From Chloroflexota bacterium (GTDB taxonomy: Bacteria; Chloroflexota; Limnocylindria; Limnocylindrales; CSP1-4): a DNA stretch of 64,000 bases. The notes beneath the pieces were generated by a model. It was not told the DNA's origin. It worked only from the letters and a program-made list of their open reading frames with translations, and ran no database searches. The position numbers were made by a program, and so were the translations under genes. How positions within the stretch are numbered: the stretch's first letter is position 1; the number at the start of each line of letters is the position of its first letter. Of the stretch, positions 1-64,000 are shown one piece after another. Location: positions 6,126-70,125 of the forward strand of contig JACQEG010000019.1 of NCBI GenBank assembly GCA_016200665.1. Direction: 5' to 3'.

Positions 1-2
1 GC

Positions 3-2189
<2,187 letters not shown>

Positions 2190-2193
<4 letters not shown>

Positions 2194-3203
2194 CGCCGAC
2201 GACCGTGGTCGCCACCCCACCTGCGGCCCCCGCGGTGCCCGCCGCGCGGCCGATGTCCGCGGCGACGGAGCGGGCGACCGCGTTCGTCGCCGAGATGCTG
2301 CCGCGGGCGATCGGGCTCGGGCGGGCGCTGGCCGAGGACGCGGGCGACCCTGAGGCCTTCGCGGGAGCGCTGGGTATCGCCTTCGACGCCCTCGCCGACC
2401 CGGTCTACGGCGCCGAGCAGGCCCGCGTCGCGCCCGGCATCGGGCCGGTCCATGGCGTCCGGCTGCCGCTGCTCACCGCAGTCCGGAAGAGCTTCGAGCG
2501 GGCGACGAGGCGCGAGTCGAGCGCCACCCTGCTGTTCCTCGCCGATCGGCTGCTCCGGCATTCGACGATGGAGCCGCGGTGGTTCGCGATCGGCATCCTC
2601 GACCGCACGCTCCGAGCCGAGCCCGAGCGAACCTGGCAGCTGCTGCGGCGCGCCGGACGCGAAGCCGGAGACTGGATCGCCGTCGACACGCTCGCCCACC
2701 CGGTTGGCCGCGGGATCCTTCGCGAGCCGTACCGCTGGGCCGAGCTCGAGCAGCTCGTCATCTCGCCGAGTCGTTGGGAGCGCCGGCTCGTCGGGTCGAC
2801 GATCGCCACGATCCCGTTCGTCGATCGGAAGGCCGGTCGGACGCCCGAGATCGCGACCCGCGGCCTCACGATCCTCGCGACGCTCATCGGCGACACCGAG
2901 CCGGACGTCCAGAAGGCCCTCGCCTGGGCGTACCGCTCGATGGCGGTCGTCGATCCGGCGGCGACGACGGCGGCCCTGGAGGCGGAAGCACGGACCGCGG
3001 TCGCGACCCACGACGGCCTGCGAGCCTGGGTCATCCGGGACGCTGCGCCGAAGCTCCATCCCGAGGACGCCGCTCGCCTCAAGGCGCTCGTCGACGGGCT
3101 GCGCCGGAAGCCGGGTGTCGAGCCGACCTCGCGTGCCGCCGAGCTGGCCCACCGGTTCGAGGGCATGGGCCTCGGCCGGCCCACCCCGGAGCCGCCGCTG
3201 TGA
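2190..3203 (+). CDS. HEAT-repeat protein resembling the DNA alkylation repair (AlkC/AlkD-like) family
   Basis: ATG 2190 forms an ATGA overlap with the upstream stop. The protein is all-helical and repeat-rich, with DWIAVDTLAHPVG and SPSRWERRLVGSTIA motifs reminiscent of the alkylation-repair HEAT family. The family assignment is from memory and was not searched. Confidence 0.55.
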
Positions 3204-3237
3204 CCGCGCCTGCCACCACCGAGCCTGAGGACGCCTC

Positions 3238-5817
3238 GTGACCGACGCCAACCTCGGCGACATCCGCGCGATCCGCATCGAGGACGAGATGCGGACGTCG
3301 TACCTCGACTACGCGATGAGCGTCATCGTGGCGAGGGCGCTGCCGGACGTCCGTGACGGTCTCAAGCCCGTCCACCGCCGGATCCTCTACACGATGGGCG
3401 AGATGGGGCTCTCGTCCACGAGCTCCTTCCGCAAGTGCGCCGCGATCGTCGGCGAGGTCATGGGCAAGTACCACCCGCACGGCGACGTGGCCCTGTACGA
3501 CGCCCTCGTCCGGCTGGCCCAGGACTTCTCGATGCGCTATCCGCTCGTGAACGGTCAGGGCAACTTCGGCTCCGTCGACGGCGATGCCCCGGCGGCGATG
3601 CGCTACACGGAGGCCCGCCTCACCGCCCTCGCCTCCGAGATGCTCGCGGACATCGACAAGGAGACCGTCGACTTCGTCGACAACTACGACGGCACGCAGA
3701 AGGAGCCGACGGTCCTCCCGGCGAAGCTCCCGAACCTGCTCGTGAACGGCAGCTCGGGGATCGCCGTCGGGATGGCGACGAACATCCCGCCGCACCATCT
3801 CGGCGAGGTCGTCGACGCGACGATCGCCCTGATCGACGACCCGGAGCTCACCGCCGACGAGCTCTGCCAGTACGTCACCGGCCCCGACTTCCCGACTGGC
3901 GGCACGATCTTCCGCTACGAGCGCCAGCGCAACTCGATCTCCGGCGAGTGGGAGACCGTCGACGCGATCCGCCAGATGTACGCCCACGGCCGCGGCCGGG
4001 TCGTCATGCGGGCGCAGGTGGCGTTCGAGGAGGTCAAGGGCGATCGCGTCGCGATCATCGTCACCGAGCTGCCCTACCAGGTGAACAAGGCGACCCTCCT
4101 CGAGAAGATCGCCGAGCTCGTCAAGGACAAGAAGATCGACGGCATCGCCGACCTGCGGGACGAGTCGGACCGCGACGGCATGCGGATGTACGTCGAGATC
4201 AAGCGCGACGCCAACCCGCACAAGGTCCTGAACAACCTCTTCAAGCACACGACGCTCCAGGCCGCGTTCAACATGAACATGCTGGCCCTCGTCGACGGCC
4301 AGCCCCAGACGCTGCCCCTGAAGTCGGTCCTCCAGCACTACGTCGACCACCGCCGCGAGATCGTCCGGCGGCGGACCGAGTACGACCTCGAGCGGGCGCG
4401 CGAGCGGGCCCACATCCTCGAGGGCCTCAAGATCGCCCTCGATCACCTCGACGAGGTCATCAAGACCATCCGCGAGTCGGCCGACGTCGAGCGGGCCAAG
4501 GCCAACCTCATGAGTCGCTTCGACCTGTCGGAGCGCCAGGCCCAGGCGATCCTGGACATGCGCCTCGCCCGCCTGGCGGCCCTCGAGCGCAAGAAGATCG
4601 AGGACGAGTACCTCGAGGTCATCCAGCTCATCGCCGAGCTCGAGGACATCCTCGCCAACGTGGCCCGGGTCCTGTCGATCATCAAGGACGAGCTCCGCGA
4701 GCTGAAGAAGAAGTACGCCGGCGACCGCCGGACCCGCGTCGCCGAGGACTCCAGTCGCGAGCTCACCGACGAGGACCTCATCGCCGACGAGGACGTCGTC
4801 ATCACGATCAGCGGCCGGGGCTACATCAAGCGCCAGCCGGTCGCGACGTACCGCCGCCAGGCGCGCGGCGGCAAGGGGATCATCGGCCACGTCACCCGCG
4901 AGGAGGACGCCGTCGAGCATCTCCTCGTCGCCAACACCCACGACTGGGCGCTGTTCTTCACGAACCGCGGCCGGGTGTTCTCGGCGAAGGTCCACGCCAT
5001 CCCCGACGCGTCGCGCCAGGCCAAGGGCCTGCCGATCATCAACATGCCGGGCGTCCAGGTGGACGCCGGCGAGGTCCCGATGGCCACGATCACGCTGCCG
5101 GCCTTCGCCGCGGGCAGCTACCTCGTCATGGCCACGAAGCAGGGCCGGATCAAGAAGACGCCACTCGAGCAGTTCGAGCGGGTCCGCTCGACGGGGATCC
5201 GGGCGATCACGATCGACGAGGACGACGAGCTGGCCTGGGTCGACGTCTCGTCCGGCGAGGACGACGTCATCATCGCCACGGCCCAGGGCATGCTCGCCCG
5301 ATTCCACGAGAGCGAGGTCCGGGCGATGGGCCGAGACGCCGCCGGCGTCATCGGCATCCGCCTCCGCCGGGTCGGCGACGCGGTCGTGTCGATGAGCGTC
5401 GTCCAGCCGACGGCCGAGCTCCTGGTCCTCACCGAGACCGGCTACGGCAAGCGCGTGCCGATGACCGAGTTCCGACCGAAGCACCGGGGCGGCCAGGGCG
5501 TCCGGCTCATCGCCCTCGAGGGTCGCAAGACCGGCGTCGTCGCCGCGGTCCAGCAGGTCGACGATCGGGACGAGGAGCTCGTCCTCATCTCGGCCCACGG
5601 CCAGGTCGTCCGGACCGACGTCCGCACGGTCAGCCGCCAGCACGCGGCGGCGCGCGGAGTCATCGTCATGCGCCTCAACGAGGGCGATCGCGTCGTCGGA
5701 ATCGCGGCATTCCGTCCGGGGCTGGCGGAAGCCCTCGCCAGCGACGACAATGACGGCCCGGAGGCGGGACCCGGTGGCGGATCCGGGAACCGCAGCGGTC
5801 CGGGGCCCGGCGCGTGA
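3238..5817 (+). CDS. gyrA: DNA gyrase subunit A
   Basis: GTG start at 3238. The N-terminus is [38 protein letters not shown], with the active-site region [10 protein letters not shown] and C-terminal beta-pinwheel repeats. The protein is 859 aa with a Gly/Pro-rich tail. Confidence 0.97.
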
Positions 5818-6971
5818 GCGTCGGCGTTGGCGGTCGACTGGAGGACTCGCCCGTGTACGCGGACCAGTTCCAGATCTACCACGGCAACGCCAATCCGGAG
5901 CTGGCCCGGAAGATCTGCCGCTATCTGGAGATCGATCCCGGCCCGGTCGAGGTCTTCAAGTTCGCGAACGACAACATCTTCGTGAAGATCCTCGACAACG
6001 TTCGCGAGAAGGACGTCTTCATCGTCCAGCCGACGTGCAACCCGTCCGACGGCCGGGGTGACGTCAACCAGTCGATCATGGAGCTCCTGATCATGATCGA
6101 CGCCTTCAAGCGCGCGAGCGCCGGGCGGATCACGGCCGTCGTGCCGTACTACGCGTACGGCCGCTCCGACAAGAAGGACCAGCCCCGAGTCCCGATCACC
6201 GCCCGCCTCGTGGCGGACATGATCAGCGTCGCCGGCGCCGACCGGGTCCTGACGATGGACCTCCACCAGGGCCAGATCCAGGGGTTCTTCAACATCCCGG
6301 TCGACGAGCTGACCGCGGTCCACATCCTGTCGAACTACTTCAAGCACAAGCACCTCGAGGACCTCGTCGTCGTGACCGACCTCGGGTTCGCGAAGCGGGC
6401 CCGGACGTTCGCCGAGCTCCTCGACGCGCCGCTGGCGATCATCGAGAAGCGCCGGGTCGGGAACCTCGACAAGGCCGAGCTCATGAACGTCATCGGCGAG
6501 GTGCGGGGCAAGCGGGCGATCATCGTCGACGACGAGGTCGACACGGCCGGCACGCTGACCGAGACGGTCCAGGCCCTCGAGCGCGAGGGCGTGACCGAGA
6601 TCTACGCCTGCGCCACCCACGGCATCCTGTCCGACCCGGCGGTCGAGCGGATCGAGGCCTCCAGCCTGCGGGAGCTCGTCCTCACCGACACGGTGCCGCT
6701 CCCACCCGCGAAGCGCATCGGGCGGATCACGACGCTTTCGATCGCGCCGCTCATCGGCGAGGCCATCCGGCGGATCCACCGCGGCCAGTCGGTCGGCGCG
6801 CTGTTCTCCAGCGAGGTCGCCTTCACCCAGGAGATGCTCCTGTGGGAGGAGGGCGTCGCCCGCAAGCTCGACATCCGCATCGAGCCCAGCCACGAGCCCG
6901 GGCAAGCCGGCGAGGCCGGCCACGATCGAGATCCAACACCGGTGGGACCGGGCCTCCGGTCCACCGACTAG
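5814..6971 (+). CDS. prs: Ribose-phosphate pyrophosphokinase with a ~45-aa C-terminal extension
   Basis: The GTG start forms a GTGA overlap with the gyrA stop. Motifs seen are [38 protein letters not shown] and [13 protein letters not shown]. Confidence 0.95.
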
Positions 6972-6993
6972 CCGACGAGGTTCACGAGTTCAG

Positions 6994-7254
6994 ATGACGC
7001 TCCAGCTCCACCGACCGGACGGCAAGGGCGGCCTCGAGCCGGACCCGGTCCAGGAGATCGACTACCGCCGCCAGCTCCGTTCGCCGCGGTGGGGCGCCTC
7101 GCTGCCGGGCAAGCGCCTGCCGGGCCTCGAGAACCCCGAGATGAACCCCACCTCCGTGGTCCGTTCGGCGATGCTCTGGGGCGGCCTTGCGTTCGCGACG
7201 TTCGTGCTCATCGTGCTGGGCTACGGCACAGGCTTCTGGTCGTTCGGGGGCTGA
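6994..7254 (+). CDS. Hypothetical small protein with a C-terminal transmembrane helix
   Basis: 86-codon ORF with nearly all third positions G/C. The overlapping minus-strand ORF 6982..7467 looks non-coding. The C-terminus is LWGGLAFATFVLIVLGYGTGFW. No recognisable family. Confidence 0.4.
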   Translation: MTLQLHRPDGKGGLEPDPVQEIDYRRQLRSPRWGASLPGKRLPGLENPEMNPTSVVRSAMLWGGLAFATFVLIVLGYGTGFWSFGG

Positions 7255-7493
7255 CCTCCGCGGACGCCGCCGCGTGGCGGCGCGGCGTGACGTCGCAAAC
7301 GGCGCGACCGGCCCGAATTCCGTCAACTGTCGCCGTGGGCGACATGACAACGCCGGAAACTCGTCAGAAGTCGGCGCAGGGTGACACCTGACGCTCCCTG
7401 GCCGAATTCGGCGACGTGATGTCGGCCGGCCCGACATCTGACGGAGAATCCGCGCCGCGGCCGGCATTGCCGGGGCCCCACGTAGCCGCCACT

Positions 7494-7508
7494 TATACTT
7501 CGTGATCC
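7494..7508 (+). promoter_or_regulatory. Putative -10 element (TATACT) giving a near-leaderless secA transcript
   Basis: TATACT lies at 7494-7499, 9 nt before the secA ATG (7509). There is no Shine-Dalgarno sequence in between. Confidence 0.35.
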
Positions 7509-10500
7509 ATGCTCGGCTTCCTCTCCCGCTTCGTCGACTCGAACGACCGTGAGCTGAAGCGGATCCAACCGTTCGTCGACGACGTCAACGCGCTCGAATC
7601 CGAGATCGAGGCGCTGTCCGACGCGGAGATCCGCGAGCGCTTCGCTGCCCTCCGCGCCCAGGTCCAGGAGACCGCGGTGCCGGAGGAGCCGAGCGAGGAC
7701 GAGCTCCACCACCCCGATCTCGAGCGGCGGCGCGAGCTCGGCAAGGCTCGCCGCAAACGCGACATCGCGGCGATCCAGGACGCCCTCGACGAGGTCCTGC
7801 CGGACGTGTTCGCGATGGGCCGCGAGGCGATGCGGCGGACGCTCGGGATGCGGCAGTACGACGAGCAGATCCTGGGTGGCGTCGTCCTCCACCAGGGAAA
7901 GATCTCCGAGATGAAGACCGGCGAGGGCAAGACCTTCCTGCCGACCCTCGCCGCCGCCCTGAACGCCCTCGCCGGCCGGGGCGTCCACATCGTCACGGTC
8001 AACGACTACCTGGCCCGCCGCGACCCGCAGTGGATGGGGCCCGTCTACCACTTCCTCGGGCTGTCGGTCGGGATGATTCTCGGCCAGCAGTCCGACGGCG
8101 GCAACGCGTCGTACGTGTTCGAGCCGGGCTTCCCGACGACGGATGAGCGTCTCGTCAACCTCCGGCCGGTCAGCCGCCGCGAGGCCTACGCGGCGGACAT
8201 CACGTACGGCACCAACAACGAGTTCGGGTTCGACTACCTCCGCGACAACATGGTCACCGACCTCGCCGAGCGGGTCCAGCGCGAGCGCTATTTCGGGATT
8301 GTCGACGAGGTCGACAACATCCTCATCGACGAGGCCCGGACGCCGCTCATCATCAGCGGCCAGGCCGAGGAGTCGGGCGACCTCTACTACACGTTCGCCC
8401 GCCTCGTGCCCCGTCTCCGGGAGCGCCGAGCCGACTGGCAGGAGGGCGACCCAGAGGACGGCGACTACTTCATCGACCTCAAGGACAAGGCGGTCTCACC
8501 CACCGAGGCGGGCGTCGAGAAGATCGAGCAGTGGCTGAAGGTCGACAACCTGTACGCCGCCGATCCGCGCCTCGCCCGGCACTTCGAGCAGGCCCTGCGG
8601 GCCCACGCCCTCTACCAGCGCGATCGCGACTACATCGTCAAAGAGGGCGAGATCATCATCGTCGACGAGTTCACCGGCCGGCAGATGCCGGGCCGGCGCT
8701 GGAGCGAGGGCCTCCACCAGGCCATCGAGGCCAAGGAGGGCCTGCGCGTCCAGCGCGAGAGCGTGACCCTCGCGACGATCACGTTCCAGAACTACTTCCG
8801 CCTCTACGACAAGCTCGCCGGGATGACCGGCACCGCGATGACCGAGGCCGAGGAGTTCCACAAGATCTACACCCTCGAGGTCGTCGCGATCCCGACCCAC
8901 AAGCCGATGATCCGCGACGACGGGACGGACCTCGTCTACCGCAGCGAGAACGCGAAGTTCAACGCGGTCATCGACGAGATCGAGGAGCTGACCGCGGCGG
9001 GCCGCCCGGTCCTCGTGGGCACGACCTCGGTCGAGAAGTCCGAGCGCCTCAGCGGGCTGCTCGACCGGCGTGGGATCAAGCACGAGGTCCTCAACGCCAA
9101 GTTCCACGAGAAGGAAGCCCCGATCGTCGCCCAGGCCGGCCGCAGCGCCGCGGTGACGATCGCGACGAACATGGCCGGCCGCGGCACGGACATCCTCCTC
9201 GGCGGCAACCCGGCGGGCCTCGCCTCGGAGCTGCTCCATCGCAAGGGCCTCAATCCGGCGGAGGTCGACAAGGCGACCTACGACGCGGCTCTTGCCGAGG
9301 CGAAGGCGATCACCGACGCCGACCACGAGAAGGTCGTCGAGGCGGGCGGCCTCCACATCATCGGCACCGAGCGCCACGAGAGCCGCCGGATCGACAACCA
9401 GCTCCGCGGCCGTGCCGGCCGCCAGGGCGACCCGGGCTCCTCGCAGTTCTACCTGTCGCTCGACGACGACCTCATGAAGCGCTTCGCCTCGGAGCGGGTG
9501 GCGTCGCTCATGGAGCGGCTCGGGCTCGACGAGGACAACTACATCGAGTCGGGCATCGTCGGCAAGACGATCGAGAGCGCCCAGTCCCGGGTCGAGGGAT
9601 TCAACTTCGACATTCGGAAGCGCGTCGTCGAGTTCGACGACGTCATCAACAAGCAGCGCGAGACGATCTACGCCGAGCGCGACAAGGTCCTCCGCAACGA
9701 GGACCTCACGGACACGATCCGGGTCTTCATGGACGAGGACATCGACGACCTCGTCGAGCGGCACCTCGGCCCGGCCGGCAAGCAGGACCACGCCCCCGAG
9801 GAGGCGATGGCGGCGCTCCTCCAGGAGCTGCAGCGGATGGGCATCGGCCCGGACCACGTTTCGGCCGACGACCTCGTCGAGCTGGGCCCGGCCGGGGCCA
9901 TCGCCGAGCACATCAAGGACGTCGCCGATGAGATGCTGGCCGCCCGGGAGGCCGAGATCGGGCCGGAGGGCTGGGCCACGGTCGAGCGGTTCGTGCTCCT
10001 CCGGACGATCGACAGCCTGTGGGTCGAGCACCTGACCGAGCTCGACGACATGCGCCGCGGCATCGGCCTCCGTGGCTACTCGCAGCAGGACCCGCTCAAC
10101 GAGTTCAAGAAGGAGGCGTTCGGCCTCTACGACGAGCTGACCGGCTTCATCCGCCACGGGGTCGCGAACGCGATCCTGCGGGTCCAGGTCACCCAGCAGC
10201 CCCCGCCACCGCCATCCGGGCCGTTCGTCATGTCGGGCCCCGGTCAGGTCGGCCCGGGCCAGCGCAACGGCCAGCGTGGCGGAGCGGCGGCGCGAGCGGG
10301 CGCGACCGGCGGCGCGGGAATCGCGTCGTCTGGCTCGGCCACCGGCACGTCCGGCAGCAGGATCATGGGCTCCGGAGGCGCCGGCGCGGCGGCGGGCGGC
10401 TCGGCGGCGGGCGGCTCGGCCCAGGCGCGTCCGGGCTACACCCCGAGCGGGGCCAAGATCGGTCGCAACGACGCCTGCTGGTGCGGCTCCGGCCTCAAGT

Positions 10501-10523
10501 ACAAGAAGTGCCACGGCCGCTGA
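7509..10523 (+). CDS. secA: Preprotein translocase ATPase SecA
   Basis: 1004 aa. Motifs seen are MKTGEGKTF, DEVDNILIDEARTPLIISG, TNMAGRGTDI and the C-terminal zinc motif CWCGSGLKYKKCHG. Confidence 0.97.
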   Translation: MLGFLSRFVDSNDRELKRIQPFVDDVNALESEIEALSDAEIRERFAALRAQVQETAVPEEPSEDELHHPDLERRRELGKARRKRDIAAIQDALDEVLPDVFAMGREAMRRTLGMRQYDEQILGGVVLHQGKISEMKTGEGKTFLPTLAAALNALAGRGVHIVTVNDYLARRDPQWMGPVYHFLGLSVGMILGQQSDGGNASYVFEPGFPTTDERLVNLRPVSRREAYAADITYGTNNEFGFDYLRDNMVTDLAERVQRERYFGIVDEVDNILIDEARTPLIISGQAEESGDLYYTFARLVPRLRERRADWQEGDPEDGDYFIDLKDKAVSPTEAGVEKIEQWLKVDNLYAADPRLARHFEQALRAHALYQRDRDYIVKEGEIIIVDEFTGRQMPGRRWSEGLHQAIEAKEGLRVQRESVTLATITFQNYFRLYDKLAGMTGTAMTEAEEFHKIYTLEVVAIPTHKPMIRDDGTDLVYRSENAKFNAVIDEIEELTAAGRPVLVGTTSVEKSERLSGLLDRRGIKHEVLNAKFHEKEAPIVAQAGRSAAVTIATNMAGRGTDILLGGNPAGLASELLHRKGLNPAEVDKATYDAALAEAKAITDADHEKVVEAGGLHIIGTERHESRRIDNQLRGRAGRQGDPGSSQFYLSLDDDLMKRFASERVASLMERLGLDEDNYIESGIVGKTIESAQSRVEGFNFDIRKRVVEFDDVINKQRETIYAERDKVLRNEDLTDTIRVFMDEDIDDLVERHLGPAGKQDHAPEEAMAALLQELQRMGIGPDHVSADDLVELGPAGAIAEHIKDVADEMLAAREAEIGPEGWATVERFVLLRTIDSLWVEHLTELDDMRRGIGLRGYSQQDPLNEFKKEAFGLYDELTGFIRHGVANAILRVQVTQQPPPPPSGPFVMSGPGQVGPGQRNGQRGGAAARAGATGGAGIASSGSATGTSGSRIMGSGGAGAAAGGSAAGGSAQARPGYTPSGAKIGRNDACWCGSGLKYKKCHGR

Positions 10524-10545
10524 CGTCGACGCCGGCATCGCGGCG

Positions 10546-11190
10546 GTGAGCGCGGGGCGCCACCTCGGTCGCGATCTCGTCCTCGTCCTCGCCGCTGCCG
10601 CCGTCGGCGTGACCGCGTTCTCGGCCTATGCGGCGGTCGAGATCGTCCGGCAGGGCGACCGCGACGAGGCCCGGCCGGCCGACGCGATCGTCGTCCTCGG
10701 GGCCGCCCAGTACAACGGCGTCCCGAGCGCGGTCTTCGCCGCCCGTCTCGACCACGCGATCGCCCTCTTCGAGCGGGGGTTCGCGAAGCTGTTCGTCGTG
10801 ACCGGCGGCAAGCTGCCCGGCGATCGCTTCACGGAGGCCGAGACGGCCGCGACGTACGCCGAGCGGCACGGGGTGCCCGCCGAGGCGATCATCGGCGAGA
10901 ACGGCGGTCGCGACACCCTCGAGTCGCTGGAGGCCGTCGGGGCGATCCTCCGGAGCCACAGCCTCTCGAGCGCGATCTTCGTCAGCGATCGGACGCACAT
11001 GCTGCGGGTGCTGCGGATGGCGACCGACCAGGGGCTCCGGGCCTGGGGTTCGCCGGCGCCCGACAGCCCCACCGACCTCGATCGCGGCAGGAAGGCGCAG
11101 GCGGTCCTCCACGAGCTGGCGGGCCTCGCCGCCTACATGGTCGGCGGTGGTCGGTGGATCGACGACCCAGCCGTCATGGGCAACCCCTGA
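10546..11190 (+). CDS. DUF218 / YdcF-ElyC family membrane-anchored protein
   Basis: GTG 10546 is the first start after the secA stop. The protein has an N-terminal TM helix, then AIVVLGAAQYNG...RLDHAIALFERGFAKLFVVTGG...SDRTHMLR, typical of DUF218. Confidence 0.7.
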   Translation: MSAGRHLGRDLVLVLAAAAVGVTAFSAYAAVEIVRQGDRDEARPADAIVVLGAAQYNGVPSAVFAARLDHAIALFERGFAKLFVVTGGKLPGDRFTEAETAATYAERHGVPAEAIIGENGGRDTLESLEAVGAILRSHSLSSAIFVSDRTHMLRVLRMATDQGLRAWGSPAPDSPTDLDRGRKAQAVLHELAGLAAYMVGGGRWIDDPAVMGNP

Positions 11191-11240
11191 CCGATCCGGC
11201 CCCGTGTGGCCGGGAGCCAGTCCCCGACCGTTTTTCCCTC

Positions 11241-11269
11241 TTGGCGTAGGCGAATAGGCCACCTATACT
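11241..11269 (+). promoter_or_regulatory. Putative sigma70-type promoter TTGGCG-N17-TATACT
   Basis: TTGGCG lies at 11241-11246 and TATACT at 11264-11269 with a 17-nt spacer. It is upstream of the Cys-rich ORF and prfB. Confidence 0.45.
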
Positions 11270-11363
11270 CCGCCCAATCCCCGAACGCGCCGTCCTCCGC
11301 GTGACCCAGAACGCCGCCCCCCGCCATGGCCGTGTGCCCGTCGCCGTGTGGAAAGAGGGAGTC

Positions 11364-11588
11364 GTGAAGCAGGCCGAGGAAACGACCTTCGTCGATCTGA
11401 TCGCCTGCGAACGTGACTGCCGAACCTGCAGTTACGCGGCCGCCCTGGACTGCGACGGCAACTGCGGCGTCTGCCCCCACAACGGCTACTGTCCCTGCGT
11501 GAACCCCGTCGTCGCCCGGAGCAAGTCGGCCCTCCGACTCATCGAGCTCCGTCCGATCCTGCTCCAGGATCTCCAGGTCCGGAACTGA
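11364..11588 (+). CDS. Hypothetical Cys-rich small protein (8 Cys; two CX3CX2C motifs), translationally coupled to prfB
   Basis: This is the ORF-track frame 11301..11588. GTG 11364 is preferred because GAAAGAGG lies 5 nt upstream; GTG 11301 is an alternative start. Third positions are about 85% G/C. Its TGA (11586-11588) shares one base with the prfB ATG (11588). Confidence 0.45.
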   Translation: MKQAEETTFVDLIACERDCRTCSYAAALDCDGNCGVCPHNGYCPCVNPVVARSKSALRLIELRPILLQDLQVRN

Positions 11589-12716
11589 TGGACGCCGCCG
11601 GCGTCCGCGACCTGGTCGAGCGGATCCGGTCGACCTCGGGGCGTCTTTGACCTCCCTGCCAGGCAGCGGCGCCTCACCGAGCTCGAAGGCCTGACCGGCG
11701 CGCCCGGCTTCTGGGACGACCAGCGAGCCGCGCAGAAGGTCCTCCGCGAAGCCGACGCCCTGCGGGCGGACCTCGAGCTGTGGTCCGGCCTCGCGGCGCG
11801 CGCCGACGAGCTCGAGACGCTCAGCCAGCTCGTCGAGGAATCCGATGATGCCGAGCTGGGCGTCGAGCGTGATCGGGAGGGCGAGGCGCTCGAGCGCGAC
11901 TTCCAGCGCGAGCGGACCGCCCTGCTGTTCTCCGGCGAATACGACGAGCGGCCGGCGATCCTGACGATCAGTGCCGGGGCCGGCGGCACCGAGGCCACGG
12001 ACTGGGCCGAGATGCTCCTCCGGATGTACCTCCGCTGGGCGGACGACCGGCATCACTGGAAGACCCAGGTCATCGACGAGCAGCCCGGCGAGCAGGCCGG
12101 CCTCAAGAGCGTGACCGTCGCGGTCGAGGGTCGCGGGGCCTACGGCTGGCTGCGCGCCGAGCGCGGCGTCCATCGCCTCGTCCGGATCAGCCCGTTCGAC
12201 TCCCAGAAGCGGCGCCAGACCACCTTCGCCCTGCTCGAGGTCCTGCCCGAGGTCGACGACGACATCGAGATCGAGCTCGACTGGGACGAGATCCGGGTCG
12301 ACACGTTCCGGTCGCAGGGCGCGGGCGGACAGCACGTCAACAAGACCGACTCGGCGGTCCGGCTGACCCATCTCCCGACCGGCATCGTCGCCCAGAGCCA
12401 GAACGAGCGGAGCCAGACCCAGAACAAGGAGAACGCGATCAAGGTCCTCAAGGGCCGCCTCCTCGAGCGAGCGCTGGAGGAGAAGGAGGCCGAGCTCCGC
12501 AAGATCCGCGGCGAGCACGTCGAGGCGGGCTGGGGCAACCAGATCCGGAGCTACGTCCTGCACCCCTACCAGATGGTCAAGGACCTCCGCACGAACGTCG
12601 AGACCTCGAACACGACGGCGGTCCTCGACGGCGACCTCGATGCGTTCATCCAGGCCGAGCTGGAGCGCGAGGCGACCGGCGGCGGCTCTGCTCGCGACAC
12701 GAACCCGCCCGAATGA
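11588..12716 (+). CDS. prfB: Peptide chain release factor 2, expressed via a programmed +1 frameshift: join(11588..11647,11649..12716)
   Basis: ATG 11588 opens 20 sense codons (MDAAGVRDLVERIRSTSGRL) ending in CTT TGA C at 11645-11651. The +1 frame continues DLPARQRRLTELEGL... into the ORF-track protein, which has SPFDSQKRRQTTFA and the GGQ motif (RSQGAGGQHVNKTDSAVR). Confidence 0.93.
11638..11651 (+). promoter_or_regulatory. prfB autoregulatory +1 frameshift site (GGGG-CGT-CTT-TGA-C)
   Basis: An internal SD-like GGGG lies 3 nt upstream of the slippery CTT followed by an in-frame TGA C. This is the same layout as the E. coli prfB site. Confidence 0.85.
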
Positions 12717-13696
12717 GCCCGGGGAGCGCGAGCCCGGGGAGCGCGAGCCCGCCCGACGGCATCTCCATCCGGGCCGCCGTCGAGGCGGACCTGCCCGACT
12801 GCGAGCGGATCTGGCGCGACGGTCTCAACGACTACCTCCGGAGGCTCAACCAGCTGGAGATCCCGCCGGAGAATCCCGGCCTGCGGCGCCTCCATGCCCA
12901 CACCCTCGCGACGGACCCGGATCGATTCGCCGTCGCGGAGCGCGATGGCCGCGTGCTGGCGTTCGGCTCGGCGGTGCGGCGGGCCGACGTCGGATTCCTC
13001 TCGATGCTGTTCGTCGACCCGTCGGACCAGGCCCGGGGCGTGGGCCGGACGCTGCTGGAGCGGATCCTGCCGGCCGGCGCCGCGTCGATCCTCGGGACCG
13101 TCACGGACAGCCTCCAGCCGATCTCGAACGGCCTGTATGCGTCGCTCGGGATCGTGCCCCGGATGCCGCTCTTCAACCTGGTCGGGCGGCCGCGGGTGGG
13201 CTGGACGCCCGGGCCACTGCCGGCCGGGGTCACGATCGAGGAGCTCGCGACGACCGGGGGCGGCGACACGGCAGCTCCCGGGACGGTCGCGTTCAGGGCG
13301 GGCGTCGCGGCCGAGGTCGCCGCGCTGGATCGTGAGGTCGTCGGCTACGAGCATCCTGCGGATCACGCGTTCATGCTCCACGAGCGTCCGACGGTGTTCG
13401 GTTACCGCGCCGCGGACGGGTCACTCGCCGGCTACGGCTACACCTCGCCGGTCGGGCGAATCGGGCCGGTCGCGGTTCGCGATCCCGAGCTCCTCGCGCC
13501 GGTCGTGGCGCACCTGCTGACGGCCGTGGAGCCACGGGGCGCGTCGGCGATCTGGCTGCCCGGCGGGGCCGGCGGCGCAGTCACGATGAGCCTCGACGCG
13601 GGCCTCCGGTTCGAGGACTTCCCGCTGTTGCTGTGCTGGAGCCGGCCGTTCGCGGACTTCGGCCGCTACATCCCGATCTCACCCGGCCTGCCGTAG
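12713..13696 (+). CDS. GNAT-family N-acetyltransferase (two-domain)
   Basis: The ATG forms an ATGA overlap with the prfB stop. The acetyl-CoA motif is FLSMLFVDPSDQARGVGRTLLERIL. 327 aa. Confidence 0.8.
   Translation: MSPGSASPGSASPPDGISIRAAVEADLPDCERIWRDGLNDYLRRLNQLEIPPENPGLRRLHAHTLATDPDRFAVAERDGRVLAFGSAVRRADVGFLSMLFVDPSDQARGVGRTLLERILPAGAASILGTVTDSLQPISNGLYASLGIVPRMPLFNLVGRPRVGWTPGPLPAGVTIEELATTGGGDTAAPGTVAFRAGVAAEVAALDREVVGYEHPADHAFMLHERPTVFGYRAADGSLAGYGYTSPVGRIGPVAVRDPELLAPVVAHLLTAVEPRGASAIWLPGGAGGAVTMSLDAGLRFEDFPLLLCWSRPFADFGRYIPISPGLP
12715..12751 (+). repeat. 15-bp tandem repeat (GAGCCCGGGGAGCGC x2.5) at the 5' end of the GNAT gene
   Basis: Read directly: units at 12715-12729 and 12730-12744 plus a partial third. 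It encodes SPGSA-SPGSA. Confidence 0.85.
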
Positions 13697-13909
13697 GCCT
13701 GGGCTGCCGGAGCAGCCGGCCCGGGCTGCCGGCACGAGTTGCCGGGCAGGACCATTTGGCCATCCGGGCCCTGTTCAGCGGCTGGTTGCCGCCTCGCGCC
13801 GAGGGGGTGTAGCCTCGGCCGGAACACGTGGCTCCACGTCGTGCCCGCGATCGGAGTCCTCCAGGCGCTGCGAGAAGCCTCGCGGCATGACCGATCGGCG
13901 GAGACCAGC

Positions 13910-14734
13910 TTGACGCTCGCCCCCTTCCGCAACCGACGCCCGTCGCCTCCCGTCGACGGTGCGGCCGACGGGACGGCCCCCGAGAAGGGCAGGCCCGGGG
14001 CGTTCGGCCGCCGGCCACGGGCCGCCGCGGGGGAGCGGCGTCGGCCGGTCCTCGTCCTCAACAACGTCACCAAGACCTTCCCGAACGGGCGATCGGCCCT
14101 CAAGGAGGTCGATCTCGTCGTGCCGGAGGGCGACTTCGTGTTCCTCGTCGGCCAATCCGGCGCCGGGAAGTCGACCCTCATCAAGCTCCTCATCCGCGAC
14201 GAGCTGGCGACCGAGGGCCAGGTCATCCTCGACGGCGACGACCTGGCGCGGCTGCCGCGGCGCAAGGTGCCGAACGTCCGTCGGAAGGTCGGCATCGTGT
14301 TCCAGGACTTCAAGCTCCTGCCGACGAAGACCGTCCGCGAGAACATCGCCTTCGCGCTGGAGGTCACCGGGACGCCTCGGCGGGCGATCGGGCCGGCGGT
14401 GGATCGCGTGCTGGCCCTCGTCGGGCTCACCGAGCAGGCTGCCCAGTACCCGAGCCAGCTGTCGGGCGGCGAGCAGCAGCGGACCGCGATCGCCCGGGCC
14501 CTCGTCCACGATCCCCGGATCGTCATCGCCGACGAGCCGACCGGGAACCTCGATCCGCTGATCTCGTGGGAGATCCTGCAACTCCTGCTGCGGATCAACG
14601 AGCTCGGGGTCACGGTCATGATGGCAACCCACGACGCCGACGTCGTCACCGCCCTGCGCAAGCGTGTCGTGGCCCTCGAGGAGGGCCGCGTCATCCGCGA
14701 CGAGGTCGGTGGCGGCTACCACCGGACGACCTAG
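13910..14734 (+). CDS. ftsE: Cell-division ABC ATPase FtsE (start uncertain)
   Basis: Motifs seen are Walker A GQSGAGKST, LSGGEQQR and Walker B IVIADEPTGNLD. There is no start codon near the conserved N-terminus. TTG 13910 is chosen because GGAGA lies 6 nt upstream; GTG 13841 and ATG 13739 are alternatives. Confidence 0.88.
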   Translation: MTLAPFRNRRPSPPVDGAADGTAPEKGRPGAFGRRPRAAAGERRRPVLVLNNVTKTFPNGRSALKEVDLVVPEGDFVFLVGQSGAGKSTLIKLLIRDELATEGQVILDGDDLARLPRRKVPNVRRKVGIVFQDFKLLPTKTVRENIAFALEVTGTPRRAIGPAVDRVLALVGLTEQAAQYPSQLSGGEQQRTAIARALVHDPRIVIADEPTGNLDPLISWEILQLLLRINELGVTVMMATHDADVVTALRKRVVALEEGRVIRDEVGGGYHRTT

Positions 14735-14738
14735 GCCG

Positions 14739-15623
14739 ATGCTCGCCTTCCTCGGCTTCAGCGTCCAGCGGGCCTGGCAGGGGTTCTGGCGCAACGCGGC
14801 GATGAGCCTCGCCGCGACCGCCACGATGACCCTCATGCTCATGCTCCTCGCCGGGTTCTGGGTGGTCCAGGCCGGGCTCCTCGCCGGGCTCGACTTCGCG
14901 GAGCAGAAGGTCCAGGTCGTCGCGGACCTGGTCGACGACACGCCCCAGACGGCGATCTCCGACCTGGAGCGTCAGCTCACGGCGATGCCCGAGGTCAGGA
15001 CCGTCGACTACGTCTCCAAGGAGGAGGCGCTGCAGCGCTTCCGCGACAGTCGCGCCGCCCAGGGCCAGTCCGACCTCACGACCTTCCTCGCCCAGAACCC
15101 GCTACCGGCGAGCCTCGAGGTGAGCCTCTGGCGCGCCTCCGACTACGCCCCCGTGGCCGAGCTCCTGCGGGGCGACAAGAACGTCAAGCGGGTCACGAAC
15201 ATCGCCGACCTCGCCGCCCGGATCACGACGATCAGCGAGTTCCTCCGGACGGGCGGGGTGGTCCTGCTCGGGATCGTCGGGGCGATCGTCCTGTTCATCA
15301 TCATCAACACGATCCGGCTCGCGGTCCTGGGCCGGGCCGAGGAGATCGAGGTCATGCGGCTCGTCGGCGCCTCGGACGCCTTCATCCGCTGGCCGTTCGT
15401 GTTCGAGGGGGCGCTGGTGGGGCTCCTCGGCGCGGTCCTGACGCTCAGCGTCCTCGGGGCGGCGTCCGACCCGCTCAGCCGGATGATGGTCGACTTCTTC
15501 CAGATCCTGCCGATCCGGGTGGGGACGATCTCGCGCGACGTCGCGGTCCTCGTGCTGGGCACGGGCCTCGGGCTGGGCGTCCTCGGCGCCTGGGTGTCCG
15601 TCCGGACGTACCTCATCCGCTGA
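14739..15623 (+). CDS. ftsX: Cell-division permease-like protein FtsX
   Basis: ATG 14739 lies 4 nt after the ftsE stop. The translation begins MLAFLGFSVQRAWQGFWRN, followed by TM1, a periplasmic domain and three C-terminal TM helices. Confidence 0.9.
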   Translation: MLAFLGFSVQRAWQGFWRNAAMSLAATATMTLMLMLLAGFWVVQAGLLAGLDFAEQKVQVVADLVDDTPQTAISDLERQLTAMPEVRTVDYVSKEEALQRFRDSRAAQGQSDLTTFLAQNPLPASLEVSLWRASDYAPVAELLRGDKNVKRVTNIADLAARITTISEFLRTGGVVLLGIVGAIVLFIIINTIRLAVLGRAEEIEVMRLVGASDAFIRWPFVFEGALVGLLGAVLTLSVLGAASDPLSRMMVDFFQILPIRVGTISRDVAVLVLGTGLGLGVLGAWVSVRTYLIR

Positions 15624-15704
15624 CCTCGGCGGCGCGCCTCCTGACCTCCGCGGCGCGTCTCGTGGCCCCCGCGGCGCATCCGGAGACCCCGGCGGCGCGT
15701 AGGG
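15621..15704. repeat. Four degenerate tandem copies of a 21-bp unit (core CCYCSGCGGCGCR)
   Basis: Units lie at 15621-41, 15642-62, 15663-83 and 15684-704. Hand-counted identity is u1/u2 18 of 21, u2/u3 16 of 21 and u1/u4 14 of 21. Unit 1 starts with the ftsX stop codon. Confidence 0.8.
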
Positions 15705-15765
15705 GCTCTCAGACGCGGACGCGGTAGGCTTGCCGCCCGCCCGACGAACCAGAGGACTTCGCTCG

Positions 15766-17277
15766 ATGCTCCCGAACCCGAATCCCGACGCGGCCGAGCC
15801 GGTCGCGGAGCCTGCCTTCGAACCCCCCATCGGGCCGGTCCAGACCGATCTCCCCGGCTACGTCGCGGGTCCCGCCCCCGTGCCGGTCGGGCGCGCGCCG
15901 CGGCGACTGGGCGGGGCGCTCATCGGCGTGGCGATCGCCCTCGTCGCGGTTCTCGGTGGCGGTGGCCTGTTCCTGTCGGGCTACTCGCTCGGCACCCACC
16001 AGGCCAGCCAGCCGGGCACGAGCCCGAGCGACGACGCGGCCTTCCAGCCGTTCTGGGATGCCTACCACAACGTCATCTCGAAGTTCGCGCTCGGCCCGGT
16101 CGACAAGACCAAGGTGGTCGAGGGCGCGATCAAGGGCATGGTCGATTCCCTCGGCGACCCATTCTCCTCGTACCTGTCGCCGGAGGACTTCGCCAACACC
16201 CTGTCGGACATCTCCGGGCAGTTCGAGGGAATCGGCGCCGAGATCGGCACGGTCGATGCGACGGGCAAGCAGGTCGACTGCTCGACGTTCGGGTCCGACT
16301 GCCATCTCGAGATCGCCCGGCCGCTGCCGGGCTCGCCGGCAGAACAGGCCGGGCTCAAGGCCGGTGACGTCGTCCTCGCGGTCGACGGCACGTCGCTCGA
16401 CGGCCTCAACCCGGACCAGGCGCGGAACAAGATCCGGGGCCCGAAGGGCACCTCGGTCAAGCTCACGATCCAACGCGGCACCGGGACGCCGTTCGACGTC
16501 ACGATCGTCCGGGCGACGATCCAGCGCCAGGAGGTCACGAGCAAGGACCTCGCCAACGGGGCGATCGGCTACGTGCGGCTCGAGGGCTTCTCGGAGAACG
16601 GCGCGGACGCGCTCGTCGCGGCGGTCAAAGCCCACGTCGCGAAGGGCCAGAAGCAGCTCATTTTCGATCTCCGCGGCAACCCGGGCGGGTTCATCGATGC
16701 TGCCCAGCGGGTCGCCTCGGCGTTCATCGCCTCCGGCCCGGTCTTCTGGCAGCGCGACGCCAGCGGAACGGACACGGAGACCGACGCCATCGCCGGTGGT
16801 CCCGCCACCGATCCGTCGATCGAGGTGATCCTGCTCGTCGACGGCGGCAGCGCCTCCGCCAGCGAGATCGTCACGGGCGCCCTGAAGGACACCCATCGCG
16901 CCACGATCGTCGGCGAGACGACCTACGGCAAGGGCACCGTCCAGACGTGGTTCCCGCTCGGCAACAACGGCGACGAGGGCGGCGTGAAGCTCACCGTCGC
17001 CAAGTGGCTGACCCCGGACAAGCACTGGATCCACCACACCGGGATCGCGCCCGACGTCGAGGTCACCGTTCCGGCCGACACCCCGGCTGGCTCGGACCCG
17101 GTCCTCGACAAGGCCGTTGTGCTGCTGACCTCCGGCCAGCCGCTGCCCAGCTCCGCGCCGTACCCGACCGGCTCGCCCTCGCCCTCTGAGGCCCCGTCGC
17201 CGGCCGCCTCGCCGGCCGCACCGGGGTCGTCGTCGATCCTCCAGTGGTGGTCCCTGGTGCGGGAGCTTGCCGCGTAG
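15766..17277 (+). CDS. S41 carboxy-terminal processing protease (PDZ-containing), membrane-anchored
   Basis: ATG 15766 has AGAGGA 9 nt upstream. The protein has an N-terminal TM helix, a PDZ region (GSPAEQAGLKAGDVVLAVDG), and the S41 motifs DLRGNPGG and SASASEIVTGALKD. Confidence 0.9.
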   Translation: MLPNPNPDAAEPVAEPAFEPPIGPVQTDLPGYVAGPAPVPVGRAPRRLGGALIGVAIALVAVLGGGGLFLSGYSLGTHQASQPGTSPSDDAAFQPFWDAYHNVISKFALGPVDKTKVVEGAIKGMVDSLGDPFSSYLSPEDFANTLSDISGQFEGIGAEIGTVDATGKQVDCSTFGSDCHLEIARPLPGSPAEQAGLKAGDVVLAVDGTSLDGLNPDQARNKIRGPKGTSVKLTIQRGTGTPFDVTIVRATIQRQEVTSKDLANGAIGYVRLEGFSENGADALVAAVKAHVAKGQKQLIFDLRGNPGGFIDAAQRVASAFIASGPVFWQRDASGTDTETDAIAGGPATDPSIEVILLVDGGSASASEIVTGALKDTHRATIVGETTYGKGTVQTWFPLGNNGDEGGVKLTVAKWLTPDKHWIHHTGIAPDVEVTVPADTPAGSDPVLDKAVVLLTSGQPLPSSAPYPTGSPSPSEAPSPAASPAAPGSSSILQWWSLVRELAA

Positions 17278-17383
17278 CGCTGGTGTGCATCTGACAGGAA
17301 CCCGCCAGCCCTCGGGCGGCCGCGGACCCGCCGAGGCTGTTGCGCTCTCAACGGCGTTCGGGTAGGGTTCCCCACGATCGAAA

Positions 17384-17507
17384 GGAGGTGATGTGCAGTG
17401 TCAGAACACAGTCGCTGCACCACCTCGCAGGAGATGGCCGTCTAGCCGGTCAGCACCTGCGGGTGGTCTGCCGCAACCGAACGCCGGCCCTCGCGGGCCG
17501 GCGTTCG
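17384..17507 (+). promoter_or_regulatory. Structured intergenic element: strong SD in a hairpin, a 15-codon micro-ORF, then an intrinsic terminator
   Basis: GGAGG lies at 17384-88. GAGGTG(at)GTGCAG (17385-98) pairs with CTGCACCACCTC (17415-26). GTG 17398 opens MSEHSRCTTSQEMAV, ending at TAG 17443-45. The terminator hairpin follows at 17478-17507. Confidence 0.35.
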
Positions 17508-17515
17508 TGCGTTTG
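17478..17515 (+). terminator. Rho-independent-type terminator hairpin
   Basis: A perfect 13-bp stem (CGAACGCCGGCCC / GGGCCGGCGTTCG) with a TCGC loop is followed by TGCGTTTG, a weak T tract. Confidence 0.5.
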
Positions 17516-17578
17516 CGGATCGGATCTCCACCCCTGGGTTCCGCCCGCCGCGGCGTGGTCCTGTAGCCTGTTGCGCCC

Positions 17579-18043
17579 ATGCCCGCCGAGAAGACGATCG
17601 CCCTCAACCGCCGCGCACGCCACGAGTTCTCGATCGAAGACACGATCGAGGCCGGCATCGTGCTGACCGGGACCGAGATCAAGTCGATCCGGGCGAACAA
17701 GGTCAACCTGGCCGATGCGTACGCCCGCATCGACCGCGGCGAGGCCTGGCTCGTCGGCGCGCACATCGCGCCGTGGGACGCCGGCAACCGCTACAACCAC
17801 GAGCCCCGTCGCGACCGCAAGCTGCTGCTGCACAAGTCCCAGATCGACGAGCTGCTCGGAAAGACGAAGTCGAAGGGCCTCGTGCTCATCGCGCTCCGGC
17901 TCTACATCGACAACCGGGGCAAGGCGAAGCTGGAGCTGGGACTCGGCAAGGGCAAGCAGCTCCATGATCGCCGGCGCGACATCGCGGCCCGCGACGCCCA
18001 GCGCCAGATGGAGCGCGACCTCGCCGAGGCGACCCGCCGCTAG
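17579..18043 (+). CDS. smpB: SsrA-binding protein SmpB
   Basis: 154 aa. Motifs seen are NRRARHEFSIEDTIEAGIVLTGTEIKSIR and RKLLLHKSQIDEL. TGTAGCCT (-10-like) ends 9 nt before the ATG. Confidence 0.95.
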   Translation: MPAEKTIALNRRARHEFSIEDTIEAGIVLTGTEIKSIRANKVNLADAYARIDRGEAWLVGAHIAPWDAGNRYNHEPRRDRKLLLHKSQIDELLGKTKSKGLVLIALRLYIDNRGKAKLELGLGKGKQLHDRRRDIAARDAQRQMERDLAEATRR

Positions 18044-18055
18044 CTGGGATTCGAG

Positions 18056-19636
18056 CTAGCGAAGCAGGTAGCGGCGGCTCAGCGGGACCTCGTCCACCGG
18101 GTCGACCGCGAGGCGGCGGCCGGCGAGGGTCACCGTGCCGTCGATCGGGCTGACCTCGACCGGCGCGGTGGCGCGGTTGCGGGTCAGCGAGGCGCGGGTC
18201 AGCCCGCGGCAGCCGGCGACAGGGATCAGGGTCCGCGTCGTGTCGAGGTGCCGGCGGAGGGCGTCGAGGTCGGCCGACGCGGAGACGAACGTGACTGCGA
18301 CCGAGCGGGCCGAGTGGGGGAGGCCGGCCCAGTCCGGGGCGTAGCGCGTCGGCTCCGCGCTCCGAACCGACGCGTTGCCCTCGCCGAGCGGCGCCCAGGC
18401 CTGGTGGCCGCCCTTGATGACGGCGGCGGGCTTCACGCCGAAATAGCCGGGCCTCCACAGGACGATGTCGGCCAGGTGGCCCGTCGTCAGGGTGCCGACC
18501 AGGTCCGAGATGCCATGGGTGATCGCGGGCTCGATCGTGACCTTTGCGAGATAGCGCAGCACCCGCTCGTTGTCGTCTGGACCGGCCTCCGAACCCGGCT
18601 CCGCGCCGGCGGCCGCGCCCGGGACAGCCCCATGGCCGTCGGCGGGCAGGCCCGGGTGGCCACGGCCATCGGCGGTCGCCCGCCAGGCCTTCATGACGTG
18701 AGCCAGCTGGAAGGCTCGCCGGACCGTCTCCATGATCCGGCCCATCCCCTGCGAGTCCGAGTTGACGATCTGGATCGCGCCGAGCTCGTGGAGCGGCCCC
18801 TCGGCTGCCATCGTCGCGGGGTGGAGGCGCTCGCGGACGAGCGCCATGTCCTCCGGGATCGTGAACGTGCCGCCGTGGGTCACGACCGTCATCGGGATCG
18901 CCTCGTCGCCGGCCGACCGTCCGAACGGGATCGTCGGCGTCGTCGATGAGCAGATGACGTTCGCCTCGCGGACGAGGCCGATGAGGTCGGGCACGTGCCC
19001 GCCGCCCGATCCCTCCACGTGGTACGCGTGGACCGTCCGGCCCGCGATCGCGGCGACCGTGTCCTCGAGCTCGGCGCTCTCGTGGAGGCCATCGGTGTGG
19101 AGGCTCACGGACACGTCGTGGGCGTCGGCGTACCGGAGCGTCGCGTCGATCAGCTCCGGGTAGGCGCCGTAGATCGTCGTGACGCCCGCCGACAGCGCCG
19201 CCGGCATGAGATTCGGCGAGATCGTGTGGACGTGGGTGTCGACTGCTCCAGGCGTCGCGATCAGGCCGTAGCCGGCGATGCGTGTGGTGTGCGGCCCGAT
19301 GAGCAGATCGATGCCGTCGCTGATCTCCGGGTTGCCGGCGCGCCCGACGCCGGCGATCCGGCCGTCCTTGACGCCGATGTCGGCCTTGAGGATCCCGAGC
19401 ACGGGGTCGACCACGATGGCGCCCACGATGACGAGGTCGAGCTCCGATGGGCCCGCGCTCGAGGCCTGGGTCATCCCGAGGCGAAGGTTCTTGGCGTAAC
19501 CCCAGATCGGCTCGTCGCCGACGGCCTGGCGATCCTCCTCGACCCGGATCCAGAGATCCGTGTCACCGAGCCGGATGTGGTCGCCGACGCCCGGACCGAA
19601 CCGGGCGAGCCGCTCGCGCTGGGCCAGGCGCGTCAC
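18056..19636 (-). CDS. Urease alpha-subunit homologue with an in-frame loss of the carbamyl-lysine segment (possibly inactive or re-purposed)
   Basis: GTG 19636 forms a GTGA overlap with the upstream stop. The N-terminus FGPGVGDHIRLGDTDLW, plus THVH, LHTD, HVEGSGGGHVPD and NSDSQGMGR, align to UreC. Only 45 residues separate the HxH motif from the next ligand His, versus about 112 in canonical UreC recalled from memory, and that segment contains no Lys. Confidence 0.85.
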   Translation of the reverse strand: MTRLAQRERLARFGPGVGDHIRLGDTDLWIRVEEDRQAVGDEPIWGYAKNLRLGMTQASSAGPSELDLVIVGAIVVDPVLGILKADIGVKDGRIAGVGRAGNPEISDGIDLLIGPHTTRIAGYGLIATPGAVDTHVHTISPNLMPAALSAGVTTIYGAYPELIDATLRYADAHDVSVSLHTDGLHESAELEDTVAAIAGRTVHAYHVEGSGGGHVPDLIGLVREANVICSSTTPTIPFGRSAGDEAIPMTVVTHGGTFTIPEDMALVRERLHPATMAAEGPLHELGAIQIVNSDSQGMGRIMETVRRAFQLAHVMKAWRATADGRGHPGLPADGHGAVPGAAAGAEPGSEAGPDDNERVLRYLAKVTIEPAITHGISDLVGTLTTGHLADIVLWRPGYFGVKPAAVIKGGHQAWAPLGEGNASVRSAEPTRYAPDWAGLPHSARSVAVTFVSASADLDALRRHLDTTRTLIPVAGCRGLTRASLTRNRATAPVEVSPIDGTVTLAGRRLAVDPVDEVPLSRRYLLR

Positions 19637-20283
19637 GAGCCGCCGTCCGACGGCCCGCGACCTGCCGGGGCGCCCGCCGGCCCGCCACCCGATGGCCCGC
19701 GGTAGCGGACGAGCGCCACCGTCTTCGATTCGCCGGGAGCCCAACGCTCCGAGGACCCGGCGGGGAGGTCGAGCCGAAAGCCCGCCACCCCGGCGCGATC
19801 GAACCGAAGTCGGGCGTTGACCCGATCGAATGGAAAATGCGAGGAGATCCGGACGGCGCGACCCGAGGTGTTCTCGACGAGGAGCGTCCGGCGCTCCAGA
19901 TCGGCGGTGGCGTCGGGCGGCTCCTCGACCGCCGGCCTGATCGCCCCGGGCCCTGGCTCCGCGGCGGGCGCCGATCCGGGTCCGCCGAGCGGATCGACGA
20001 GGACGATCAAGCGAACGCCGTCGTCGAGCAGAACCTCGAGGCGAATTTCGCCCACGAGCTCCCGGATGCCCGGCATGACGTCCGCCTGGTCGACGGCCGC
20101 TCGCCCCGCATCCTCGACCTCGGCATAGGTCCGGCCGGCACGAGCTGCCTCCAGCATCGCGTCGCAGATGAGCGCGACCGCCTCCGGCGCGTTCAGCCGC
20201 AGGCCGGCCGCGCGATGCCGTCGCGCCAGCTCGGCGGCCGTGAAGATGAGGAGCCGTTCCTCTTCCCAGGGGGTCAGCAGCAC
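19633..20283 (-). CDS. Urease gamma-beta fusion protein (UreA-UreB)
   Basis: GTG 20283. The N-terminal half is LTPWEEERLLIFTAAELARRH...GVRLIVLVDP (UreA-like). A Pro/Gly linker follows, then LVENTSGRAVRISSHFPFDRVNARLRFDR...FRLDLPAGSSERWAPGE (UreB-like). Confidence 0.85.
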   Translation of the reverse strand: MLLTPWEEERLLIFTAAELARRHRAAGLRLNAPEAVALICDAMLEAARAGRTYAEVEDAGRAAVDQADVMPGIRELVGEIRLEVLLDDGVRLIVLVDPLGGPGSAPAAEPGPGAIRPAVEEPPDATADLERRTLLVENTSGRAVRISSHFPFDRVNARLRFDRAGVAGFRLDLPAGSSERWAPGESKTVALVRYRGPSGGGPAGAPAGRGPSDGGS

Positions 20284-20308
20284 CCGCGCATCCTAGCGGG
20301 CGAGGAGC

Positions 20309-21271
20309 TCAGGTCGCGGCGCCCACCAGCCCGCCCGTCCTGGCACCCAACGGGCCACCGCGACCAGCGGCCGTGACGATCGTGCCGGCTTCGCCGCGGA
20401 GCATTCGCGCCGCGTCGGCGAGCGAGCCGATCGCGGCGAACCCCCCGTCGGAGCGGACGAACCGGCAGGCCGCCTCCACCTTGGGGCCCATCGAGCCCGG
20501 CGCGAAGGTGCGGGCCGCGAGCTCGTCCGGCGTCGCCTCCCGGATCGGGCGAGCCTCCGGCGTGTCCCAGCCGTCGTACGCGGCATCGACGTCGGTCAGC
20601 ATGAGGAAGGCGTCGGCCTTGAGCGACCGCGCGAGGAGCGCGCCCGCGAAGTCCTTGTCGATGACCGCCTCGATCCCGACGTAGCCGCCGTCATCGATGG
20701 CGACCACCGGGATGCCGCCGCCGCCGGCGCAGACGACGATGACCTTGGCCCGGACGAGGAGCTCGATGACGCCGATCTCAAGGATGTCCGTCGGCTGGGG
20801 CGACGGGACGACCCGCCGCCACTTCGCGCCATCGGGCGCGATCGACCAGCCCTTCTCGGCGGCGTGGCGCTCGGCCTCCTCGCGGTCATAGACCGGCCCG
20901 ATCGGCTTGGTCGGGTGGCTGAAGGCCGGGTCGTGGGGCGAGACGGCGATTCGGGTGAGCAGCGTCGCGAGCGGGCGTCCCGCGGGCAGCAGGTTGCCGA
21001 GCTCCTGCTCGAGGAGGTAGCCGATCATCCCCTCCGTCTCGGCGTCGAGGATGTCAAGCGGGTACTCCTCGTCGGGCTTGTAGGCCGCGTTCTGGAGCGA
21101 CAGCAGCCCGACCTGGGGGCCGTTGCCGTGGGTCAGCACGAGATCGTGCTCGAGCGCGATCGGCAGGAGCGCCCGGGCCGCGACCGCGATGTTCGCCCGC
21201 TGGTTCTCGGCGGTCATCGGCTCGCCGCGGCGGAGGAGCGCGTTGCCGCCGAGCGCGGCGACGACCCGCAT
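20309..21271 (-). CDS. arcC: Carbamate kinase
   Basis: Motifs seen are [29 protein letters not shown] and [13 protein letters not shown]. Its ATG shares one base with the OTC stop (TGATG). Confidence 0.9.
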
Positions 21272-22296
21272 CAGTCGAGTCCCCCGCGGGTGAGCGTCGC
21301 CACGAGGACCGCCTTGATCGTGTGCATCCGGTTCTCGGCCTCATCGAACACGATCGACGCCGCCGACTCGAAGACCTCGTCGGTGACCTCCATCGAGGTC
21401 AGGCCGTGGCGCTCGAACATCTTCGCCCCGACCTCGGTCTGGAGGTCGTGGAACGCCGGCAGGCAGTGGAGGAACTTGACGTCCGGATTGCCCGTCGCGA
21501 GGAGCATCGCCGCGTCGACCTGGTACGGCCGCAGGAGCGCGACTCGCTCGTCCCAGGTGGCCTCGGGCTCGCCCATCGAGACCCACACGTCCGTGTAGAT
21601 GGCGTCCACGCCACGGACGCCGTCCGGGATCGAATCGGTGACCGTGATGCGGGCGCCGCTGCCGGCCGCTATGCCGCGAGCCATCTGGAGGAAGTCCGGC
21701 CGCGGCCAGACCGCCTGCGGCGCGACGATCCGGAGGTCCATGCCCATGGTCGCGCAGCCGAGGAGCAGCTCGTCGCCCATGTTGCCGCGGGCGTCGCCGA
21801 CATAGGCGAGGGCCATCTGGGAGAGCGGCTTCGCGACGTGCTCGCGCAGCGTCAGGAAGTCGGCGAGGACCTGGGTCGGGTGGTCCTCGTCGGTCAGGCC
21901 GTTGTAGACCGGCACGCCGGACCAGGTCGCGAGCGCCTCGACGTCCGCCTGGTGGAAGCCCCGGAACTCGATCGCGTCGTAGACCCGGCCCAGCACGCGG
22001 GCGGTGTCCTTCACGGACTCCTTCTTGCCGATGTGGCTGCCGGTCGGACCGAGATAGGTCACGTGGGCGCCCTGGTCGTACGCGGCGACCTCGAACCCGA
22101 TCCGGGTCCGGGTCGAGTCCTTCTCGAAGATCAGGGCGATCGAGCGGCCGACCAGCCGCCGCAGCTCACGGCGCTCGCGCTTCTCGGCCTTGAGCCGCGC
22201 GGCGAGGTCGAGCAGCGCCTGGATCTCGGTGGCATTGAAGTCGCGCAATGAAAGGAAGGACCGACCGAACAGGTCGGTACCGAGGTGGACAGCCAT
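21271..22296 (-). CDS. arcB: Ornithine carbamoyltransferase (anabolic versus catabolic role not resolvable from sequence)
   Basis: ATG 22296 has GGGAG 8 nt upstream. Motifs seen are STRTR, HPTQ, DVWVSMG and [10 protein letters not shown]. The long upstream extension in the ORF track is rejected. Confidence 0.92.
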
Positions 22297-22445
22297 GGCC
22301 AGACTCCCGGGCGCACAGCAGGCTCGAGGCCCGGACACGCCGTGCCGGCGTCCGGGTCGACGGACGGCGAGCGTGCGACACGCGGTGCGGGCCCGGCAGA
22401 GCCGCCCGGCCCATTGGCGACAGGAGGTCGGACCCGGGTGAGGAC

Positions 22446-22865
22446 TCAGCCGAACGCGTCGGGCGGGAGCTCGCCGATGCCCGCGGCCGCTCGAATGAGC
22501 CGCTCCGCGACCTTCTCGTCGATCTCCTCGACCGAGGTGTACGTCAGCCAGCGCGCCCGCTTCGTGATCCCTTCGCCGTCCATGAGCCGATCCTGATCCG
22601 CGATGAGGACCCCCTGCGGGAAGCCGAGGTGGACATGCTGGCGCTCGGGGAACACCCAGGCGAAGAACGGCGATCGGCGACCCTTCGGCAGGTCGAAGCC
22701 GATGACCCGCCAGCCGACCCGAACCCGCTCCGTCGCCTCCGGAATCGTGCGATGGATGAGCGATCGGAGGTGGTTGGCGATCGCGCGGTGCTTCGGCGAG
22801 TAGCCCTCGAGAAACGCCTCGACGGGCAGGCTGGGAGCTCGGTCCACGGGACGCCGGGAGGGCAT
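22446..22865 (-). CDS. DUF1801 (YdhG-like) domain protein
   Basis: 139 aa with high GC3. The pattern [20 protein letters not shown]...HVHLGFPQG is typical of DUF1801. The assignment is from memory. Confidence 0.7.
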
Positions 22866-22908
22866 GCGATAGACTAGCCCGGTACACCGAACGGCCGTTC
22901 GGTCCTGT

Positions 22909-23279
22909 GGGGATGCGTGGTCTCGACAGGGTCTGGCTGTCGGCGGACGCGAGCCGAGGTGCCGTCAGGCCTCGCTAAACAGGCGGCAAATCGAAGTACC
23001 TGCCAACAAGCAGTCGACTCTCGCCCTCGCGGCTTAGGCCGTAAGGTGAGCGTGGAAGCAGCCTCCGCCTCGCGGGCTGTGGAAGCGTCATGCAGCGGGG
23101 CTGCGGCCCGGGCAAGGCCACGTAGCCTGGGATCAAGCTCGATCTAGAGACACGTGAATGGATCTCGTCGGAGGGTGCCGATCCTCGCCCCGAGATCGAC
23201 GACAACGATCGGACACGCTCGTAGTGGCTGCCGTCGAAGGGCTCTGGACGGGGAGTTCGACTCTCCCCCATCTCCACCA
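22909..23279 (+). ncRNA. ssrA: tmRNA (SsrA), proposed tag ANKQSTLALAA
   Basis: The 5' GGGGATG pairs with the 3' CATCTCC-ACCA, including the G3:U wobble. The T-arm is GGACGGGGAGTTCGACTCTCCCCC. The tag reading frame is GCC AAC AAG CAG TCG ACT CTC GCC CTC GCG GCT TAG at 23002-23037. Confidence 0.92.
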
Positions 23280-23425
23280 CACCTCCTCGGCGTGGCGCGC
23301 CCCAACGGGGGCCGGGCTGGTACGGCGGCGAACGTCATGCGGCATGCGGCTGGCGAACTGTCACGCTCGCGATCTCCCGAGGTGGCCTTCCTTACGGGGT
23401 TCTGACGCCGATCCGTCATGATCCA

Positions 23426-24349
23426 ATGGTGCGAGCAGCGGGGATCCGCGGCCTCCGAGGCCCGGTTGAGGAACTTGACCTCCCAGACCCCCGCGGACCC
23501 GGTGATGAGGAGGTCGTCATCGAGGTGCGCGCCGCCGGGATTGGCAACTGGGACGAGCTCGTCCGGATCGGCGGATGGGACGTCGGCATCCGGCCTCCGA
23601 TGGCCCTGGGCGTGGAGGCCGCGGGCACGGTGCGGGATGTCGGGTCGAGGGTGACCCGCTTCGCACCGGGGGATGCAGTCCTCGTGCACGCGGCGCCCCT
23701 TCGCGACCAGGGAGCATGGGCGGAGCTGTTCCTCGCAAACGCCGCCGACGTAGCGGCGAAGCCTGCCGATCTCGAGTGGCGTGTCGCGGGTGCGCTGCCG
23801 GTGCCGCTGCTCACAGCAATCCAGGTCGTCGCCGGGTTTCGCGGCGGACGCGACGAGACCGTGCTCGTCCATGGCGCCGCCGGCGTGACGGGCGGGCTCA
23901 TCGTGGCCATGGCGTCCGCCACTGGAGCGCGAGTCGTGGCCACCTGTTCGCCGCGGGCGGCTCGTCGGGTGCGCGGCTATGGGGCGAGCGAGACGTTCGA
24001 CTATCGCAATCCTGCCTGGCGCGATCAGGCGCGCCTTCGCGCACCTGGCGGGTTCGGCTCGGTCGCCAACGCAGCGCGCGGCGAGGCCGCGGGTCTCATC
24101 GCCCTGGTGGCCGACGGGGGCAGGCTGGCAACCATCACCGGGGACCCGCCGCGGAGTGAGCGCGGCGTTGCCGTGACCGATGTCTACGTCGCCCCGGACG
24201 GCGTCGACCTTGAGGCAGCTGCGGCCGACCTGGTGGCGCGCGGCCTGAGCATCGCCGTCGCGGGAACGTGCGGTCTGGGAGGGGCTGCAGCCGCGCTCGA
24301 GCGTGTTGCCCGTGGCGGCGGCGCGTACGTGGTCCTGCCGACTGGCTAG
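23426..24349 (+). CDS. Medium-chain dehydrogenase/reductase, quinone-oxidoreductase-like
   Basis: 307 aa. The GroES-like N-terminus (VVIEVRAAGIGNWD), the nucleotide motif VLVHGAAGVTGG and the overall MDR layout are present. Confidence 0.85.
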   Translation: MVRAAGIRGLRGPVEELDLPDPRGPGDEEVVIEVRAAGIGNWDELVRIGGWDVGIRPPMALGVEAAGTVRDVGSRVTRFAPGDAVLVHAAPLRDQGAWAELFLANAADVAAKPADLEWRVAGALPVPLLTAIQVVAGFRGGRDETVLVHGAAGVTGGLIVAMASATGARVVATCSPRAARRVRGYGASETFDYRNPAWRDQARLRAPGGFGSVANAARGEAAGLIALVADGGRLATITGDPPRSERGVAVTDVYVAPDGVDLEAAAADLVARGLSIAVAGTCGLGGAAAALERVARGGGAYVVLPTG

Positions 24350-24367
24350 GCGGCCGAGCAGGGCCGG

Positions 24368-24604
24368 CTAGGCGCCGTTGCCCTTGGTCCTGGCAGGCGC
24401 CTCAGGCTCCTCGACGATGGCGCGCCGGCGAGTGCGGGTCATCTGACGAACGGGGAGCGGTCCCTCGATCGAGATGGGGCGGGACCAGCTCGGCGTTCGA
24501 ACGCCCGGCAGCGTGCTGAACTGACCGCGCGTTCGAATGACCGGCATCGCCAGGCCGCCCACGTAGACGTCCTCGGACGGGATGTGGGGCTGTTCACGGG
24601 TCAT
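24368..24604 (-). CDS. Hypothetical 78-aa protein
   Basis: ATG 24604 has GGAGG 9 nt upstream and GC3 is high. The translation begins MTREQPHIPSEDVYVGGLAMPV. The longer ORF-track version (to 24781) is rejected. No family recognised. Confidence 0.45.
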   Translation of the reverse strand: MTREQPHIPSEDVYVGGLAMPVIRTRGQFSTLPGVRTPSWSRPISIEGPLPVRQMTRTRRRAIVEEPEAPARTKGNGA

Positions 24605-24737
24605 GACATGCGCCTCCGGCCACAGATCCTTCCGCGGGCCTCGTGCGACGGGAAGTCCGATCCGGCCCGTGACGAGCGCATCGAATGGACCCATCTGCCT
24701 GGGCAGGGCCGGTCCGCACCGAACTTTGCACGGACTC

Positions 24738-24769
24738 TTGACAAAGCATCGTAGGATGGGCTTTGTCAA
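24738..24769. promoter_or_regulatory. Perfect 10-bp inverted repeat TTGACAAAGC-N12-GCTTTGTCAA (candidate operator/promoter of the ROK regulator operon)
   Basis: Read directly at 24738-47 and 24760-69. The repeat ends 32 nt before the regulator ATG. The left arm contains TTGACA. Confidence 0.45.
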
Positions 24770-24801
24770 CTTCCCGTACAAAGTCAGGCCAGCCGACCGG
24801 C

Positions 24802-26091
24802 ATGGAACCGCTGAGCAAGGCGACCCTCCGCGAGACCCGCGAGCACAACGAGCGGCTCGTCCTGGCCACGATCTACGACGGCGCCCCGGACGGAACGCCG
24901 GTGAGCCGCGCCGACGCGGCTCGCCTGACGGGCCTCACCCGCACGACGGTCTCCGCGGTCGTCGACATGCTGCTTGCCGCCGGCCTCGTCCGCGAGATCG
25001 GCCGAGGCCCCTCGACCGGGGGCAAGGCCCCGATCCAGCTCGCGGTGCCGGATGCGTCGCGGGTCCTGATCGGCGTCGACCTGGGCGATCGCGAGTTCAC
25101 CGCCGCCGCGGTCAACCTCCGGGGCGAGATCCTCCATCGCGCCGAGGTCCCGTCGGAGGACGCCGACGGCGCCGAGGCGGTGGAGCTCGCGCTCGGTCTC
25201 ATCGCCCAGATCCTCGGCGCGGTCGATGGCCGGGTCCTCGGGATCGGGATCGGCGCGCCGGGCCTCGTCGACACGACCGACGGCACGGTCGTCCAGTCGG
25301 TCAAGCGCAGCTGGCGGGAGCTGCCGCTCGGCGCCATCGTCGCCGCCCGCTTCGGGCTCCCGGTCTACGTCGCCAACGACAGCCAGGCGGCGGCCCTCGC
25401 CGAGCACGTCTTCGGCGCCGCGCGAGCGCAGAACCTCATCGGGATCAAGGTCGGCGAGGGCATCGGCGCGGGCATCGTCCTCAACGGGGCCCTCTTCCAG
25501 GGCGACGGCTTCGGGGCTGGCGAGATCGGCCACACCGTCGTCGACCCGATGGGCGATCGCTGCCGCTGCGGCCGGACCGGCTGCCTCGAGACCCTCGCCT
25601 CCGTGCCGGCCCTGCTCGGTCGCCTCCAGGCCGAGCTGGGCCGGCCGATCAGCCTTGGCGAGGCGGTCATGGCCGCGGAGCGTGGCGACCCGACGGTCCT
25701 GGCTGCGGTCTCCGAGGCCGGTCGCCATCTCGGCCAGGCGGTGGCCGGGCTCATCGGCGCCCTGCACGTCCGCCGAATCGTCCTGGCGGGCCCGATGGCC
25801 GCGTTCGGCGAGCCGTGGCTCGCGGCGGTCCGCACGGCTGCGCAGGCCGGCGCCCTCGCATCCCTCGCCGGCGACACCACCATCGAGCTCGGCGGCATCG
25901 ATCACATCGTCGTGCTCGGTGCCTCGGCCCTGCTGATGACGCGGGAGCTCGGCTTGAGCCTCCGCCCCATCCATCCCCCACGGCGCGGTTCGTCGCTCGA
26001 GCGTGGCCTCGAGCCGGCGGCCCCGCCGTCACGGGCGCGCACCGGTACCCCGGTGCCGCTGGGCGCCCAGAGAGGAGGCGGAGGGGTCTGA
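24802..26091 (+). CDS. ROK-family transcriptional regulator (NagC/XylR-like)
   Basis: The protein has an N-terminal winged HTH (SRADAARLTGLTRTTVSAVVDMLLAAGLV), an ROK sugar-kinase fold (GIGIGAPGLVD) and the zinc motif GHTVVDPMGDRCRCGRTGCLE. Confidence 0.85.
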   Translation: MEPLSKATLRETREHNERLVLATIYDGAPDGTPVSRADAARLTGLTRTTVSAVVDMLLAAGLVREIGRGPSTGGKAPIQLAVPDASRVLIGVDLGDREFTAAAVNLRGEILHRAEVPSEDADGAEAVELALGLIAQILGAVDGRVLGIGIGAPGLVDTTDGTVVQSVKRSWRELPLGAIVAARFGLPVYVANDSQAAALAEHVFGAARAQNLIGIKVGEGIGAGIVLNGALFQGDGFGAGEIGHTVVDPMGDRCRCGRTGCLETLASVPALLGRLQAELGRPISLGEAVMAAERGDPTVLAAVSEAGRHLGQAVAGLIGALHVRRIVLAGPMAAFGEPWLAAVRTAAQAGALASLAGDTTIELGGIDHIVVLGASALLMTRELGLSLRPIHPPRRGSSLERGLEPAAPPSRARTGTPVPLGAQRGGGGV

Positions 26092-26166
26092 ACGAGTCAT
26101 CCGCGCAACAAGAGCGCTCCGCGCTCGCAGTGGACGTGGCGTCCCGCACCTGAGGAGAGCACCGAG

Positions 26167-27537
26167 TTGATCAGGCACAAGATGATCCCGCTGGTGGCGG
26201 TTGCCATGGTCGCGCTGACCGGCTGCAACGGCGCCAGCACCACCCCGTCGCAGCCCGCCGGCTCGCAACCGGCGACCCAGACGAGCCAGCCGAGCGCCCA
26301 GACGAGCGGCACCCTGACCGTCTGGATGATGAACGGCTCGCTGAACGACAACACCGTCGTCCAGCTCAACACCGACTTCCAGATGTCGCATCCCGGATGG
26401 AAGGTCAACTACCAGGTCCAGCAGTGGAACGGCATCGTCGACAAGCTGACGACCGCGCTGGCCAGCAACACGCCCCCCGACGTCGTCGAGATGGGCAACA
26501 CCCAGGCGATCACCTTCGAGGCCGCCGGGGCCCTCGCCGACCTGACGAGCTCTCGCCAGGCGCTCGGCGGCGGCACGACCAACGACAGCTCGAGCGCCGA
26601 CCAGCTCTTCGTGGCGTCGCTGAACAGCGCCTCGGTCTACCAGGACAAGCTGTACGCGCTGCCGTTCTACGCCGGCGACCGCGTCCTGATCTATCGCAAG
26701 GACCTGTTCACGGCGGCCGGGATCGATCCGGCGTCGATCACGAGCAAGGACAAGCTCATCACCGCGGCGAAGACCCTCAACACGAAGAACGCCTCGGTTG
26801 CTGACTTCTCCGGCTTCTACCAGGCCGGCCAGAACTGGTACTCGCTGCTCCAGATGATCTGGGATCGCGGCGGCTCGCTCGCGACCCAGGGCAGCGACGG
26901 CAAGTGGACCGCCAACCTCGACTCGCCCGAGTCGATGGCCGGCATCCAGGACTACGTCGACTACTACAACAGCGGCTCGACCGGTCCCAAGGACAACGAC
27001 GAGATGAACCCGCCCGAGTACGACCTGTTCCACCAGGGCAAGGTCGGGATGTTCGTCGGTAACGGCTGGGAGATCGGCAGCGCCATCGGCACCGACGGGA
27101 AGCTCACCGCCGACCAGGTCGGCGTCATGGCCATCCCGAGCGCGACCGACGGCAAGACCGTCCCGGTGTTCCTCGGCGGCTCGGTCCTGGGCATCGCGGC
27201 CAAGAGCCCGAACCAGGCAGCGGCCCTCGACTACCTCAAGCAGCTCGCCAGCGACTCCGGCCAGCAGGCGCTCATCGCCAACGGCTGGATCCCGTCCCTG
27301 AAGTCGGCTGCGGCGGCCATCCCGGACAAGCCGGAGACCGCGATCCTGAAGGTCCAGGCGGCCGAGGCGGCTGCCGGAAGCGGCTTCACGCCGAACGACC
27401 CGCGCTGGGCCGGCGTCGAGGCCAACAATCCCATCAAGGCCATGCTCACCAAGATCCTGACGGGCCAGGCCAGCATCGCCGATGCTGCCAAGGCGGCGGA
27501 CGACGCCATCGAAGCCGTCATGAACGCGGCCCAGTAG
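26167..27537 (+). CDS. ABC sugar transporter substrate-binding lipoprotein
   Basis: TTG 26167 has GAGGAG 9 nt upstream; ATG 26182 is an alternative. The lipobox is ALTGC. The family-1 SBP layout is present (GTLTVWMMNG, PDVVEMGNTQ). Confidence 0.9.
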   Translation: MIRHKMIPLVAVAMVALTGCNGASTTPSQPAGSQPATQTSQPSAQTSGTLTVWMMNGSLNDNTVVQLNTDFQMSHPGWKVNYQVQQWNGIVDKLTTALASNTPPDVVEMGNTQAITFEAAGALADLTSSRQALGGGTTNDSSSADQLFVASLNSASVYQDKLYALPFYAGDRVLIYRKDLFTAAGIDPASITSKDKLITAAKTLNTKNASVADFSGFYQAGQNWYSLLQMIWDRGGSLATQGSDGKWTANLDSPESMAGIQDYVDYYNSGSTGPKDNDEMNPPEYDLFHQGKVGMFVGNGWEIGSAIGTDGKLTADQVGVMAIPSATDGKTVPVFLGGSVLGIAAKSPNQAAALDYLKQLASDSGQQALIANGWIPSLKSAAAAIPDKPETAILKVQAAEAAAGSGFTPNDPRWAGVEANNPIKAMLTKILTGQASIADAAKAADDAIEAVMNAAQ

Positions 27538-27585
27538 GAACGAACCTGCTCCTCCACTGACGACGCTCGAGAGGGGGCACCCAGC

Positions 27586-28566
27586 GTGATCGGGTCGACG
27601 ACCAGGGCGAAAGCCCGGCGCGACGCACCCGGCCTCGCGGGGGTCCCCTCTCGACGTCGGTCGCGCCTCTCGCGGCTCGCCGGCCAGAGCCTGCCCTACG
27701 TGGCGCTCCTGCCGGCCCTCGTCACCTTCGTCCTGCTCCTCGGCTACCCGGTGCTGCTCGTCATCGAGATGAGCCTCCAGCACATCGGGCTCAGGGAGCT
27801 CATCAGCGGGGCCACCACGTGGGTGGGCCTCGACAACTTCGCGGCGATCCTCGCCGACAGGCAGTTCGTGGCCGTCACGATCCGAACGTTCGTGTTCATG
27901 GCCGTGAACGTGGCGCTGACCGTCGTCCTCGGTACGCTCGTGGCGCTGCTGCTGGACCGGATCGCCCGGATCCCACGGCTGATCCTGTCGGCCGCGATGG
28001 TCCTCGCCTGGGCGATGCCGGCCCTGACCGGCAGCGTCGTCTTCCAGTGGCTGTTCGACAGCAAGCTCGGGGTCGTGAACTGGGCCCTGAGCAGCGTCGG
28101 GATCTTCGGCTCGTGGCTGAACCACTCGTGGTTCGACACGGGCCTCTCGACCTTCGGGATCATCACCCTGCTCATCGTGTGGCAGGCGATCCCGTTCGTC
28201 GCGTTCAGCCTCTATGGCGGGATCCTGGCGATCCCCCACGAGCTCACCGAGGCCGCGAAGGTCGACGGCGCGAGCGACCGCCAGGTCTTCCGGCACGTGA
28301 TCCTGCCCGGGCTGCGGCCGCTGCTCATGATGCTGGCGTTCCTGTCGATCATCTGGGACTTCAAGGTCTTCACGCAGGTGTTCACGATCCGGCAGGGCGG
28401 GCCGGACGGCCAGACGATCACGCTCTCGATCTTTGCCTACATCACCGGCCTGAGCCAGAGCCGGTTCGGGATCGCGGCGGCCGTGTCGGTCGTCATGGTC
28501 GTGCTCCTGCTGCTCGTCCTCATCCCGTACATCCGGCGGATGCTGCGGACCCAGGAGGACGTGTGA
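27586..28566 (+). CDS. ABC sugar transporter permease (MalF/UgpA-like)
   Basis: GTG 27586. The protein has six TM segments and the EAA-type loop ELTEAAKVDGASDRQVFRHVILPGLRP. Confidence 0.9.
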   Translation: MIGSTTRAKARRDAPGLAGVPSRRRSRLSRLAGQSLPYVALLPALVTFVLLLGYPVLLVIEMSLQHIGLRELISGATTWVGLDNFAAILADRQFVAVTIRTFVFMAVNVALTVVLGTLVALLLDRIARIPRLILSAAMVLAWAMPALTGSVVFQWLFDSKLGVVNWALSSVGIFGSWLNHSWFDTGLSTFGIITLLIVWQAIPFVAFSLYGGILAIPHELTEAAKVDGASDRQVFRHVILPGLRPLLMMLAFLSIIWDFKVFTQVFTIRQGGPDGQTITLSIFAYITGLSQSRFGIAAAVSVVMVVLLLLVLIPYIRRMLRTQEDV

Positions 28567-29396
28567 TGCCGGGCACGACACGGGCCCGGCGCTGGCTCCT
28601 CAACGGGGTCGCGCTGCTCGCGGCGCTGGTCTTCGCCTTCCCCGTCTACTGGATGTTCGTCACCGCGTTCAAGCCGGCCGACCAGATCCAGACCTACGTC
28701 CCGGTCTTCCTGCCGAGCCCGACGCTCGACAACTTCATCAAGGCGATCAACGTCCCGCATTTCACCGACTTCCTGCGCAACAGCCTGCTCATCGCCGGCA
28801 CGACGCTCGGGCTGGCGCTCGTCGTCGGGTTCCTGACGGCGGTGACCCTCGCCCGCGCCAAGGTCCGCGGCCGGAAGGGCTTCCTGCTCCTCGTCGCGAT
28901 CGCCCAGATGGCGCCGTTCGAAGCGCTCCTGATCCCGTTCTTCCTGGTCATGCGCGACACCGGGCTCTACAACCAGATGCCGTCGCTCGTGATCGTGTAC
29001 TTCATCTTCACGCTGCCGTTCACGATCTGGTCGCTGCGCGGCTTCATCGCCGGGATCCCGGTCGACCTCGAGGAATCGGCGATGGTCGACGGCTGCTCGC
29101 GGCTCGGGGCGTTCGTGCGGGTGACGCTGCCGCTCCTGGGGCCGGGCCTCGTCGCGACGGCGATCTTCTGCTTCATCACCGCCTGGAACGAGTACTTCTA
29201 CGCGTTCGTGTTCATGACCGACGTCCAGAACTACACGCTGCCCGTCTGGCTGGCCTCGTTCCGGACGAACTTCGGGACGGACTGGGGCGCCACGATGGCC
29301 GCGTCCACGCTCTTCACGCTGCCGGTGCTGGTGTTCTTCCTCGCGGTCCAGGGCCGGATGGTCGGCGGCCTGACGACCGGCGCGGTGAAGGGATGA
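28566..29396 (+). CDS. ABC sugar transporter permease (MalG/UgpE-like)
   Basis: The ATG forms an ATGA-type overlap with the upstream stop. The EAA-type loop is DLEESAMVDGCSRLGAFVRVTLPLLGP. Confidence 0.9.
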   Translation: MPGTTRARRWLLNGVALLAALVFAFPVYWMFVTAFKPADQIQTYVPVFLPSPTLDNFIKAINVPHFTDFLRNSLLIAGTTLGLALVVGFLTAVTLARAKVRGRKGFLLLVAIAQMAPFEALLIPFFLVMRDTGLYNQMPSLVIVYFIFTLPFTIWSLRGFIAGIPVDLEESAMVDGCSRLGAFVRVTLPLLGPGLVATAIFCFITAWNEYFYAFVFMTDVQNYTLPVWLASFRTNFGTDWGATMAASTLFTLPVLVFFLAVQGRMVGGLTTGAVKG

Positions 29397-31000
29397 CGAG
29401 CGCCATGACCACGAGGCGCGAGGGGGCCGCGGCTCTCGACCTCGCGGGCTGCCGGGTCCTGCGGACGTTCGTGGGCCTCGAGCCCACGCCGGAGGTGCTG
29501 GCCGCGATCCAGCGCGGCGACGCCTCCGGGGTGACGCTCTTCCGTCACAAGAACGTCGGCTCGCCCGAGCAGCTGCGCGAGCTATGCGCGCGACTGCAGG
29601 ACGCGCGACCGGCGGGCGACCCGCCGCTCATCATCGGGCTCGACCAGGAGGGCGGCCAGCTCCAGGCCGTCGGCGATCCGGCGACGGCGTGGCCGGGCAA
29701 CCTGGCCCTCGGCGCGACCGGCTCGGCGGCCCTCGCGGAGGCGACCGGGCGGGCGATCGGCCTCGAGGCAGCGGCGCTCGGCGCCAACCTCGTCTTCGCG
29801 CCCGTGTGCGACGTCCTCCAGCCGGCGTCGGCCAGCCCGCTCGGGACGCGGCCGTTCGGCTCGGATCCGGCGCTCGTCGGTCGACTCGCGGCGGCGATGG
29901 TGCGCGGCCTCCAGGGGGCCAGCGTCGCCGCGGTGCTCAAGCACTTCCCGGGCCACGGATCCGCCGTCGGCGATTCGCACGCCGCGATGCCGGTCGTGCG
30001 CGACGACGCCGCGACCGTCCGGGCCCGCGATCTCGCGCCGTTTCGCGACGGGATCGCGGCGGGCGTGAAGGCGGTCCTGCCGGGTCACCTCGCGGTACCC
30101 GCCCTCACCGACGGGGAGCCGATCGCGGCCACGGTCTCGCGCCAGCTCCTGGGAGCGCTCCTCCGCGGCGAGCTCGGCTTCGGTGGCGTCACGATCAGCG
30201 ACGCACTCGACATGGGCGGTGCGGGGACGGCCGGGCACCTGGATGCCCAGGCGCTCGCGGCGGTCGCGGCCGGCATGGACCTGCTGCTGCTCGTCCACCC
30301 GGCCACGCTCGAGGACAGCGTCGTGGACGCCATCCGCACGGCGCGCGCCGGCGGGGCCCTGGACCCGGCCGATGCCACCGCGGCGCGGGCGCGCATCCAC
30401 GCCCTGCGGACCTGGCTGGGCGAGATCGAGCAGCCGGGCCTCGAGGTCGTGGGTTGCAAGGCTCACCTGGCGCTCGCGCGCCGGATCGCGGAGGCTTCCG
30501 TGACCCTGGTCCGGGATCCCGCGGGGCTGCTGCCCGTGCTCGCCGCCGGCGCGGGCTCGCGCATCGCCCTCGTCGCGCCCGTCCCGGTCGACCTGACACC
30601 GGCCGAGACCTCGTCCTACGTGCAGCTCGGTCTCGCGGACGCCCTCCGGCGCCGAGGCCTGGACGTCTCCGAGATCGTCGCCCCGCTCGACCCGACAGCG
30701 GGTCAGGTCGCGGCGCTCCTGGACGCCAGCCGCGATGCGGACCTCGTCCTGGTGGCGACGTTCGATGCCGTCTCGCATCCGGGACAGGCCGCGTTGGCAC
30801 GGGCCTTCGCGGCCACCGCGCGGCCGGCGATCGCCATCGCGCTGCGCAGCCCGTACGACGTGGCCCTCTTCGGCCCGGCGCTGACCGCGATCTGCACGTA
30901 CGGGATCCAGGCGCCGCAGATGGACGCGCTTGCCGCCGGGCTCGTCGGCGAGATTCGGTTCGCGGGCCGGCCGCCGGTCAACCTGGCGGCCGGGTCGTGA
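29393..31000 (+). CDS. Glycoside hydrolase family 3 (beta-N-acetylhexosaminidase/beta-glucosidase-like)
   Basis: ATGA overlap with the upstream gene. Motifs seen are GLDQEGG, KHFPGHG and ISDALDMGG. The 535 aa protein has a C-terminal alpha/beta domain. Confidence 0.88.
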   Translation: MTSAMTTRREGAAALDLAGCRVLRTFVGLEPTPEVLAAIQRGDASGVTLFRHKNVGSPEQLRELCARLQDARPAGDPPLIIGLDQEGGQLQAVGDPATAWPGNLALGATGSAALAEATGRAIGLEAAALGANLVFAPVCDVLQPASASPLGTRPFGSDPALVGRLAAAMVRGLQGASVAAVLKHFPGHGSAVGDSHAAMPVVRDDAATVRARDLAPFRDGIAAGVKAVLPGHLAVPALTDGEPIAATVSRQLLGALLRGELGFGGVTISDALDMGGAGTAGHLDAQALAAVAAGMDLLLLVHPATLEDSVVDAIRTARAGGALDPADATAARARIHALRTWLGEIEQPGLEVVGCKAHLALARRIAEASVTLVRDPAGLLPVLAAGAGSRIALVAPVPVDLTPAETSSYVQLGLADALRRRGLDVSEIVAPLDPTAGQVAALLDASRDADLVLVATFDAVSHPGQAALARAFAATARPAIAIALRSPYDVALFGPALTAICTYGIQAPQMDALAAGLVGEIRFAGRPPVNLAAGS

Positions 31001-32025
31001 GCCTCAGAATCGAGCTCGGCGAGAGTCCCGCCGTCGTCGAGCGCCTGCTCGATGCCGCGGCGGAGCCGATCGAGCGCGTCGCGCAGGCCGTCCGGGCGCG
31101 GGCCATCGACCTCGCGGTCATCGCGGCCCGCGGCACCTCGGATCACGCGGCCGTGTACGCCCAGTACATCCTCGGGGCGCGGAACGGGATGGTCGTCGCG
31201 CCGGCGACGCCCTCGCTGTCGTCGCTCTACGACGCGCCACCGCACCTGGCTCGCGCCCTGGTCCTCGGGATCTCGCAATCCGGCCGGTCGCCCGATGTCG
31301 TGTCGGTGCTGGCCGATGCGCGACGCCAGGGCGCCCTGACCGTCGCGGTGACGAACGAGCCCGACTCGGAGCTGGCTGGAGCAGCGGAGTTCGTCATCGA
31401 GCTGGGCGCCGGCCCCGAGCTCGCGGTCGCCGCGACGAAGACGTACATCGCCGAGGTCGGCGTCGTCGCCATGCTCTCGGCCGCCCTGTCCGGCGACGCA
31501 GAGTCGGCGAAGCAGCTCCGTGCCGCACCCGCGGCCATGCGCGCGGCGCTCGATCAGGAGTCACGCGTCAAGCGCCTGGCCGCCAGCCGCGCCCGCATCG
31601 AGGAGTGCGTCGTCCTCGCCCGCGGGTTCCAGTACGCGACGGCGCGCGAATGGGCGCTCAAGCTCAAGGAGCTGACCCGCGTCCTCGCCGATCCCTATTC
31701 CGGCGCTGACTTCCAGCACGGGCCGATCGCCCTCGTCGAGCCGGGCTTTCCGGTGCTCGCCGTGGCGAGCGCGGGTCCCGCGCTGGCGGGAATGCTCGAG
31801 CTGCTCGGCCGGCTGCGCGACCGAGGCGGCGAGATCCTCACGGTCTCGGACGACGCGACGATCCTGGCGATGGGCGACGGGGTCCCGTTGCCGCTCATGC
31901 CCGAATGGCTGTCGCCGCTCGCGGCGATCATCCCGGCCCAGCTGTTCGCCTACCACCTGGCGGTGGCGAAGGGCCTGGATCCGGATGCGCCGCCGAACCT
32001 CACGAAAGTGACACGGACCCTGTGA
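30997..32025 (+). CDS. Double-SIS-domain sugar-phosphate isomerase/deaminase (GlmS-C/NagB-II/FrlB-like)
   Basis: GTGA overlap with the upstream gene. Motifs seen are GISQSGRSPD and VAVTNEPDSELA, plus a second SIS half with the C-terminal PPNLTKVTRT. Confidence 0.8.
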   Translation: MSLRIELGESPAVVERLLDAAAEPIERVAQAVRARAIDLAVIAARGTSDHAAVYAQYILGARNGMVVAPATPSLSSLYDAPPHLARALVLGISQSGRSPDVVSVLADARRQGALTVAVTNEPDSELAGAAEFVIELGAGPELAVAATKTYIAEVGVVAMLSAALSGDAESAKQLRAAPAAMRAALDQESRVKRLAASRARIEECVVLARGFQYATAREWALKLKELTRVLADPYSGADFQHGPIALVEPGFPVLAVASAGPALAGMLELLGRLRDRGGEILTVSDDATILAMGDGVPLPLMPEWLSPLAAIIPAQLFAYHLAVAKGLDPDAPPNLTKVTRTL

Positions 32026-33188
32026 TCCGCCTCGCCGGCCACCTGTACGCACCGGATGACCGCGGCCTCGCCCTCGTGACCGTCGACGACGGCACGGTCG
32101 CCGCCATCGAGCCCCTGGACCCGGCCGTGCCGCTGCCGGCGGGCACGATCGGCGGACCGGCCTCGCGCCTCCTGCCCGGGCTCGTCGACATCCAGGTCAA
32201 CGGCGCGTTCGGCCACGACTTCGCCGATCCGGCGGCGGACATGGCGATGATCTGCCGCCGGCTGCCCGAGCTCGGCGTGACTGCCTTCGTGCCGACGATC
32301 GTCACGTCGCCTCCGGCCGCCTACGCCCCGGCGCTCGCCAACCTTCGGCGCCCACCCCTGCCCGGGGAGGCGCGGGTGCTCGGGGTGCACATCGAGGGGC
32401 CGTTCATCAGCTCGGCTCACCCCGGCACGCACGACCCGGCCCTGATCCGGCCGCCGGACGTGGGCGAGGCCGCGGCCTGGCTGGCGACGGGCGACGTCAG
32501 GTGGCTGACCCTGGCCCCGGAGCTGCCCGGCGCCCTGGGCCTCGTGCGGTTCCTGGCGGACCGGGGTGTCCGCGTCTCGATGGGCCACACCGATGCCACG
32601 TGGGCCGACGCCGAGGCCGCGGTCGGCGCCGGGACCTCGCTCGTCACCCACCTCTTCAACGCCATGCGGCCGCTCCGCCACCGCGACCCCGGCGTCGCCG
32701 GCTACGCGCTGGCGTCGAGCCTTCCGGTCGGCGTCATCGGCGACGGCCACCACCTGGCCTTCGAGACGCTCCGCCTGATCGCCCGGGTCAAGGCCCCCGA
32801 CGAGCTGTACCTCGTGACCGACGCGCTGGCAGGGCTCGGCATGCCGCCCGGCCGCTACTCGCTCGCGGGCCGGGAGTACGTCTCCGACGGCACCTGCGGC
32901 CGGCTGCCCGACGGGACCCTGTCGGGATCGCTGCTGTCGCTGCCGCTCGCGATCCGGAACCTCGTGGAGGAGGTCGGCCTGGACCCGGCGCTGGCCATCC
33001 GGATGGCGACGCTCAACCCGGCGCGGGCCCTCGACCTCGGGACCGACCTCGGGCGCATCGAGCCCGGCCGGACCGCGAACCTGGTCGTCGTCGACGACGC
33101 GTGGGCGGTCCAGGCGACGGTCGCCGGGGGCGCGCTCGCCTTCGACGCGGCGCGACGAGCGGCGTCCCCCGTTCGGACCGAGCCGTGA
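32022..33188 (+). CDS. nagA: N-acetylglucosamine-6-phosphate deacetylase
   Basis: GTGA overlap with the upstream gene. Amidohydrolase motifs seen are PGLVDIQVNGAFGHDF, GVHIEGPF, SMGHTDAT, THLFNAM and LVTDA. Confidence 0.85.
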   Translation: MIRLAGHLYAPDDRGLALVTVDDGTVAAIEPLDPAVPLPAGTIGGPASRLLPGLVDIQVNGAFGHDFADPAADMAMICRRLPELGVTAFVPTIVTSPPAAYAPALANLRRPPLPGEARVLGVHIEGPFISSAHPGTHDPALIRPPDVGEAAAWLATGDVRWLTLAPELPGALGLVRFLADRGVRVSMGHTDATWADAEAAVGAGTSLVTHLFNAMRPLRHRDPGVAGYALASSLPVGVIGDGHHLAFETLRLIARVKAPDELYLVTDALAGLGMPPGRYSLAGREYVSDGTCGRLPDGTLSGSLLSLPLAIRNLVEEVGLDPALAIRMATLNPARALDLGTDLGRIEPGRTANLVVVDDAWAVQATVAGGALAFDAARRAASPVRTEP

Positions 33189-34600
33189 CCGCCGCGGGCA
33201 TCGCACCCGCTCCCGTGACGCCGCGCGTCCGTCCACCGCTCGATCCCGACTTCCAGCCGATCGCCCTCGCCCGCCGGGCGATGCTCGAGGCCGCGCGGAC
33301 CGACGGTCGCGCCGTGCCGGTGGCGCTGGCGCTGGAGCAGCCGGGCGGTGCGGTCGACGTCCGCGAGACACTCGTCATCCCGGCCGGGCGTCGTGGCGCG
33401 GCACTGAGCCGGGTGCTCTGCGAGCGACTCGCGAAGGCGATGCTCTGGTCACGCGGCGGCTCGCGCCTGTGGGTCGACGGGCCGGCGGACCTCGTCGCCG
33501 GGCTCCGGCGCCACTACGCGATGACATCGGTCGGTCGGTTCGACGCGGCCACGATCGGCGAGGCCGTGTACGCCGTGCCGCTCGAGGTCGTCGCGGCGCC
33601 GCGGGCCGAGTTCCCAACCAACCGCGATGCGGGGTCCGTGCTCGGCGGGCACCTCGACGGCTGCCGGATCGGCTTCGACCTCGGGGCGAGCGATCGCAAG
33701 GCGGCGGCGGTCCTCGACGGCCGCGTCGTGTTCAGCGAGGAGGTCGCGTGGGATCCGGCGCGGCAGGCCGACCCGCAATGGCACGTCGACCAGATCCAGG
33801 ACTCGCTGCGGCGGGCCGCCGCGCACCTGCCCCGGGTCGACGCCATCGGCGGCAGCTCGGCGGGGATCTACGTCGACAGCGCGGTCCGGGTCGCCTCGCT
33901 GTTCCGCTCCGTCCCGCCCGAGCTGTTCCGCAGCCGCGTGGCCGGCATCTTCCGCGAGCTCCGGGTGGCGTGGGGCGGCATCCCGTTCGTCGTGATCAAC
34001 GACGGCGAGGTGACCGCGCTCGCGGGCGCGATGCTCGCCGGGGTGGGCGGCCTGCTCGGGATCGCGATGGGCTCGTCCGAGGCGGCCGGGTACGTCCGGT
34101 CGGACGGCCGGCTCACGCCATGGCTCAACGAGCTGGCCTTCGTCCCGATCGACGTCGGAGCGGGGGCGGCGATCGACGACTGGTCGGGCGACCGCGGCTG
34201 CGGCGGCCAGTACCTCTCGCAGCAGGCGACGGGCCGGCTGCTTGGCCCGGCCGGCATCGAGGTCGCGGACGCGATGCCATTGCCCGAGCGCCTGATCCAG
34301 CTCCAGCAGCTGATGGCGTCGGGCGACGAGCGAGCCGCTCGCGTCTACCAGACGGTCGGCACGTACCTCGGCTACGCGCTCATCGAGTACCACGAGCTCT
34401 ACGACTTCGACCACCTGCTGCTGCTCGGCCGGGTCACGACGGGCGGCGGTGGCCAGCTCATCGAAGAGCGGGCGATCGAGGTCCTCCGGGCCGAGGCGCC
34501 GGCAATCGCCGCCGCGTTGACCTTCCACCGCGTGTCCGAGCGCGACAAGCGTCACGGCCAGGCCGTTGCGGCTGCGAGCCTGCCGTCGCTCGCCGGGTAG
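33185..34600 (+). CDS. ROK/ASKHA-type sugar kinase-like protein with a ~150-aa N-terminal extension
   Basis: GTGA overlap with the upstream gene. The kinase core is IGFDLGASDRKAAAV...GGSSAGIYV...VINDGEVTALAG...GIAMGSSEAAG. It lacks the classical ROK CXCGXXGC zinc motif. Confidence 0.7.
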   Translation: MTAAGIAPAPVTPRVRPPLDPDFQPIALARRAMLEAARTDGRAVPVALALEQPGGAVDVRETLVIPAGRRGAALSRVLCERLAKAMLWSRGGSRLWVDGPADLVAGLRRHYAMTSVGRFDAATIGEAVYAVPLEVVAAPRAEFPTNRDAGSVLGGHLDGCRIGFDLGASDRKAAAVLDGRVVFSEEVAWDPARQADPQWHVDQIQDSLRRAAAHLPRVDAIGGSSAGIYVDSAVRVASLFRSVPPELFRSRVAGIFRELRVAWGGIPFVVINDGEVTALAGAMLAGVGGLLGIAMGSSEAAGYVRSDGRLTPWLNELAFVPIDVGAGAAIDDWSGDRGCGGQYLSQQATGRLLGPAGIEVADAMPLPERLIQLQQLMASGDERAARVYQTVGTYLGYALIEYHELYDFDHLLLLGRVTTGGGGQLIEERAIEVLRAEAPAIAAALTFHRVSERDKRHGQAVAAASLPSLAG

Positions 34601-34605
34601 GCAGG

Positions 34606-34917
34606 TCAGCCAGGAGGCACGAGGCTCCGGCCCGCGAAGGGCGACGCGGGCAGGCGCATAAGCCGGTCGCTGGTGGTGGCATCATCGTCGGCCCGCAGGT
34701 ACTCAAGCCCGCAGTGCGGGCACGGCCCGACGACGCGCACCGAGATCGTCCGATCGCCATCGACGACGACGTACGAGGCCACGCCGTAGCGGATGTCCAT
34801 GATCGCCCGCATTGCGGAGACCTGGCGTCCGTCGCCGAGCTGGAGGGCAGCCGGGTGCGGGTCGTTGCGCCGACCCGGGGCGCTGACCTCGATGGCGACG
34901 ACGCGATGGGGCTCCAT
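34606..34917 (-). CDS. Hypothetical 103-aa protein (single CPHC motif)
   Basis: GC3 is high. ATG 34917 is chosen (GGGAGG 14 nt upstream); GTG 34986 is an alternative. The gene lies 124 nt downstream of the small secreted-peptide ORF on the same strand. Confidence 0.4.
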   Translation of the reverse strand: MEPHRVVAIEVSAPGRRNDPHPAALQLGDGRQVSAMRAIMDIRYGVASYVVVDGDRTISVRVVGPCPHCGLEYLRADDDATTSDRLMRLPASPFAGRSLVPPG

Positions 34918-35041
34918 GCCTTGGAACCTGGCCTCCCTGCTGCGCGTGGTGGGCCCGCCGTCGAGGCGCCGCGTCAGGCCTGGCACGCCCCGGGCGCGGC
35001 GCTATCGGATGAGTTGACCCTGGATCCGGTTCAGATTCAGA

Positions 35042-35167
35042 TCAGTGGGGGATGGGACTGCCACCGCCGTCCGCCAGGGCGGTGGCCGCGGCGAAGGCGA
35101 GGGTCGACAGAGCAGCCAGGGCAGCGAACGAGATCGAGCGGAGATGGCCGATGAGGTGACGACGCAC
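35042..35167 (-). CDS. Candidate secreted pro-peptide, 41 aa (MRRHLIGHLRSISFAALAALSTLAFAAATALADGGGSPIPH)
   Basis: The ORF is below the ORF-track size cutoff and was found by hand. GTG 35167 has GGGAGG 6 nt upstream. The peptide has a basic n-region, a ~20-aa hydrophobic core, an A-L-A motif and a 9-aa tail. GC3 is about 80%. It is divergent from the HTH-TPR gene. Confidence 0.4.
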   Translation of the reverse strand: MRRHLIGHLRSISFAALAALSTLAFAAATALADGGGSPIPH

Positions 35168-35215
35168 GGGGAGCCTCCCTGTCCCGCCGTCGCCCGGAGC
35201 ACGCCACGCACGAGG

Positions 35216-35245
35216 ATGCTAGGCGTCTGCTCGCTCGTTCGTCAA
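35216..35245 (-). promoter_or_regulatory. Putative promoter TTGACG-N18-TAGCAT for the small peptide ORF
   Basis: On the minus strand, TTGACG lies at 35245-35240 and TAGCAT at 35221-35216. The AGTAATACT palindrome (35246-35254) abuts the -35 element. Confidence 0.4.
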
Positions 35246-35327
35246 GTAATACTGCACCCCACGCCCGGCCCGGGACCGGTGAGGGCCTGACGCTCGCGAC
35301 AGAGGCGGTCAACCAAGAACCATCGCG

Positions 35328-35343
35328 TGGTATGGTGCTGTCC
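35328..35343 (+). promoter_or_regulatory. Putative extended -10 (TGgTATGGT) giving a leaderless HTH-TPR transcript
   Basis: TATGGT lies at 35331-36 with TG at 35328-29. ATG 35344 follows after 7 nt. There is no SD before either candidate ATG. Confidence 0.35.
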
Positions 35344-36648
35344 ATGCCACACAAGTCGCTCGGACGCACGCTCGCCCGCGAGGATGCCCCGATCGCCCGG
35401 GCGGTCGGCGAGCGGATCCGGGCCGAGCGGTTGCGGGCCCGCCTGACCCAGCAGCAGCTGGCCGACCCGCGCTACACGAAGGCGTACATCAGCGCCCTCG
35501 AGAACGGCCTCGCGAAGCCGTCGCTCGCCGCGCTGACGTTCATCGCCGGCAAGCTCGGGCTGACCCCGGCCTCGTTCCTGACGGCCGGGGAGCCGGCGTG
35601 GTCACGCCTCGAGGCCGATCTCGCCCTGGCGTCTGGCGAGTGGACCCGCGCGGTCGATGCGTACACGTCCCTGCTCGAGGCGGCCAGGCTGCCCGTCGAG
35701 CGAGCCGAGCTCGGTCTCGGTCTCGCCGAGGCCCTCATCCGGCTGGAGCGTGGCTCCGACGTGCTGGCCGCCGCCGGACCTGCCGCCGCGACCTTCCAGG
35801 CCACCGGGCGGCGGGCCGACGCGGCGCGCGCGCGGTACTGGATCGCGGCGGCCGAATACCAGCTCGACAACGAGACGGAGGCGCGCTCGATCATGCGGGC
35901 CCTGCTCGACGAGGTACGCGCCGGCTTGAGGATCGAACCGGACTTCGAGGTCCGGCTGCTCATCGCCCTCGCGGCGATCGACGGTCGGGCGATGCAGCCG
36001 AAGCGGGCACTCGCCTATCTCGACGAGGCGCGGGGTGTGGTCGAGGGCATGGACGATCGACGCCGGGCCACGTTCCTGAGCTCGCTCGCCGTCGGCTACC
36101 GCGAGAGCGGCGACGCCGAGGCCGCCATCCGGGTGGGCAACCAGGCGATCGCTCGATTCCGCGAGCTCGAGGCCGATCGCGAGGTCGCCGGCCTCGAGAA
36201 CGAGCTGGCGCTCACCCATCTGGCACTCGGATCCGCTCGCCGGGCGCGGCAGCATGCCGCGGCCGCCGCCGAGATCTGCCAGCGCCTTGGCGATCGCCAC
36301 TGGCTCGCCCACGTTCGCGAGACGCAGGCCCAGATCGAGCTCGCTGCCGGCGATCCCGGAGAGGCGGCGACGGCCGCGACCGAGGCGGCGGCGCTCGCCG
36401 ACGCGACCGGCAATCGCAAGGCTGCCATCAGCGCCCGACTGACACTGGCCAGGGCCCATCGGGCCCTCGGCCGGCGCGACGACGCCGTGGCGGCGCTGGA
36501 GCTGGCAGCGGACCAGGCCCGCGCGCACGGCCGCGTGCCGCAGCTACGCGACGTCCTGACCGAATGGGCCGACCTGCGGGCCGAGCTCGGCGATCCGCAG
36601 GGGGCCTACGCCCTCTCGCGCGAGGCGCTCGCGCTGGCTCGCGGCTGA
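35344..36648 (+). CDS. XRE-family HTH regulator with a long TPR-like C-terminal domain
   Basis: The HTH is IRAERLRARLTQQQLADPRYTKAYISALENGLAKPSLAALTFIAGKLG, followed by ~370 aa of Ala/Leu/Arg-rich helical repeats. ATG 35332 is an alternative start. Confidence 0.85.
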   Translation: MPHKSLGRTLAREDAPIARAVGERIRAERLRARLTQQQLADPRYTKAYISALENGLAKPSLAALTFIAGKLGLTPASFLTAGEPAWSRLEADLALASGEWTRAVDAYTSLLEAARLPVERAELGLGLAEALIRLERGSDVLAAAGPAAATFQATGRRADAARARYWIAAAEYQLDNETEARSIMRALLDEVRAGLRIEPDFEVRLLIALAAIDGRAMQPKRALAYLDEARGVVEGMDDRRRATFLSSLAVGYRESGDAEAAIRVGNQAIARFRELEADREVAGLENELALTHLALGSARRARQHAAAAAEICQRLGDRHWLAHVRETQAQIELAAGDPGEAATAATEAAALADATGNRKAAISARLTLARAHRALGRRDDAVAALELAADQARAHGRVPQLRDVLTEWADLRAELGDPQGAYALSREALALARG

Positions 36649-36679
36649 TCGTTCGCCCGCCGGTGTGGCGGGTCCGGGG

Positions 36680-37888
36680 TCAGACGCTTCGCGGCAGGAC
36701 CACGATCCGACGGTTGGGCTCCTCGCCGATCGACTGCGTCGCGACGTCCGGGTTGTTGCGGAGGGCCAGGTGGACCCACCGGCGCTCGAGCGCCGGCATC
36801 GGCTCCAGCTGGAGCATCTTGCCCGTCTCGAGGACCCGGGCGGCGGCGCGCTCGGCGATCTCGCGCAGCTGGCGCTCCCGCCGGCCGCGGTAGTCCTCGA
36901 CGTCGACGAGGACCCGCGTCCAGGCGCCCATCTCGCGCGACAGCATCAGGTTCACGAGGTGCTGGAGCGCCGACAGGCGCTCGCCCTTGCGGCCGATGAG
37001 GGCGCCAAGCGCCTCGCGCTCATCGCCGTCGCCGACGACATTGAGCCGGCTCGTCTCGCCGGACTCGACGTCGACCTTCACGTCGAAGCCCATGTGGTCG
37101 AGCAGCTTCTCGAGGATGACCTTGCCGGCGGCGAGCGCCTCGGGCGACGCCTCCGCGGCCTCGAGCTCGGCGCGCTCCGCGGCGACTGAGCCTCGCAGAG
37201 CCGCGACCTCGGCCTCCTCGGTCTCGCTCAGGCCGCTGCCGCCACGGTCGTCGCGACGGGGGCCGCGATCATCGTGTCGCGGAGGGCGGTCGTCGTACCG
37301 CGGACGGCGGTCGTCACGCGGAGCGCGCTCGCGCTCGGCGTAGGCCGGCCGATCCGCGCGCTCGACGGGGCCTCGGTCGTCGTGGCGTGGACCGCGCTCG
37401 GGCGCCGCACTGGGCGCGTCGCCTGCCGATGCGCCGGCTGGTGCACCCGCGTCGCGCCGGGGGCCTCGGTCGCCGAAGCCGCGATCGTCGCGGCGCGGCC
37501 CTCGATCGCGATCGCCGAAGCCACCGCGGTCGAAGCCGCGGCCACCGCCACGGTCGTCACGCCGCGGGCCCCGGTCGCGATCACCGAATCCGCCACGATC
37601 CCGGCGGCCGAAACCGCCACGGTCGTCGTCACGGTCTCGCGCCGGCGGCGCCGGCAGGGGCTTGGACGCGGCGGCCTCGCGCTTCGGCGCGGCGCCGCCC
37701 AGCAGCGATCGCGGTGCCGCGAGCACGCGGGCCGGCTCGGCCCCCATGCCCAGCACGCCCCGGCTGCCGGGGGTGAGGATCTCGAAGTCGAGGTCGTCCA
37801 GACCGACGCCGAACTCCTCGCGGGCGTTCTTCAGCGCCTCTTCGACGCTCTTGCCGGTGAACTCTCGGTAGGCATCCATGGCACTCAT
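36680..37888 (-). CDS. jag: Jag/KhpB (SpoIIIJ-associated, KH + R3H RNA-binding) with a ~170-aa Arg/Gly/Asp-rich insert
   Basis: The N-terminal Jag_N is GKSVEEALKNAREEFGV. The C-terminal KH/R3H region is IGRKGERLSALQHLVN...LEPMPALERRWVHLAL. The gene lies immediately downstream of yidC. Confidence 0.85.
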   Translation of the reverse strand: MSAMDAYREFTGKSVEEALKNAREEFGVGLDDLDFEILTPGSRGVLGMGAEPARVLAAPRSLLGGAAPKREAAASKPLPAPPARDRDDDRGGFGRRDRGGFGDRDRGPRRDDRGGGRGFDRGGFGDRDRGPRRDDRGFGDRGPRRDAGAPAGASAGDAPSAAPERGPRHDDRGPVERADRPAYAERERAPRDDRRPRYDDRPPRHDDRGPRRDDRGGSGLSETEEAEVAALRGSVAAERAELEAAEASPEALAAGKVILEKLLDHMGFDVKVDVESGETSRLNVVGDGDEREALGALIGRKGERLSALQHLVNLMLSREMGAWTRVLVDVEDYRGRRERQLREIAERAAARVLETGKMLQLEPMPALERRWVHLALRNNPDVATQSIGEEPNRRIVVLPRSV

Positions 37889-37889
37889 G

Positions 37890-39044
37890 TCAGCGACGTC
37901 TCCCGCGTCGGCCTTGGCGGCCTCGCTGGCGAATCGTGGCGTTCGCCGAGGCGGACCGCTCGATGGCGGACTTCTGAGGGGTGGGGGGTCGCGCGGGCGC
38001 TCCCGCCGCGCGCGGTGGGGAAGCGGCCGCCGTGGGCATGGCGACCGGGAAGCGCGGTTTGTGCTCCCGCGCGAAGCCGGGAGTGAAGCCGAACAGCGGG
38101 AACATCCCGCCGAAGCCGGTGGTCAGGAACTGCTGTGCGACCTGGTAGATCGTCGAGACGATCAGGTAGACGAACAGCCCGACCGGGATGACCGTGGAAT
38201 AGAGCAGGGTGATCAGTGGCAGCCAGATGCTCATGGCCCGTTGCGTCCGGACGTTCGGGTCGAGCGGGATGTTCGGATTGTGGGCCGGTAGCGCCAGGCG
38301 CGACGCGACGAGCTGGATGAGCGTATAGACGATCGCGAAAACCGAGATCCCGATCCCGATGACCGGGATGGTGAACAGGCCCTCGTAGCCGGCGGCATTC
38401 ATCCCGCCGAGCCACGGTATCGTCGTGTTCAGGCAGGACGTGCCCCAGGCGTGGACCTGGCCGACCGTGCAGTCGAGCTGGAACACCTGGAAGCCGAAGA
38501 CCTGGAGCATCGGGTTCGGATCTGGCGAGCTCAATCCCTCGCGAATGACCTGGTACATCGGCAGGATCAGGAGGATCGGCAGGAACGCCGTCAGGCAGCC
38601 GGCCTGGCTGATCCCGCGCTCCTTCATCATCTCGGTCTGCGCCTGCTGGGCCTTCATCCGGTCGCCCTTGTAGCGGCGCTGGATCTCCTTGATCTCCGGC
38701 TGGAGGGCCTGGAGCTGGCGCATCGAGACCATCTGGCGCCGCATCAGCGGAACCATCACCGTCCGAACGACGAGGGTCGTCAGGATGATCGCGATGCCGA
38801 TGTCGGGAACGAGCTTGTAGATCCCGACGAGGAGCAGGAAGAAGGCCTGGAAGATCGGCGTGAACAGCCACGCCAGGACGCTGAGCGGATCGCCCTTGAG
38901 CTCGGCCGGGTGCAGCGGCGTCGGGGGCGTGATGGTCTGGCCCGGGGCGAGGCTTCCACCGCCGGGCGTGCACGCGGCCACGACGAGGACGACGAGCGCG
39001 AGCAGCCCGAGGGCGATCAGGCGACGACGAAGGCTGGGGCTCAC
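37890..39044 (-). CDS. yidC: Membrane protein insertase YidC (lipoprotein-type signal, basic C-tail)
   Basis: GTG 39044. The lipobox is VVAAC. Motifs seen are IILTTLVVRTVMVPL and LQPEIKEIQRRYKGDR. The C-terminus is RGRQGRRGRRR. Confidence 0.93.
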   Translation of the reverse strand: MSPSLRRRLIALGLLALVVLVVAACTPGGGSLAPGQTITPPTPLHPAELKGDPLSVLAWLFTPIFQAFFLLLVGIYKLVPDIGIAIILTTLVVRTVMVPLMRRQMVSMRQLQALQPEIKEIQRRYKGDRMKAQQAQTEMMKERGISQAGCLTAFLPILLILPMYQVIREGLSSPDPNPMLQVFGFQVFQLDCTVGQVHAWGTSCLNTTIPWLGGMNAAGYEGLFTIPVIGIGISVFAIVYTLIQLVASRLALPAHNPNIPLDPNVRTQRAMSIWLPLITLLYSTVIPVGLFVYLIVSTIYQVAQQFLTTGFGGMFPLFGFTPGFAREHKPRFPVAMPTAAASPPRAAGAPARPPTPQKSAIERSASANATIRQRGRQGRRGRRR

Positions 39045-39057
39045 GATGGGATTGTCC

Positions 39058-39264
39058 TCATCGAACGGGGTCGTAGCCGCCCGGATACCCGGGGTGGCAG
39101 CGCGCTATGCGGCGAGCGCCCATCCAGCTGCCGCGCAGCAGCCCGTAGCGCTCGATGGCCTGTTCCGTGTAGACCGAGCAGGTCGGCTGGTAGCGGCATG
39201 GCGAGGGCAGCCACGCGAACAGGAAGCGGTACGCATGGATCAGCGCGATCCCCACCTGCTTCAC
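39058..39264 (-). CDS. yidD: Membrane protein insertion efficiency factor YidD
   Basis: GTG 39264 forms a GTGA overlap with the rnpA stop. The motif is [19 protein letters not shown]...RIARCHP. Confidence 0.85.
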
Positions 39265-39614
39265 GAGGTCCGGTCCCGGTGCACGCCGTCGTTGCCTCCC
39301 AGTACGCCGCTCCGCCGAAGGAGTCGCCCGAGCGTCTCCTGCAGCGCCCGATGGTCCGCCGCCACGAGCCCCGGCCTCGCGATCACGAGGACGTCCCACC
39401 CGGGTTGCAGCTCGAGCGACATCGATCGGAGCACCTCGCGGAGTCGCCGGCGAACCCGGTTTCGAACGACGGCCGACCCGATGGCCTTGCTCGTCGCCAG
39501 GCCGAATCGCGTCGATCCGAGGTCTGTCCGGAGGACTCGCGTTGCGAGGAGGGGGTGGGATCGAATCGTCCCCCGCTCCAGGAGCGCCGCGAAGTCCCGC
39601 GGGCTGGAGAGCAT
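39261..39614 (-). CDS. rnpA: RNase P protein component
   Basis: ATG 39614; GTG 39617 is an alternative. Motifs seen are [24 protein letters not shown] and DVLVIARPG. The gene lies 35 nt downstream of rpmH. Confidence 0.85.
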
Positions 39615-39649
39615 CACGAGGCGCGGCGGTCGAGTGCCGCGCTCGGTCG

Positions 39650-39784
39650 TCAGACCGACAGGCGCTTGCGACCGCGAGCCCGGCGTGCGGCCAGGACGCG
39701 GCGTCCGCCCGTGGTCTTCATCCGGGCGCGGAAGCCGTGTTCCTTGGCGCGGTGGCGCTTCTTGGGCTGGTAGGTCTGCTTCAT
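39650..39784 (-). CDS. rpmH: 50S ribosomal protein L34
   Basis: Hand translation gives [44 protein letters not shown]. The ORF is below the ORF-track cutoff. Confidence 0.95.
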
Positions 39785-39975
39785 CGTGCCTGCGCGGGAT
39801 CCTCTCCGTCGGGCCTCGGGGTTCCGTCATCCATGACCCCGAAAGGCACGCGAACGCGCCGGCGCCCCCACGGGGCGTGGCGCGTTCACTGTCCGGCGGA
39901 TGATAGGTCTGCCCGGAACATCGGTCAAACGCGCCAGCAGGCCGGTCCGGCGTGACCCCGGGGGCCCGAGCAACC

Positions 39976-39994
39976 GATACTCCCGGGGAGTATC
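39976..39994. repeat. Perfect 19-bp palindrome GATACTCCC-G-GGGAGTATC in the rpmH-dnaA intergenic region
   Basis: Read directly. The 9-bp arms are exact reverse complements. Confidence 0.85.
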
Positions 39995-40222
39995 ACGGAA
40001 TTGCCTTGCGACGGTCCGGGGGCGGTGCTATCGTTCGCGCCCCGACGCCCCCCGGACGGTCCCATCTCGACCGGTTCGGAGCCCGCCGGACACCGTTCGC
40101 AGCCCCGCGAACCCGGAGCAACGGACTCGCCATCGCCTGATCTCGACGCCCCTGGCTCATCGGAATCCGGCTTCGCCTCGACCCACGTCAGCCCACCCCG
40201 ACAGAGAGCCGACATCGACCCT

Positions 40223-41704
40223 ATGGACGCGAAGCAGGTCTGGCGCGCAGCGCTCGGAGAGCTCCAGGTATCGCTGTCGCCAGCGAACTTCGAGACGTGG
40301 CTGCGCGAGACGGCGATCGTCGAGGTCGACGACAACCGGTTCCGGATCTCCGTCCCGAACGGCTTTGCCAAGGACTGGCTCGAGAGCCGCTACCGCTCCC
40401 TGATCTCCCAGACGCTGGCCCGGATCGTGGGCTACAGCGTTCAGGTCGAGTTCATCGTCGGACCCGCGCCGGACGCACCCGAGCCGGAGGACGCCGACGC
40501 CGATGGCCTGGCCTTCGAGCCGGCGCCCAAGCCGATGGCGGCCGCCGGGCATCCGAACGGCAACGGCCATGGCGGCCACGTCATGGGCCCCGGCCGGCCT
40601 GCCCCCGGGACGAGCCCCCAGCCCGCCGGCTCGCAGCAGGTCCGGATCGAGCCGACCCGCGTCGGCGGCGAGGGCGGGACGAGCTTCCTCAACGCCCGCT
40701 ACACGTTCGCGAACTTCATCGTCGGCTCGGCCAACCGCCTCGCCCATGCCGCGTCGCTATCGGTCGCCGAGCGCCCGGGCCACGCCTACAACCCGCTGTT
40801 CCTGTACGGCGGCGTGGGCCTCGGCAAGACCCACCTCATGCACGCGATCGGCAACCAGGTCCTCGCGAAGTTCCCCCGCAAGCGGGTGGTCTACGCGACA
40901 TCGGAGAAGTTCACGAACGAGTTCATCACCTCGATCCAGCAGGGCAAGATCGATGAGTTTCGATCGCGCTACCGCCGGATCGACGTCCTGCTCATCGATG
41001 ACATCCAGTTCATCGCCGACAAGGAGCGGACGCAGGAGGAGTTCTTCCACACCTTCAACGCGATCCACGAGGACGGCAAGCAGATCGTCCTGTCCTCGGA
41101 CCGGCCACCGAAGGCCATCCTGACGCTCGAGGAGCGTCTCCGGTCGCGGTTCGAGTGGGGCCTCATCGCCGACCTCACCGCGCCGGACCTCGAGACGCGC
41201 ATCGCGATCCTCCGGGCCAAGGCCGAGGAGGGCGCGGTCCCGATCACATCGGATGTCATCGAGTTCATCGCCCGCAAGGTCGTGTCGAACATCCGGGAGC
41301 TCGAGGGCGCCCTCAACCGGATCGTCGCCTATGCCTCGATGGGCGCGATGCCGATCTCGATCGAGCTCGCCCAGGCCGTGCTCTCGAACGTCCTCTACAA
41401 CCCCAAGAAGCGCCAGATCACGCCGGAGCGGATCGCCAAGGCCGTGTCCGAGTACTACGGCGTCGGGCTCGACGCCCTGCGCGGCCAGAAGCGCGACAAG
41501 GCCATCGTCGTGCCGCGTCAGATCGCGATGTTCCTCATGCGCGAGGAGACCGACGTCTCGCTGCTCCGGATCGGCGCGGAGCTCGGTGGGCGAGACCACT
41601 CCACGGTCCTCCACGCCTGCGACAAGATCACCCGCGAGTCGTCGGCCAACGACGAGCTCCGCCGCGAGATCGCCGCGGTCCGCGAGCTGATCTACGCCGA
41701 CTGA
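40223..41704 (+). CDS. dnaA: Chromosomal replication initiator DnaA
   Basis: ATG 40223 opens MDAKQVWRAALGELQ. Motifs seen are AAA+ GGVGLGKTHLMHAIGN, LLIDDIQF, box VII and the C-terminal DNA-binding DHSTVLHA. Confidence 0.96.
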   Translation: MDAKQVWRAALGELQVSLSPANFETWLRETAIVEVDDNRFRISVPNGFAKDWLESRYRSLISQTLARIVGYSVQVEFIVGPAPDAPEPEDADADGLAFEPAPKPMAAAGHPNGNGHGGHVMGPGRPAPGTSPQPAGSQQVRIEPTRVGGEGGTSFLNARYTFANFIVGSANRLAHAASLSVAERPGHAYNPLFLYGGVGLGKTHLMHAIGNQVLAKFPRKRVVYATSEKFTNEFITSIQQGKIDEFRSRYRRIDVLLIDDIQFIADKERTQEEFFHTFNAIHEDGKQIVLSSDRPPKAILTLEERLRSRFEWGLIADLTAPDLETRIAILRAKAEEGAVPITSDVIEFIARKVVSNIRELEGALNRIVAYASMGAMPISIELAQAVLSNVLYNPKKRQITPERIAKAVSEYYGVGLDALRGQKRDKAIVVPRQIAMFLMREETDVSLLRIGAELGGRDHSTVLHACDKITRESSANDELRREIAAVRELIYAD

Positions 41705-42476
41705 GGTCGCCCTGCGGCCGACGCCGGCTGCAGCCGGCCCCAGGCGCGACGCGCGGGCGGCCAGGGACCGCCGAGCGCCGGAGCCCCACCAAGCCTCCTC
41801 GGTGAGGCCAATCGTTCGCCAGGCGGCAGCAAGGCACCGATCACGCGTTCCTCGGTGGTCCACCCTCGCCCAATTCGCCCCGCGCCACGCTCATGGCGGA
41901 ACGAATCCCAGCCTACGGCCGTCCTGGGCCCGCGCGGAACGTGACGAGGTAGCGCCTGGGGCAAGGTTGGCAACCGCCCGCCTCGGCGGTCCCTGGACGG
42001 CCGTCCAACCCGGAATGTGCGCAACACGACGGACCCGGAGTGGACGACCGGCCGAGCTCCTGTGGGTAAGCGGCTGGTTGTCACGCGATAAGCGCCGGAC
42101 GATACGTGGATGCAAGACTTGGCTCCATCGGGTGGGCGGGGCGTCGACCCGAACTGTCCACCACGAAACGCGGTGCGGATCCCCGGGGGTCGCGGCCCTG
42201 TCCACCGGAACCAACGCCCCGTCGACGGCGCCGCGCCGCACGAACGAGCGCGGCCGTCCACGCCGTCAACACGATGATGAATAGGGTGACGGACCTTAGA
42301 GAATCAGCGAAGATACACACACCGATCGACTGCGCCCGGGACTTGCCGGTTCGAGCGGGTTGGACGCGCTCGGGTGCGCCCGGACGGCATCGACACGGGT
42401 CGACGAGGTCGCCGGGATCGCCCTCCGCCCGCCTGACGTCTGGGAGTCTCGTGGAAGCCTGTGGAGTGGACCTGAC
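41705..42476. other. Putative oriC (dnaA-dnaN intergenic region)
   Basis: 772 bp with no credible coding sequence. DnaA-box-like motifs are TGTGGGTAA (42061-69; 8 of 9 to TGTGGATAA) and CTGTCCACC twice (42154-62, 42198-206), plus several further TCCAC/GTGGA cores. The only AT-enriched stretch in the region is 42267-42320, about 54% A+T by hand count. Confidence 0.55.
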
Positions 42477-43595
42477 GTGAAGCTCTCGGTCATGCAGGAG
42501 AACCTGGCCCGCGGCCTGTCCGTGGTGAGCCGGGCCGTCTCGACCCGCAGCACCCTGCCGGTGCTCGCCAACGTCCTCCTCCGCACGGAGGACGGCGGCC
42601 TCCGGCTCACGACCACGAACCTCGAGATCGGCCTGGTCTACTGGGTCCCGGCAAAGGTCGATGTCGACGGCGCGACCACCGTGCCGGCCAAGCTCCTGAC
42701 CGACCTCGTCACCTCGCTGCCGGGCGGCTCGAAGGTGGAGCTCGAGACGGGCGCGGCCGAGACGCTCCACCTGACCGCCGGACCGTTCCAGTCGCACGTC
42801 AAGGGCATCGACGCGGAGGAGTTCCCATCGATCCAGGCGGTGGGCGAGCGACCCACCACCCGCATCGCCCAGAACGTCCTCAAGCGGGCGCTGGAGGAGA
42901 CGGCCTTCGCGGCGGCGACGGACGAGGCCCGGCCGATCCTGACCGGCGTCCTGTGGCGGTTCGACGGCGAGACGGTGACCTTTGCCGCAGCGGACAACTA
43001 CCGGATCGCCGTGAAGACGATCGAGATCCTCGATCCCGTCGCGGACACGAGCGTCGTCATCCCGGCGCGTGCCCTCAACGAGCTCATGCGGATCCTCGGC
43101 GACACGGACGAGCCGGTCGACGTCGTGCTGGCCCAGAGCCGCAACCAGGTCCTGTTCCACCTGGAGGGCATCGACCTGGTCAGCCGGCTCATCGACGGCC
43201 AGTTCCCGAACTACCAGTCCGTCCTGCCGAAGGCCCACACGACCCGGGCGATCCTCGATCGCGAGGAGCTCCTGCGGGCGGTCCGCCCGGCTGCGCTCAT
43301 CGCCCACGAGTCGGCGAACATCGTGAAGCTCCAGATCTCCTCGAACGGCGAATCCGGGATCACGGTCAGCGCCAACGCCGAGATCGGCGACCATGTCGGC
43401 CAGGTCGAGGCGGACGTCGAGGGCGACGGGACGTCGATCGCGTTCAATGCGAAGTACCTCGCCGACGTCCTCACCAATGTCACCGCGGAGCAGTTCGCGC
43501 TCGAGCTCCAGGGCCCGCTCGCGCCCGGCGTGTTCAAGCCGGTCGGCGACGATCGGTACGTCCACGTCGTCATGCCGGTCCGGACCACCTCCTGA
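42477..43595 (+). CDS. dnaN: DNA polymerase III beta sliding clamp
   Basis: GTG 42477 has GGAG about 10 nt upstream. The translation begins MKLSVMQENLARGLSVVSRAVSTRSTLPVLANVLL and shows the three-domain clamp layout. Confidence 0.95.
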   Translation: MKLSVMQENLARGLSVVSRAVSTRSTLPVLANVLLRTEDGGLRLTTTNLEIGLVYWVPAKVDVDGATTVPAKLLTDLVTSLPGGSKVELETGAAETLHLTAGPFQSHVKGIDAEEFPSIQAVGERPTTRIAQNVLKRALEETAFAAATDEARPILTGVLWRFDGETVTFAAADNYRIAVKTIEILDPVADTSVVIPARALNELMRILGDTDEPVDVVLAQSRNQVLFHLEGIDLVSRLIDGQFPNYQSVLPKAHTTRAILDREELLRAVRPAALIAHESANIVKLQISSNGESGITVSANAEIGDHVGQVEADVEGDGTSIAFNAKYLADVLTNVTAEQFALELQGPLAPGVFKPVGDDRYVHVVMPVRTTS

Positions 43596-43608
43596 TCGAG
43601 ACGGGCTC

Positions 43609-44769
43609 CTGACCGAGACCGGCCGGACGCTCGAGACGCTCCGGCTCGAGTCGTTCCGCGGCTACGAGCGACTCGATGCCGCGTTCCCGCCCGGCCCGCA
43701 GCTCGTCTGGGGCCCCAACGCCGCCGGCAAGACGAGCCTGCTCGAGGCGATGGCGATCCTTGCCTGGGGCCACTCGCACCGGTCCACCAACGACCCGGAG
43801 CTGATCCGCTGGGGCGACGACGTCGCCCGGGTCGAGGGCGCCCTCGGGGGTGACCGGCTCGAGGTGGCGCTCGTCCGCCCGGCCTCGGCCGCGTCGGCGG
43901 GTGGTGCCCGGAAGCGGATCCGGGTCAACGGCGTCGCCCGCCGCGCATCGGCGCTGGGCGGCCACCTCCGCGTCGTCCTGTTCGCGCCCGAGGACATGCT
44001 CCTCATCGTCGGCTCGCCGACGCTCCGGCGAGCGACGATCGACCGGCTTGCGGCTGGCCTGTGGCCCGCCTACGCGGACGCCCTGGCGACCTATGGGCGC
44101 GCGCTCCAGCAGCGGAACTCGCTGCTCCGCCTCATCCGCGAGGAGACCGCGGACCGTGACCAGCTCCGGTCCTGGGACGAGCCGTTCCTCACCGCCGGCG
44201 GCGAGATCGTGGCCGGGCGGCACCGCCTCCTCGCCGAGCTTGCCGCCCCGCTGGCCGCCGCCCATGCCGAGATCGCGCCTGACGAGGCCGCCGCCGCGGC
44301 GCTCGGCCTGCGCTACCTGACGAACGCCCCGCCGGCGCCCGGTGAGAGCCCGCGCGACGCGCTGGCCCGACGGCTTGCGGAGACCGCCGCGAAGGAGGTC
44401 TGGAACGGCGCGACGCTCATCGGGCCGCACCGGGACGACGTCGCCTTCGACCTCGCCGACCGCGACCTCGCCGGCTTCGCGTCGCGCGGCCAGCAACGCA
44501 CCGCCATCCTCGCCCTGAAGCTGGCCGAGCTCGATCTCCTGACCGCGCGCGACGGCCGGCCGCCGCTGCTGCTGCTGGACGACGTGTTCTCGGAGCTCGA
44601 CCCGGCGCGACGGTCGCACCTCGTCCGGCGAATCGCCGCCCTGCCGCAGGCGTTCGTCACGACGACGACCCTGGAGGACCTCGACGCGGCGCTCCGGGCG
44701 ATCGCGACGACGTGGGAGGTCCGGGCAGGCGCGGGTGGCGCGCAATTGCTCGGCGGCCCGGCGCGATGA
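43609..44769 (+). CDS. recF: DNA replication and repair protein RecF (start codon unresolved)
   Basis: Motifs seen are LRLESFRGYE, Walker A GPNAAGKTSLLEA, signature SRGQQRT and Walker B LLLLDDVFSELD. There is no ATG/GTG/TTG between the dnaN stop and the conserved N-terminus. CTG 43609 is used as a provisional start. Confidence 0.88.
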   Translation: MTETGRTLETLRLESFRGYERLDAAFPPGPQLVWGPNAAGKTSLLEAMAILAWGHSHRSTNDPELIRWGDDVARVEGALGGDRLEVALVRPASAASAGGARKRIRVNGVARRASALGGHLRVVLFAPEDMLLIVGSPTLRRATIDRLAAGLWPAYADALATYGRALQQRNSLLRLIREETADRDQLRSWDEPFLTAGGEIVAGRHRLLAELAAPLAAAHAEIAPDEAAAAALGLRYLTNAPPAPGESPRDALARRLAETAAKEVWNGATLIGPHRDDVAFDLADRDLAGFASRGQQRTAILALKLAELDLLTARDGRPPLLLLDDVFSELDPARRSHLVRRIAALPQAFVTTTTLEDLDAALRAIATTWEVRAGAGGAQLLGGPAR

Positions 44770-45110
44770 GCGATGAGCCGCGCCGGCGCCGCCCGATGCG
44801 GCGGATCGGCGACCTGATGCCCGAGGCCGCCCGGCAGCTCGGGCTCGGCGACGAGCTCCGGCGAGGCCGCCAGGTGGCGACCTTCGACGCCATCGTGGCG
44901 GAGCTCGCCCCCTCCGCCCACGGCGCCTGCCGCGCGATCCGCGTCGACGGTGCGACGCTCGTCGTCGAGGCGGACGCCCCGATCGTCGCCCAGGAGCTGC
45001 GCCTCCACGCGCTCGACCTGCGCGACGCCTTTCGCCTGGCTCCTGCCGGCGGACCGATCGAGGAGCTCCGCATCACGATCCGACGTCCCGGTTCGTCTCG
45101 CGCCTCGTAG
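44766..45110 (+). CDS. DUF721 protein (the recF-gyrB-associated small protein)
   Basis: ATGA overlap with the recF stop. The 114-aa protein has the motif VDGATLVVEADAPIVAQELRL, and its position matches DUF721. Confidence 0.75.
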   Translation: MSDEPRRRRPMRRIGDLMPEAARQLGLGDELRRGRQVATFDAIVAELAPSAHGACRAIRVDGATLVVEADAPIVAQELRLHALDLRDAFRLAPAGGPIEELRITIRRPGSSRAS

Positions 45111-45146
45111 AACTTGACCCGGCCGGGCTGGCCGGGCCGCGTCGCA

Positions 45147-45155
45147 TGCGATAAT
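45147..45155 (+). promoter_or_regulatory. Putative extended -10 element TGCGATAAT
   Basis: Read directly. A near-identical GCATGCGATA motif precedes ssrA at 22862-22871. It is followed about 35 nt later by GGAGG and TTG 45200. Confidence 0.4.
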
Positions 45156-45199
45156 CCCGCCCCCGCCGTCCCCAGCTCGGTACCGGTCGGAGGACACCC

Positions 45200-47461
45200 T
45201 TGGCCCACCGCCTGCAAATGAAGCTCGGCGTGATGCCCGAGTCGGATCGCCTGCCCGACTCGCCGGACACGGTGCTGCACGTCCAGCCGCGCATCGGGGC
45301 GCAGCTGCGGACGAAGGGCCACCTCTACCTGCTCGTGACCTCGAGGGTCGCTGGCCACCGCGCCCACGAGGCCACCCGGCTCGTCGCCGACTCCATCCGG
45401 GCCGAGTACTACTACGACGAGTCCGGCGGGATCCGGGTCTGCCTCGCGAAGGCGATCCAGGCCGCGAACAAGCGCCTCGGCCACGCCCGTGAGCGATCCG
45501 CCCTCGGCGCGACCGGTGACACGGGGCCGATCGGCGTTGCCGTCGCGGTCGTCCGCGACAACGAGCTGTACGTCTCGACGGTCGGGCCCGCGGAGGCCTA
45601 CCTGAGCCGCGGCGCGCGACTCTCGACGCTGCCCGACCCGCACCGCGACCGCGGCCTGCCGGCCGCCGAGCTCGAGCCCGACGTCTGGCGGGGTGAGATC
45701 AACGTCGGCGACCAGCTGCTGCTCGTCTCTCCGAGCGTCGCCGAGGCGCTCGGGTCCGACGAGCTCAAGGAGGCCCTCGTCACGCTCCATCCGCAGTCGG
45801 CGGTGGAGCGCATCCACGCCCGCTTCGTCGAGGCTGGCGGGACCGGCAGCGACGGGGCGATCACCCTCGAGGTGGGCGAGGTCGCCGCGTCCCGCTCCGG
45901 CCGCGCGCCGATCCCGGTCCGGCCGGCCGAGCCGCTGGCCGGCACCCCGGATCGGTCGCCGATCCCGCTCGTGGACTCCGTGGCCGGCGGCATGGCGGCG
46001 GCCCAGAACGCGGCTGACGCGGCGAGGTCCGCGGCCGGCGGCGTGGCCGGGCGACTGTTCCGGCGGCTGCAGGACTCCCTGCCCGCTCGTAGTCCGCGCG
46101 ATCGGCGGGTGACGCCGATGACGGCGCGGCGCGAGATGCAGCAGCGGGCCGCGATTGCGATCCTCAGCTTCGTCGTCGTCATCGGCGCCCTGGGCGCCGG
46201 CGTGACCTTCATCGGCAGCCACCCGTTCCCGGGTCCCGCCATCGCCTCCTTCGAGGCCGGCCAGAAGGCCCTCGACGAGGCGAAGGCCGACCTCGATCGG
46301 GTCCTCGGTCCGGGTGTCGACCTCGTCACGAACGACCGGCGCAAGGCGGCGACCCTGCTGACCGACGCGATGGCCAAGCTGACCGCCGCGGCTGCCGCGG
46401 GAATTCCCGCAGCCACGATCCAGCCGCTCCGCGACCAGGCCGTCGCGGCGATCGACCGGCTCTACAACCTGATCGACGTCGGCGACACGGTCCTGTTCAC
46501 GTTCCCGGCCAACCAGCCGATCGACCTCAGGGCGATCGTCCGCGGTCCGGACGGCGCCCCGTACGTTCTCGACGCGGGCACGAAGACGGTCTACCGGATC
46601 GACCTGGCGAAACAGACGGCCGGTGCGATCTTCCGGGTCGGGACGAAGGTCGGCACGGCGACCGAGGGAGAGCCGAGGCTCATGACCGTGGGCGGGCGTG
46701 ACCTCGTCATCCTCGACTCGAAGAGCGTGGTGTGGAAGTGGACCCCGGCCAATACGACCGGCCGCGGCACGACCCGGAAGGTCAGCGTCAAGGGCGCCTC
46801 GGAGTGGGGCAGCGACGTCCTGGCCATTGGCACCTTTGCCCGCAACGGCGACCTCTACAACCTGTACGTCGTCGACCCGTCCGAGCAGCAGGTGCTCGGC
46901 TATACCCCGGCGATCGACGGGAGCGGATACCCATCGGCGCCGGTCGGTCGGCTGAGCGCGCCCCGGGACGTGAGCGGGATCACCTCGCTCTACATCGATG
47001 GCGACATCTGGCTCGCGGACGGCGGACGGCTGCTCCGAATCGTCAACGGCCGGAGCGAGGGCTGGACCTCCGCCGACCCGGGCGACACGATCATCCGGCC
47101 GGTGCCCCGCTACACGCTCGTGACATCCGGGTCCGACCGCCGCGAGGGCCGCATCTACGGCTTCGACGCGAACAGCCGCCGCGTGATCTCATTCCTCAAG
47201 ACCGATGGCTCGTTCGTCGAGCAGTACCGGCTCGCGGCCGAATCGTCGGGCTGGACGGACCTCCGCTCGTGGTACGTCGTGGCGGGTGTCGGCGATCAGC
47301 CGGACACGCTGTTCTGGATCTCCGGGACCGCGATGCACAAGACGGTCCTCGAGCGGCCGGTGAGCGGCCCGGGTGCGTCGCCCGGCGGGTCGCCGGCGGC
47401 CTCGTCGAGCTCGACCGCCGCCCCCGCCTCGACCGCCGCCCCCGCCTCGACCGCCCCGTGA
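45200..47461 (+). CDS. Membrane protein: degenerate PP2C-like N-terminal domain, one TM helix, beta-propeller-like C-terminal domain
   Basis: TTG 45200 has GGAGG 6 nt upstream; ATG 45218 is an alternative. PP2C-like blocks are present but the Asp-containing motifs are replaced: TSRVAGH for DGMGGH, VGPAEAYL for VGDSRAYL, and LLLVSPSV for LLLCSDGL. The TM helix is AAIAILSFVVVIGALGAGVTFI. Confidence 0.75.
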   Translation: MAHRLQMKLGVMPESDRLPDSPDTVLHVQPRIGAQLRTKGHLYLLVTSRVAGHRAHEATRLVADSIRAEYYYDESGGIRVCLAKAIQAANKRLGHARERSALGATGDTGPIGVAVAVVRDNELYVSTVGPAEAYLSRGARLSTLPDPHRDRGLPAAELEPDVWRGEINVGDQLLLVSPSVAEALGSDELKEALVTLHPQSAVERIHARFVEAGGTGSDGAITLEVGEVAASRSGRAPIPVRPAEPLAGTPDRSPIPLVDSVAGGMAAAQNAADAARSAAGGVAGRLFRRLQDSLPARSPRDRRVTPMTARREMQQRAAIAILSFVVVIGALGAGVTFIGSHPFPGPAIASFEAGQKALDEAKADLDRVLGPGVDLVTNDRRKAATLLTDAMAKLTAAAAAGIPAATIQPLRDQAVAAIDRLYNLIDVGDTVLFTFPANQPIDLRAIVRGPDGAPYVLDAGTKTVYRIDLAKQTAGAIFRVGTKVGTATEGEPRLMTVGGRDLVILDSKSVVWKWTPANTTGRGTTRKVSVKGASEWGSDVLAIGTFARNGDLYNLYVVDPSEQQVLGYTPAIDGSGYPSAPVGRLSAPRDVSGITSLYIDGDIWLADGGRLLRIVNGRSEGWTSADPGDTIIRPVPRYTLVTSGSDRREGRIYGFDANSRRVISFLKTDGSFVEQYRLAAESSGWTDLRSWYVVAGVGDQPDTLFWISGTAMHKTVLERPVSGPGASPGGSPAASSSSTAAPASTAAPASTAP
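47411..47457 (+). repeat. 18-bp tandem repeat (TCGACCGCCGCCCCCGCC x2.6) encoding STAAPA repeats at the gene's 3' end
   Basis: Read directly: 47411-28 and 47429-46, plus a partial third unit. Confidence 0.85.
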
Positions 47462-47524
47462 CCGACGCCTCCGTGACCGCCCGCGCCGCGTGAGCCCGGG
47501 CTTCCGCGTGCTCCAGGGCGCCCC

Positions 47525-48241
47525 GTGATCCCGCTCCGCGATCGCAATCCGACGCGCCGGACGCCGGTCGTCACGTTCGGCCTCATCGCCGCCTGCTTCG
47601 CGGTCTTCCTCCTGGAGCTGTCGATCAGCCTGTCTGGCGGTGACGCGGCGCTCGGGCGGTTCTTCAACGAGTGGGGCGCGGTGCCGGCGCGGATCAGCGC
47701 GGCGCTGGCCGCCGGCAACGACCTCGCGCCGGCGATGCTCACGACGATCACGAGCCAGTTCCTCCACGGCGGCTGGCTGCACATCCTGGGCAACATGCTG
47801 TTCCTGTGGATCTTCGGCAATAACGTCGAGGATCGGCTGGGGCGGATCCCGTTCCTCGGCTTCTATCTCCTCGGCGGGATCGCCGCGGCCCTGACCCAGG
47901 TCTGGATCGACCCCTCGTCGCACGCGCCGCTCGTCGGCGCCTCGGGGGCGATCGCGGCGGTCCTCGGCGTGTACTTCGTGCTGTGGCCGGGGGCGAGGAT
48001 CCTGTCACTCGTCTTCCTCGGCTTCTTCTACCAGCTCCTCGAGGTGCCGGCCCTCATCGTCCTCGGCTACTGGTTCGTGCTCCAGCTCGTCAGCGGCGCG
48101 GCGTCGCTCGGCGCCGAGACCGCGGCGAGCGGCGTGGCGTTCTTCGCGCACATCGGCGGGTTCGTCGCCGGGGCGGTCGTCGGGTTCGTCCTCCGGATGA
48201 CCGGCCTCGGGCGCGGGCTGGGGATGCGCCCGCCCGGCTGA
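47525..48241 (+). CDS. Rhomboid-family intramembrane serine protease
   Basis: Motifs seen are the GxSG catalytic motif GASGAIAAVLG, the catalytic His AHIGGFVAG, and FLHGGWLHILGNMLFLWIFG. Confidence 0.88.
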   Translation: MIPLRDRNPTRRTPVVTFGLIAACFAVFLLELSISLSGGDAALGRFFNEWGAVPARISAALAAGNDLAPAMLTTITSQFLHGGWLHILGNMLFLWIFGNNVEDRLGRIPFLGFYLLGGIAAALTQVWIDPSSHAPLVGASGAIAAVLGVYFVLWPGARILSLVFLGFFYQLLEVPALIVLGYWFVLQLVSGAASLGAETAASGVAFFAHIGGFVAGAVVGFVLRMTGLGRGLGMRPPG

Positions 48242-48245
48242 CCGA

Positions 48246-48260
48246 TGGGATAATCCAGGG
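48246..48260 (+). promoter_or_regulatory. Putative extended -10 (TGgGATAAT) giving a leaderless transcript
   Basis: GATAAT lies at 48249-54 with TG at 48246-47. ATG 48261 begins 7 nt after the hexamer, and there is no SD. Confidence 0.45.
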
Positions 48261-49001
48261 ATGGACCAGCTGGTCGAGATGGTCGTGGAGAGCGTCCGGG
48301 TCCACATGCTCTCGAACCGCCACGTCGTCATCCTCAAGGACGTCGAGGGCTCACGCTACCTGCCGATCTGGATCGGGGCGTGGGAGGCCAGCGCGATCGC
48401 GATGCGCCTGCAGGGCCTGACCGCCGAGCGGCCCCTGACCCACGACCTGTTCGCCGCGACGCTCGAGCAGCTCGCGGTCCGGATCGACCGGGTCGTCATC
48501 TCCGAGCTCGCCGACGAGACCTACCACGCCAGGCTGTACCTCGAGCGCGACGGTGTCGAGGTCGAGGTCGATGCCCGGCCGTCGGACGCCCTGGCCCTCG
48601 CGGTGCGTGGCGAGGTGCCGATCTTCGCCGCGGAAGCGGTCCTGGAACAGGCGGCGCTCGGTGGCGACCCGGATGCCGACGAGGCGGTCGGCGACGAGGA
48701 CGCGGCCGGGTCGGGGAGCGGGCCCGAGGGCGGCGCCGGCCAGGGCGGGACGGGCGGGACGGGTCGCCGGCGGCGGATCCCGCTCGAGCGGGTCGGCGAG
48801 GGCATCGTCGATCCGCGCCTGGACCTCTTCCGGGACTTCGTCAACTCGCTCGACATCGATCCTGGCTCAGCCGGTGGCGGAAGCGGACCGGCCGCGGGCG
48901 GCTCCGGCGGTCCAGCGGGCTCCGGGGGTCCCGGCGGTCCGAAGGCGCCCGGCGGTCCTGGCGGCCCGAAGACGCCCGGCGGTCCGAAGAGCCGGGGCTA
49001 G
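48261..49001 (+). CDS. Bifunctional-nuclease (BFN/DUF151) domain protein with a Gly/Pro-rich C-terminal tail
   Basis: Motifs seen are VVILKDVEGSRYLPIWIGAWEASAIA, THDL and DARPSDALALAVR, typical of DUF151. Confidence 0.8.
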   Translation: MDQLVEMVVESVRVHMLSNRHVVILKDVEGSRYLPIWIGAWEASAIAMRLQGLTAERPLTHDLFAATLEQLAVRIDRVVISELADETYHARLYLERDGVEVEVDARPSDALALAVRGEVPIFAAEAVLEQAALGGDPDADEAVGDEDAAGSGSGPEGGAGQGGTGGTGRRRRIPLERVGEGIVDPRLDLFRDFVNSLDIDPGSAGGGSGPAAGGSGGPAGSGGPGGPKAPGGPGGPKTPGGPKSRG

Positions 49002-49796
49002 TCAGCCGCCGAGGATCGGGCGGCCGCGCCGCAGCGCGCTCCGCGGGCTGGCCCACAGCCGCAGCCGCAGGTTCCAGAAGTCACGAACGGCCCGGAGGAC
49101 GACGGACGGCTTCGCGCCGGTGGCACTGCCGGCGACGCGGGGGTAATGCGGAACGCCGACCTCGGCGATGTGGTGGCCGGCGGCCTGGAGCTTGATGAGC
49201 AGCTCGGCCGAGAAGAACGCCCCGCCGGACTCGACCGAGATCCCATCGAGCGACGACCGCCGAAACGCCTTGCAGGCGCAGTCGACGTCGCGGACCTTCA
49301 GGCCGAAGAAGATCCGATTGGCGAGGCGGTAGAGGCGGGCGTAGACGGTCCGCACGAGCGGATCGGCGCGCCGGATCCGGAAGCCGACGACGGCATCGGG
49401 GACCGGCCCGGCAGCCCCGCCGGGAGCGAGCACCGCCAGGAGCCGGCCGAGGTCCTCGACGTGGAACTGCCGGTCGCCGTCGGTGAAGGCCAGCACGCCG
49501 AAGCGCGATGCCGCGAAGCCGCTTCGGAGCGCCGCGCCATAGCCGAGGTTCGTCGGATGATGGACGGCCCGCACCTCCGGATGGGCGGCGGCGAGCTCGT
49601 CGGCGAGCCGCGGCGTGGCGTCGCGCGAGCCGTCGTCGACGATGACGATCTCGAAGCGGGCGGCCAGGCCCGGCAGCGTGGCGAGCGCCTCGGCGACGAG
49701 CGCCGGCAGGTTGGCCTCCTCGTCGTGTGCCGGGAAGAAGTACGAGAGCTCGGGAACGCGCGGCGTGCCGTCGGCGGCAGGCGATGGTGTCGTCAT
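49002..49796 (-). CDS. GT2 polyprenol-phosphate glycosyltransferase (DPM1/Ppm1/GtrB-like)
   Basis: Motifs seen are IVIVDDGSRDAT, NLGYGAALRSG and FTDGDRQF. 264 aa. Confidence 0.88.
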   Translation of the reverse strand: MTTPSPAADGTPRVPELSYFFPAHDEEANLPALVAEALATLPGLAARFEIVIVDDGSRDATPRLADELAAAHPEVRAVHHPTNLGYGAALRSGFAASRFGVLAFTDGDRQFHVEDLGRLLAVLAPGGAAGPVPDAVVGFRIRRADPLVRTVYARLYRLANRIFFGLKVRDVDCACKAFRRSSLDGISVESGGAFFSAELLIKLQAAGHHIAEVGVPHYPRVAGSATGAKPSVVLRAVRDFWNLRLRLWASPRSALRRGRPILGG

Positions 49797-49803
49797 CGAT
49801 CGG

Positions 49804-51387
49804 TCATCCCGTCCCGTTCACCGCACCCATGACCTCGTACACGGCGAGGCTCCCGGACCCGGCAACGATCTGCAACTGGTACACGGCCTGGACCCCGGCG
49901 AGGTCGCCGGGATTGGCCCGGATGATGTAGACAGGTCGAGTCCCCAGGAATGCTGAGATCGCGCCGTTCGCGCTCCCGTAGCCACGGTCGATGATGGTGC
50001 GGTCGTCGATGACGGCGATGTCCGGTCGCCGGCGGTCCACCAGCTCCGCGTACCACAGCGGCGTCGAGGTGCTCCACCAGCTGACGACGACCGCGTCCTG
50101 CGCCAGGTGCGGCAGGACGTCGTCCAGCCACAGCGAGGCGTCCGTCGCCGCGTGCCGATCCGCCGCCCGGCGGTGGGCATCGAGCGCCTGCAGGCTGGGC
50201 AGGAGCAGCGCCGCGGCCACGATGACCGAGGCGGCGCCCATCGCCGGGCCCAGCGACCCGCGACGCGCGAGGGCCGACCACACGGCGACGATCAGGTCGA
50301 CCGCCATCGCGGCGAGCATCGCGACCCAGGTCCAGGCCCACAGGACCGGGCCGAGGTAGTAGCGGTTGATGTCGGCATTCGAGTACGACGCGTTGAAGAC
50401 CACCGTGATGACCATCGCGACGCCGGTCAGGAGCGCGTACCGCGGCGCTCGCCTGAGCGTCGCCAGGAAGCCGAAGGGCACCAGGAGCGCGGCGATCCCG
50501 AGCTGGCCCTGGGCGAACGTCCAGAGGTCCGCGGCCTTGCGCCCGAGGTCGTCGAGCGGATGGGACAGCGAGCCCCGGAACTGCTCGGCCAGGGCGATGT
50601 ACCAGAAGCCGTCCCACGTGTTGGGCCGGGCGTAGACGAGTGGCGCCGGCAGCAGGCCAGACCGGATCGGCAGCTCGAGGTAGACGCCCGCGACGGCGAC
50701 CGCGAGCGCGATGACGCACGCACCGACGAACCGCGGCCGGCGGACGATCCCGGGCTCGACGGCGAGGACGTACAGCCCGATCGGCGGGGCGAGGAGCAGC
50801 GTCAGCGAGTGGTTGCCGGCCGACAGGCCGAATGTGGCTGCTGCCGCCACGAGCCAGCGATCCGCGGTCGCCGGGTTGGATCCTCGGGCCGCCTCCCAGC
50901 CCACGAGCAGCAGCAGGATCAGCGCGACGAAGAACAGGTGGAGGGGATGGGGATCGGCCCGGGTGGCGTTGGCCCAGACGACGGGGGTGAGCGCCAGGCC
51001 CAGGCCGGTCGCAACCCCGATCGCGAGCGAGGCCGTGAGCCGGCGCACGAGCTCGACGGTCAACGCGGCGGCGCCGGCGACGGCGAGCAGCGACAGGATG
51101 TTGATCCGGAACGCCGGCTCCCCGAACGGGGTCAGGACGAGGTTCGCCACCCAGCCGATGAGGACGTACGTCGGATAGCCGGTCGGATGCGCAGTGCCGA
51201 GGATCGGCAGGACCGTCTGGAACTCGCCGGTGTCCCAGAAGCCGACGCCGGGCATGAGGCCGCTCCAGGCGTTGACGACGACGATCGCGGCCACGGCGAT
51301 GGCTGCCCCTGCGGGTTCCGCCGCGGACCAGGCGCGGGACGGCCGCGACGCAGGCCCGCTGGGCAGGCGCCCGAGGTCACCAGCCAA
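49804..51387 (-). CDS. DUF2723 (TMEM260-like) GT-C-fold glycosyltransferase-like membrane protein
   Basis: The motifs FWDTGEFQ and HPTGYP lie near the N-terminus. The protein has many TM helices and a soluble C-terminal domain. TTG 51387 overlaps the upstream gene by 11 nt, and the start is uncertain. Confidence 0.78.
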   Translation of the reverse strand: MAGDLGRLPSGPASRPSRAWSAAEPAGAAIAVAAIVVVNAWSGLMPGVGFWDTGEFQTVLPILGTAHPTGYPTYVLIGWVANLVLTPFGEPAFRINILSLLAVAGAAALTVELVRRLTASLAIGVATGLGLALTPVVWANATRADPHPLHLFFVALILLLLVGWEAARGSNPATADRWLVAAAATFGLSAGNHSLTLLLAPPIGLYVLAVEPGIVRRPRFVGACVIALAVAVAGVYLELPIRSGLLPAPLVYARPNTWDGFWYIALAEQFRGSLSHPLDDLGRKAADLWTFAQGQLGIAALLVPFGFLATLRRAPRYALLTGVAMVITVVFNASYSNADINRYYLGPVLWAWTWVAMLAAMAVDLIVAVWSALARRGSLGPAMGAASVIVAAALLLPSLQALDAHRRAADRHAATDASLWLDDVLPHLAQDAVVVSWWSTSTPLWYAELVDRRRPDIAVIDDRTIIDRGYGSANGAISAFLGTRPVYIIRANPGDLAGVQAVYQLQIVAGSGSLAVYEVMGAVNGTG

Positions 51388-52858
51388 GGATGTTGCCCCA
51401 GATGACGCCCCAGGCGTTCACCAGCATCGACACACCGATGAGCGCGACGCCGAGCAGCCCGACGCCGTTGCGGCGTGCCATCCCGACCGCGACGAGCGGC
51501 AGGGCGAACGGCACGAAGTCGTTGCTGAAGCGGTAGCCGAACTGGACCCAGCCCTGGCTGAAATGCATGAGGTTCACGAGGCCGATGACGACGACCGCGA
51601 GGAAGGCTCCGGCGACGAGGCGCGACCGCCCGCCGCGCAGCGCGGGGAGCAGGAGGAGATACGCAGGGCTCGTCAGCAGGATGCTCATCCCGACCGCCTG
51701 GGGCATGGCGATGGGGCAGGTCGGGTCGAAGACGTCACGGGTCGCGCCGGGCTCGGTGCAGGCCGGATCGCCCGGCGTCCCGAAGACGGTCGGCAGGGGA
51801 TCCGGCATCACGGCCGGCGTCGACAGGAACAGGATCTCGAGGTTCTGGGGCAGGTAGCGGGCATCCTCGATCGACCACGCCGGGTGGTAGTTCAGCGACG
51901 CATAGCCGCTCGCCTCGAGCCGGTATTGGTACTCGTAGCCCGGGTGGAACACGTGCCCGGTCGTGGCCACGTTGTAGCCGAGCAGGAGCGCCAGCGGGAT
52001 CGCCGCGCCGAGCGCCGCCGAGGCGCCCCGCCGGAGCCACGAGCCGCCACTCCCGACGAACAGGAAGAACGGCGCGCCGAACGCGACGGTGAGCCGCGCC
52101 GTGCAGGCGAGACCGAAGAGCAGGCCGGCCACGAGCTGGCGGCGATCGATCAGGCTCGCCGGTGCTCGCAGGACCGCGCTGACGCTGCCGCCGATCGACC
52201 GCACCGAAGGCAGGTCGTCGACCTCCTCGTCGGCCGCGGCGTCGCCGCCGAGGACGACGCCGACCGCGAGCAGCGCGAACGTGACGGCGACGACGTGGGC
52301 GAAGAACCACGTCGTGCCGAGCTGCGCGGCGTACCAGAACACCGTCCCGAAGGCGAAGAAGACGGTCGTTGCGAGGCGGATCCGGCGCGACACCGCGAGC
52401 TTGCCGAGAGCCCACCACGCGATGCCGACGTCGAGCGCCCCGAACCACACCGACACGAGCCGGTGGTCGGTCGCGAGACCCCACAGGGCGACGAACGGCA
52501 TGAGGATGACCGCCGGCAGCGGAGGGAACGGCAGGAGCGCCCCGATCGTCTGGCCGGTGGCGTCCCGAACCGGGTAGACGTCCTGGAAGTAGGCGTTGCC
52601 CGGGCCCGCGGCGCTCGGCTCGACCGGCCAGTCGAGCATCGCCCGACCGTGGAGGAAGGCGTCGGCCTGCCAGACGAAGTGATTGAAGAGGCGATCGTGA
52701 CCGGGCAGCCAGTAGGCGGCCAGCGCCAGCCCGACGAGGACGATCCCGACCGCGGCGGCGGGGACGGCGTCAAGCCATCGCGCCAGGGGTTCGACGATCC
52801 TGAGGGGGTCTCGTGGCGTCACCGGATGGTCGACTGCCGCGTCCGGAGCGTCGGCCAC
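51377..52858 (-). CDS. GT-C-fold (ArnT/PMT-like) integral membrane glycosyltransferase-like protein
   Basis: GTG 52858 has GGGAGGG about 9 nt upstream. The 493-aa protein is polytopic. The family is inferred from topology and context only. Confidence 0.65.
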   Translation of the reverse strand: MADAPDAAVDHPVTPRDPLRIVEPLARWLDAVPAAAVGIVLVGLALAAYWLPGHDRLFNHFVWQADAFLHGRAMLDWPVEPSAAGPGNAYFQDVYPVRDATGQTIGALLPFPPLPAVILMPFVALWGLATDHRLVSVWFGALDVGIAWWALGKLAVSRRIRLATTVFFAFGTVFWYAAQLGTTWFFAHVVAVTFALLAVGVVLGGDAAADEEVDDLPSVRSIGGSVSAVLRAPASLIDRRQLVAGLLFGLACTARLTVAFGAPFFLFVGSGGSWLRRGASAALGAAIPLALLLGYNVATTGHVFHPGYEYQYRLEASGYASLNYHPAWSIEDARYLPQNLEILFLSTPAVMPDPLPTVFGTPGDPACTEPGATRDVFDPTCPIAMPQAVGMSILLTSPAYLLLLPALRGGRSRLVAGAFLAVVVIGLVNLMHFSQGWVQFGYRFSNDFVPFALPLVAVGMARRNGVGLLGVALIGVSMLVNAWGVIWGNILGW

Positions 52859-52911
52859 CCTGTGCTACCCTCCCAACCACCCCAACGCTCGTCCTGGAGG
52901 CCGTTTCCGGT

Positions 52912-55900
52912 TTGACACGCCCCGCGCGGAGTGACGCCGGAACGGACCGAAGCGGCATCATCGCGCTGCTGGTCCTCGGCCTCGCCCTGCGGTTCATCAT
53001 CGCATACCTCCTCCCGGGCTCCGGCTTCAAGGTCGACATCGACTCGTTCCAGTTCTGGAGTGGGAACCTCGCGGCCAACGGCCCCGGCGGCTTCTATGAC
53101 CGGCCGTTCTTCCACGACTACACGCCGGGCTACCTGTACGTGCTGTGGCTCATGGGCGTGGTCACGGCCGTCATCGGCCACCCGGTCACGATCCTCGGCT
53201 CGACGTTCACCTCGATCGACCTCCTGAAGCTCCCGCCAGTCCTCGGCGACCTGGCCATCGCCTACCTCGCGTGGTCGATGTCGCGCGAGCTCGGGGCGAG
53301 CGAGCGGAACGCGCGAATCGCCGCGCTGATCGTCGTCGTGAACCCCGTCACCTGGTTCGACAGCGTCCTGTGGGGCCAGGTCGACTCCGTCGGGGTCGTC
53401 GTGCTGCTGCTCGCCCTGCGCGAGCTGTGGCGCGATCGGCCCGAGCGCTCCGCGGTCCTGGCGATGCTCGCCGCGCTGGTCAAGCCGCAGCTCGGGATCC
53501 TGATCCCGATCGTGGCGGCGGTCACGATTCGACGCGCCCTGTGGCCGGACGGCCGCTACGGCCATGACGATCCCGACGCGATCACGTCGGGCGGGGCGAC
53601 CTCGTGGGAGCGGCGGGTCACGGGCCCGATCCGGATCCTGACGACGGGCGCCGCCGGCCTGTTGACCGCGATCCTCCTGTCCCTTCCGTTCGGGCTCTCG
53701 CTGCCGGGCCTGATCGCCCAGCTGTTCAAGACCGCGGCGGGCTACCCGTACGTCTCGGTCAACGCCTACAACCCGTGGGCGCTCGTCAGCCAGAACGGCC
53801 ACGGCATCGCCAGCGACCATGCCTGGGTCTGCGACTCGACGATCGCCGCGGGCGGGCCGACCGAGTTCCGAATCGGGCCGTTCGTCATCCCCGACTTCGG
53901 GTCGCCGGGTTCCACGTTCTCCTGCCCGGATGGCTTCATGGTCGGGGCCCTGCCCGCCGCCGTGGTCGGGATGGGCCTGTTCCTGCTCGTGGGGGCGCTC
54001 ATCGTGTGGCTGGTCGCCCGGCGGCCGGACCGCCGGACGATGCTCGTCGGCCTGGCGGTCCTGTCGCTGGCGTTCTTCGTCCTGCCGACCCGCGTCCACG
54101 AGCGCTACCTGTTCCCACTCGTCGGCGTCGCGGCGATCGTCGCCGGCGTCTCGCTGCGGTGGCGGGTCGCCTACATCGTCGCGTCGATGGCGATGCTCGC
54201 GAACATGTACGCGGTCCTCACGACCCTGTACCCGGGCAACCCGGGGATCAGCGACTGGCTGAAGGTCGGCGACGTCCTGACCTCGTGGTCCGGCGTGGCC
54301 GCGGCGGCAATCGCCCAGTTCGTCGTGTTCGTGTGGGCGTGCCTCCAGCTCCGCGAGGACGCGTCGGAGGAGCTGCAGGCCGAGATCGAGGGCGACATCG
54401 GCGGCGGTCCGGGTGACCGCGTCGGGGGCGGGCGCCGCAATTGGCTCGAGCGGACCTGGGACCGGTTCGGCGGCCCGGCGGGCCCGGCAGGCCTGGCCCC
54501 GCCGCTCGTCGGGGCCCGGGATGTCACTGCGCCGCTGGCGGCCGGCCGCGGCCCTTCGGACGGCTCGTCGGCGGCACCGACGCCCCGCGGGCCGGACGCC
54601 GACGTGGCGCTCATGCCCGCGTGGGACGACCGAGATGGCGCGGCGGCGGGGCCGCTCGGCTGGGTGAAGGCGCGGTTCTTCGATCGGCCCATCCGGGCGG
54701 ATCTCAGCGGTGCGCTGGCCCACGAGGCCGGCGGGAAGCTCGACAAGCTCGACCTGTGGATCGTGCTCGTCCTCGTCGCCAGCCTCGCGACCGTCCGCAT
54801 CTGGCGGCTCGCGGAGCCGTACGACATGCACTTCGACGAGGTCTACCACCCGCGGACCGCCACCGAGTTCCTGCAGCTGTGGCGCTACGGGATGTCGCAT
54901 GACATCTACGAGTGGACCCACCCCCACCTCGCGAAATACGCGATGGCGGTCGGGATCATGGCCCTCGGCGACGACAAGACGACGGCCACGGCCGACCTCG
55001 GGCTGCCGGGCCTGCGCGACGCCGAGGTGGAGACCCGCTGGGACGATGCCGCCGTCCACGCCCGCTCGGGTGACCGGCTGTGGCTCGCCGGCGATGGCCA
55101 GGTCCGGGCCTACGACCTCGCCACCCGTGACCTGATCGCCACCTGGTCCGTGCCCGGCGTGACCGCCATCAGCGTCGACGGCGCGACCCACCGGCTGTTC
55201 ATCGGGACCGCCAACGGCGACATCCTGACGATCGACACGGCCCAGCTGGATTCGCTGCGGGCGACGAACACACCGGCCCAGCCAAATGCCGGCACCAGCG
55301 GCGCCCCCGCGCCAACCGTGGACGCCCTCGCCTGGACGACCGTCGGCGCCGCGATCGACCGCCTCCACGCTGCGGGCGATGGTGCCGCTCTGGAGGTCGT
55401 CACCGGAGACGTGGCCGCGGCACAGCTCATCACGATCGATGCCGCGTCGACGGCCGAGACGGGCCGGCTCGACGTCGCGGACGTGACGGCCATCGTCGAC
55501 CACGGCTCGGGCAGCGTCGTCGTTGCCGACGCTGCCGGGGTCCAGTTCGTCGACACCTCGACGGGCGCAGCGACCGCGACGGTCCGGCTCGACGGCAGGA
55601 TCGGCGGGCTGACGGGGACGAGCGGCCTCAACGACAACCCGCTGTACGCCTCGTACCTCGCGAGCGACGGGCCAATGCTGGCGATGGTCGTGGCCGGCAC
55701 CGGAACGGGCGACGCCCGGGTCACGACCCAGTTCCGGCTGCCCGGCGACGCCGCCGGACCGGTGGCCTTCGACGCGGCGAGCAAGATGCTCCATGCCGTC
55801 GGGACGTCACCCGGAGACATCGATCGCGGAAGTGGCTCCCGAGCAACCGTCTACGTCGTCAACCCGAACGGAACCCCTGCGGCGAACTCGGTCTACGCCG

Positions 55901-58293
55901 ACGCCCAGCTGCCGTTCGACGCGACGGCGATCGCGATGGACGACGCCCAGCAGTACCCGTCCTCGGATCGCCAGCAGCTGCTTGCGTTCTCGGCCGACGG
56001 CCGAATGGCCACGGTGCCGATCGGCCGGCACGCGTTCGCGTGGCGGTTGCCCGGCGTGCTCGCCGGGATCCTCATGGCCGCGCTCATCTACCTGCTCGCG
56101 CGGCTGCTGTTCCGGCGCCGCGAGGTCGCGGTCATCCTCGCGATCCTCGTCGCCGCGGACGGCCTGCTGTTCGTCCAGAGCCGGATCGGGATGAACGACG
56201 CCTACGTCGGGCTCTTCATCATCGCCGCGTACACGCTGTTCACCTGGCTGTGGCTGCGACCCGGAGGGACGCGCCGCCACTGGATCGCCTGGGCCATCGG
56301 CATGCCGATCCTCGGCGTCATCCTTGGCCTCGCCCTCGCCTCCAAGTGGGTCGCTGCCTACGCCATTGGCGGAATGGGGATCCTGATCCTGGGACGCAGC
56401 GCTCTCGGCCGGGTGCTCGTCGGCCTGGGTCTCGTCGCGGCGAGCGCGGTGCTGGGCTACATCGCCATCTCCGTGCCGGAGGGCGCGGCCGGCGGCAACT
56501 ACATGTTCCTGGCGATCATGGTCGCGCTGACCGTCGTCGCGGTCGTCGCGGCCGTGCTCCATCCGATCGGCTGGACCTGGGAAGAGCAACGGCTCGCGAT
56601 CTTCGGGCCGATCGCGATCGGTGGTCTCGGAATCCTCGGGACGCTCGCGACCGGTCATCTCAGCCAGGCCTACACGCTCGGGCCGCTGACGACCACCCCG
56701 CTCGTGGCCGGCTTCGCGGCGATCGCGCTCGGCGTCGCGATGTACTCGGTGTTCTTCGCTGCCGGACGGTTTGGCTTCGGCCCGATGGCGGTTCCGCCGC
56801 GCCCGGACGATCCGGCTGCCGTGCTCCTCGACGCCCCGTCACCGGCCCCGACGGGCTGGCTGAACCTCGGCTCGGGCTTCGGCCTCCCGGCGTTCTTCAC
56901 GCTCGCCTGCCTCGTCGGGATCCCGATCATCGTGTACGTCATCTCGTACATCCCGTGGGCCTTCGTGGGCCAGGACCAGCTGTGGCCCGGCTGGCCGCCT
57001 GGCCACACCGGCCAGACGCTCGTCGACCTGACCCAGGCGATGTACAGCTACCACAACAACCTGACCTCGCCCCACCCCGCGACGTCGCCGTGGTGGGCCT
57101 GGCCGCTCGATCTCAAGCCGGTGTGGTTCTACCAGGACTCCTTCGCCGGCAACACGAGCGCCTCGATCTACGACGCCGGCAACCTCGTCTCGTGGTGGCT
57201 CGCGATCCCGGCGATGGCGTTCGTCGCCTACCAGTCGTTCAAGCGCCGGAGCGTCGCCCTGGCCCTCGTGACGATCGCGTTCGCGACCCAGTGGCTGGCG
57301 TGGGCTCGGATCGACAGGGCCGCGTTCCAGTACCACTACTACACCGCGCTGCCGTTCCTCCTCATCGCCAGCGCCTACCTCATCGCCGAGCTCTGGAACG
57401 GTCCGTCGTGGCGGACCTGGGTCATGGTCCGGCTGGCGGGCGCGACCGCGGTGCTCCTGCCCTTCGGGCTGTGGCTGCTGCATCGGCCGTTGTGCGGCAT
57501 CGCCGGGGTCTCGGTCATCAACCCGGGCTCGCAGGCCTGCCCCACGACCATCCCCGACGTCGCGCTGTCGCCGCGCGCGATCGGGATCGCGGTCGTCGTC
57601 GGCCTCGGGGTCCTGTTCGCGCTTCGGCTCCTGCTCTCGCATGCCGACGAGGATGCCGCCGACGCCGACGTCGACTGGCCGGACGCGGACCGGCGCACGG
57701 GGCGATTCCGGGCGAAGCTCGTCCGCGCCGGGCTCATCGTGGTCGTGGCGGCGGTCGCGTTCACGGCGATCACGCTCCTCGTCCCGCCGACCTCAGTCTT
57801 CAAGCTCCGGGCCGTCCCGGTCGAGCCGATCGCGCTGATCGTCACGATCGCGCTGCTGCCGGTCGCGGCGTTCGTGGCGACCGCCCGGGACGCCCGGCGG
57901 TTCGCCGCCGGGATGCTCCTCGCGATCGGGCTGTGGTTCGTCGTCTGGTATCCGAACATCTCCGCCCTGCCGCTGCCGAGTGGGCTGACGAACGTCTTCC
58001 AGGGCTTCCTGCCCACCTACCTCTACCCGTTCCAGTTCTGGGTGAACACGACGCCCCGGGCGTCCGGCCCGCTCGACTGGAAGTGGATCGCGATGCTCCT
58101 CGCCCTCATCGGCGGCCTCGCCGCCGCGGTCTTCTACAGCACGGCGTCATGGCGGCTCGCGCTGGCGGAGCGTCGCGCGCAGGCGTCAGGCCCACGTCCC
58201 GTGGAGACGGAGCCGTCGGACTCGCTGGAGCTGCCCGACGTGCCGAAGCCGCCGGACTCGCCGAAGCCGCCGGACGCGACCGCCGCGGACTAG
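52912..58293 (+). CDS. Giant (~1800 aa) fusion of two GT-C glycosyltransferase modules (Gpi18/DUF2029-like N-half; GT39 PMT-like C-half with an inserted soluble domain)
   Basis: TTG 52912 has GGAGG 11 nt upstream. GTG 52813 is an alternative but overlaps the divergent gene. The N-half has FKVDIDSFQFWSGNL...DYTPGYLYVLW. The C-half has MHFDEVYHPRTA, HPHLAKY and the PMT_4TMC-like C-terminus WWAWPLDLKPVWFY. Confidence 0.8.
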   Translation: MTRPARSDAGTDRSGIIALLVLGLALRFIIAYLLPGSGFKVDIDSFQFWSGNLAANGPGGFYDRPFFHDYTPGYLYVLWLMGVVTAVIGHPVTILGSTFTSIDLLKLPPVLGDLAIAYLAWSMSRELGASERNARIAALIVVVNPVTWFDSVLWGQVDSVGVVVLLLALRELWRDRPERSAVLAMLAALVKPQLGILIPIVAAVTIRRALWPDGRYGHDDPDAITSGGATSWERRVTGPIRILTTGAAGLLTAILLSLPFGLSLPGLIAQLFKTAAGYPYVSVNAYNPWALVSQNGHGIASDHAWVCDSTIAAGGPTEFRIGPFVIPDFGSPGSTFSCPDGFMVGALPAAVVGMGLFLLVGALIVWLVARRPDRRTMLVGLAVLSLAFFVLPTRVHERYLFPLVGVAAIVAGVSLRWRVAYIVASMAMLANMYAVLTTLYPGNPGISDWLKVGDVLTSWSGVAAAAIAQFVVFVWACLQLREDASEELQAEIEGDIGGGPGDRVGGGRRNWLERTWDRFGGPAGPAGLAPPLVGARDVTAPLAAGRGPSDGSSAAPTPRGPDADVALMPAWDDRDGAAAGPLGWVKARFFDRPIRADLSGALAHEAGGKLDKLDLWIVLVLVASLATVRIWRLAEPYDMHFDEVYHPRTATEFLQLWRYGMSHDIYEWTHPHLAKYAMAVGIMALGDDKTTATADLGLPGLRDAEVETRWDDAAVHARSGDRLWLAGDGQVRAYDLATRDLIATWSVPGVTAISVDGATHRLFIGTANGDILTIDTAQLDSLRATNTPAQPNAGTSGAPAPTVDALAWTTVGAAIDRLHAAGDGAALEVVTGDVAAAQLITIDAASTAETGRLDVADVTAIVDHGSGSVVVADAAGVQFVDTSTGAATATVRLDGRIGGLTGTSGLNDNPLYASYLASDGPMLAMVVAGTGTGDARVTTQFRLPGDAAGPVAFDAASKMLHAVGTSPGDIDRGSGSRATVYVVNPNGTPAANSVYADAQLPFDATAIAMDDAQQYPSSDRQQLLAFSADGRMATVPIGRHAFAWRLPGVLAGILMAALIYLLARLLFRRREVAVILAILVAADGLLFVQSRIGMNDAYVGLFIIAAYTLFTWLWLRPGGTRRHWIAWAIGMPILGVILGLALASKWVAAYAIGGMGILILGRSALGRVLVGLGLVAASAVLGYIAISVPEGAAGGNYMFLAIMVALTVVAVVAAVLHPIGWTWEEQRLAIFGPIAIGGLGILGTLATGHLSQAYTLGPLTTTPLVAGFAAIALGVAMYSVFFAAGRFGFGPMAVPPRPDDPAAVLLDAPSPAPTGWLNLGSGFGLPAFFTLACLVGIPIIVYVISYIPWAFVGQDQLWPGWPPGHTGQTLVDLTQAMYSYHNNLTSPHPATSPWWAWPLDLKPVWFYQDSFAGNTSASIYDAGNLVSWWLAIPAMAFVAYQSFKRRSVALALVTIAFATQWLAWARIDRAAFQYHYYTALPFLLIASAYLIAELWNGPSWRTWVMVRLAGATAVLLPFGLWLLHRPLCGIAGVSVINPGSQACPTTIPDVALSPRAIGIAVVVGLGVLFALRLLLSHADEDAADADVDWPDADRRTGRFRAKLVRAGLIVVVAAVAFTAITLLVPPTSVFKLRAVPVEPIALIVTIALLPVAAFVATARDARRFAAGMLLAIGLWFVVWYPNISALPLPSGLTNVFQGFLPTYLYPFQFWVNTTPRASGPLDWKWIAMLLALIGGLAAAVFYSTASWRLALAERRAQASGPRPVETEPSDSLELPDVPKPPDSPKPPDATAAD

Positions 58294-59519
58294 AGCGCTG
58301 ACGGGAGCGGCGCTGCCGATGGCTCGGCGGGTGGCGCGCCGGAGCCGGCCACGGCCCGCGTCGAAGCAGGCACCGGGGCGCTGAAATCGGGCGGCAGCTG
58401 GCCCTGGGCGGCGAGGCGCCGGATGACGAAGCCGTAGTAGTCCTCGACCTTGGCGGTCACCCGCTCCCAGCTGAAGTCCTTCGCCCGCTCCAGCCCCGAG
58501 GCACCCATCGCCGCCCGGAGCTCGTCGTCGGCGAGGACCTTGCCGAGGGCAGCGGCAAGGAGCTTCGGCTCGTGCGGCGGCACGAGCAGCGCCTCGCGGT
58601 CGCGCCGGGCGACGCCCTTGTAGCCGTGGATGTCGCTGCAGACGATCGCGGTGCCGGCGGCCATCGCCTCGAGGAGGACGATCCCGAACGATTCGCGACC
58701 GGTGGCCGGCGAGCAGTAGACATCGGCCGTCTTGAACAGCGAGTCGCGGACGTCGTCCGGGACCTGGCCGAGGAACTCCACGCCGCCCATGCCCCGAGTC
58801 ATGATGAAGCGCCGGGCCTCGCGCTCCAGGGGGCCCCGCCCGACGACGAGCAGCCGGCAGTTGGAGCCGGTCTTGCGCAGGATCCGGTAGGCCTTGAGCA
58901 GGTCGAGCAGGCCCTTGCGCGACTCGAACCGCCCGACGAAGAGGATGTTCCGGGTGCCGTCCTGCCAGCGGGCGATCGGGACGGCGCGGGCGAAGCGGCC
59001 GGTGTCGACGCCGTTCGGGATGACCTTGTAGTCGCCCGGGAAGTAGCGGTCGATGAAATGCCGCGCCGCGGCCGAGACGGCGATCCGGCCGTGGAGCCGC
59101 TGCGGGTACGAGGAGAACATCCGCGAGCCGAGCTCGTACGCGGTCGAGAACCCGCCGTAGGCATGGAACGTCGCGACGTTGACGCTCTTCGACTGGCGCA
59201 GCAGGACCAGCGACAGGAACGGCACGAACGGCTCGTGGAAGTGGAGCAGGTCGAAGCGCTCGCGGTCGAGCACGGCCTGGACCTGCGAGACGTAGCGCGG
59301 CGAGAGGGTGATCGTCCCGACGGAGCCGTTGGACGGCACCGAGAAGCCCTTGCCGATCCGGATGACGTCGCCCTCCGAGGCGCGCTGGAGGCCATGCGAG
59401 CTGGTCAGGATGCGGACGTCGTGGCCACGCAGCCGGAGGTTGTCGTAGAGGTGCCGGACGTGCTGGTTCACGCCGCCGGGGAGCGGGTAGACGTAGGGCG
59501 TGACGAGGCCGATCTTCAT
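58290..59519 (-). CDS. pimA: GT4 phosphatidylinositol alpha-mannosyltransferase
   Basis: There is block-by-block similarity to mycobacterial PimA as recalled from memory: PGGVNQHV, NGSV, HFHEP, GRIAVS, IPNGVD, GRFESRKG, FLGQV and ESFGIVLLEAMAAGTA. The PIM-operon context supports the call. Confidence 0.82.
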   Translation of the reverse strand: MKIGLVTPYVYPLPGGVNQHVRHLYDNLRLRGHDVRILTSSHGLQRASEGDVIRIGKGFSVPSNGSVGTITLSPRYVSQVQAVLDRERFDLLHFHEPFVPFLSLVLLRQSKSVNVATFHAYGGFSTAYELGSRMFSSYPQRLHGRIAVSAAARHFIDRYFPGDYKVIPNGVDTGRFARAVPIARWQDGTRNILFVGRFESRKGLLDLLKAYRILRKTGSNCRLLVVGRGPLEREARRFIMTRGMGGVEFLGQVPDDVRDSLFKTADVYCSPATGRESFGIVLLEAMAAGTAIVCSDIHGYKGVARRDREALLVPPHEPKLLAAALGKVLADDELRAAMGASGLERAKDFSWERVTAKVEDYYGFVIRRLAAQGQLPPDFSAPVPASTRAVAGSGAPPAEPSAAPLPSAL

Positions 59520-60334
59520 CGCCGCGCCTCGCGTCCGGCGAGCGCGGCCTCGCGGGCAGCCACGGCGGCCTCGTGCTCGGGCGGGTAGCCGAGGTCACGG
59601 CCGGTTCCATCGCCGCGGAGCCTGCCGCCGATGCCCGCACGGGCGTCGCGGCCGTACTTGCGGAGCTGGTCGCGGAACGTCCCGAGCTGCGCCGCGGTGG
59701 CGTGGAAGGAGCCGTGATGATGGGTGGCGCCGTCGAGGATGGCGGCGCGGAGCTCGTCGGCGCCGCGGCCGGGGAAGCTCGTCCAGCCCATCCCGATCGC
59801 GGCGAGGGCGTGGGCATCGGAGCTGCCGACCCTGGCGAGCCCGGTCTCCTCGGCGAATCGGACGACGCGATCGTGCCACGGCCGGCCGAGCGTGGTCGGG
59901 TTGAAGGCCTCGATGGCGTCCGGCCGGAAGCGCGGCTCGTCGGCGAGCAGCCGCCGCAGGACGAAGCCCTGGGCGCACAACGGGTACGGCGTCAGCGGAT
60001 GGGCGGGGATCGCGAGGCCACCCTGGTCGTGGATCTCGGCGATCGTGGCGCGGAGCGAGCGAAACGGCTTGATCGGCCGCTCCAGCCACAGCCCGAGGAG
60101 GTGGCCGCCGAGGGTCGTGATCTCCTCGCCGACGACGACCTCGAACGGCAGGCCGCGATCCCGCGCCATCGACCGGCCGACGAGCGCCGCGTCGATCCGC
60201 TCGTGGTCGGTGACGGCGATGACGTCCAGGTCGCCGGCCCGCTCGACGTGGTCGAGGATGGCGACGATCCCGGCCGTCCCGTCGGAGGCGAGGGTGTGGA
60301 GGTGGAGGTCCGCGCGGCCGAGCCGGTCGGTCAT
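59516..60334 (-). CDS. PHP-domain metal-dependent phosphoesterase
   Basis: ATGA overlaps at both ends. PHP motifs seen are DLHLHTLASDG, AVTDHE, GEEITT, PAHP and SSDAH. The 673-aa ORF-track reading is a run-on artefact. Confidence 0.8.
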   Translation of the reverse strand: MTDRLGRADLHLHTLASDGTAGIVAILDHVERAGDLDVIAVTDHERIDAALVGRSMARDRGLPFEVVVGEEITTLGGHLLGLWLERPIKPFRSLRATIAEIHDQGGLAIPAHPLTPYPLCAQGFVLRRLLADEPRFRPDAIEAFNPTTLGRPWHDRVVRFAEETGLARVGSSDAHALAAIGMGWTSFPGRGADELRAAILDGATHHHGSFHATAAQLGTFRDQLRKYGRDARAGIGGRLRGDGTGRDLGYPPEHEAAVAAREAALAGREARR

Positions 60335-61353
60335 GCCGGTGGCTCCGGCTCGAGCCGCCCGCTCCCGGCGATGGCCCGGGCATCGATGTCCGGCCAGATC
60401 GGCGAGAGGAGGCTCCACCATTGCTCGGGCGCGACCGCGATCTCCGCCTCCATCGCGTGGGCGATGGCAGCGGTCGTGGCGGCGATTCGCGCCCGCCGTT
60501 CGCCGTCGGTCGCGGTCGGGACCAGCGACAGCCGGCCGGCGTAGCGGCCGTGGCCGAGGCGGCGGACGGCGCCGAGGTAGATCGGCCGGCCGGTCTCCAC
60601 CGCGAGGAACGCGGGACCCGGCGGCAGCGGCGCCGTCGCCCCGAAGAAGGGCACCTCGACCGAGCCGCCGGCGACATGGCGATCCGCGACCAGGCCCACG
60701 GCCTTGCCGGACGCGAGGGCCTCGAACAGCGCCCGGCGCGCCTCGCGCAGTCCGACGATCTCGACGCCGACGGTCCCGCGGGTCCGGCGGACCCAGTCCT
60801 GGAGCGGCGGATCGTCGAGGGTCTCCATCGGCGTGACGATGGGGCCGCCACGGGCGACGGCGAACAGCGCCGGGTACTCCACGGCGCCGAAGTGCATCGC
60901 CACCAGGATCGGTGGCCTGTCCGGCCCGAACGCCGAGTCGACCGCCTCGGGCGTCTCGACCACGAGCCGCTCCTCGACCTCCGCGGGGTCCTGGCTCGGG
61001 AGGCGGGCCATGTCGAGGTAGTAGCGGACGGTCTGGCGGAAGGTGGCTCGGAGCATCCGCTCGAGCGCCGCGCCATCCACGGCGGCCGTCGCGACGCGCC
61101 GGCCACCCAGGCCCCGAGCCGCCAGCGCGCGGACCACCCGCTCGAGGTTCCGGCGGCCGAGCGAGGCGCGTTCGGGCGCGACGCGGTACCAGAGCTCGCC
61201 GAGTCCCTCGGCGAGGGCGTCCACGGGACGCTCCGGCAGCGCGGCGAGGAGGCCGGCCGTGGCGGCGATCAGGCGGGCGCGGACGCGCTGGCCGAGCGTG
61301 CCACGGTGGGCGCGGGCGGCGCTCCGGACGGAGGAGCCGCGCTGGCCGGTCAT
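60331..61353 (-). CDS. LpxL/HtrB-PatA family lipid acyltransferase (copy 2)
   Basis: ATGA overlaps at both ends. The protein has an N-terminal hydrophobic segment, MHFGAVEYP and VGLVADRHV. It is 340 aa. Confidence 0.78.
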   Translation of the reverse strand: MTGQRGSSVRSAARAHRGTLGQRVRARLIAATAGLLAALPERPVDALAEGLGELWYRVAPERASLGRRNLERVVRALAARGLGGRRVATAAVDGAALERMLRATFRQTVRYYLDMARLPSQDPAEVEERLVVETPEAVDSAFGPDRPPILVAMHFGAVEYPALFAVARGGPIVTPMETLDDPPLQDWVRRTRGTVGVEIVGLREARRALFEALASGKAVGLVADRHVAGGSVEVPFFGATAPLPPGPAFLAVETGRPIYLGAVRRLGHGRYAGRLSLVPTATDGERRARIAATTAAIAHAMEAEIAVAPEQWWSLLSPIWPDIDARAIAGSGRLEPEPPA

Positions 61354-62495
61354 GCCGGCTCGGTCGAGGTGTCGTCGCCCGAGCCGAGGGCAGCCTCAGC
61401 CGCCGCGGAGCCCACGGCCAGGCCGGCGGTCTCGATCTCCGCTCCGGCGAGGCCCGATTCGGTGCCCAGGAGCGCGGTCGCGGCGGCCGCGTCCGTGACT
61501 CTCGCGGGCGCCCGCGACGCGGCCATCTCGGCGGCACGTCGCTCCAGGACCGCGGCCTCCTCCACTGTGGCCGGCCACATCGGCTTGAACGTGTACCACT
61601 GGTCGGGGGCCGCGGCGATGGCGCGCTCCAGGCAGTCGGCGATCCGCTGGGTCGCGGCGAGCAGGTCGGCCGGCGAGCTCGAGGGCACCTCGAACGCCTC
61701 GAACGGCTCGACGTGGAACGTCCGGCCGTCGTCGCGTCGCCGGATGGCGACCGGCATGATCGTCGATCCGGTCTTCGCGGCCAGGCTGGCGGGCCCCGCC
61801 GGGAGCGTCGTCCACGAGCCGAACATCCGGACCGGGATGCCGTCCTCGCGGTAGCCCCAGTCGATGAGCAGGCCGAGCATCTCGCGCCGCCGCAGGACCG
61901 TGTAGATCTCGCGGAGGTTCCGCCACGGGATGACGTGGACGCCCCACCGCTCGCGGGTCGTCCGGAAGAGGTTGAACAGCTCCGGGAAGGCCGAGTCGTC
62001 GGCCAGCACGTTCGTCGGCCAGCCGCGTCCGGCGATCCCCGGGGCGATCGCCTCCGGGTTGCCGATGTGGCCGAGGGTGAAGATCAGCCCGCCCTTCGAG
62101 GCCTCCCAGATCGGCTCCACGACATCGAGGTCCACGTCCGGGATGAGCCCGGCGGCGGCCTCCGCCGGGAGGTGCGGCAGCCGCATCATCTCGACGACGT
62201 AGCGGGCGTACTCGCCGTAGGCGCTCATCGCGGCCCAGCGGACCCGCCGGTCGCCCGGCGGCAGGCCGAGGACGTGGGCGAAGTTCGCGTTCGACCAGCG
62301 CCGCTTCGTCGGCCACAGCAGGTACGAGACCTGCGCGCCGCGGGCGATGAGGAACCGCGGCAGGCGCGGGGGCACGTGGGCGACGATCCAGGCCACGAGG
62401 CGGTAGCCGAGCACGACGCCGCGCTCGAGCAGGCGCGAGCCGGGCTCGAGACGCCGATGCGGCGCCTCGAGCTTCCGGTTCGGTGACGTGGTCAT
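61350..62495 (-). CDS. LpxL/HtrB-PatA family lipid acyltransferase (copy 1)
   Basis: ATG 62495. Motifs seen are LGHIGNPEAIA and LGLLIDWGYRED, with the same family layout as the downstream paralogue. It has an Ala-rich C-tail. Confidence 0.78.
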   Translation of the reverse strand: MTTSPNRKLEAPHRRLEPGSRLLERGVVLGYRLVAWIVAHVPPRLPRFLIARGAQVSYLLWPTKRRWSNANFAHVLGLPPGDRRVRWAAMSAYGEYARYVVEMMRLPHLPAEAAAGLIPDVDLDVVEPIWEASKGGLIFTLGHIGNPEAIAPGIAGRGWPTNVLADDSAFPELFNLFRTTRERWGVHVIPWRNLREIYTVLRRREMLGLLIDWGYREDGIPVRMFGSWTTLPAGPASLAAKTGSTIMPVAIRRRDDGRTFHVEPFEAFEVPSSSPADLLAATQRIADCLERAIAAAPDQWYTFKPMWPATVEEAAVLERRAAEMAASRAPARVTDAAAATALLGTESGLAGAEIETAGLAVGSAAAEAALGSGDDTSTEPA

Positions 62496-62538
62496 GCGCT
62501 GGCCTGCCGGCCGCACGCGCAGCCCGGGAACGCGCGGA

Positions 62539-63876
62539 CTACTTGGCGACAGCCGCCGCCTTCGGCCCCTGGAGCGGCGCGGCGGTGCTCGCCGCAAGCT
62601 TGCGGAGCTTGCGAGCCTTGGGCGCCTCGGTCCCGACGAGCGTCTCGTTGTCGTCGCCCTTGATGAAGGCCTCGACCCGGTTGAACGCGATGTCGTCGTG
62701 GATCTGCTGCGGCGGGCTCTTCATGAAGTAGCTCGACGCGGCGACGAGGGTGCCCTTCAGGCCGCGATCAAGGCCCAGCTTCAGGCAGCGGATGGCGTCG
62801 GTGACCACGCCCGCGCTGTTGGGGCTGTCCCAGACCTCGAGCTTGAGCTCGGCGTTGAGCGGCACGTCGCCGTAGGTCGTGCCCTCCATCCGGATGTAGC
62901 ACCACTTCCGGTCGAGGAGCCACGGCACGTGGTCGCTCGGGCCGACGTGGATGTCGTCGGGCTCGAGCTCGTAGTCGAGCATCGAGGTGACGGCGTTCGT
63001 CTTGCTGATCTTCTTGGACTCGAGGCGCTCGCGCTCGAGCATGTTCAGGAAGTCGGTGTTGCCACCGAAGTTCAGCTGGTAGGTCCGATCGAGCCGGACG
63101 CCGCGATCCATGAACAGCCGCGTCAGGACGCGATGGCTGATCGTCGCGCCGACCTGGCTCTTGATGTCGTCGCCGATGATCGGCAGGCCTTCCTCGGCGA
63201 AGCGGCGCTGCCAGTACGGCTCACGGCCGATGAACACTGGGATGCAGTTGATGAACGCGACGCCGGCCTTGAGGGCCTGCTCGACGTACCACTTCGTGGC
63301 CTCCTCGCTCCCGACCGGGAGGTAGGACACCATGACGTCGACCTCGCGCGCCTTGAGGATGCTGACGATGTCGGCGGTCGGGCCGGGGGCCTTCTCGATG
63401 ATCTGGCTGAGGTACTTGCCCAGGCCGTCGTGGGTCATCCCGCGCTCGACCTTGACGCCGATGCTCGGGACCTGCTGGAAGACGTAGGTGTTGTTCGGCT
63501 TCGTGTAGATCGCCTCGGACAGGTCCTTGCCGACCTTGTTCTTGTCGATGTCGAAGGCCGCGACGAACTCGATGTCCCGGACGTGGTAGCCGCCGAGGTT
63601 GACGTGCATCAGCCCGGGGACGAAGTCGTCCTCCCTGGCGTTCTCGTAGTAGTAGCGGCCCTGGACGAGGCTGCTCGCGCAGTTGCCGACGCCGACGATC
63701 GCGACGCGGATCTTGCCGTCCTTGCGGCGGCTGCCGGCCCACGTACCGGTCGCGCCGGTGCCGGGCGTGCCGCTGCCATTCGCGCTGTGGCCGTTGCTGC
63801 CGTTGGTCTTGGCCATGGGGCTGCTCCCTGTCTCCGGTGGCTCTGGGTGGTCGTTGTGGGGGGTCTGGTGGGTCAT
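62539..63876 (-). CDS. ino1: myo-Inositol-1-phosphate synthase
   Basis: Motifs seen are [55 protein letters not shown] and [18 protein letters not shown] 63876 overlaps the upstream stop (ATGA); ATG 63816 is an alternative. Confidence 0.93.
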
Positions 63877-64000
63877 GGCGGCTCACCCTCCTTCGCCTGC
63901 GCGCGGACGTGAAGGATGCGCTGGATGACGGTGACGGTCGCGAGGAGGGTGATGAGGCCGAGGCCGGCGGCGAGGAGCCATGCCGATGCGCTCCAGATGG
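63873..64000 (-). CDS. 3' end of a membrane protein gene (possibly the CDP-alcohol phosphatidyltransferase / PIP synthase), 5' part outside the window
   Basis: Hand translation gives ...[41 protein letters not shown]. The TGA at 63875-63873 overlaps the ino1 ATG. The function is inferred from operon context only. Confidence 0.45.

Follow-up and report, generated by a model that had tools for sequence, protein, structure and literature searches.

Is a urease alpha subunit (UreC) homolog without the carbamylated lysine a new type of enzyme, or a urease that has been broken? The question is raised by a locus of a soil Chloroflexota (Limnocylindria) lying in the 64,000 nucleotides that we analysed (hereafter the window), where such a gene follows those for ornithine carbamoyltransferase (OTC) and carbamate kinase (CK). 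Gene calls agreed with the initial annotation, made from the letters alone, in that four minus-strand genes are translationally coupled (Table 1). OTC ends and CK begins within a shared TGATG, CK and ureAB are 25 nt apart with an AGGA motif in between, and ureAB and ureC overlap in GTGA. The identities proposed for the four products, OTC, CK, a UreA-UreB fusion and a UreC homolog, were supported by both Pfam and NCBIfam. The equivalog thresholds were exceeded by OTC (TIGR00658, 400 bits against a cut-off of 281) and by CK (TIGR00746, 380.8 bits against 358.25; PRK12354, 460 bits). The OTC translation contains STRTR as well as the SMG and HCLP motifs already described as intact. OTC is 94% identical in amino acids to its orthologue in the related locus L001, and CK homologs across Limnocylindria are 80-96% identical. 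A scan for promoters and terminators was uninformative in this DNA of 72% GC.

Table 1. Features of the locus, in window coordinates; a slash marks the point of the deletion.
Feature	Position	Strand	Assignment or basis
smpB, convergent with ureC, downstream cluster boundary	17579..18043	(+)	tblastn synteny
UreC (urease alpha) allele, 526 aa, 56-codon in-frame deletion	18056..19636	(-)	Pfam Urease_alpha + Amidohydro_1
UreC Gly/Ala/Pro-rich variable surface loop	18581..18670	(-)	UreC alignments
ureC deletion junction (19172/19171)	19171..19172	(-)	..ACGATC/TACGGC.., protein ..GVTTI/YGAYPE..; codon-level DNA alignment with L001, L002
UreA-UreB (gamma/beta) fusion, 216 aa	19633..20283	(-)	Pfam Urease_gamma (residues 1-98) + Urease_beta (residues 124-196); NCBIfam PRK13192 (bifunctional gamma/beta)
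Carbamate kinase (CK, arcC), 320 aa	20309..21271	(-)	Pfam AA_kinase; NCBIfam TIGR00746, PRK12354
OTC (arcB/argF-type), 341 aa	21271..22296	(-)	Pfam OTCace_N + OTCace; NCBIfam TIGR00658
DUF1801 gene	22446..22847	(-)	Pfam PF08818
ssrA (tmRNA), upstream cluster boundary	22909..23279	(+)	ARAGORN; Rfam RF00023, 105.9 bits

Compared with L001 and L002, the window ureC contains one clean 168-bp in-frame gap, whose flanks are colinear with and 89% identical in nucleotides to both relatives. When UreC was aligned with H. pylori UreB, residues 1-159 paired with residues 1-160 and the alignment resumed at about 224, skipping KCX219; alignments with PDB ureases were likewise gapped across the KCX segment. 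The segment that had been reported missing is thus indeed absent, and with it the carbamyl-Lys of the GxKxHED motif that bridges the two metals (K217; K. aerogenes numbering here and below) and the substrate-binding His219 and Asp221. The stretch between HVH and the His of LHTD holds no Lys, as had been stated, but its length is 42 residues rather than 45. The other metal ligands (H134, H136, H246, H272 and D360) and the catalytic flap His320 are retained. The translation contains HVH, LHTD, HVEGSGGGH and NSDSQGMGR, all previously listed as kept, together with THGG, and the gene has neither stops nor frameshifts. A displaced copy of the missing 56 aa (168 nt) or a second ureC was not found in the window, and on this ground we rejected the idea that the gene is split or the segment has moved. 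The Gly/Ala/Pro-rich insertion of about 26 aa is also real. Alignments with relatives divide it into about 11 extra residues common to the clade (GRGHPGLPADG) and 14-18 aa private to the window, where the loop is longer by 42 nt than in L001 and by 54 nt than in L002. Tandem duplication was rejected as its origin, as TRF finds no repeat there.

We then compared 86 Limnocylindria UreC sequences, the window and 85 others. H134, H136, H246, H272 and the flap His are kept in all 86, and K217, H219 and D221 in 85, the exception being the window, whose UreC is also the shortest (relatives, 547-590 aa). The deletion is private to the window sequence and is no family trait; a check for conservation of the deleted form among the other 85 returned none. 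The two nearest relatives (89% nucleotide and about 95% amino-acid identity) retain the full GFKIHED segment, and P0002 and P0003, about 95% identical to the window UreC over aligned columns, carry VSAGFNEPPAAM...GAVGFKIHED. The gene order in L001, DUF1801-OTC-CK-ureAB-ureC(568 aa)-smpB, is identical to that of the window. The initial annotation had named, as evidence that would speak against it, the same operon in relatives with a normal ureC and ureDEFG: the Lys-bearing ureC was found in them, but ureDEFG was not nearby. As the segment is kept in 85 related species, the window points to a recent knockout (or an assembly fault) and not to a new enzyme.

The structural position of the missing segment was mapped on AF2 models, which were built from a 40-sequence clade MSA, are of low-to-medium confidence, and were used for secondary-structure mapping and relative comparison. 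In the model of full-length P0003, the part of the TIM barrel that is missing in the window (residues 156-211) comprises helix 2, strand 3, helix 3 and strand 4. The window UreC matches the Urease_alpha and amidohydrolase Pfam domains, yet its barrel is without these four elements. The deleted form gave a pLDDT of 40.9 and a pTM of 0.30, against 57 and 0.65 for P0003 at the same MSA depth (pLDDT 76-92 across the segment deleted in the window), although both models are mediocre and AF2 confidence is no measure of stability.

One alternative is that the truncated form has been re-purposed: it would be a working protein with the urease fold, kept by selection, and might have a mononuclear metal site or act with CK/OTC as a scaffold or in another non-catalytic way. 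The preserved reading frame, the intact HxH, H246, H272, D360 and flap His, and the low ratio of non-synonymous to synonymous changes given below are in line with it. The deletion corresponds to two whole beta-alpha units, so that the beta-alpha alternation is kept, and there are natural full-length urease homologs that have lost HxH and the Lys by substitution (P0142, P0167, P0172, P0176 and P0189). Against this, the deletion occurs in only one of the 86 lineage members, the closest relatives, whose operon is identical, retain the segment, and AF2 models the deleted form poorly. Once two barrel strands, Lys217, His219 and Asp221 are gone, the barrel is no longer closed and the machinery of catalysis is lost. 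We therefore consider re-purposing, or a non-canonical hydrolase, highly improbable.

The dN/dS of ureC between the window and L001 was 0.07. On the window branch, 59.5 synonymous and 5.5 non-synonymous changes were estimated (N/S 0.09), whereas the sister branches gave N/S values of 0.17-0.20. The relaxed constraint expected of a decaying pseudogene was thus not observed; of the earlier term "decaying in-frame-deleted pseudogene", the in-frame deletion is essentially right and the decay is not. Such numbers indicate that the lesion is either very young or an artefact of assembly or of a minor allele. Continued selection on the truncated protein would give a very low N/S as well.

An artefact of assembly or consensus, or a minority allele in a population whose dominant genotype has an intact ureC of normal length, would account for the presence of the deletion on one contig only and for the remainder of ureC being free of decay; the genome would in that case be in no way unusual. 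The source is metagenome-assembly-like, a single 70.5-kb contig, and all relatives are MAGs. In addition, the contig of a closer relative (CK 96% identical) ends inside ureAB, which could reflect strain heterogeneity just downstream. However, no repeat flanks the junction and microhomology is at most 1 nt, so that a De Bruijn collapse does not suggest itself as the cause. The deletion is exactly in frame between clean, colinear flanks, and long-read errors are usually indels of 1-2 nt, not 168 nt. We searched metagenome contigs for DNA coding for the junction peptide GVTTIYGAYP and for a window-specific 35-mer beside the junction, with 0 matches for each; the flank was absent from that collection too, and the scan therefore speaks neither for nor against the allele. 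Taken together, an artefact seems unlikely to us, and the deletion appears to be a real allele.

We thus regard it as likely that the window holds a typical Limnocylindria urease locus, joined to OTC-CK in one subclade, in which a private deletion has made ureC a null allele. In this subclade the arcB-arcC (OTC-CK) pair would have been placed in one operon with the fused ureAB and ureC. The deletion would then have taken two helices and two strands of the (beta-alpha)8 barrel along with the metal-bridging carbamylated Lys. As the bridging ligand and two barrel strands are gone, the dinuclear centre could not form, and UreC is predicted to be inactive, making the urease catalytically dead. K217 variants of the K. 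aerogenes enzyme (PDB 1a5k-1a5o) are inactive unless chemically rescued. The rest of ureC still looks fully constrained, and the lesion would therefore be very young. The intact OTC and CK presumably still interconvert citrulline, carbamoyl-phosphate and carbamate/ATP. The UreC that had been flagged as Lys-less would accordingly represent a one-off lesion and no new enzyme class. It nevertheless scores above the NCBIfam subfamily cut-off and is automatically annotated as "urease subunit alpha", so that some care is called for when ureolysis in MAGs is claimed from gene presence.

In our judgement the deletion is of less interest than the lineage, since it is probably no more than an ordinary null allele in an uncharacterised, orphan type of urease. 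Across Limnocylindria, ssrA and smpB enclose a fused ure(AB)C that has no accessory genes in its vicinity. The position of ssrA is the same in 11 of 15 related loci, and that of smpB in nearly all 85 (tblastn; Pfam SmpB assigned in L001, L004 and L005). In most of the class (L004, L005, L006, L010, L011 and others) the DUF1801 gene is the immediate upstream neighbour of ureAB; in the window OTC-CK intervenes between the two. A genomic island inserted at the 3' end of the tmRNA gene was rejected, because it is the 5' (divergent) side of ssrA that faces the ure genes, and the whole class shares this arrangement. As previously noted, ureD/E/F/G are missing from the window: neither these domains nor arcA were found among its scanned predicted ORFs, and tblastn with a UreG query validated against 5xkt gave no match there, nor within 10 kb on either side in any of the 85 related loci.

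Full-length clade UreC proteins align end to end with canonical Ni-ureases (K. aerogenes 2KAU/1FWJ, S. pasteurii 4UBP and H. pylori 1E9Y; E about 1e-134 to 1e-137) and share with them HxH, Lys217, His219, Asp221, His246, His272, Asp360 and the flap His. What the window allele is without corresponds to residues ~160-222, Lys217 included. The clade as a whole differs from the canonical enzymes in several respects. The canonical GTGPA..ATT.TPG active-site loop is absent throughout, the clade being 11 residues short in the GGGTGPAxGTxATTxTPG stretch, which we take, counting from the S. pasteurii sequence, to hold the active-site Ala167/170. Arg336/339 is never kept and is replaced by His, Leu or Ile, CHH by (T/N/S)HG, and SDSQAMGR by SDSQGMGR. 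UreA and UreB are fused, and no ureDEFG lies within 10 kb. Intermediate UreC clusters (P0124-P0134) keep Arg336 and have a longer loop. Taking into account the lack of nearby UreDEFG, the loss of the Ala167 loop and the change of Arg336 to His, Ure(AB)C might have an altered metal or substrate range. That it is a maturation-independent hydrolase of the urease family, whose carbamate is captured in the window subclade by co-transcribed CK and OTC and of which the window deletion is a natural knockout, is a tentative proposal that we think rather improbable as a whole.

Ureases that mature without UreDEFG include those of B. subtilis and H. mustelae (UreA2B2), and the active-site loop of the B. 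subtilis urease is canonical. Its ureABC consists of structural genes only, as here, with separate subunits and no known link to OTC/CK. Low-level activity without UreDEFG is documented in a passage of PMC8600894 that cites Kim et al. 2005. Fused ureAB followed by ureC, in a cluster without accessory genes, is present in Streptomyces coelicolor (SCO5525/5526) and S. avermitilis (PMC2492869, PMC3293853). The gene arrangement is that of the window; both Streptomyces genomes also hold a second, complete ureABCFGD cluster. We found no specific report on a Limnocylindria urease in the literature.

Does the subclade then use OTC and CK to capture carbamate? In the intact relatives, carbamate from urease could be converted by CK to carbamoyl-phosphate and by OTC to citrulline, which would lead from urea to precursors of arginine or pyrimidines at the cost of one ATP. 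Urease releases carbamate, the substrate of CK, and in Pyrococcus carbamoyl-phosphate is made in the manner of CK and channelled to OTC. Besides their coupling in the window, the four genes are tightly spaced in L001, L003 and L009. However, of the 86 UreC loci only 5, from one small subclade, have OTC-CK next to the urease genes, to which one more contig, known only from its gene table, can be added, and this weakens the idea. Elsewhere in the class OTC-CK is a stand-alone pair far from the urease genes. In the window, ureC was lost while OTC and CK remain constrained, suggesting that the pair is independent of urease. A long-type OTC with arcC is moreover the classic catabolic arrangement, and the window shares with the arginine deiminase pathway, arcABC(D), the translational coupling of an arcB-type OTC to arcC. 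In contrast to that pathway, the window has arcB and arcC with no arcA domain, none was found beside OTC-CK in L003 or L088, and there is no arginine/ornithine antiporter in the window or beside the stand-alone L088 pair. The coupling of urease to CK and OTC suggested earlier is thus possible in the intact relatives, but we hold it to be doubtful. We found no specific report of urease/CK/OTC operons in the literature.

An abundant class of soil and freshwater bacteria thus has an orphan ure(AB)C that is conserved and under strong constraint, whose active-site periphery is remodelled and beside which maturation genes are lacking. Should it be active, it would join the small group of UreDEFG-independent ureases and would matter for assigning urea turnover in soils, and its subclade-specific joining to OTC-CK provides a testable hypothesis of carbamate capture. 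The nearest UreC clusters outside Limnocylindria are on contigs of only 2-3 kb, which told us little beyond a fused UreAB and, in L087, a glycerate kinase downstream.

Each of the gene identities proposed in the initial annotation for the four coupled genes, ornithine carbamoyltransferase (OTC), carbamate kinase (CK), a UreA-UreB fusion (ureAB) and a UreC homolog, was confirmed by both Pfam and NCBIfam, and every motif quoted there was found in the window genes. The start of the CK gene and the stop of the OTC gene share a TGATG overlap, and a 25-nt spacer containing an AGGA motif lies between CK and ureAB. In agreement with the initial annotation as regards the accessory genes, no ureD/E/F/G domain was detected in those predicted ORFs of the 64-kb window that were scanned, and no arcA domain was present among them. 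The remaining genes are housekeeping genes (gyrB/gyrA, secA, prfB, ftsEX, ctpB, dnaA-dnaN-recF-dciA), along with a GlcNAc-type sugar cluster and glycosyltransferases.

Features of the window, with coordinates and supporting assignments
Feature	Coordinates	Strand	Remarks
Four-gene operon	18056-22296	-	OTC, CK, UreA-UreB fusion, UreC homolog
OTC	21271-22296	-	Pfam and NCBIfam; TIGR00658 score 400 (equivalog cut-off 281)
CK	20309-21271	-	Pfam and NCBIfam; TIGR00746 score 381 (equivalog cut-off 358)
UreA-UreB fusion	19633-20283	-	Pfam and NCBIfam
UreC homolog	18056-19636	-	Pfam and NCBIfam; GTGA overlap with ureAB
smpB	17579-18043	convergent with cluster	One boundary of the urease cluster
ssrA (tmRNA)	22909-23279	+	Tag ANKQSTLALAA; with the DUF1801 gene, the other boundary
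Sugar cluster	24802-33188		Probably for N-acetylglucosamine oligomers
Chromosomal origin region and gyrB/gyrA	40223-45110 and 3-5817		Origin marked by dnaA-dnaN-recF-dciA, preceded by yidC and a Jag/KhpB-like gene
1793-aa protein	52912-58293	+	PMT-type mannosyltransferase domains
747-aa ORF	45218-47461	+	No Pfam match
461-aa ORF	33215-34600	+	No Pfam match
420-aa ORF	51377-52639	-	No Pfam match

Concerning UreC, the proposed absence of the segment bearing the carbamylated Lys was borne out by alignment to solved ureases. Residues 1-159 of the window protein align to residues 1-160 of H. pylori UreB, the alignment picks up again near residue 224, and the carbamylated Lys219 of the H. pylori protein falls in the stretch that is skipped. 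The spacing between HVH and the His of LHTD is 42 residues (45 by the initial estimate), none of which is Lys. In the DNA alignment, the lesion is a single clean gap of 168 nt between ...ACGATC and TACGGCGCC... (window positions 19172 and 19171), with colinear flanks that are 89% identical and microhomology of at most 1 nt. A search of the window indicated that the segment had not moved to another place in it.

The deletion proved to be private to the window sequence. In a search covering 5.8 billion proteins, the best matches were the window protein itself, followed by P0002 (564 aa) and P0003 (568 aa), two relatives with ~95% identity to it in aligned columns, and both carry VSAGFNEPPAAM...LDAGAVGFKIHED at the exact site of the gap. 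On the contig of P0003 (locus L001), the gene order DUF1801-OTC-CK-ureAB-ureC-smpB is the same as in the window, and ureC is full-length. Scanning one genome per GTDB species identified 285 genomes with a relative, of which the best 80 were nearly all labelled as Chloroflexota or Limnocylindria/Limnocylindrales MAGs, with a few under other phylum labels. Among 86 aligned UreC sequences, including that of the window, His134, His136, His246, His272 and the flap His were retained in all, and Lys217, His219 and Asp221 (K. aerogenes numbering) in 85; the window protein was the shortest (526 aa versus 547-590 aa). The deleted form was thus without parallel among the relatives, and the suggestion of a re-purposed, Lys-less urease-fold enzyme is not supported. 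The deletion itself is an ordinary finding.

Compared with L001 or L002, the closest DNA comparators, ureC of the window had a dN/dS of 0.06-0.07. For the window and its two intact sisters, the substitutions confined to a single one of these three close lineages were counted: on the window branch 59.5 were synonymous and 5.5 non-synonymous (N/S 0.09), and the sister branches displayed N/S values of 0.20 and 0.17. As a gene that was dead during a sizeable part of the branch would show far more non-synonymous changes, three explanations come into consideration: the deletion is possibly a very recent event, it may be an assembly or minor-allele artefact, or the truncated protein is still under selection. 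We disfavour the last, taking into account that the deleted form occurs in a single sequence of the 86 and that structural modelling argues against it. The AF2 model of P0003, which is intact, places residues 156-211, those missing from the window protein, in a stretch that runs from the end of strand 2 through strand 4 and includes helix 2, strand 3 and helix 3; nowhere else in the barrel is the prediction better (pLDDT 76-92). At the same MSA depth, the deleted protein gave a pLDDT of 40.9 and a pTM of 0.30, versus 57 and 0.65 for P0003, a drop that counts as supportive only, AF2 being no predictor of stability. Two scans of JGI metagenomes, with the junction and with a flanking 35-mer, gave 0 matches and do not separate a real allele from an artefact. 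The decaying, in-frame-deleted pseudogene initially considered stands as far as the in-frame deletion is concerned; the low N/S on the window branch contradicts decay, and an artefact would also be possible.

A modestly interesting and testable lead is the orphan urease variant that extends throughout the class and is co-transcribed with OTC-CK in one subclade. When 85 loci were compared by tblastn (+/-10 kb), smpB-ctpB adjoined ureAB-ureC at almost every one, often with DUF1801 immediately upstream. In 11 of the 15 Limnocylindria loci checked, a divergent tmRNA gene was found just past DUF1801, resulting in a recurrent ssrA-[DUF1801-ureAB-ureC]-smpB sandwich with smpB convergent downstream. 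UreG was also sought by tblastn; the query, which matched PDB 5xkt at 3e-130 in a validation run, gave no match in the window or any of the 85 loci.

Full-length UreC proteins of this clade align end to end with canonical ureases, but lack 11 residues of the GGGTGPAxGTxATTxTPG loop conserved in the latter. By our count on the S. pasteurii sequence, the absent stretch would contain Ala167/170, which contributes a carbonyl to the lining of the urea pocket. The canonical CHH is replaced by (T/N/S)HG and SDSQAMGR by SDSQGMGR, and the residue at the position of the active-site Arg336/339 is never Arg in the 86 sequences (73 have His, 10 Leu and 3 Ile); in the window protein it is residue 272, at about 18821-18823. 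Neighbouring non-canonical UreC clusters retain Arg at this position. When 1.84 billion cluster representatives were searched with a profile, a gradient of such clusters with shortened loops emerged, again with fused UreAB ahead. In one of them (P0126-type, locus L087, 2723-3373), a glycerate kinase gene follows ure(AB)C with a 4-nt overlap in place of accessory genes. Five further full-length representatives in the family alignment (P0142, P0167, P0172, P0176 and P0189; ~563 aa) have substitutions at HxH, the carbamyl-Lys and other ligands, and represent natural "pseudo-urease" lineages unrelated to the window.

The literature searched appears to contain no description of the Limnocylindria form, in which the pocket is remodelled and the ssrA/smpB position is fixed. 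The architecture is of a known kind, as ure(AB)C clusters that are fused and lack accessory genes have been described in Streptomyces (PMC2492869; PMC3293853), and B. subtilis produces a urease that is weakly active in the absence of such genes (PMC8600894).

OTC-CK adjoins ureAB only in the closest subclade, namely in the window, at L001, L003, L008 and L009, and on the contig of P0271; at the other loci DUF1801 directly abuts ureAB. The P0271 contig (ENA ERZ27297709, 4139 bp) encodes the closest relative of the window CK seen (96% aa identity) in the order DUF4396-DUF1801-OTC-CK-ureAB, and stops inside ureAB, before ureC. On a 2.2-Mb Limnocylindria contig (L088), a stand-alone, translationally coupled OTC-CK pair is present at 8976-10960 with neither arcA nor urease nearby. 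OTC-CK is therefore a module that exists on its own across the class and was brought into the urease operon in a single subclade. Identity among CKs is 80-87% across many Limnocylindria, an unusual degree of conservation, which prompts one to ask whether the class obtains its carbamoyl phosphate from CK. Carbamate capture by the intact relatives, with urea converted via carbamate and carbamoyl phosphate to citrulline, is chemically attractive. However, the adjacency of OTC-CK and urease is narrowly distributed, the arcB-arcC pairing is of the classic catabolic type, and OTC and CK are still constrained in a genome with a broken ureC, and we therefore regard carbamate capture as an unlikely, minority view.

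Elsewhere in the window, the sugar cluster includes a ROK regulator, an ABC solute-binding protein with two permeases, a GH3 hydrolase, a SIS-domain protein and a NagA-like amidohydrolase. The gyrB/gyrA genes do not adjoin recF and are located ~35 kb from it. In the 1793-aa protein, the mannosyltransferase domains are confined to the C-terminal half.

Follow-up and report, generated by a model that had tools for sequence, protein, structure and literature searches.

Peptide signals that are read by cytoplasmic TPR receptors have been treated as a hallmark of Bacillota and of mobile elements, and other phyla have been described as using small molecules (PMC10075063, PMC9765709, PMC12700828). 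In the literature that we searched, the RRNPP(A) family was described solely in Bacillota. Is a system of this design encoded at a locus of a Limnocylindria (Chloroflexota) MAG? The question is raised by a short ORF that is divergent from the gene for an HTH-TPR regulator in a stretch of 64,000 nucleotides, which is referred to as the window in its full length. The original prediction, according to which the two genes form an RRNPP-like signaling pair, listed several sequence features, namely, the ORF, its ribosome binding site (RBS), its promoter pair, an adjacent palindrome, and the regulator, all of which were found at the positions given below. The actinobacterium-like context that it assumed was not confirmed, the host MAG being Chloroflexota/Limnocylindria. 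The deposited NCBI record contains no annotation for the short ORF, and the neighbors of the latter have the consecutive accessions MBI3750306.1 and MBI3750307.1.

The short ORF is a conserved gene

The short ORF (35042..35167, minus strand) consists of 41 codons and a stop codon, with a GTG start at 35167-35165 and the stop at 35044-35042, and its 41-aa product is MRRHLIGHLRSISFAALAALSTLAFAAATALADGGGSPIPH. The Shine-Dalgarno sequence GGGAGG (35174..35179, minus strand) is located 6 nt 5' of the GTG, and the promoter (35216..35245, minus strand) is composed of TTGACG (35245-35240), an 18-nt spacer, and TAGCAT (35221-35216), which places the predicted transcription start at about 35209. The start codons of the ORF and of the divergent regulator gene are separated by 176 bp.

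We inspected 83 related loci (regulator identity, 49 to 83%) and found a homologous ORF of 38 to 46 aa beside the orthologous regulator in 68 of them. The predicted conservation of the ORF and its tail next to orthologous regulators thus held. The frame was open in all 55 distinct sequences, whereas the other frames were interrupted in 9 to 48 of these. Pooled over 19 independent pairs, dN/dS amounted to 0.35 in this frame versus 1.36 to 1.82 in four control frames; among the frames compared, purifying selection was seen in the proposed one only. Each of the 51 candidate start codons listed for the relatives, either ATG or GTG, was preceded by a GGAGG-, AGGAG-, or GGAG-type site 5 to 11 nt upstream, and the start codon, RBS, stop position, and promoter were all conserved. 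Furthermore, a protein database search with a 46-sequence alignment as the query retrieved homologues that gene callers had predicted elsewhere, which correspond to 330 protein clusters at 90% identity. Since the ORF is conserved, carries an RBS, is always open, has a low dN/dS, and retains its promoter, we conclude that it is a genuine gene and not a chance product of GC-rich DNA. This conclusion is based on comparative sequence tests, without expression data.

The alternative is that the frame is open merely by chance, given the high GC content, or that the true gene lies on the antisense strand. In its favor, Ala/Leu-rich ORFs are frequent in DNA of 70% GC, a worry that had been expressed from the beginning along with a caveat on the exact antisense frame. 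In the window, that frame contains an uninterrupted plus-strand ORF (35045..35290), and a low dN/dS (0.44) was likewise obtained for the wobble-matched antisense frame. However, the wobble-matched frame contains stops in 32 of the 55 relatives, and the exact antisense frame is not coding because its dN/dS is 1.70 and stops are present in 14 of 55. The proposed frame alone is uninterrupted throughout, its start, RBS, stop, and promoter are maintained, and its homologues have been called as genes; the ORF exceeds chance by these tests. As far as comparative sequence analysis reaches, the alternative is refuted and can be considered practically ruled out.

Promoters and other noncoding elements

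Within the 2.5 kb from 34400 to 36900, the promoter of the short ORF was the only sigma-70-like match, and shuffled sequences gave an expectation of 0.0. This promoter is kept in most clades as TTGAC-N17/18-TA(G/C)(C/G)AT. An AT-rich block, GCAGTATTAC (35246..35255, minus strand), with the family consensus GTTTAGnAATA(C/G), abuts the -35 element and remains in register with it (GTTTAGnAATA(C/G)-TTGAC) across about 35 loci. The block may be an operator or a UP-like element, a function that is inferred. As a hint of a regulon, further copies of the promoter/box motif were sought in the entire window, and only the site of the short ORF matched. The original prediction had assigned a possible operator role to a 9-bp palindrome, AGTAATACT, beside the peptide promoter. 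The palindrome is present (35245-35253), but it was rejected as an operator because its dyad symmetry is not conserved in the relatives, and the AT-rich box replaces it as a candidate.

The likely -10 element of the regulator is TATGGT (35331..35336, plus strand), and TA(Y)(R)(S)T was found at a fixed distance from the regulator start codon in 11 loci. Since this element ends only 7 nt 5' of the ATG at 35344, the regulator mRNA is possibly leaderless or near-leaderless, an inference made from sequence alone. In the clade of the window only, the 5' untranslated region of the short ORF can form a hairpin (35161..35191, minus strand) that has the Shine-Dalgarno sequence in its loop and the GTG start plus the first codons in its 3' arm. 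The hairpin has 10 pairs, with 99.1% of the cells paired in 11 sequences and 2 compensatory changes, whereas 24 to 56% were paired in slid controls. An Rfam search of the region matched no known RNA.

The regulator is an HTH-TPR protein of unresolved kinship

The regulator (35344..36648, plus strand; 434 aa) is composed of an N-terminal XRE-type HTH (approximately residues 18 to 79; 35395-35580) and nine TPR-like repeats (residues 88 to 433; 35605-36642) that comprise 18 helices. It is identical (100%) to MBI3750307.1, and the start at ATG 35344 is backed by the orthologues, most of which have 430 to 440 aa. HTH_3 (residues 25 to 76) and TPR_12 (E 1e-13, above the cutoff) were the Pfam domains identified, and both were found in 28 of 28 regulator homologues. 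Residues that are invariant in the family include W100, R120, E129, R133, W166, and N286. A match to TPR_MalT remained below the cutoff (24 bits versus 45). A MalT/STAND-type regulator was discarded, as there is no ATPase domain and the HTH is XRE-type and N-terminal, not LuxR-type. The AF2 model (pLDDT 90.6) is a nine-repeat TPR-like superhelix. The divergent HTH(XRE)-TPR regulator that had been proposed was thus confirmed, and so was the TPR fold of its C-terminal domain, for which peptide binding is inferred.

No RRNPP-specific Pfam or NCBIfam model matched the window regulator or its 28 homologues; matches were to the generic models HTH_3, HTH_19, HTH_31, and TPR_x alone. A profile search against PDB sequences retrieved the HTH domains of PlcR, ComR, and SinR, and the TPR domains of RapH and RapJ were matched weakly, below kinesin light chain. 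When the PDB was searched with Foldseek, the TPR domains of LGN/Pins (E 3e-9) and kinesin light chain (8e-9) ranked top, PlcR was found at ranks 22 and 34, and Rap proteins appeared between ranks 24 and 49, with TMq values of 0.35 to 0.54 for PlcR and Rap together. PlcR and several of the Rap proteins had E values of 8e-7 to 8e-6 and TMq values of 0.40 to 0.54. NprR and AimR were not among the top 50 Foldseek matches. RRNPP receptors were not separated from generic TPR proteins by Foldseek against either PDB or BFVD. Because its fold is matched best by generic TPR proteins that bind peptides, homology of the regulator to RRNPP receptors is unresolved; the similarity shown is one of generic HTH and TPR domains, and specific membership is not evident by sequence or fold.

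Architecture of the peptide

With the predicted cleavage point marked by a slash, the pre-peptide reads MRRHLIGHLRSISFAALAALSTLAFAAATALA/DGGGSPIPH. Residues 1 to 32 (35072..35167, minus strand) are predicted to be a Sec-type signal peptide by a rule-based analysis of 55 homologues, and the alignment of these homologues delimits a predicted mature peptide of 9 aa, DGGGSPIPH (35045..35071, minus strand). In the window, the N-region MRRHLIGHLR is basic, the h/c-region consists of 22 uncharged residues, and A-L-A occupies positions -3 to -1. This layout is common to every copy, in the form of (i) a basic N-region that ends in an invariant Arg and has a net charge of +2 to +6 across the 55 homologues, (ii) an uncharged stretch of exactly 22 aa in 50 of 55, (iii) the motif [V/A]-x-[A/G], with V in 38 and A in 17 sequences at position -3 and A in 53 and G in 2 at position -1, and (iv) a tail of 7 to 13 aa, with a mode of 9. 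A lipobox Cys was found in none of the 55 homologues, and the Limnocylindria tails likewise lack Cys. A Tat signal was set aside because RR, present in many copies (e.g., SRRSFSF), is not invariant, and KR, RH, and TF variants occur.

The tail motif is G-rich, followed by F/Y/I/W/L, then Pro, and a C-terminal His, Arg, or Lys. Its Pro never varies (52/52), conservation is strong at GGG and at the aromatic position, and the flanking positions differ between clades, another tail being TGGGDFPR, whereas the hydrophobic core of the pre-peptide drifts freely. We interpret the conserved residues as those that would be needed for export, cleavage, and a C-terminal signal; export and cleavage themselves are untested. 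As for the signal-peptide prediction that had been suggested, the support is rule-based alone, with the rules satisfied in 55 of 55 copies. The fixed 22-residue uncharged stretch is equally compatible with an uncleaved transmembrane anchor, which remains possible. A point against a signaling role is that the tail is conserved class-wide beyond what is usual for fast-diversifying pherotype signals.

Linkage and distribution

In a reverse test, four peptide homologues led to six genomic places, all of which had a divergent HTH-TPR neighbor. In the called genes, these TPR regulators had 372 to 432 aa and were 175 to 355 bp away, and every other flank differed. Since a search with the peptide leads to the regulator and the other flanks vary, the two genes form a two-gene module. 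A small extra HTH gene is present upstream of the regulator in 25 loci and, where the locus has the peptide gene, lies between both genes. Seven loci contain the regulator without the peptide gene. These orphan regulators have 0 to 5 changes at 86 near-invariant columns, which is within the range of the other regulators. Decay after loss of the peptide gene was rejected, as the invariant residues are kept, and for the same reason the regulator does not depend strictly on an adjacent peptide gene. The 103-aa DUF3892-like gene (34917..34606), initially considered as a cotranscribed output, failed as a conserved output. It is linked solely in the closest clade (13 sources, i.e., 12 loci and the window) and is thus outside the core module; beyond the peptide gene, most of the loci with called genes have a convergent or unrelated gene.

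The family comprises approximately 330 peptide clusters (90% identity) and 270 receptor clusters (50% identity). More distant relatives (profile E 1e-40 to 1e-47) and, in addition, a homologue of 28% identity in Ca. Sysuimicrobiota have an adjacent ORF of 34 to 55 aa. A signal-peptide-like N terminus was observed at four of five distant loci; the ORF of the remaining one, L100, has only a hydrophobic N terminus, and its cleavage site was not assessed. Tails and gene orientations differ among these distant relatives, which resembles the variation among RRNPP subfamilies, and some tails are Cys-rich (CDPATTGGYC, ...PPICC, and ...PPGCC). No relatives were found in IMG/VR viral contigs. An oligopeptide permease (SBP_bac_5/Opp) was not detected among the 20 of about 36 large ORFs scanned in the 64-kb window.

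Discussion

The reading that we favor, with a probability of roughly 0.6, is that the locus encodes an RRNPP-like peptide signaling system, a kind that the literature searched does not report for Chloroflexota; export, cleavage, re-import, and binding of the peptide are inferred. The RRNPP-like pair put forward in the original prediction is supported as a sequence arrangement, and signaling is an inference. Three of the four outcomes that would have refuted it, namely, a lack of conservation next to orthologous regulators, a negative signal-peptide prediction, and a C-terminal domain without TPR fold, were examined by sequence, and none was met. The operational RRNPP signature demands a pro-peptide of 10 to 100 aa with Sec/SPI- or SHP-type secretion and a receptor of 250 to 500 aa that contains TPRs, with both genes as direct neighbors (Bernard et al. 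2023, PMC10075063). Four of these five criteria are met outright, with a pro-peptide of 41 aa (38 to 46 in the 55 homologues), a receptor of 434 aa, TPRs present, and genes adjacent in 68 of 83 loci; the secretion signal is predicted by rule alone. Membership in RRNPP(A) in the homology sense is not supported in two respects: the receptor matches no family-specific model, and the host is outside the Bacillota range.

According to this model, a strong sigma-70-type promoter that belongs to the pre-peptide gene alone would drive its transcription, and translation would begin at the GTG with the aid of GGGAGG, steps for which the sequence features are shown. Sec export and cleavage by type I signal peptidase behind A-L-A are inferred, as every homologue conforms to the rules for signal peptides. 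Cleavage would directly free the 9-mer DGGGSPIPH, without a pro-region. By the general view, Chloroflexota have no outer membrane. The peptide would build up outside the cell and be re-imported, presumably by an oligopeptide permease. It is then predicted to bind in the groove of the nine-repeat TPR domain of the divergent HTH regulator. Binding would alter the interaction of the regulator with DNA at the shared intergenic region, with the AT-rich box as the candidate operator, and the putative outcome is autoregulation and control of an unidentified regulon.

Comparison with known systems reveals both parallels and differences. (i) NprR/NprX of the Bacillus cereus group is, like the present pair, a chromosomal two-gene cassette whose regulator has an XRE-type HTH and nine TPR-like repeats; NprR has about 420 aa. 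The adjacent pro-peptide of about 40 aa with a predicted Sec-type signal is NprX-like, and the active signal would be 7 to 9 residues long. However, no sequence relationship between NprR and the regulator was detectable (absent at E <= 1 in the profile-versus-PDB search and from the top 50 in Foldseek), the predicted signal peptidase product is already short and leaves no pro-region for exoproteases to trim, and the NprR host belongs to Bacillota. The nprX gene is located downstream of nprR in the same direction, whereas the genes are divergent here. (ii) PlcR gave the best sequence match to a solved structure for the HTH (E 3.6e-7, residues 18 to 79 versus 3 to 64), and PlcR-PapR-DNA complexes were among the Foldseek matches (E 8e-7). 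The ligand of PlcR derives from the C terminus of a pro-peptide, PapR, that is exported by Sec, as proposed here. PlcR comprises five TPRs within about 285 aa, and the alignment spans only the HTH and a portion of the repeats. The Gly-Pro-basic tail found here also differs from the signal of PapR (...LPFEF), which is hydrophobic and acidic. (iii) In Rgg/SHP systems, the peptide gene is divergent and shares a short intergenic region with promoter and operator, as at this locus, where the operator is a candidate. In contrast to the peptide with a predicted Sec signal here, SHPs leave the cell through PptAB without such a signal (PMC10075063), and Rgg receptors have about 285 aa and a different repeat domain; no Rgg-type family matched the regulator. 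(iv) The repeats of the regulator superpose on RapJ, RapI, RapF, and phi3T Rap-pheromone complexes (E 1e-6 to 8e-6; TMq 0.45 to 0.54), and RapH and RapJ were retrieved in the profile search with E values of 4e-5 and 3e-3. Phr peptides are Sec-exported, and the C-terminal 5 to 6 residues are the signal. Rap proteins, unlike the regulator, have no HTH and target proteins rather than DNA. The similarity to Rap indicates no specific kinship, since it is no stronger than that to LGN/Pins or kinesin light chain.

A genuine short gene can also be explained in other ways. It is possible that its product is a regulated output, i.e., a secreted or surface micro-peptide with a function of its own (e.g., in the envelope, adhesion, or antimicrobial activity), and not a ligand, and that the divergent HTH-TPR regulator senses another ligand or a protein partner and merely controls transcription of the ORF. 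Divergent regulator-target pairs are common in bacteria, the peptide promoter and its -35-adjacent box are conserved, orphan regulators, which have no peptide gene beside them, retain every invariant residue, and TPR domains bind diverse partners, the top fold matches being generic. What speaks against this reading is that a product of 7 to 13 aa with an invariant C-terminal motif leaves little room for a structural role, that the TPR regulator is the sole partner kept with the peptide over more than 60 loci and through rearranged neighborhoods, and that the pairing recurs in distant relatives, where the tails are unrelated and the orientations differ, as receptor-ligand coinheritance predicts.

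Less credible, and in our opinion unlikely, is an uncleaved single-pass membrane micro-protein with its N terminus inside and the 9-aa tail outside, which would act there, e.g., as a tether or modulator of the regulator or of another membrane protein. The uncharged segment of 22 residues in 50 of 55 homologues has the length of a transmembrane helix, the N terminus obeys the positive-inside rule, and one homologue is annotated at JGI as an "uncharacterized membrane protein." However, the near-invariant [V/A]-x-A before the tail is what signal peptidase I requires, and a plain anchor has no evident need for it; the pre-sequence, at 29 to 37 aa in total, has the length that signal peptides of single-membrane bacteria typically have; and conservation is strongest in the extracytoplasmic tail and not in the cytoplasmic N-region that a TPR regulator could reach. 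The least plausible alternative, for which we see very little support, is a RiPP/bacteriocin precursor with the TPR protein in control of biosynthesis or immunity. It could draw on a weak NCBIfam match between the regulator and HaaT, a TPR protein of cyclophane RiPP systems (E 2.4e-4, 19 bits versus a cutoff of 1125), and on the Cys-rich tails of some distant relatives, which could be cross-linked. Nevertheless, the nine loci with called genes that were examined contained no conserved radical-SAM, cyclase, protease-transporter, or other maturation gene; the Limnocylindria tails have no Cys to cross-link, and the leader is predicted to be Sec-type, not that of a RiPP.

For the RRNPP-like signaling system that we favor, the data show an RRNPP-type design in the form of a core chromosomal module that is conserved in Limnocylindria, a class both widespread and essentially uncultured; look-alikes exist in one or more other phyla. 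If the signaling reading is true, peptide quorum sensing extends to a new phylum, predicted signal sequences are available to be synthesized and tried on enrichment cultures, and the logic of RRNPP_detector would be applicable outside Firmicutes. The family would also be a candidate outgroup for rooting RRNPPA evolution; a 2025 structural-phylogeny paper names the RRNPPA outgroup as an open problem. A bolder reading, which we regard as possible but clearly less likely than not, is that the cassette is a branch of an old, mostly vertically inherited superfamily of cytoplasmic HTH-TPR receptors with adjacent Sec-exported pro-peptides in non-Bacillota Terrabacteria, including Limnocylindria, Ca. 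Sysuimicrobiota, and other uncultured lineages. If this superfamily and the RRNPPA receptors of Bacillota were homologous, the former could be the missing outgroup, and peptide quorum sensing through cytoplasmic TPR receptors would predate Bacillota. Were the bolder reading correct, Chloroflexota that are abundant in soil and freshwater would have peptide sensing among their core chromosomal functions.

Conservation of the small ORF and its host

The minus-strand 41-codon ORF starts with GTG at 35167, ends with a stop codon at 35044-35042, is preceded by the Shine-Dalgarno sequence GGGAGG (35179-35174, minus strand, 6 nt before the start), and encodes MRRHLIGHLRSISFAALAALSTLAFAAATALADGGGSPIPH. 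It is missing from the deposited annotation, in which the proteins of its neighbors, MBI3750306.1 and MBI3750307.1, are numbered consecutively. All sequence features on which the original prediction of a peptide signaling pair rested were found where it had placed them.

We gathered 84 loci encoding relatives of the divergent regulator, 4 of them from species-representative genomes and 80 from metagenomes. Of 83 close loci searched with a peptide profile, 68 carry a minus-strand homologue of the ORF upstream of the regulator gene; among the other 15, 8 had too little upstream contig DNA, and the ORF was truly absent upstream of the regulator in 7 (L005, L019, L046, L047, L056, L081, and L083). 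All listed candidates start with ATG or GTG, encode 38 to 46 aa, and carry a GGAGG/AGGAG/GGAG-type site 5 to 11 nt before the start. For 19 phylogenetically independent pairs, the pooled Nei-Gojobori dN/dS ratio was 0.35 in the small-ORF frame and 1.36 to 1.82 in four control frames over it. The antisense frame sharing its wobble positions gave 0.44, as expected from symmetry, and is interrupted by stops in 32 of the 55 distinct sequences. The caveat that the exact antisense frame might be a rival was not borne out (stops in 14/55; dN/dS, 1.70), and only the proposed frame is stop free in all 55. The close pair of loci L031 and L034 shows a classic coding pattern, with 10 synonymous and 2 nonsynonymous differences. 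Elsewhere, gene callers have already predicted this peptide family (330 clusters at an E value of ≤0.01), nearly always as a "hypothetical protein" and never with a Pfam domain. The small ORF is a real, conserved, translated-looking gene, and a chance or antisense ORF is all but excluded.

A "Chloroflexi bacterium" metagenome-assembled genome encodes a protein 100% identical to the regulator, the relatives of which bear the names Candidatus Limnocylindrales or Limnocylindria. Of the "actinobacterium-like" context initially proposed, the high GC content held, but the host belongs to the Chloroflexota. The gene order in the window, which is the origin region of the chromosome, is gyrB, gyrA, prs, prfB, an N-acetylglucosamine-type operon, the peptide-regulator module, jag, yidC, yidD, rnpA, rpmH, and dnaA. 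The window also contains a rhomboid protease gene (47525-48241) and two large ORFs with coding-like GC3, at 45200-47461 (plus strand, 753 aa) and 51377-52858 (minus strand, 493 aa), neither of which had a Pfam match at an E value of ≤1e-5.

Anatomy of the peptide family

The peptides are organized like signal peptides and end in a C-terminal tail under constraint. Invariant are Met1 and the Arg that closes the basic N-region (net charge, +2 to +6). The uncharged run from this Arg to position -1 comprises exactly 22 residues in 50 of 55 peptides, and its sequence drifts freely. Position -1 is Ala in 53 of 55 and Gly in the remainder; position -3 is Val (38) or Ala (17). None of the 55 sequences contains Cys, and there is therefore no lipobox. 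The tail past [V/A]-x-A has 7 to 13 residues (mode, 9) and the consensus (D/G/V/A)-G/T/S-G-G-x-x-(F/Y/I/W/L)-P-(H/R/K), with a Pro near the C terminus in 52 of 52. Clade-specific tails are DGGGSPIPH (window), DGGNVYIPH, DGGDIPHPH, GGGGTSYPH, GDGGPPFPK, DSTGGPW, and VTGGGDFPR(xR). We infer from sequence alone that this is the pattern to be expected if export, signal peptidase cleavage, and a C-terminal signal matter; the propeptides of the RRNPP peptide quorum-sensing families (Rap, Rgg, NprR, PlcR, and PrgX) show the same pattern.

Architecture of the regulator

The regulator start is best placed at ATG 35344, giving a protein of 434 aa (35344..36648, plus strand), in line with its orthologues. 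The protein matches HTH_3 (residues 25 to 76) and TPR_12 (E value, 1e-13). AlphaFold2, run with 28 homologues, gave a confident model (mean pLDDT, 90.6; pTM, 0.72), which predicts an HTH domain of five helices and, after it, 18 helices forming nine TPR-like repeats. In a Foldseek search of the PDB, the top matches by E value were the peptide-binding TPR domains of LGN/Pins (3e-9), and further matches included PlcR-PapR(-DNA) complexes (8e-7 and 5e-6) and the RapJ, RapI, RapF, and phi3T Rap-pheromone complexes (1e-6 to 8e-6; TMq, 0.45 to 0.54). The regulator profile matched, among PDB chains, kinesin light chain TPRs (8e-9), ComR, SinR, RapH (4e-5), MalT, and RapJ; its best match to an HTH was to that of PlcR (3.6e-7). 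Neither the regulator nor any of the 28 homologues hit a Pfam or NCBIfam model specific to RRNPP proteins, and a BFVD structure search added nothing. Since the nine-repeat fold is present but no RRNPP-specific model matched, the architecture is that of a nine-TPR RRNPP receptor, whereas homology to these receptors is undemonstrated.

Regulatory DNA

The intergenic region shared by the two genes carries a conserved promoter and an adjacent box. Between 34400 and 36900, the promoter of the small ORF, TTGACG-N18-TAGCAT (35245-35216, minus strand), is the sole sigma-70-like match, with 0.0 expected from dinucleotide shuffles. It is kept family-wide as TTGAC-N17/18-TA(G/C)(C/G)AT and is preceded, in register and also family-wide, by the AT-rich block GTTTAGnAATA(C/G), the version of which in the window, GCAGTATTAC (35255-35246), occurs there once. 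A 9-bp palindrome previously suggested as an operator is not conserved as a dyad; it overlaps the AT-rich block, which we infer, without binding data, to be the best operator candidate. In the clade with GGGDF/GGADF/GGDW tails, mostly VTGGGDFPR, a different conserved element, GGGACCGnnGGGTCATTGTC, takes the place of the TTGAC/AT-rich promoter (L020, L021, L023, L030, L032, L042, L050, L055, L059, L060, L062, L065, L066, L072, and L074). It lies about 85 to 105 nt upstream of the peptide start and includes an imperfect inverted repeat; a promoter or operator swap inside the peptide family is conceivable.

In the window's clade only, the 5' untranslated region of the small ORF forms a conserved hairpin (35191..35161, minus strand), whose loop holds the ribosome-binding site and whose 3' arm consists of the GTG start and first codons. 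Its 10 pairs are formed in 99.1% of cells in 11 sequences, with two compensatory changes, and slid controls reached 24 to 56%. The hairpin may gate translation of the small ORF. An Rfam scan of the small ORF/regulator region found no known RNA. A conserved -10-like hexamer, TATGGT (35331-35336, plus strand), lies 7 nt before ATG 35344, and the regulator mRNA might accordingly be leaderless. The longer regulator start reported by the ORF finder, 35332, falls within this hexamer.

Linkage and variants of the module

In called-gene neighborhoods, the peptide-regulator pair stays together while all other flanks differ. It adjoins the origin-proximal cluster jag-yidC-yidD-rnpA-rpmH-dnaA (about 36680-41704 in the window) in three lineages, namely, the window, L086, and L087, and its orientation toward this cluster in L086 is opposite to that in L087 and the window. 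At other loci it adjoins LigD, NifU, HAD hydrolase, WYL regulator, or sugar transport genes. In the genome of L085, the module is located away from the origin-proximal cluster. Linkage is reciprocal: a reverse look-up from four peptide homologues found a divergent TPR gene of 372 to 432 aa in 6 of 6 places, with gaps of 175 to 355 bp between called genes. The gene past the peptide gene is convergent in most of these places, and the peptide gene is therefore monocistronic there.

The 103-aa gene downstream of the small ORF (34917..34606, minus strand), whose product has a CPHC motif and matches DUF3892 below threshold, had been proposed as a cotranscribed output. Its linkage to the module is confined to the closest clade (13 sources, 12 loci and the window), in L028 it flanks the regulator's far side, and it is no core part; cotranscription with the peptide gene in that clade is possible. 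A three-gene variant of the module contains an extra XRE-type HTH gene of about 90 to 130 aa, with the conserved N-terminal motif STIAKH, directly upstream of the regulator and on its strand (about 3700-4035, plus strand, in L002). It was found at 25 loci (L002, L003, L009, L011, L014, L015, L022, L024, L025, L027 to L029, L033, L037, L038, L040, L041, L044, L057, L068, L069, L075 to L077, and L085), stands between the peptide gene and the regulator wherever the locus includes the former, and is absent in the window's clade. At the orphan locus L005 (2444-3073), the regulator and the DUF3892-like gene are immediate divergent neighbors, and all that is left of the peptide promoter is a decayed AATACTT. 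Orphan regulators keep the near-invariant residues, with 0 to 5 changes in 86 (L005, L019, L047, L056, L081, and L083; L046 and the distant L095/L096 were left out of this count).

Distant relatives

When 1.84 billion cluster representatives were searched with a regulator profile, 270 clusters matched at an E value of ≤1e-30. Among distant full-length relatives (1e-40 to 1e-47), the design recurs with other tails and other gene orientations. Five distant loci (L004, L094, L097, L098, and L100), comprising metagenomic proteins in this E-value range and a homologue of 28% identity in Ca. Sysuimicrobiota, have an adjacent ORF of 34 to 55 aa, 4 of them with a signal-peptide-like N terminus, upstream or downstream of the regulator and in the same direction. 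The ORF is downstream in L094 (2172-2294; MSRFALVLALLMALVSAGSFASA/HEAEKERDWGGPPPICC) and L100 (2699-2803; ...GVSGSPPGCC) and upstream in L097 (1233-1400; ...ATTASAMA/DDDICPPTNSDVVVEIMDVPA) and L098/L099 (2211-2330 in L098, same direction; MSFRRFILAIVVALGLAFSTNIAAGTADA/CDPATTGGYC); in L004 it occupies 3742-3885 (plus strand), with the regulator at 4016-5341. The tails are unrelated (AWA/DGGSG...GGGWPGGK, ...WGGPPPICC, ...SPPGCC, and ADA/CDPATTGGYC). The Sysuimicrobiota homologue, that of Candidatus Thermofontivivens primus, has an upstream ORF, MRKLIALLLLALALTQVSVLSASIPSAWA/DGGSGSVTINGGGWPGGK, with the ribosome-binding site AAGGAGG. No small ORF lies alongside the distant relative L095/L096. 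These single examples, the conservation of which is untested, hint at a wider superfamily outside the Bacillota.

Signaling model and alternatives

In the model that we favor, the prepeptide would be exported by Sec and cleaved after A-L-A, directly freeing DGGGSPIPH, which would build up outside the cell, be reimported, and bind the TPR groove of the regulator. DNA binding by the regulator at the box beside the -35 element would thereby be altered, resulting in autoregulation and control of an unknown regulon. The observation originally made is confirmed, and sequence analysis, as far as it goes, supports its interpretation as an RRNPP-like signaling pair; in the absence of functional data, we assign this inferred mechanism a probability of roughly 0.6.

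Five points weigh against it: the existence of seven orphan regulators, with the family's invariant residues kept in the six examined; the lack of specific RRNPP homology; a tail less variable than diversifying pherotype signals commonly are; no permease gene in the scanned part of the window; and the absence of functional data of any kind. The peptide could instead be an output of the regulator and not its ligand, which remains possible. That it is an uncleaved membrane microprotein appears unlikely, but the fixed 22-residue length would suit an uncleaved membrane anchor too, which is the main caveat on the export reading. A precursor of a RiPP or bacteriocin is very unlikely; against it speak the lack of maturation enzymes linked to the pair and the absence of Cys from the tails.

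Comparison with known systems

RRNPP systems have been defined operationally by five criteria, namely, a small propeptide, a Sec signal, a receptor of 250 to 500 aa, TPRs in the receptor, and adjacency (Bernard et al., PMC10075063). The module meets four outright and the Sec signal by rule only. It is closest to NprR/NprX by architecture, to Rgg/SHP by gene arrangement, and to PlcR by HTH sequence. It differs from known RRNPP systems in its phylum, in the absence of family-specific sequence signals, and in having no pro-region between signal peptide and signal; furthermore, it is a conserved, apparently vertically inherited core pair, whereas those are fast-moving accessory or mobile-element systems. 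No relative was found in IMG/VR. In the literature searched, RRNPP(A) systems, which include AimR, are described only in the Bacillota and their mobile elements; they were not coupled to Chloroflexi or Limnocylindria and not reported in the Actinomycetota. A 2025 structural-phylogeny paper explicitly asks for an RRNPPA outgroup. Judged by its sequence, the module appears to fit an RRNPP cassette on all testable criteria, with protein family membership not shown, and its novelty lies in the occurrence of an RRNPP-like design in a new phylum.
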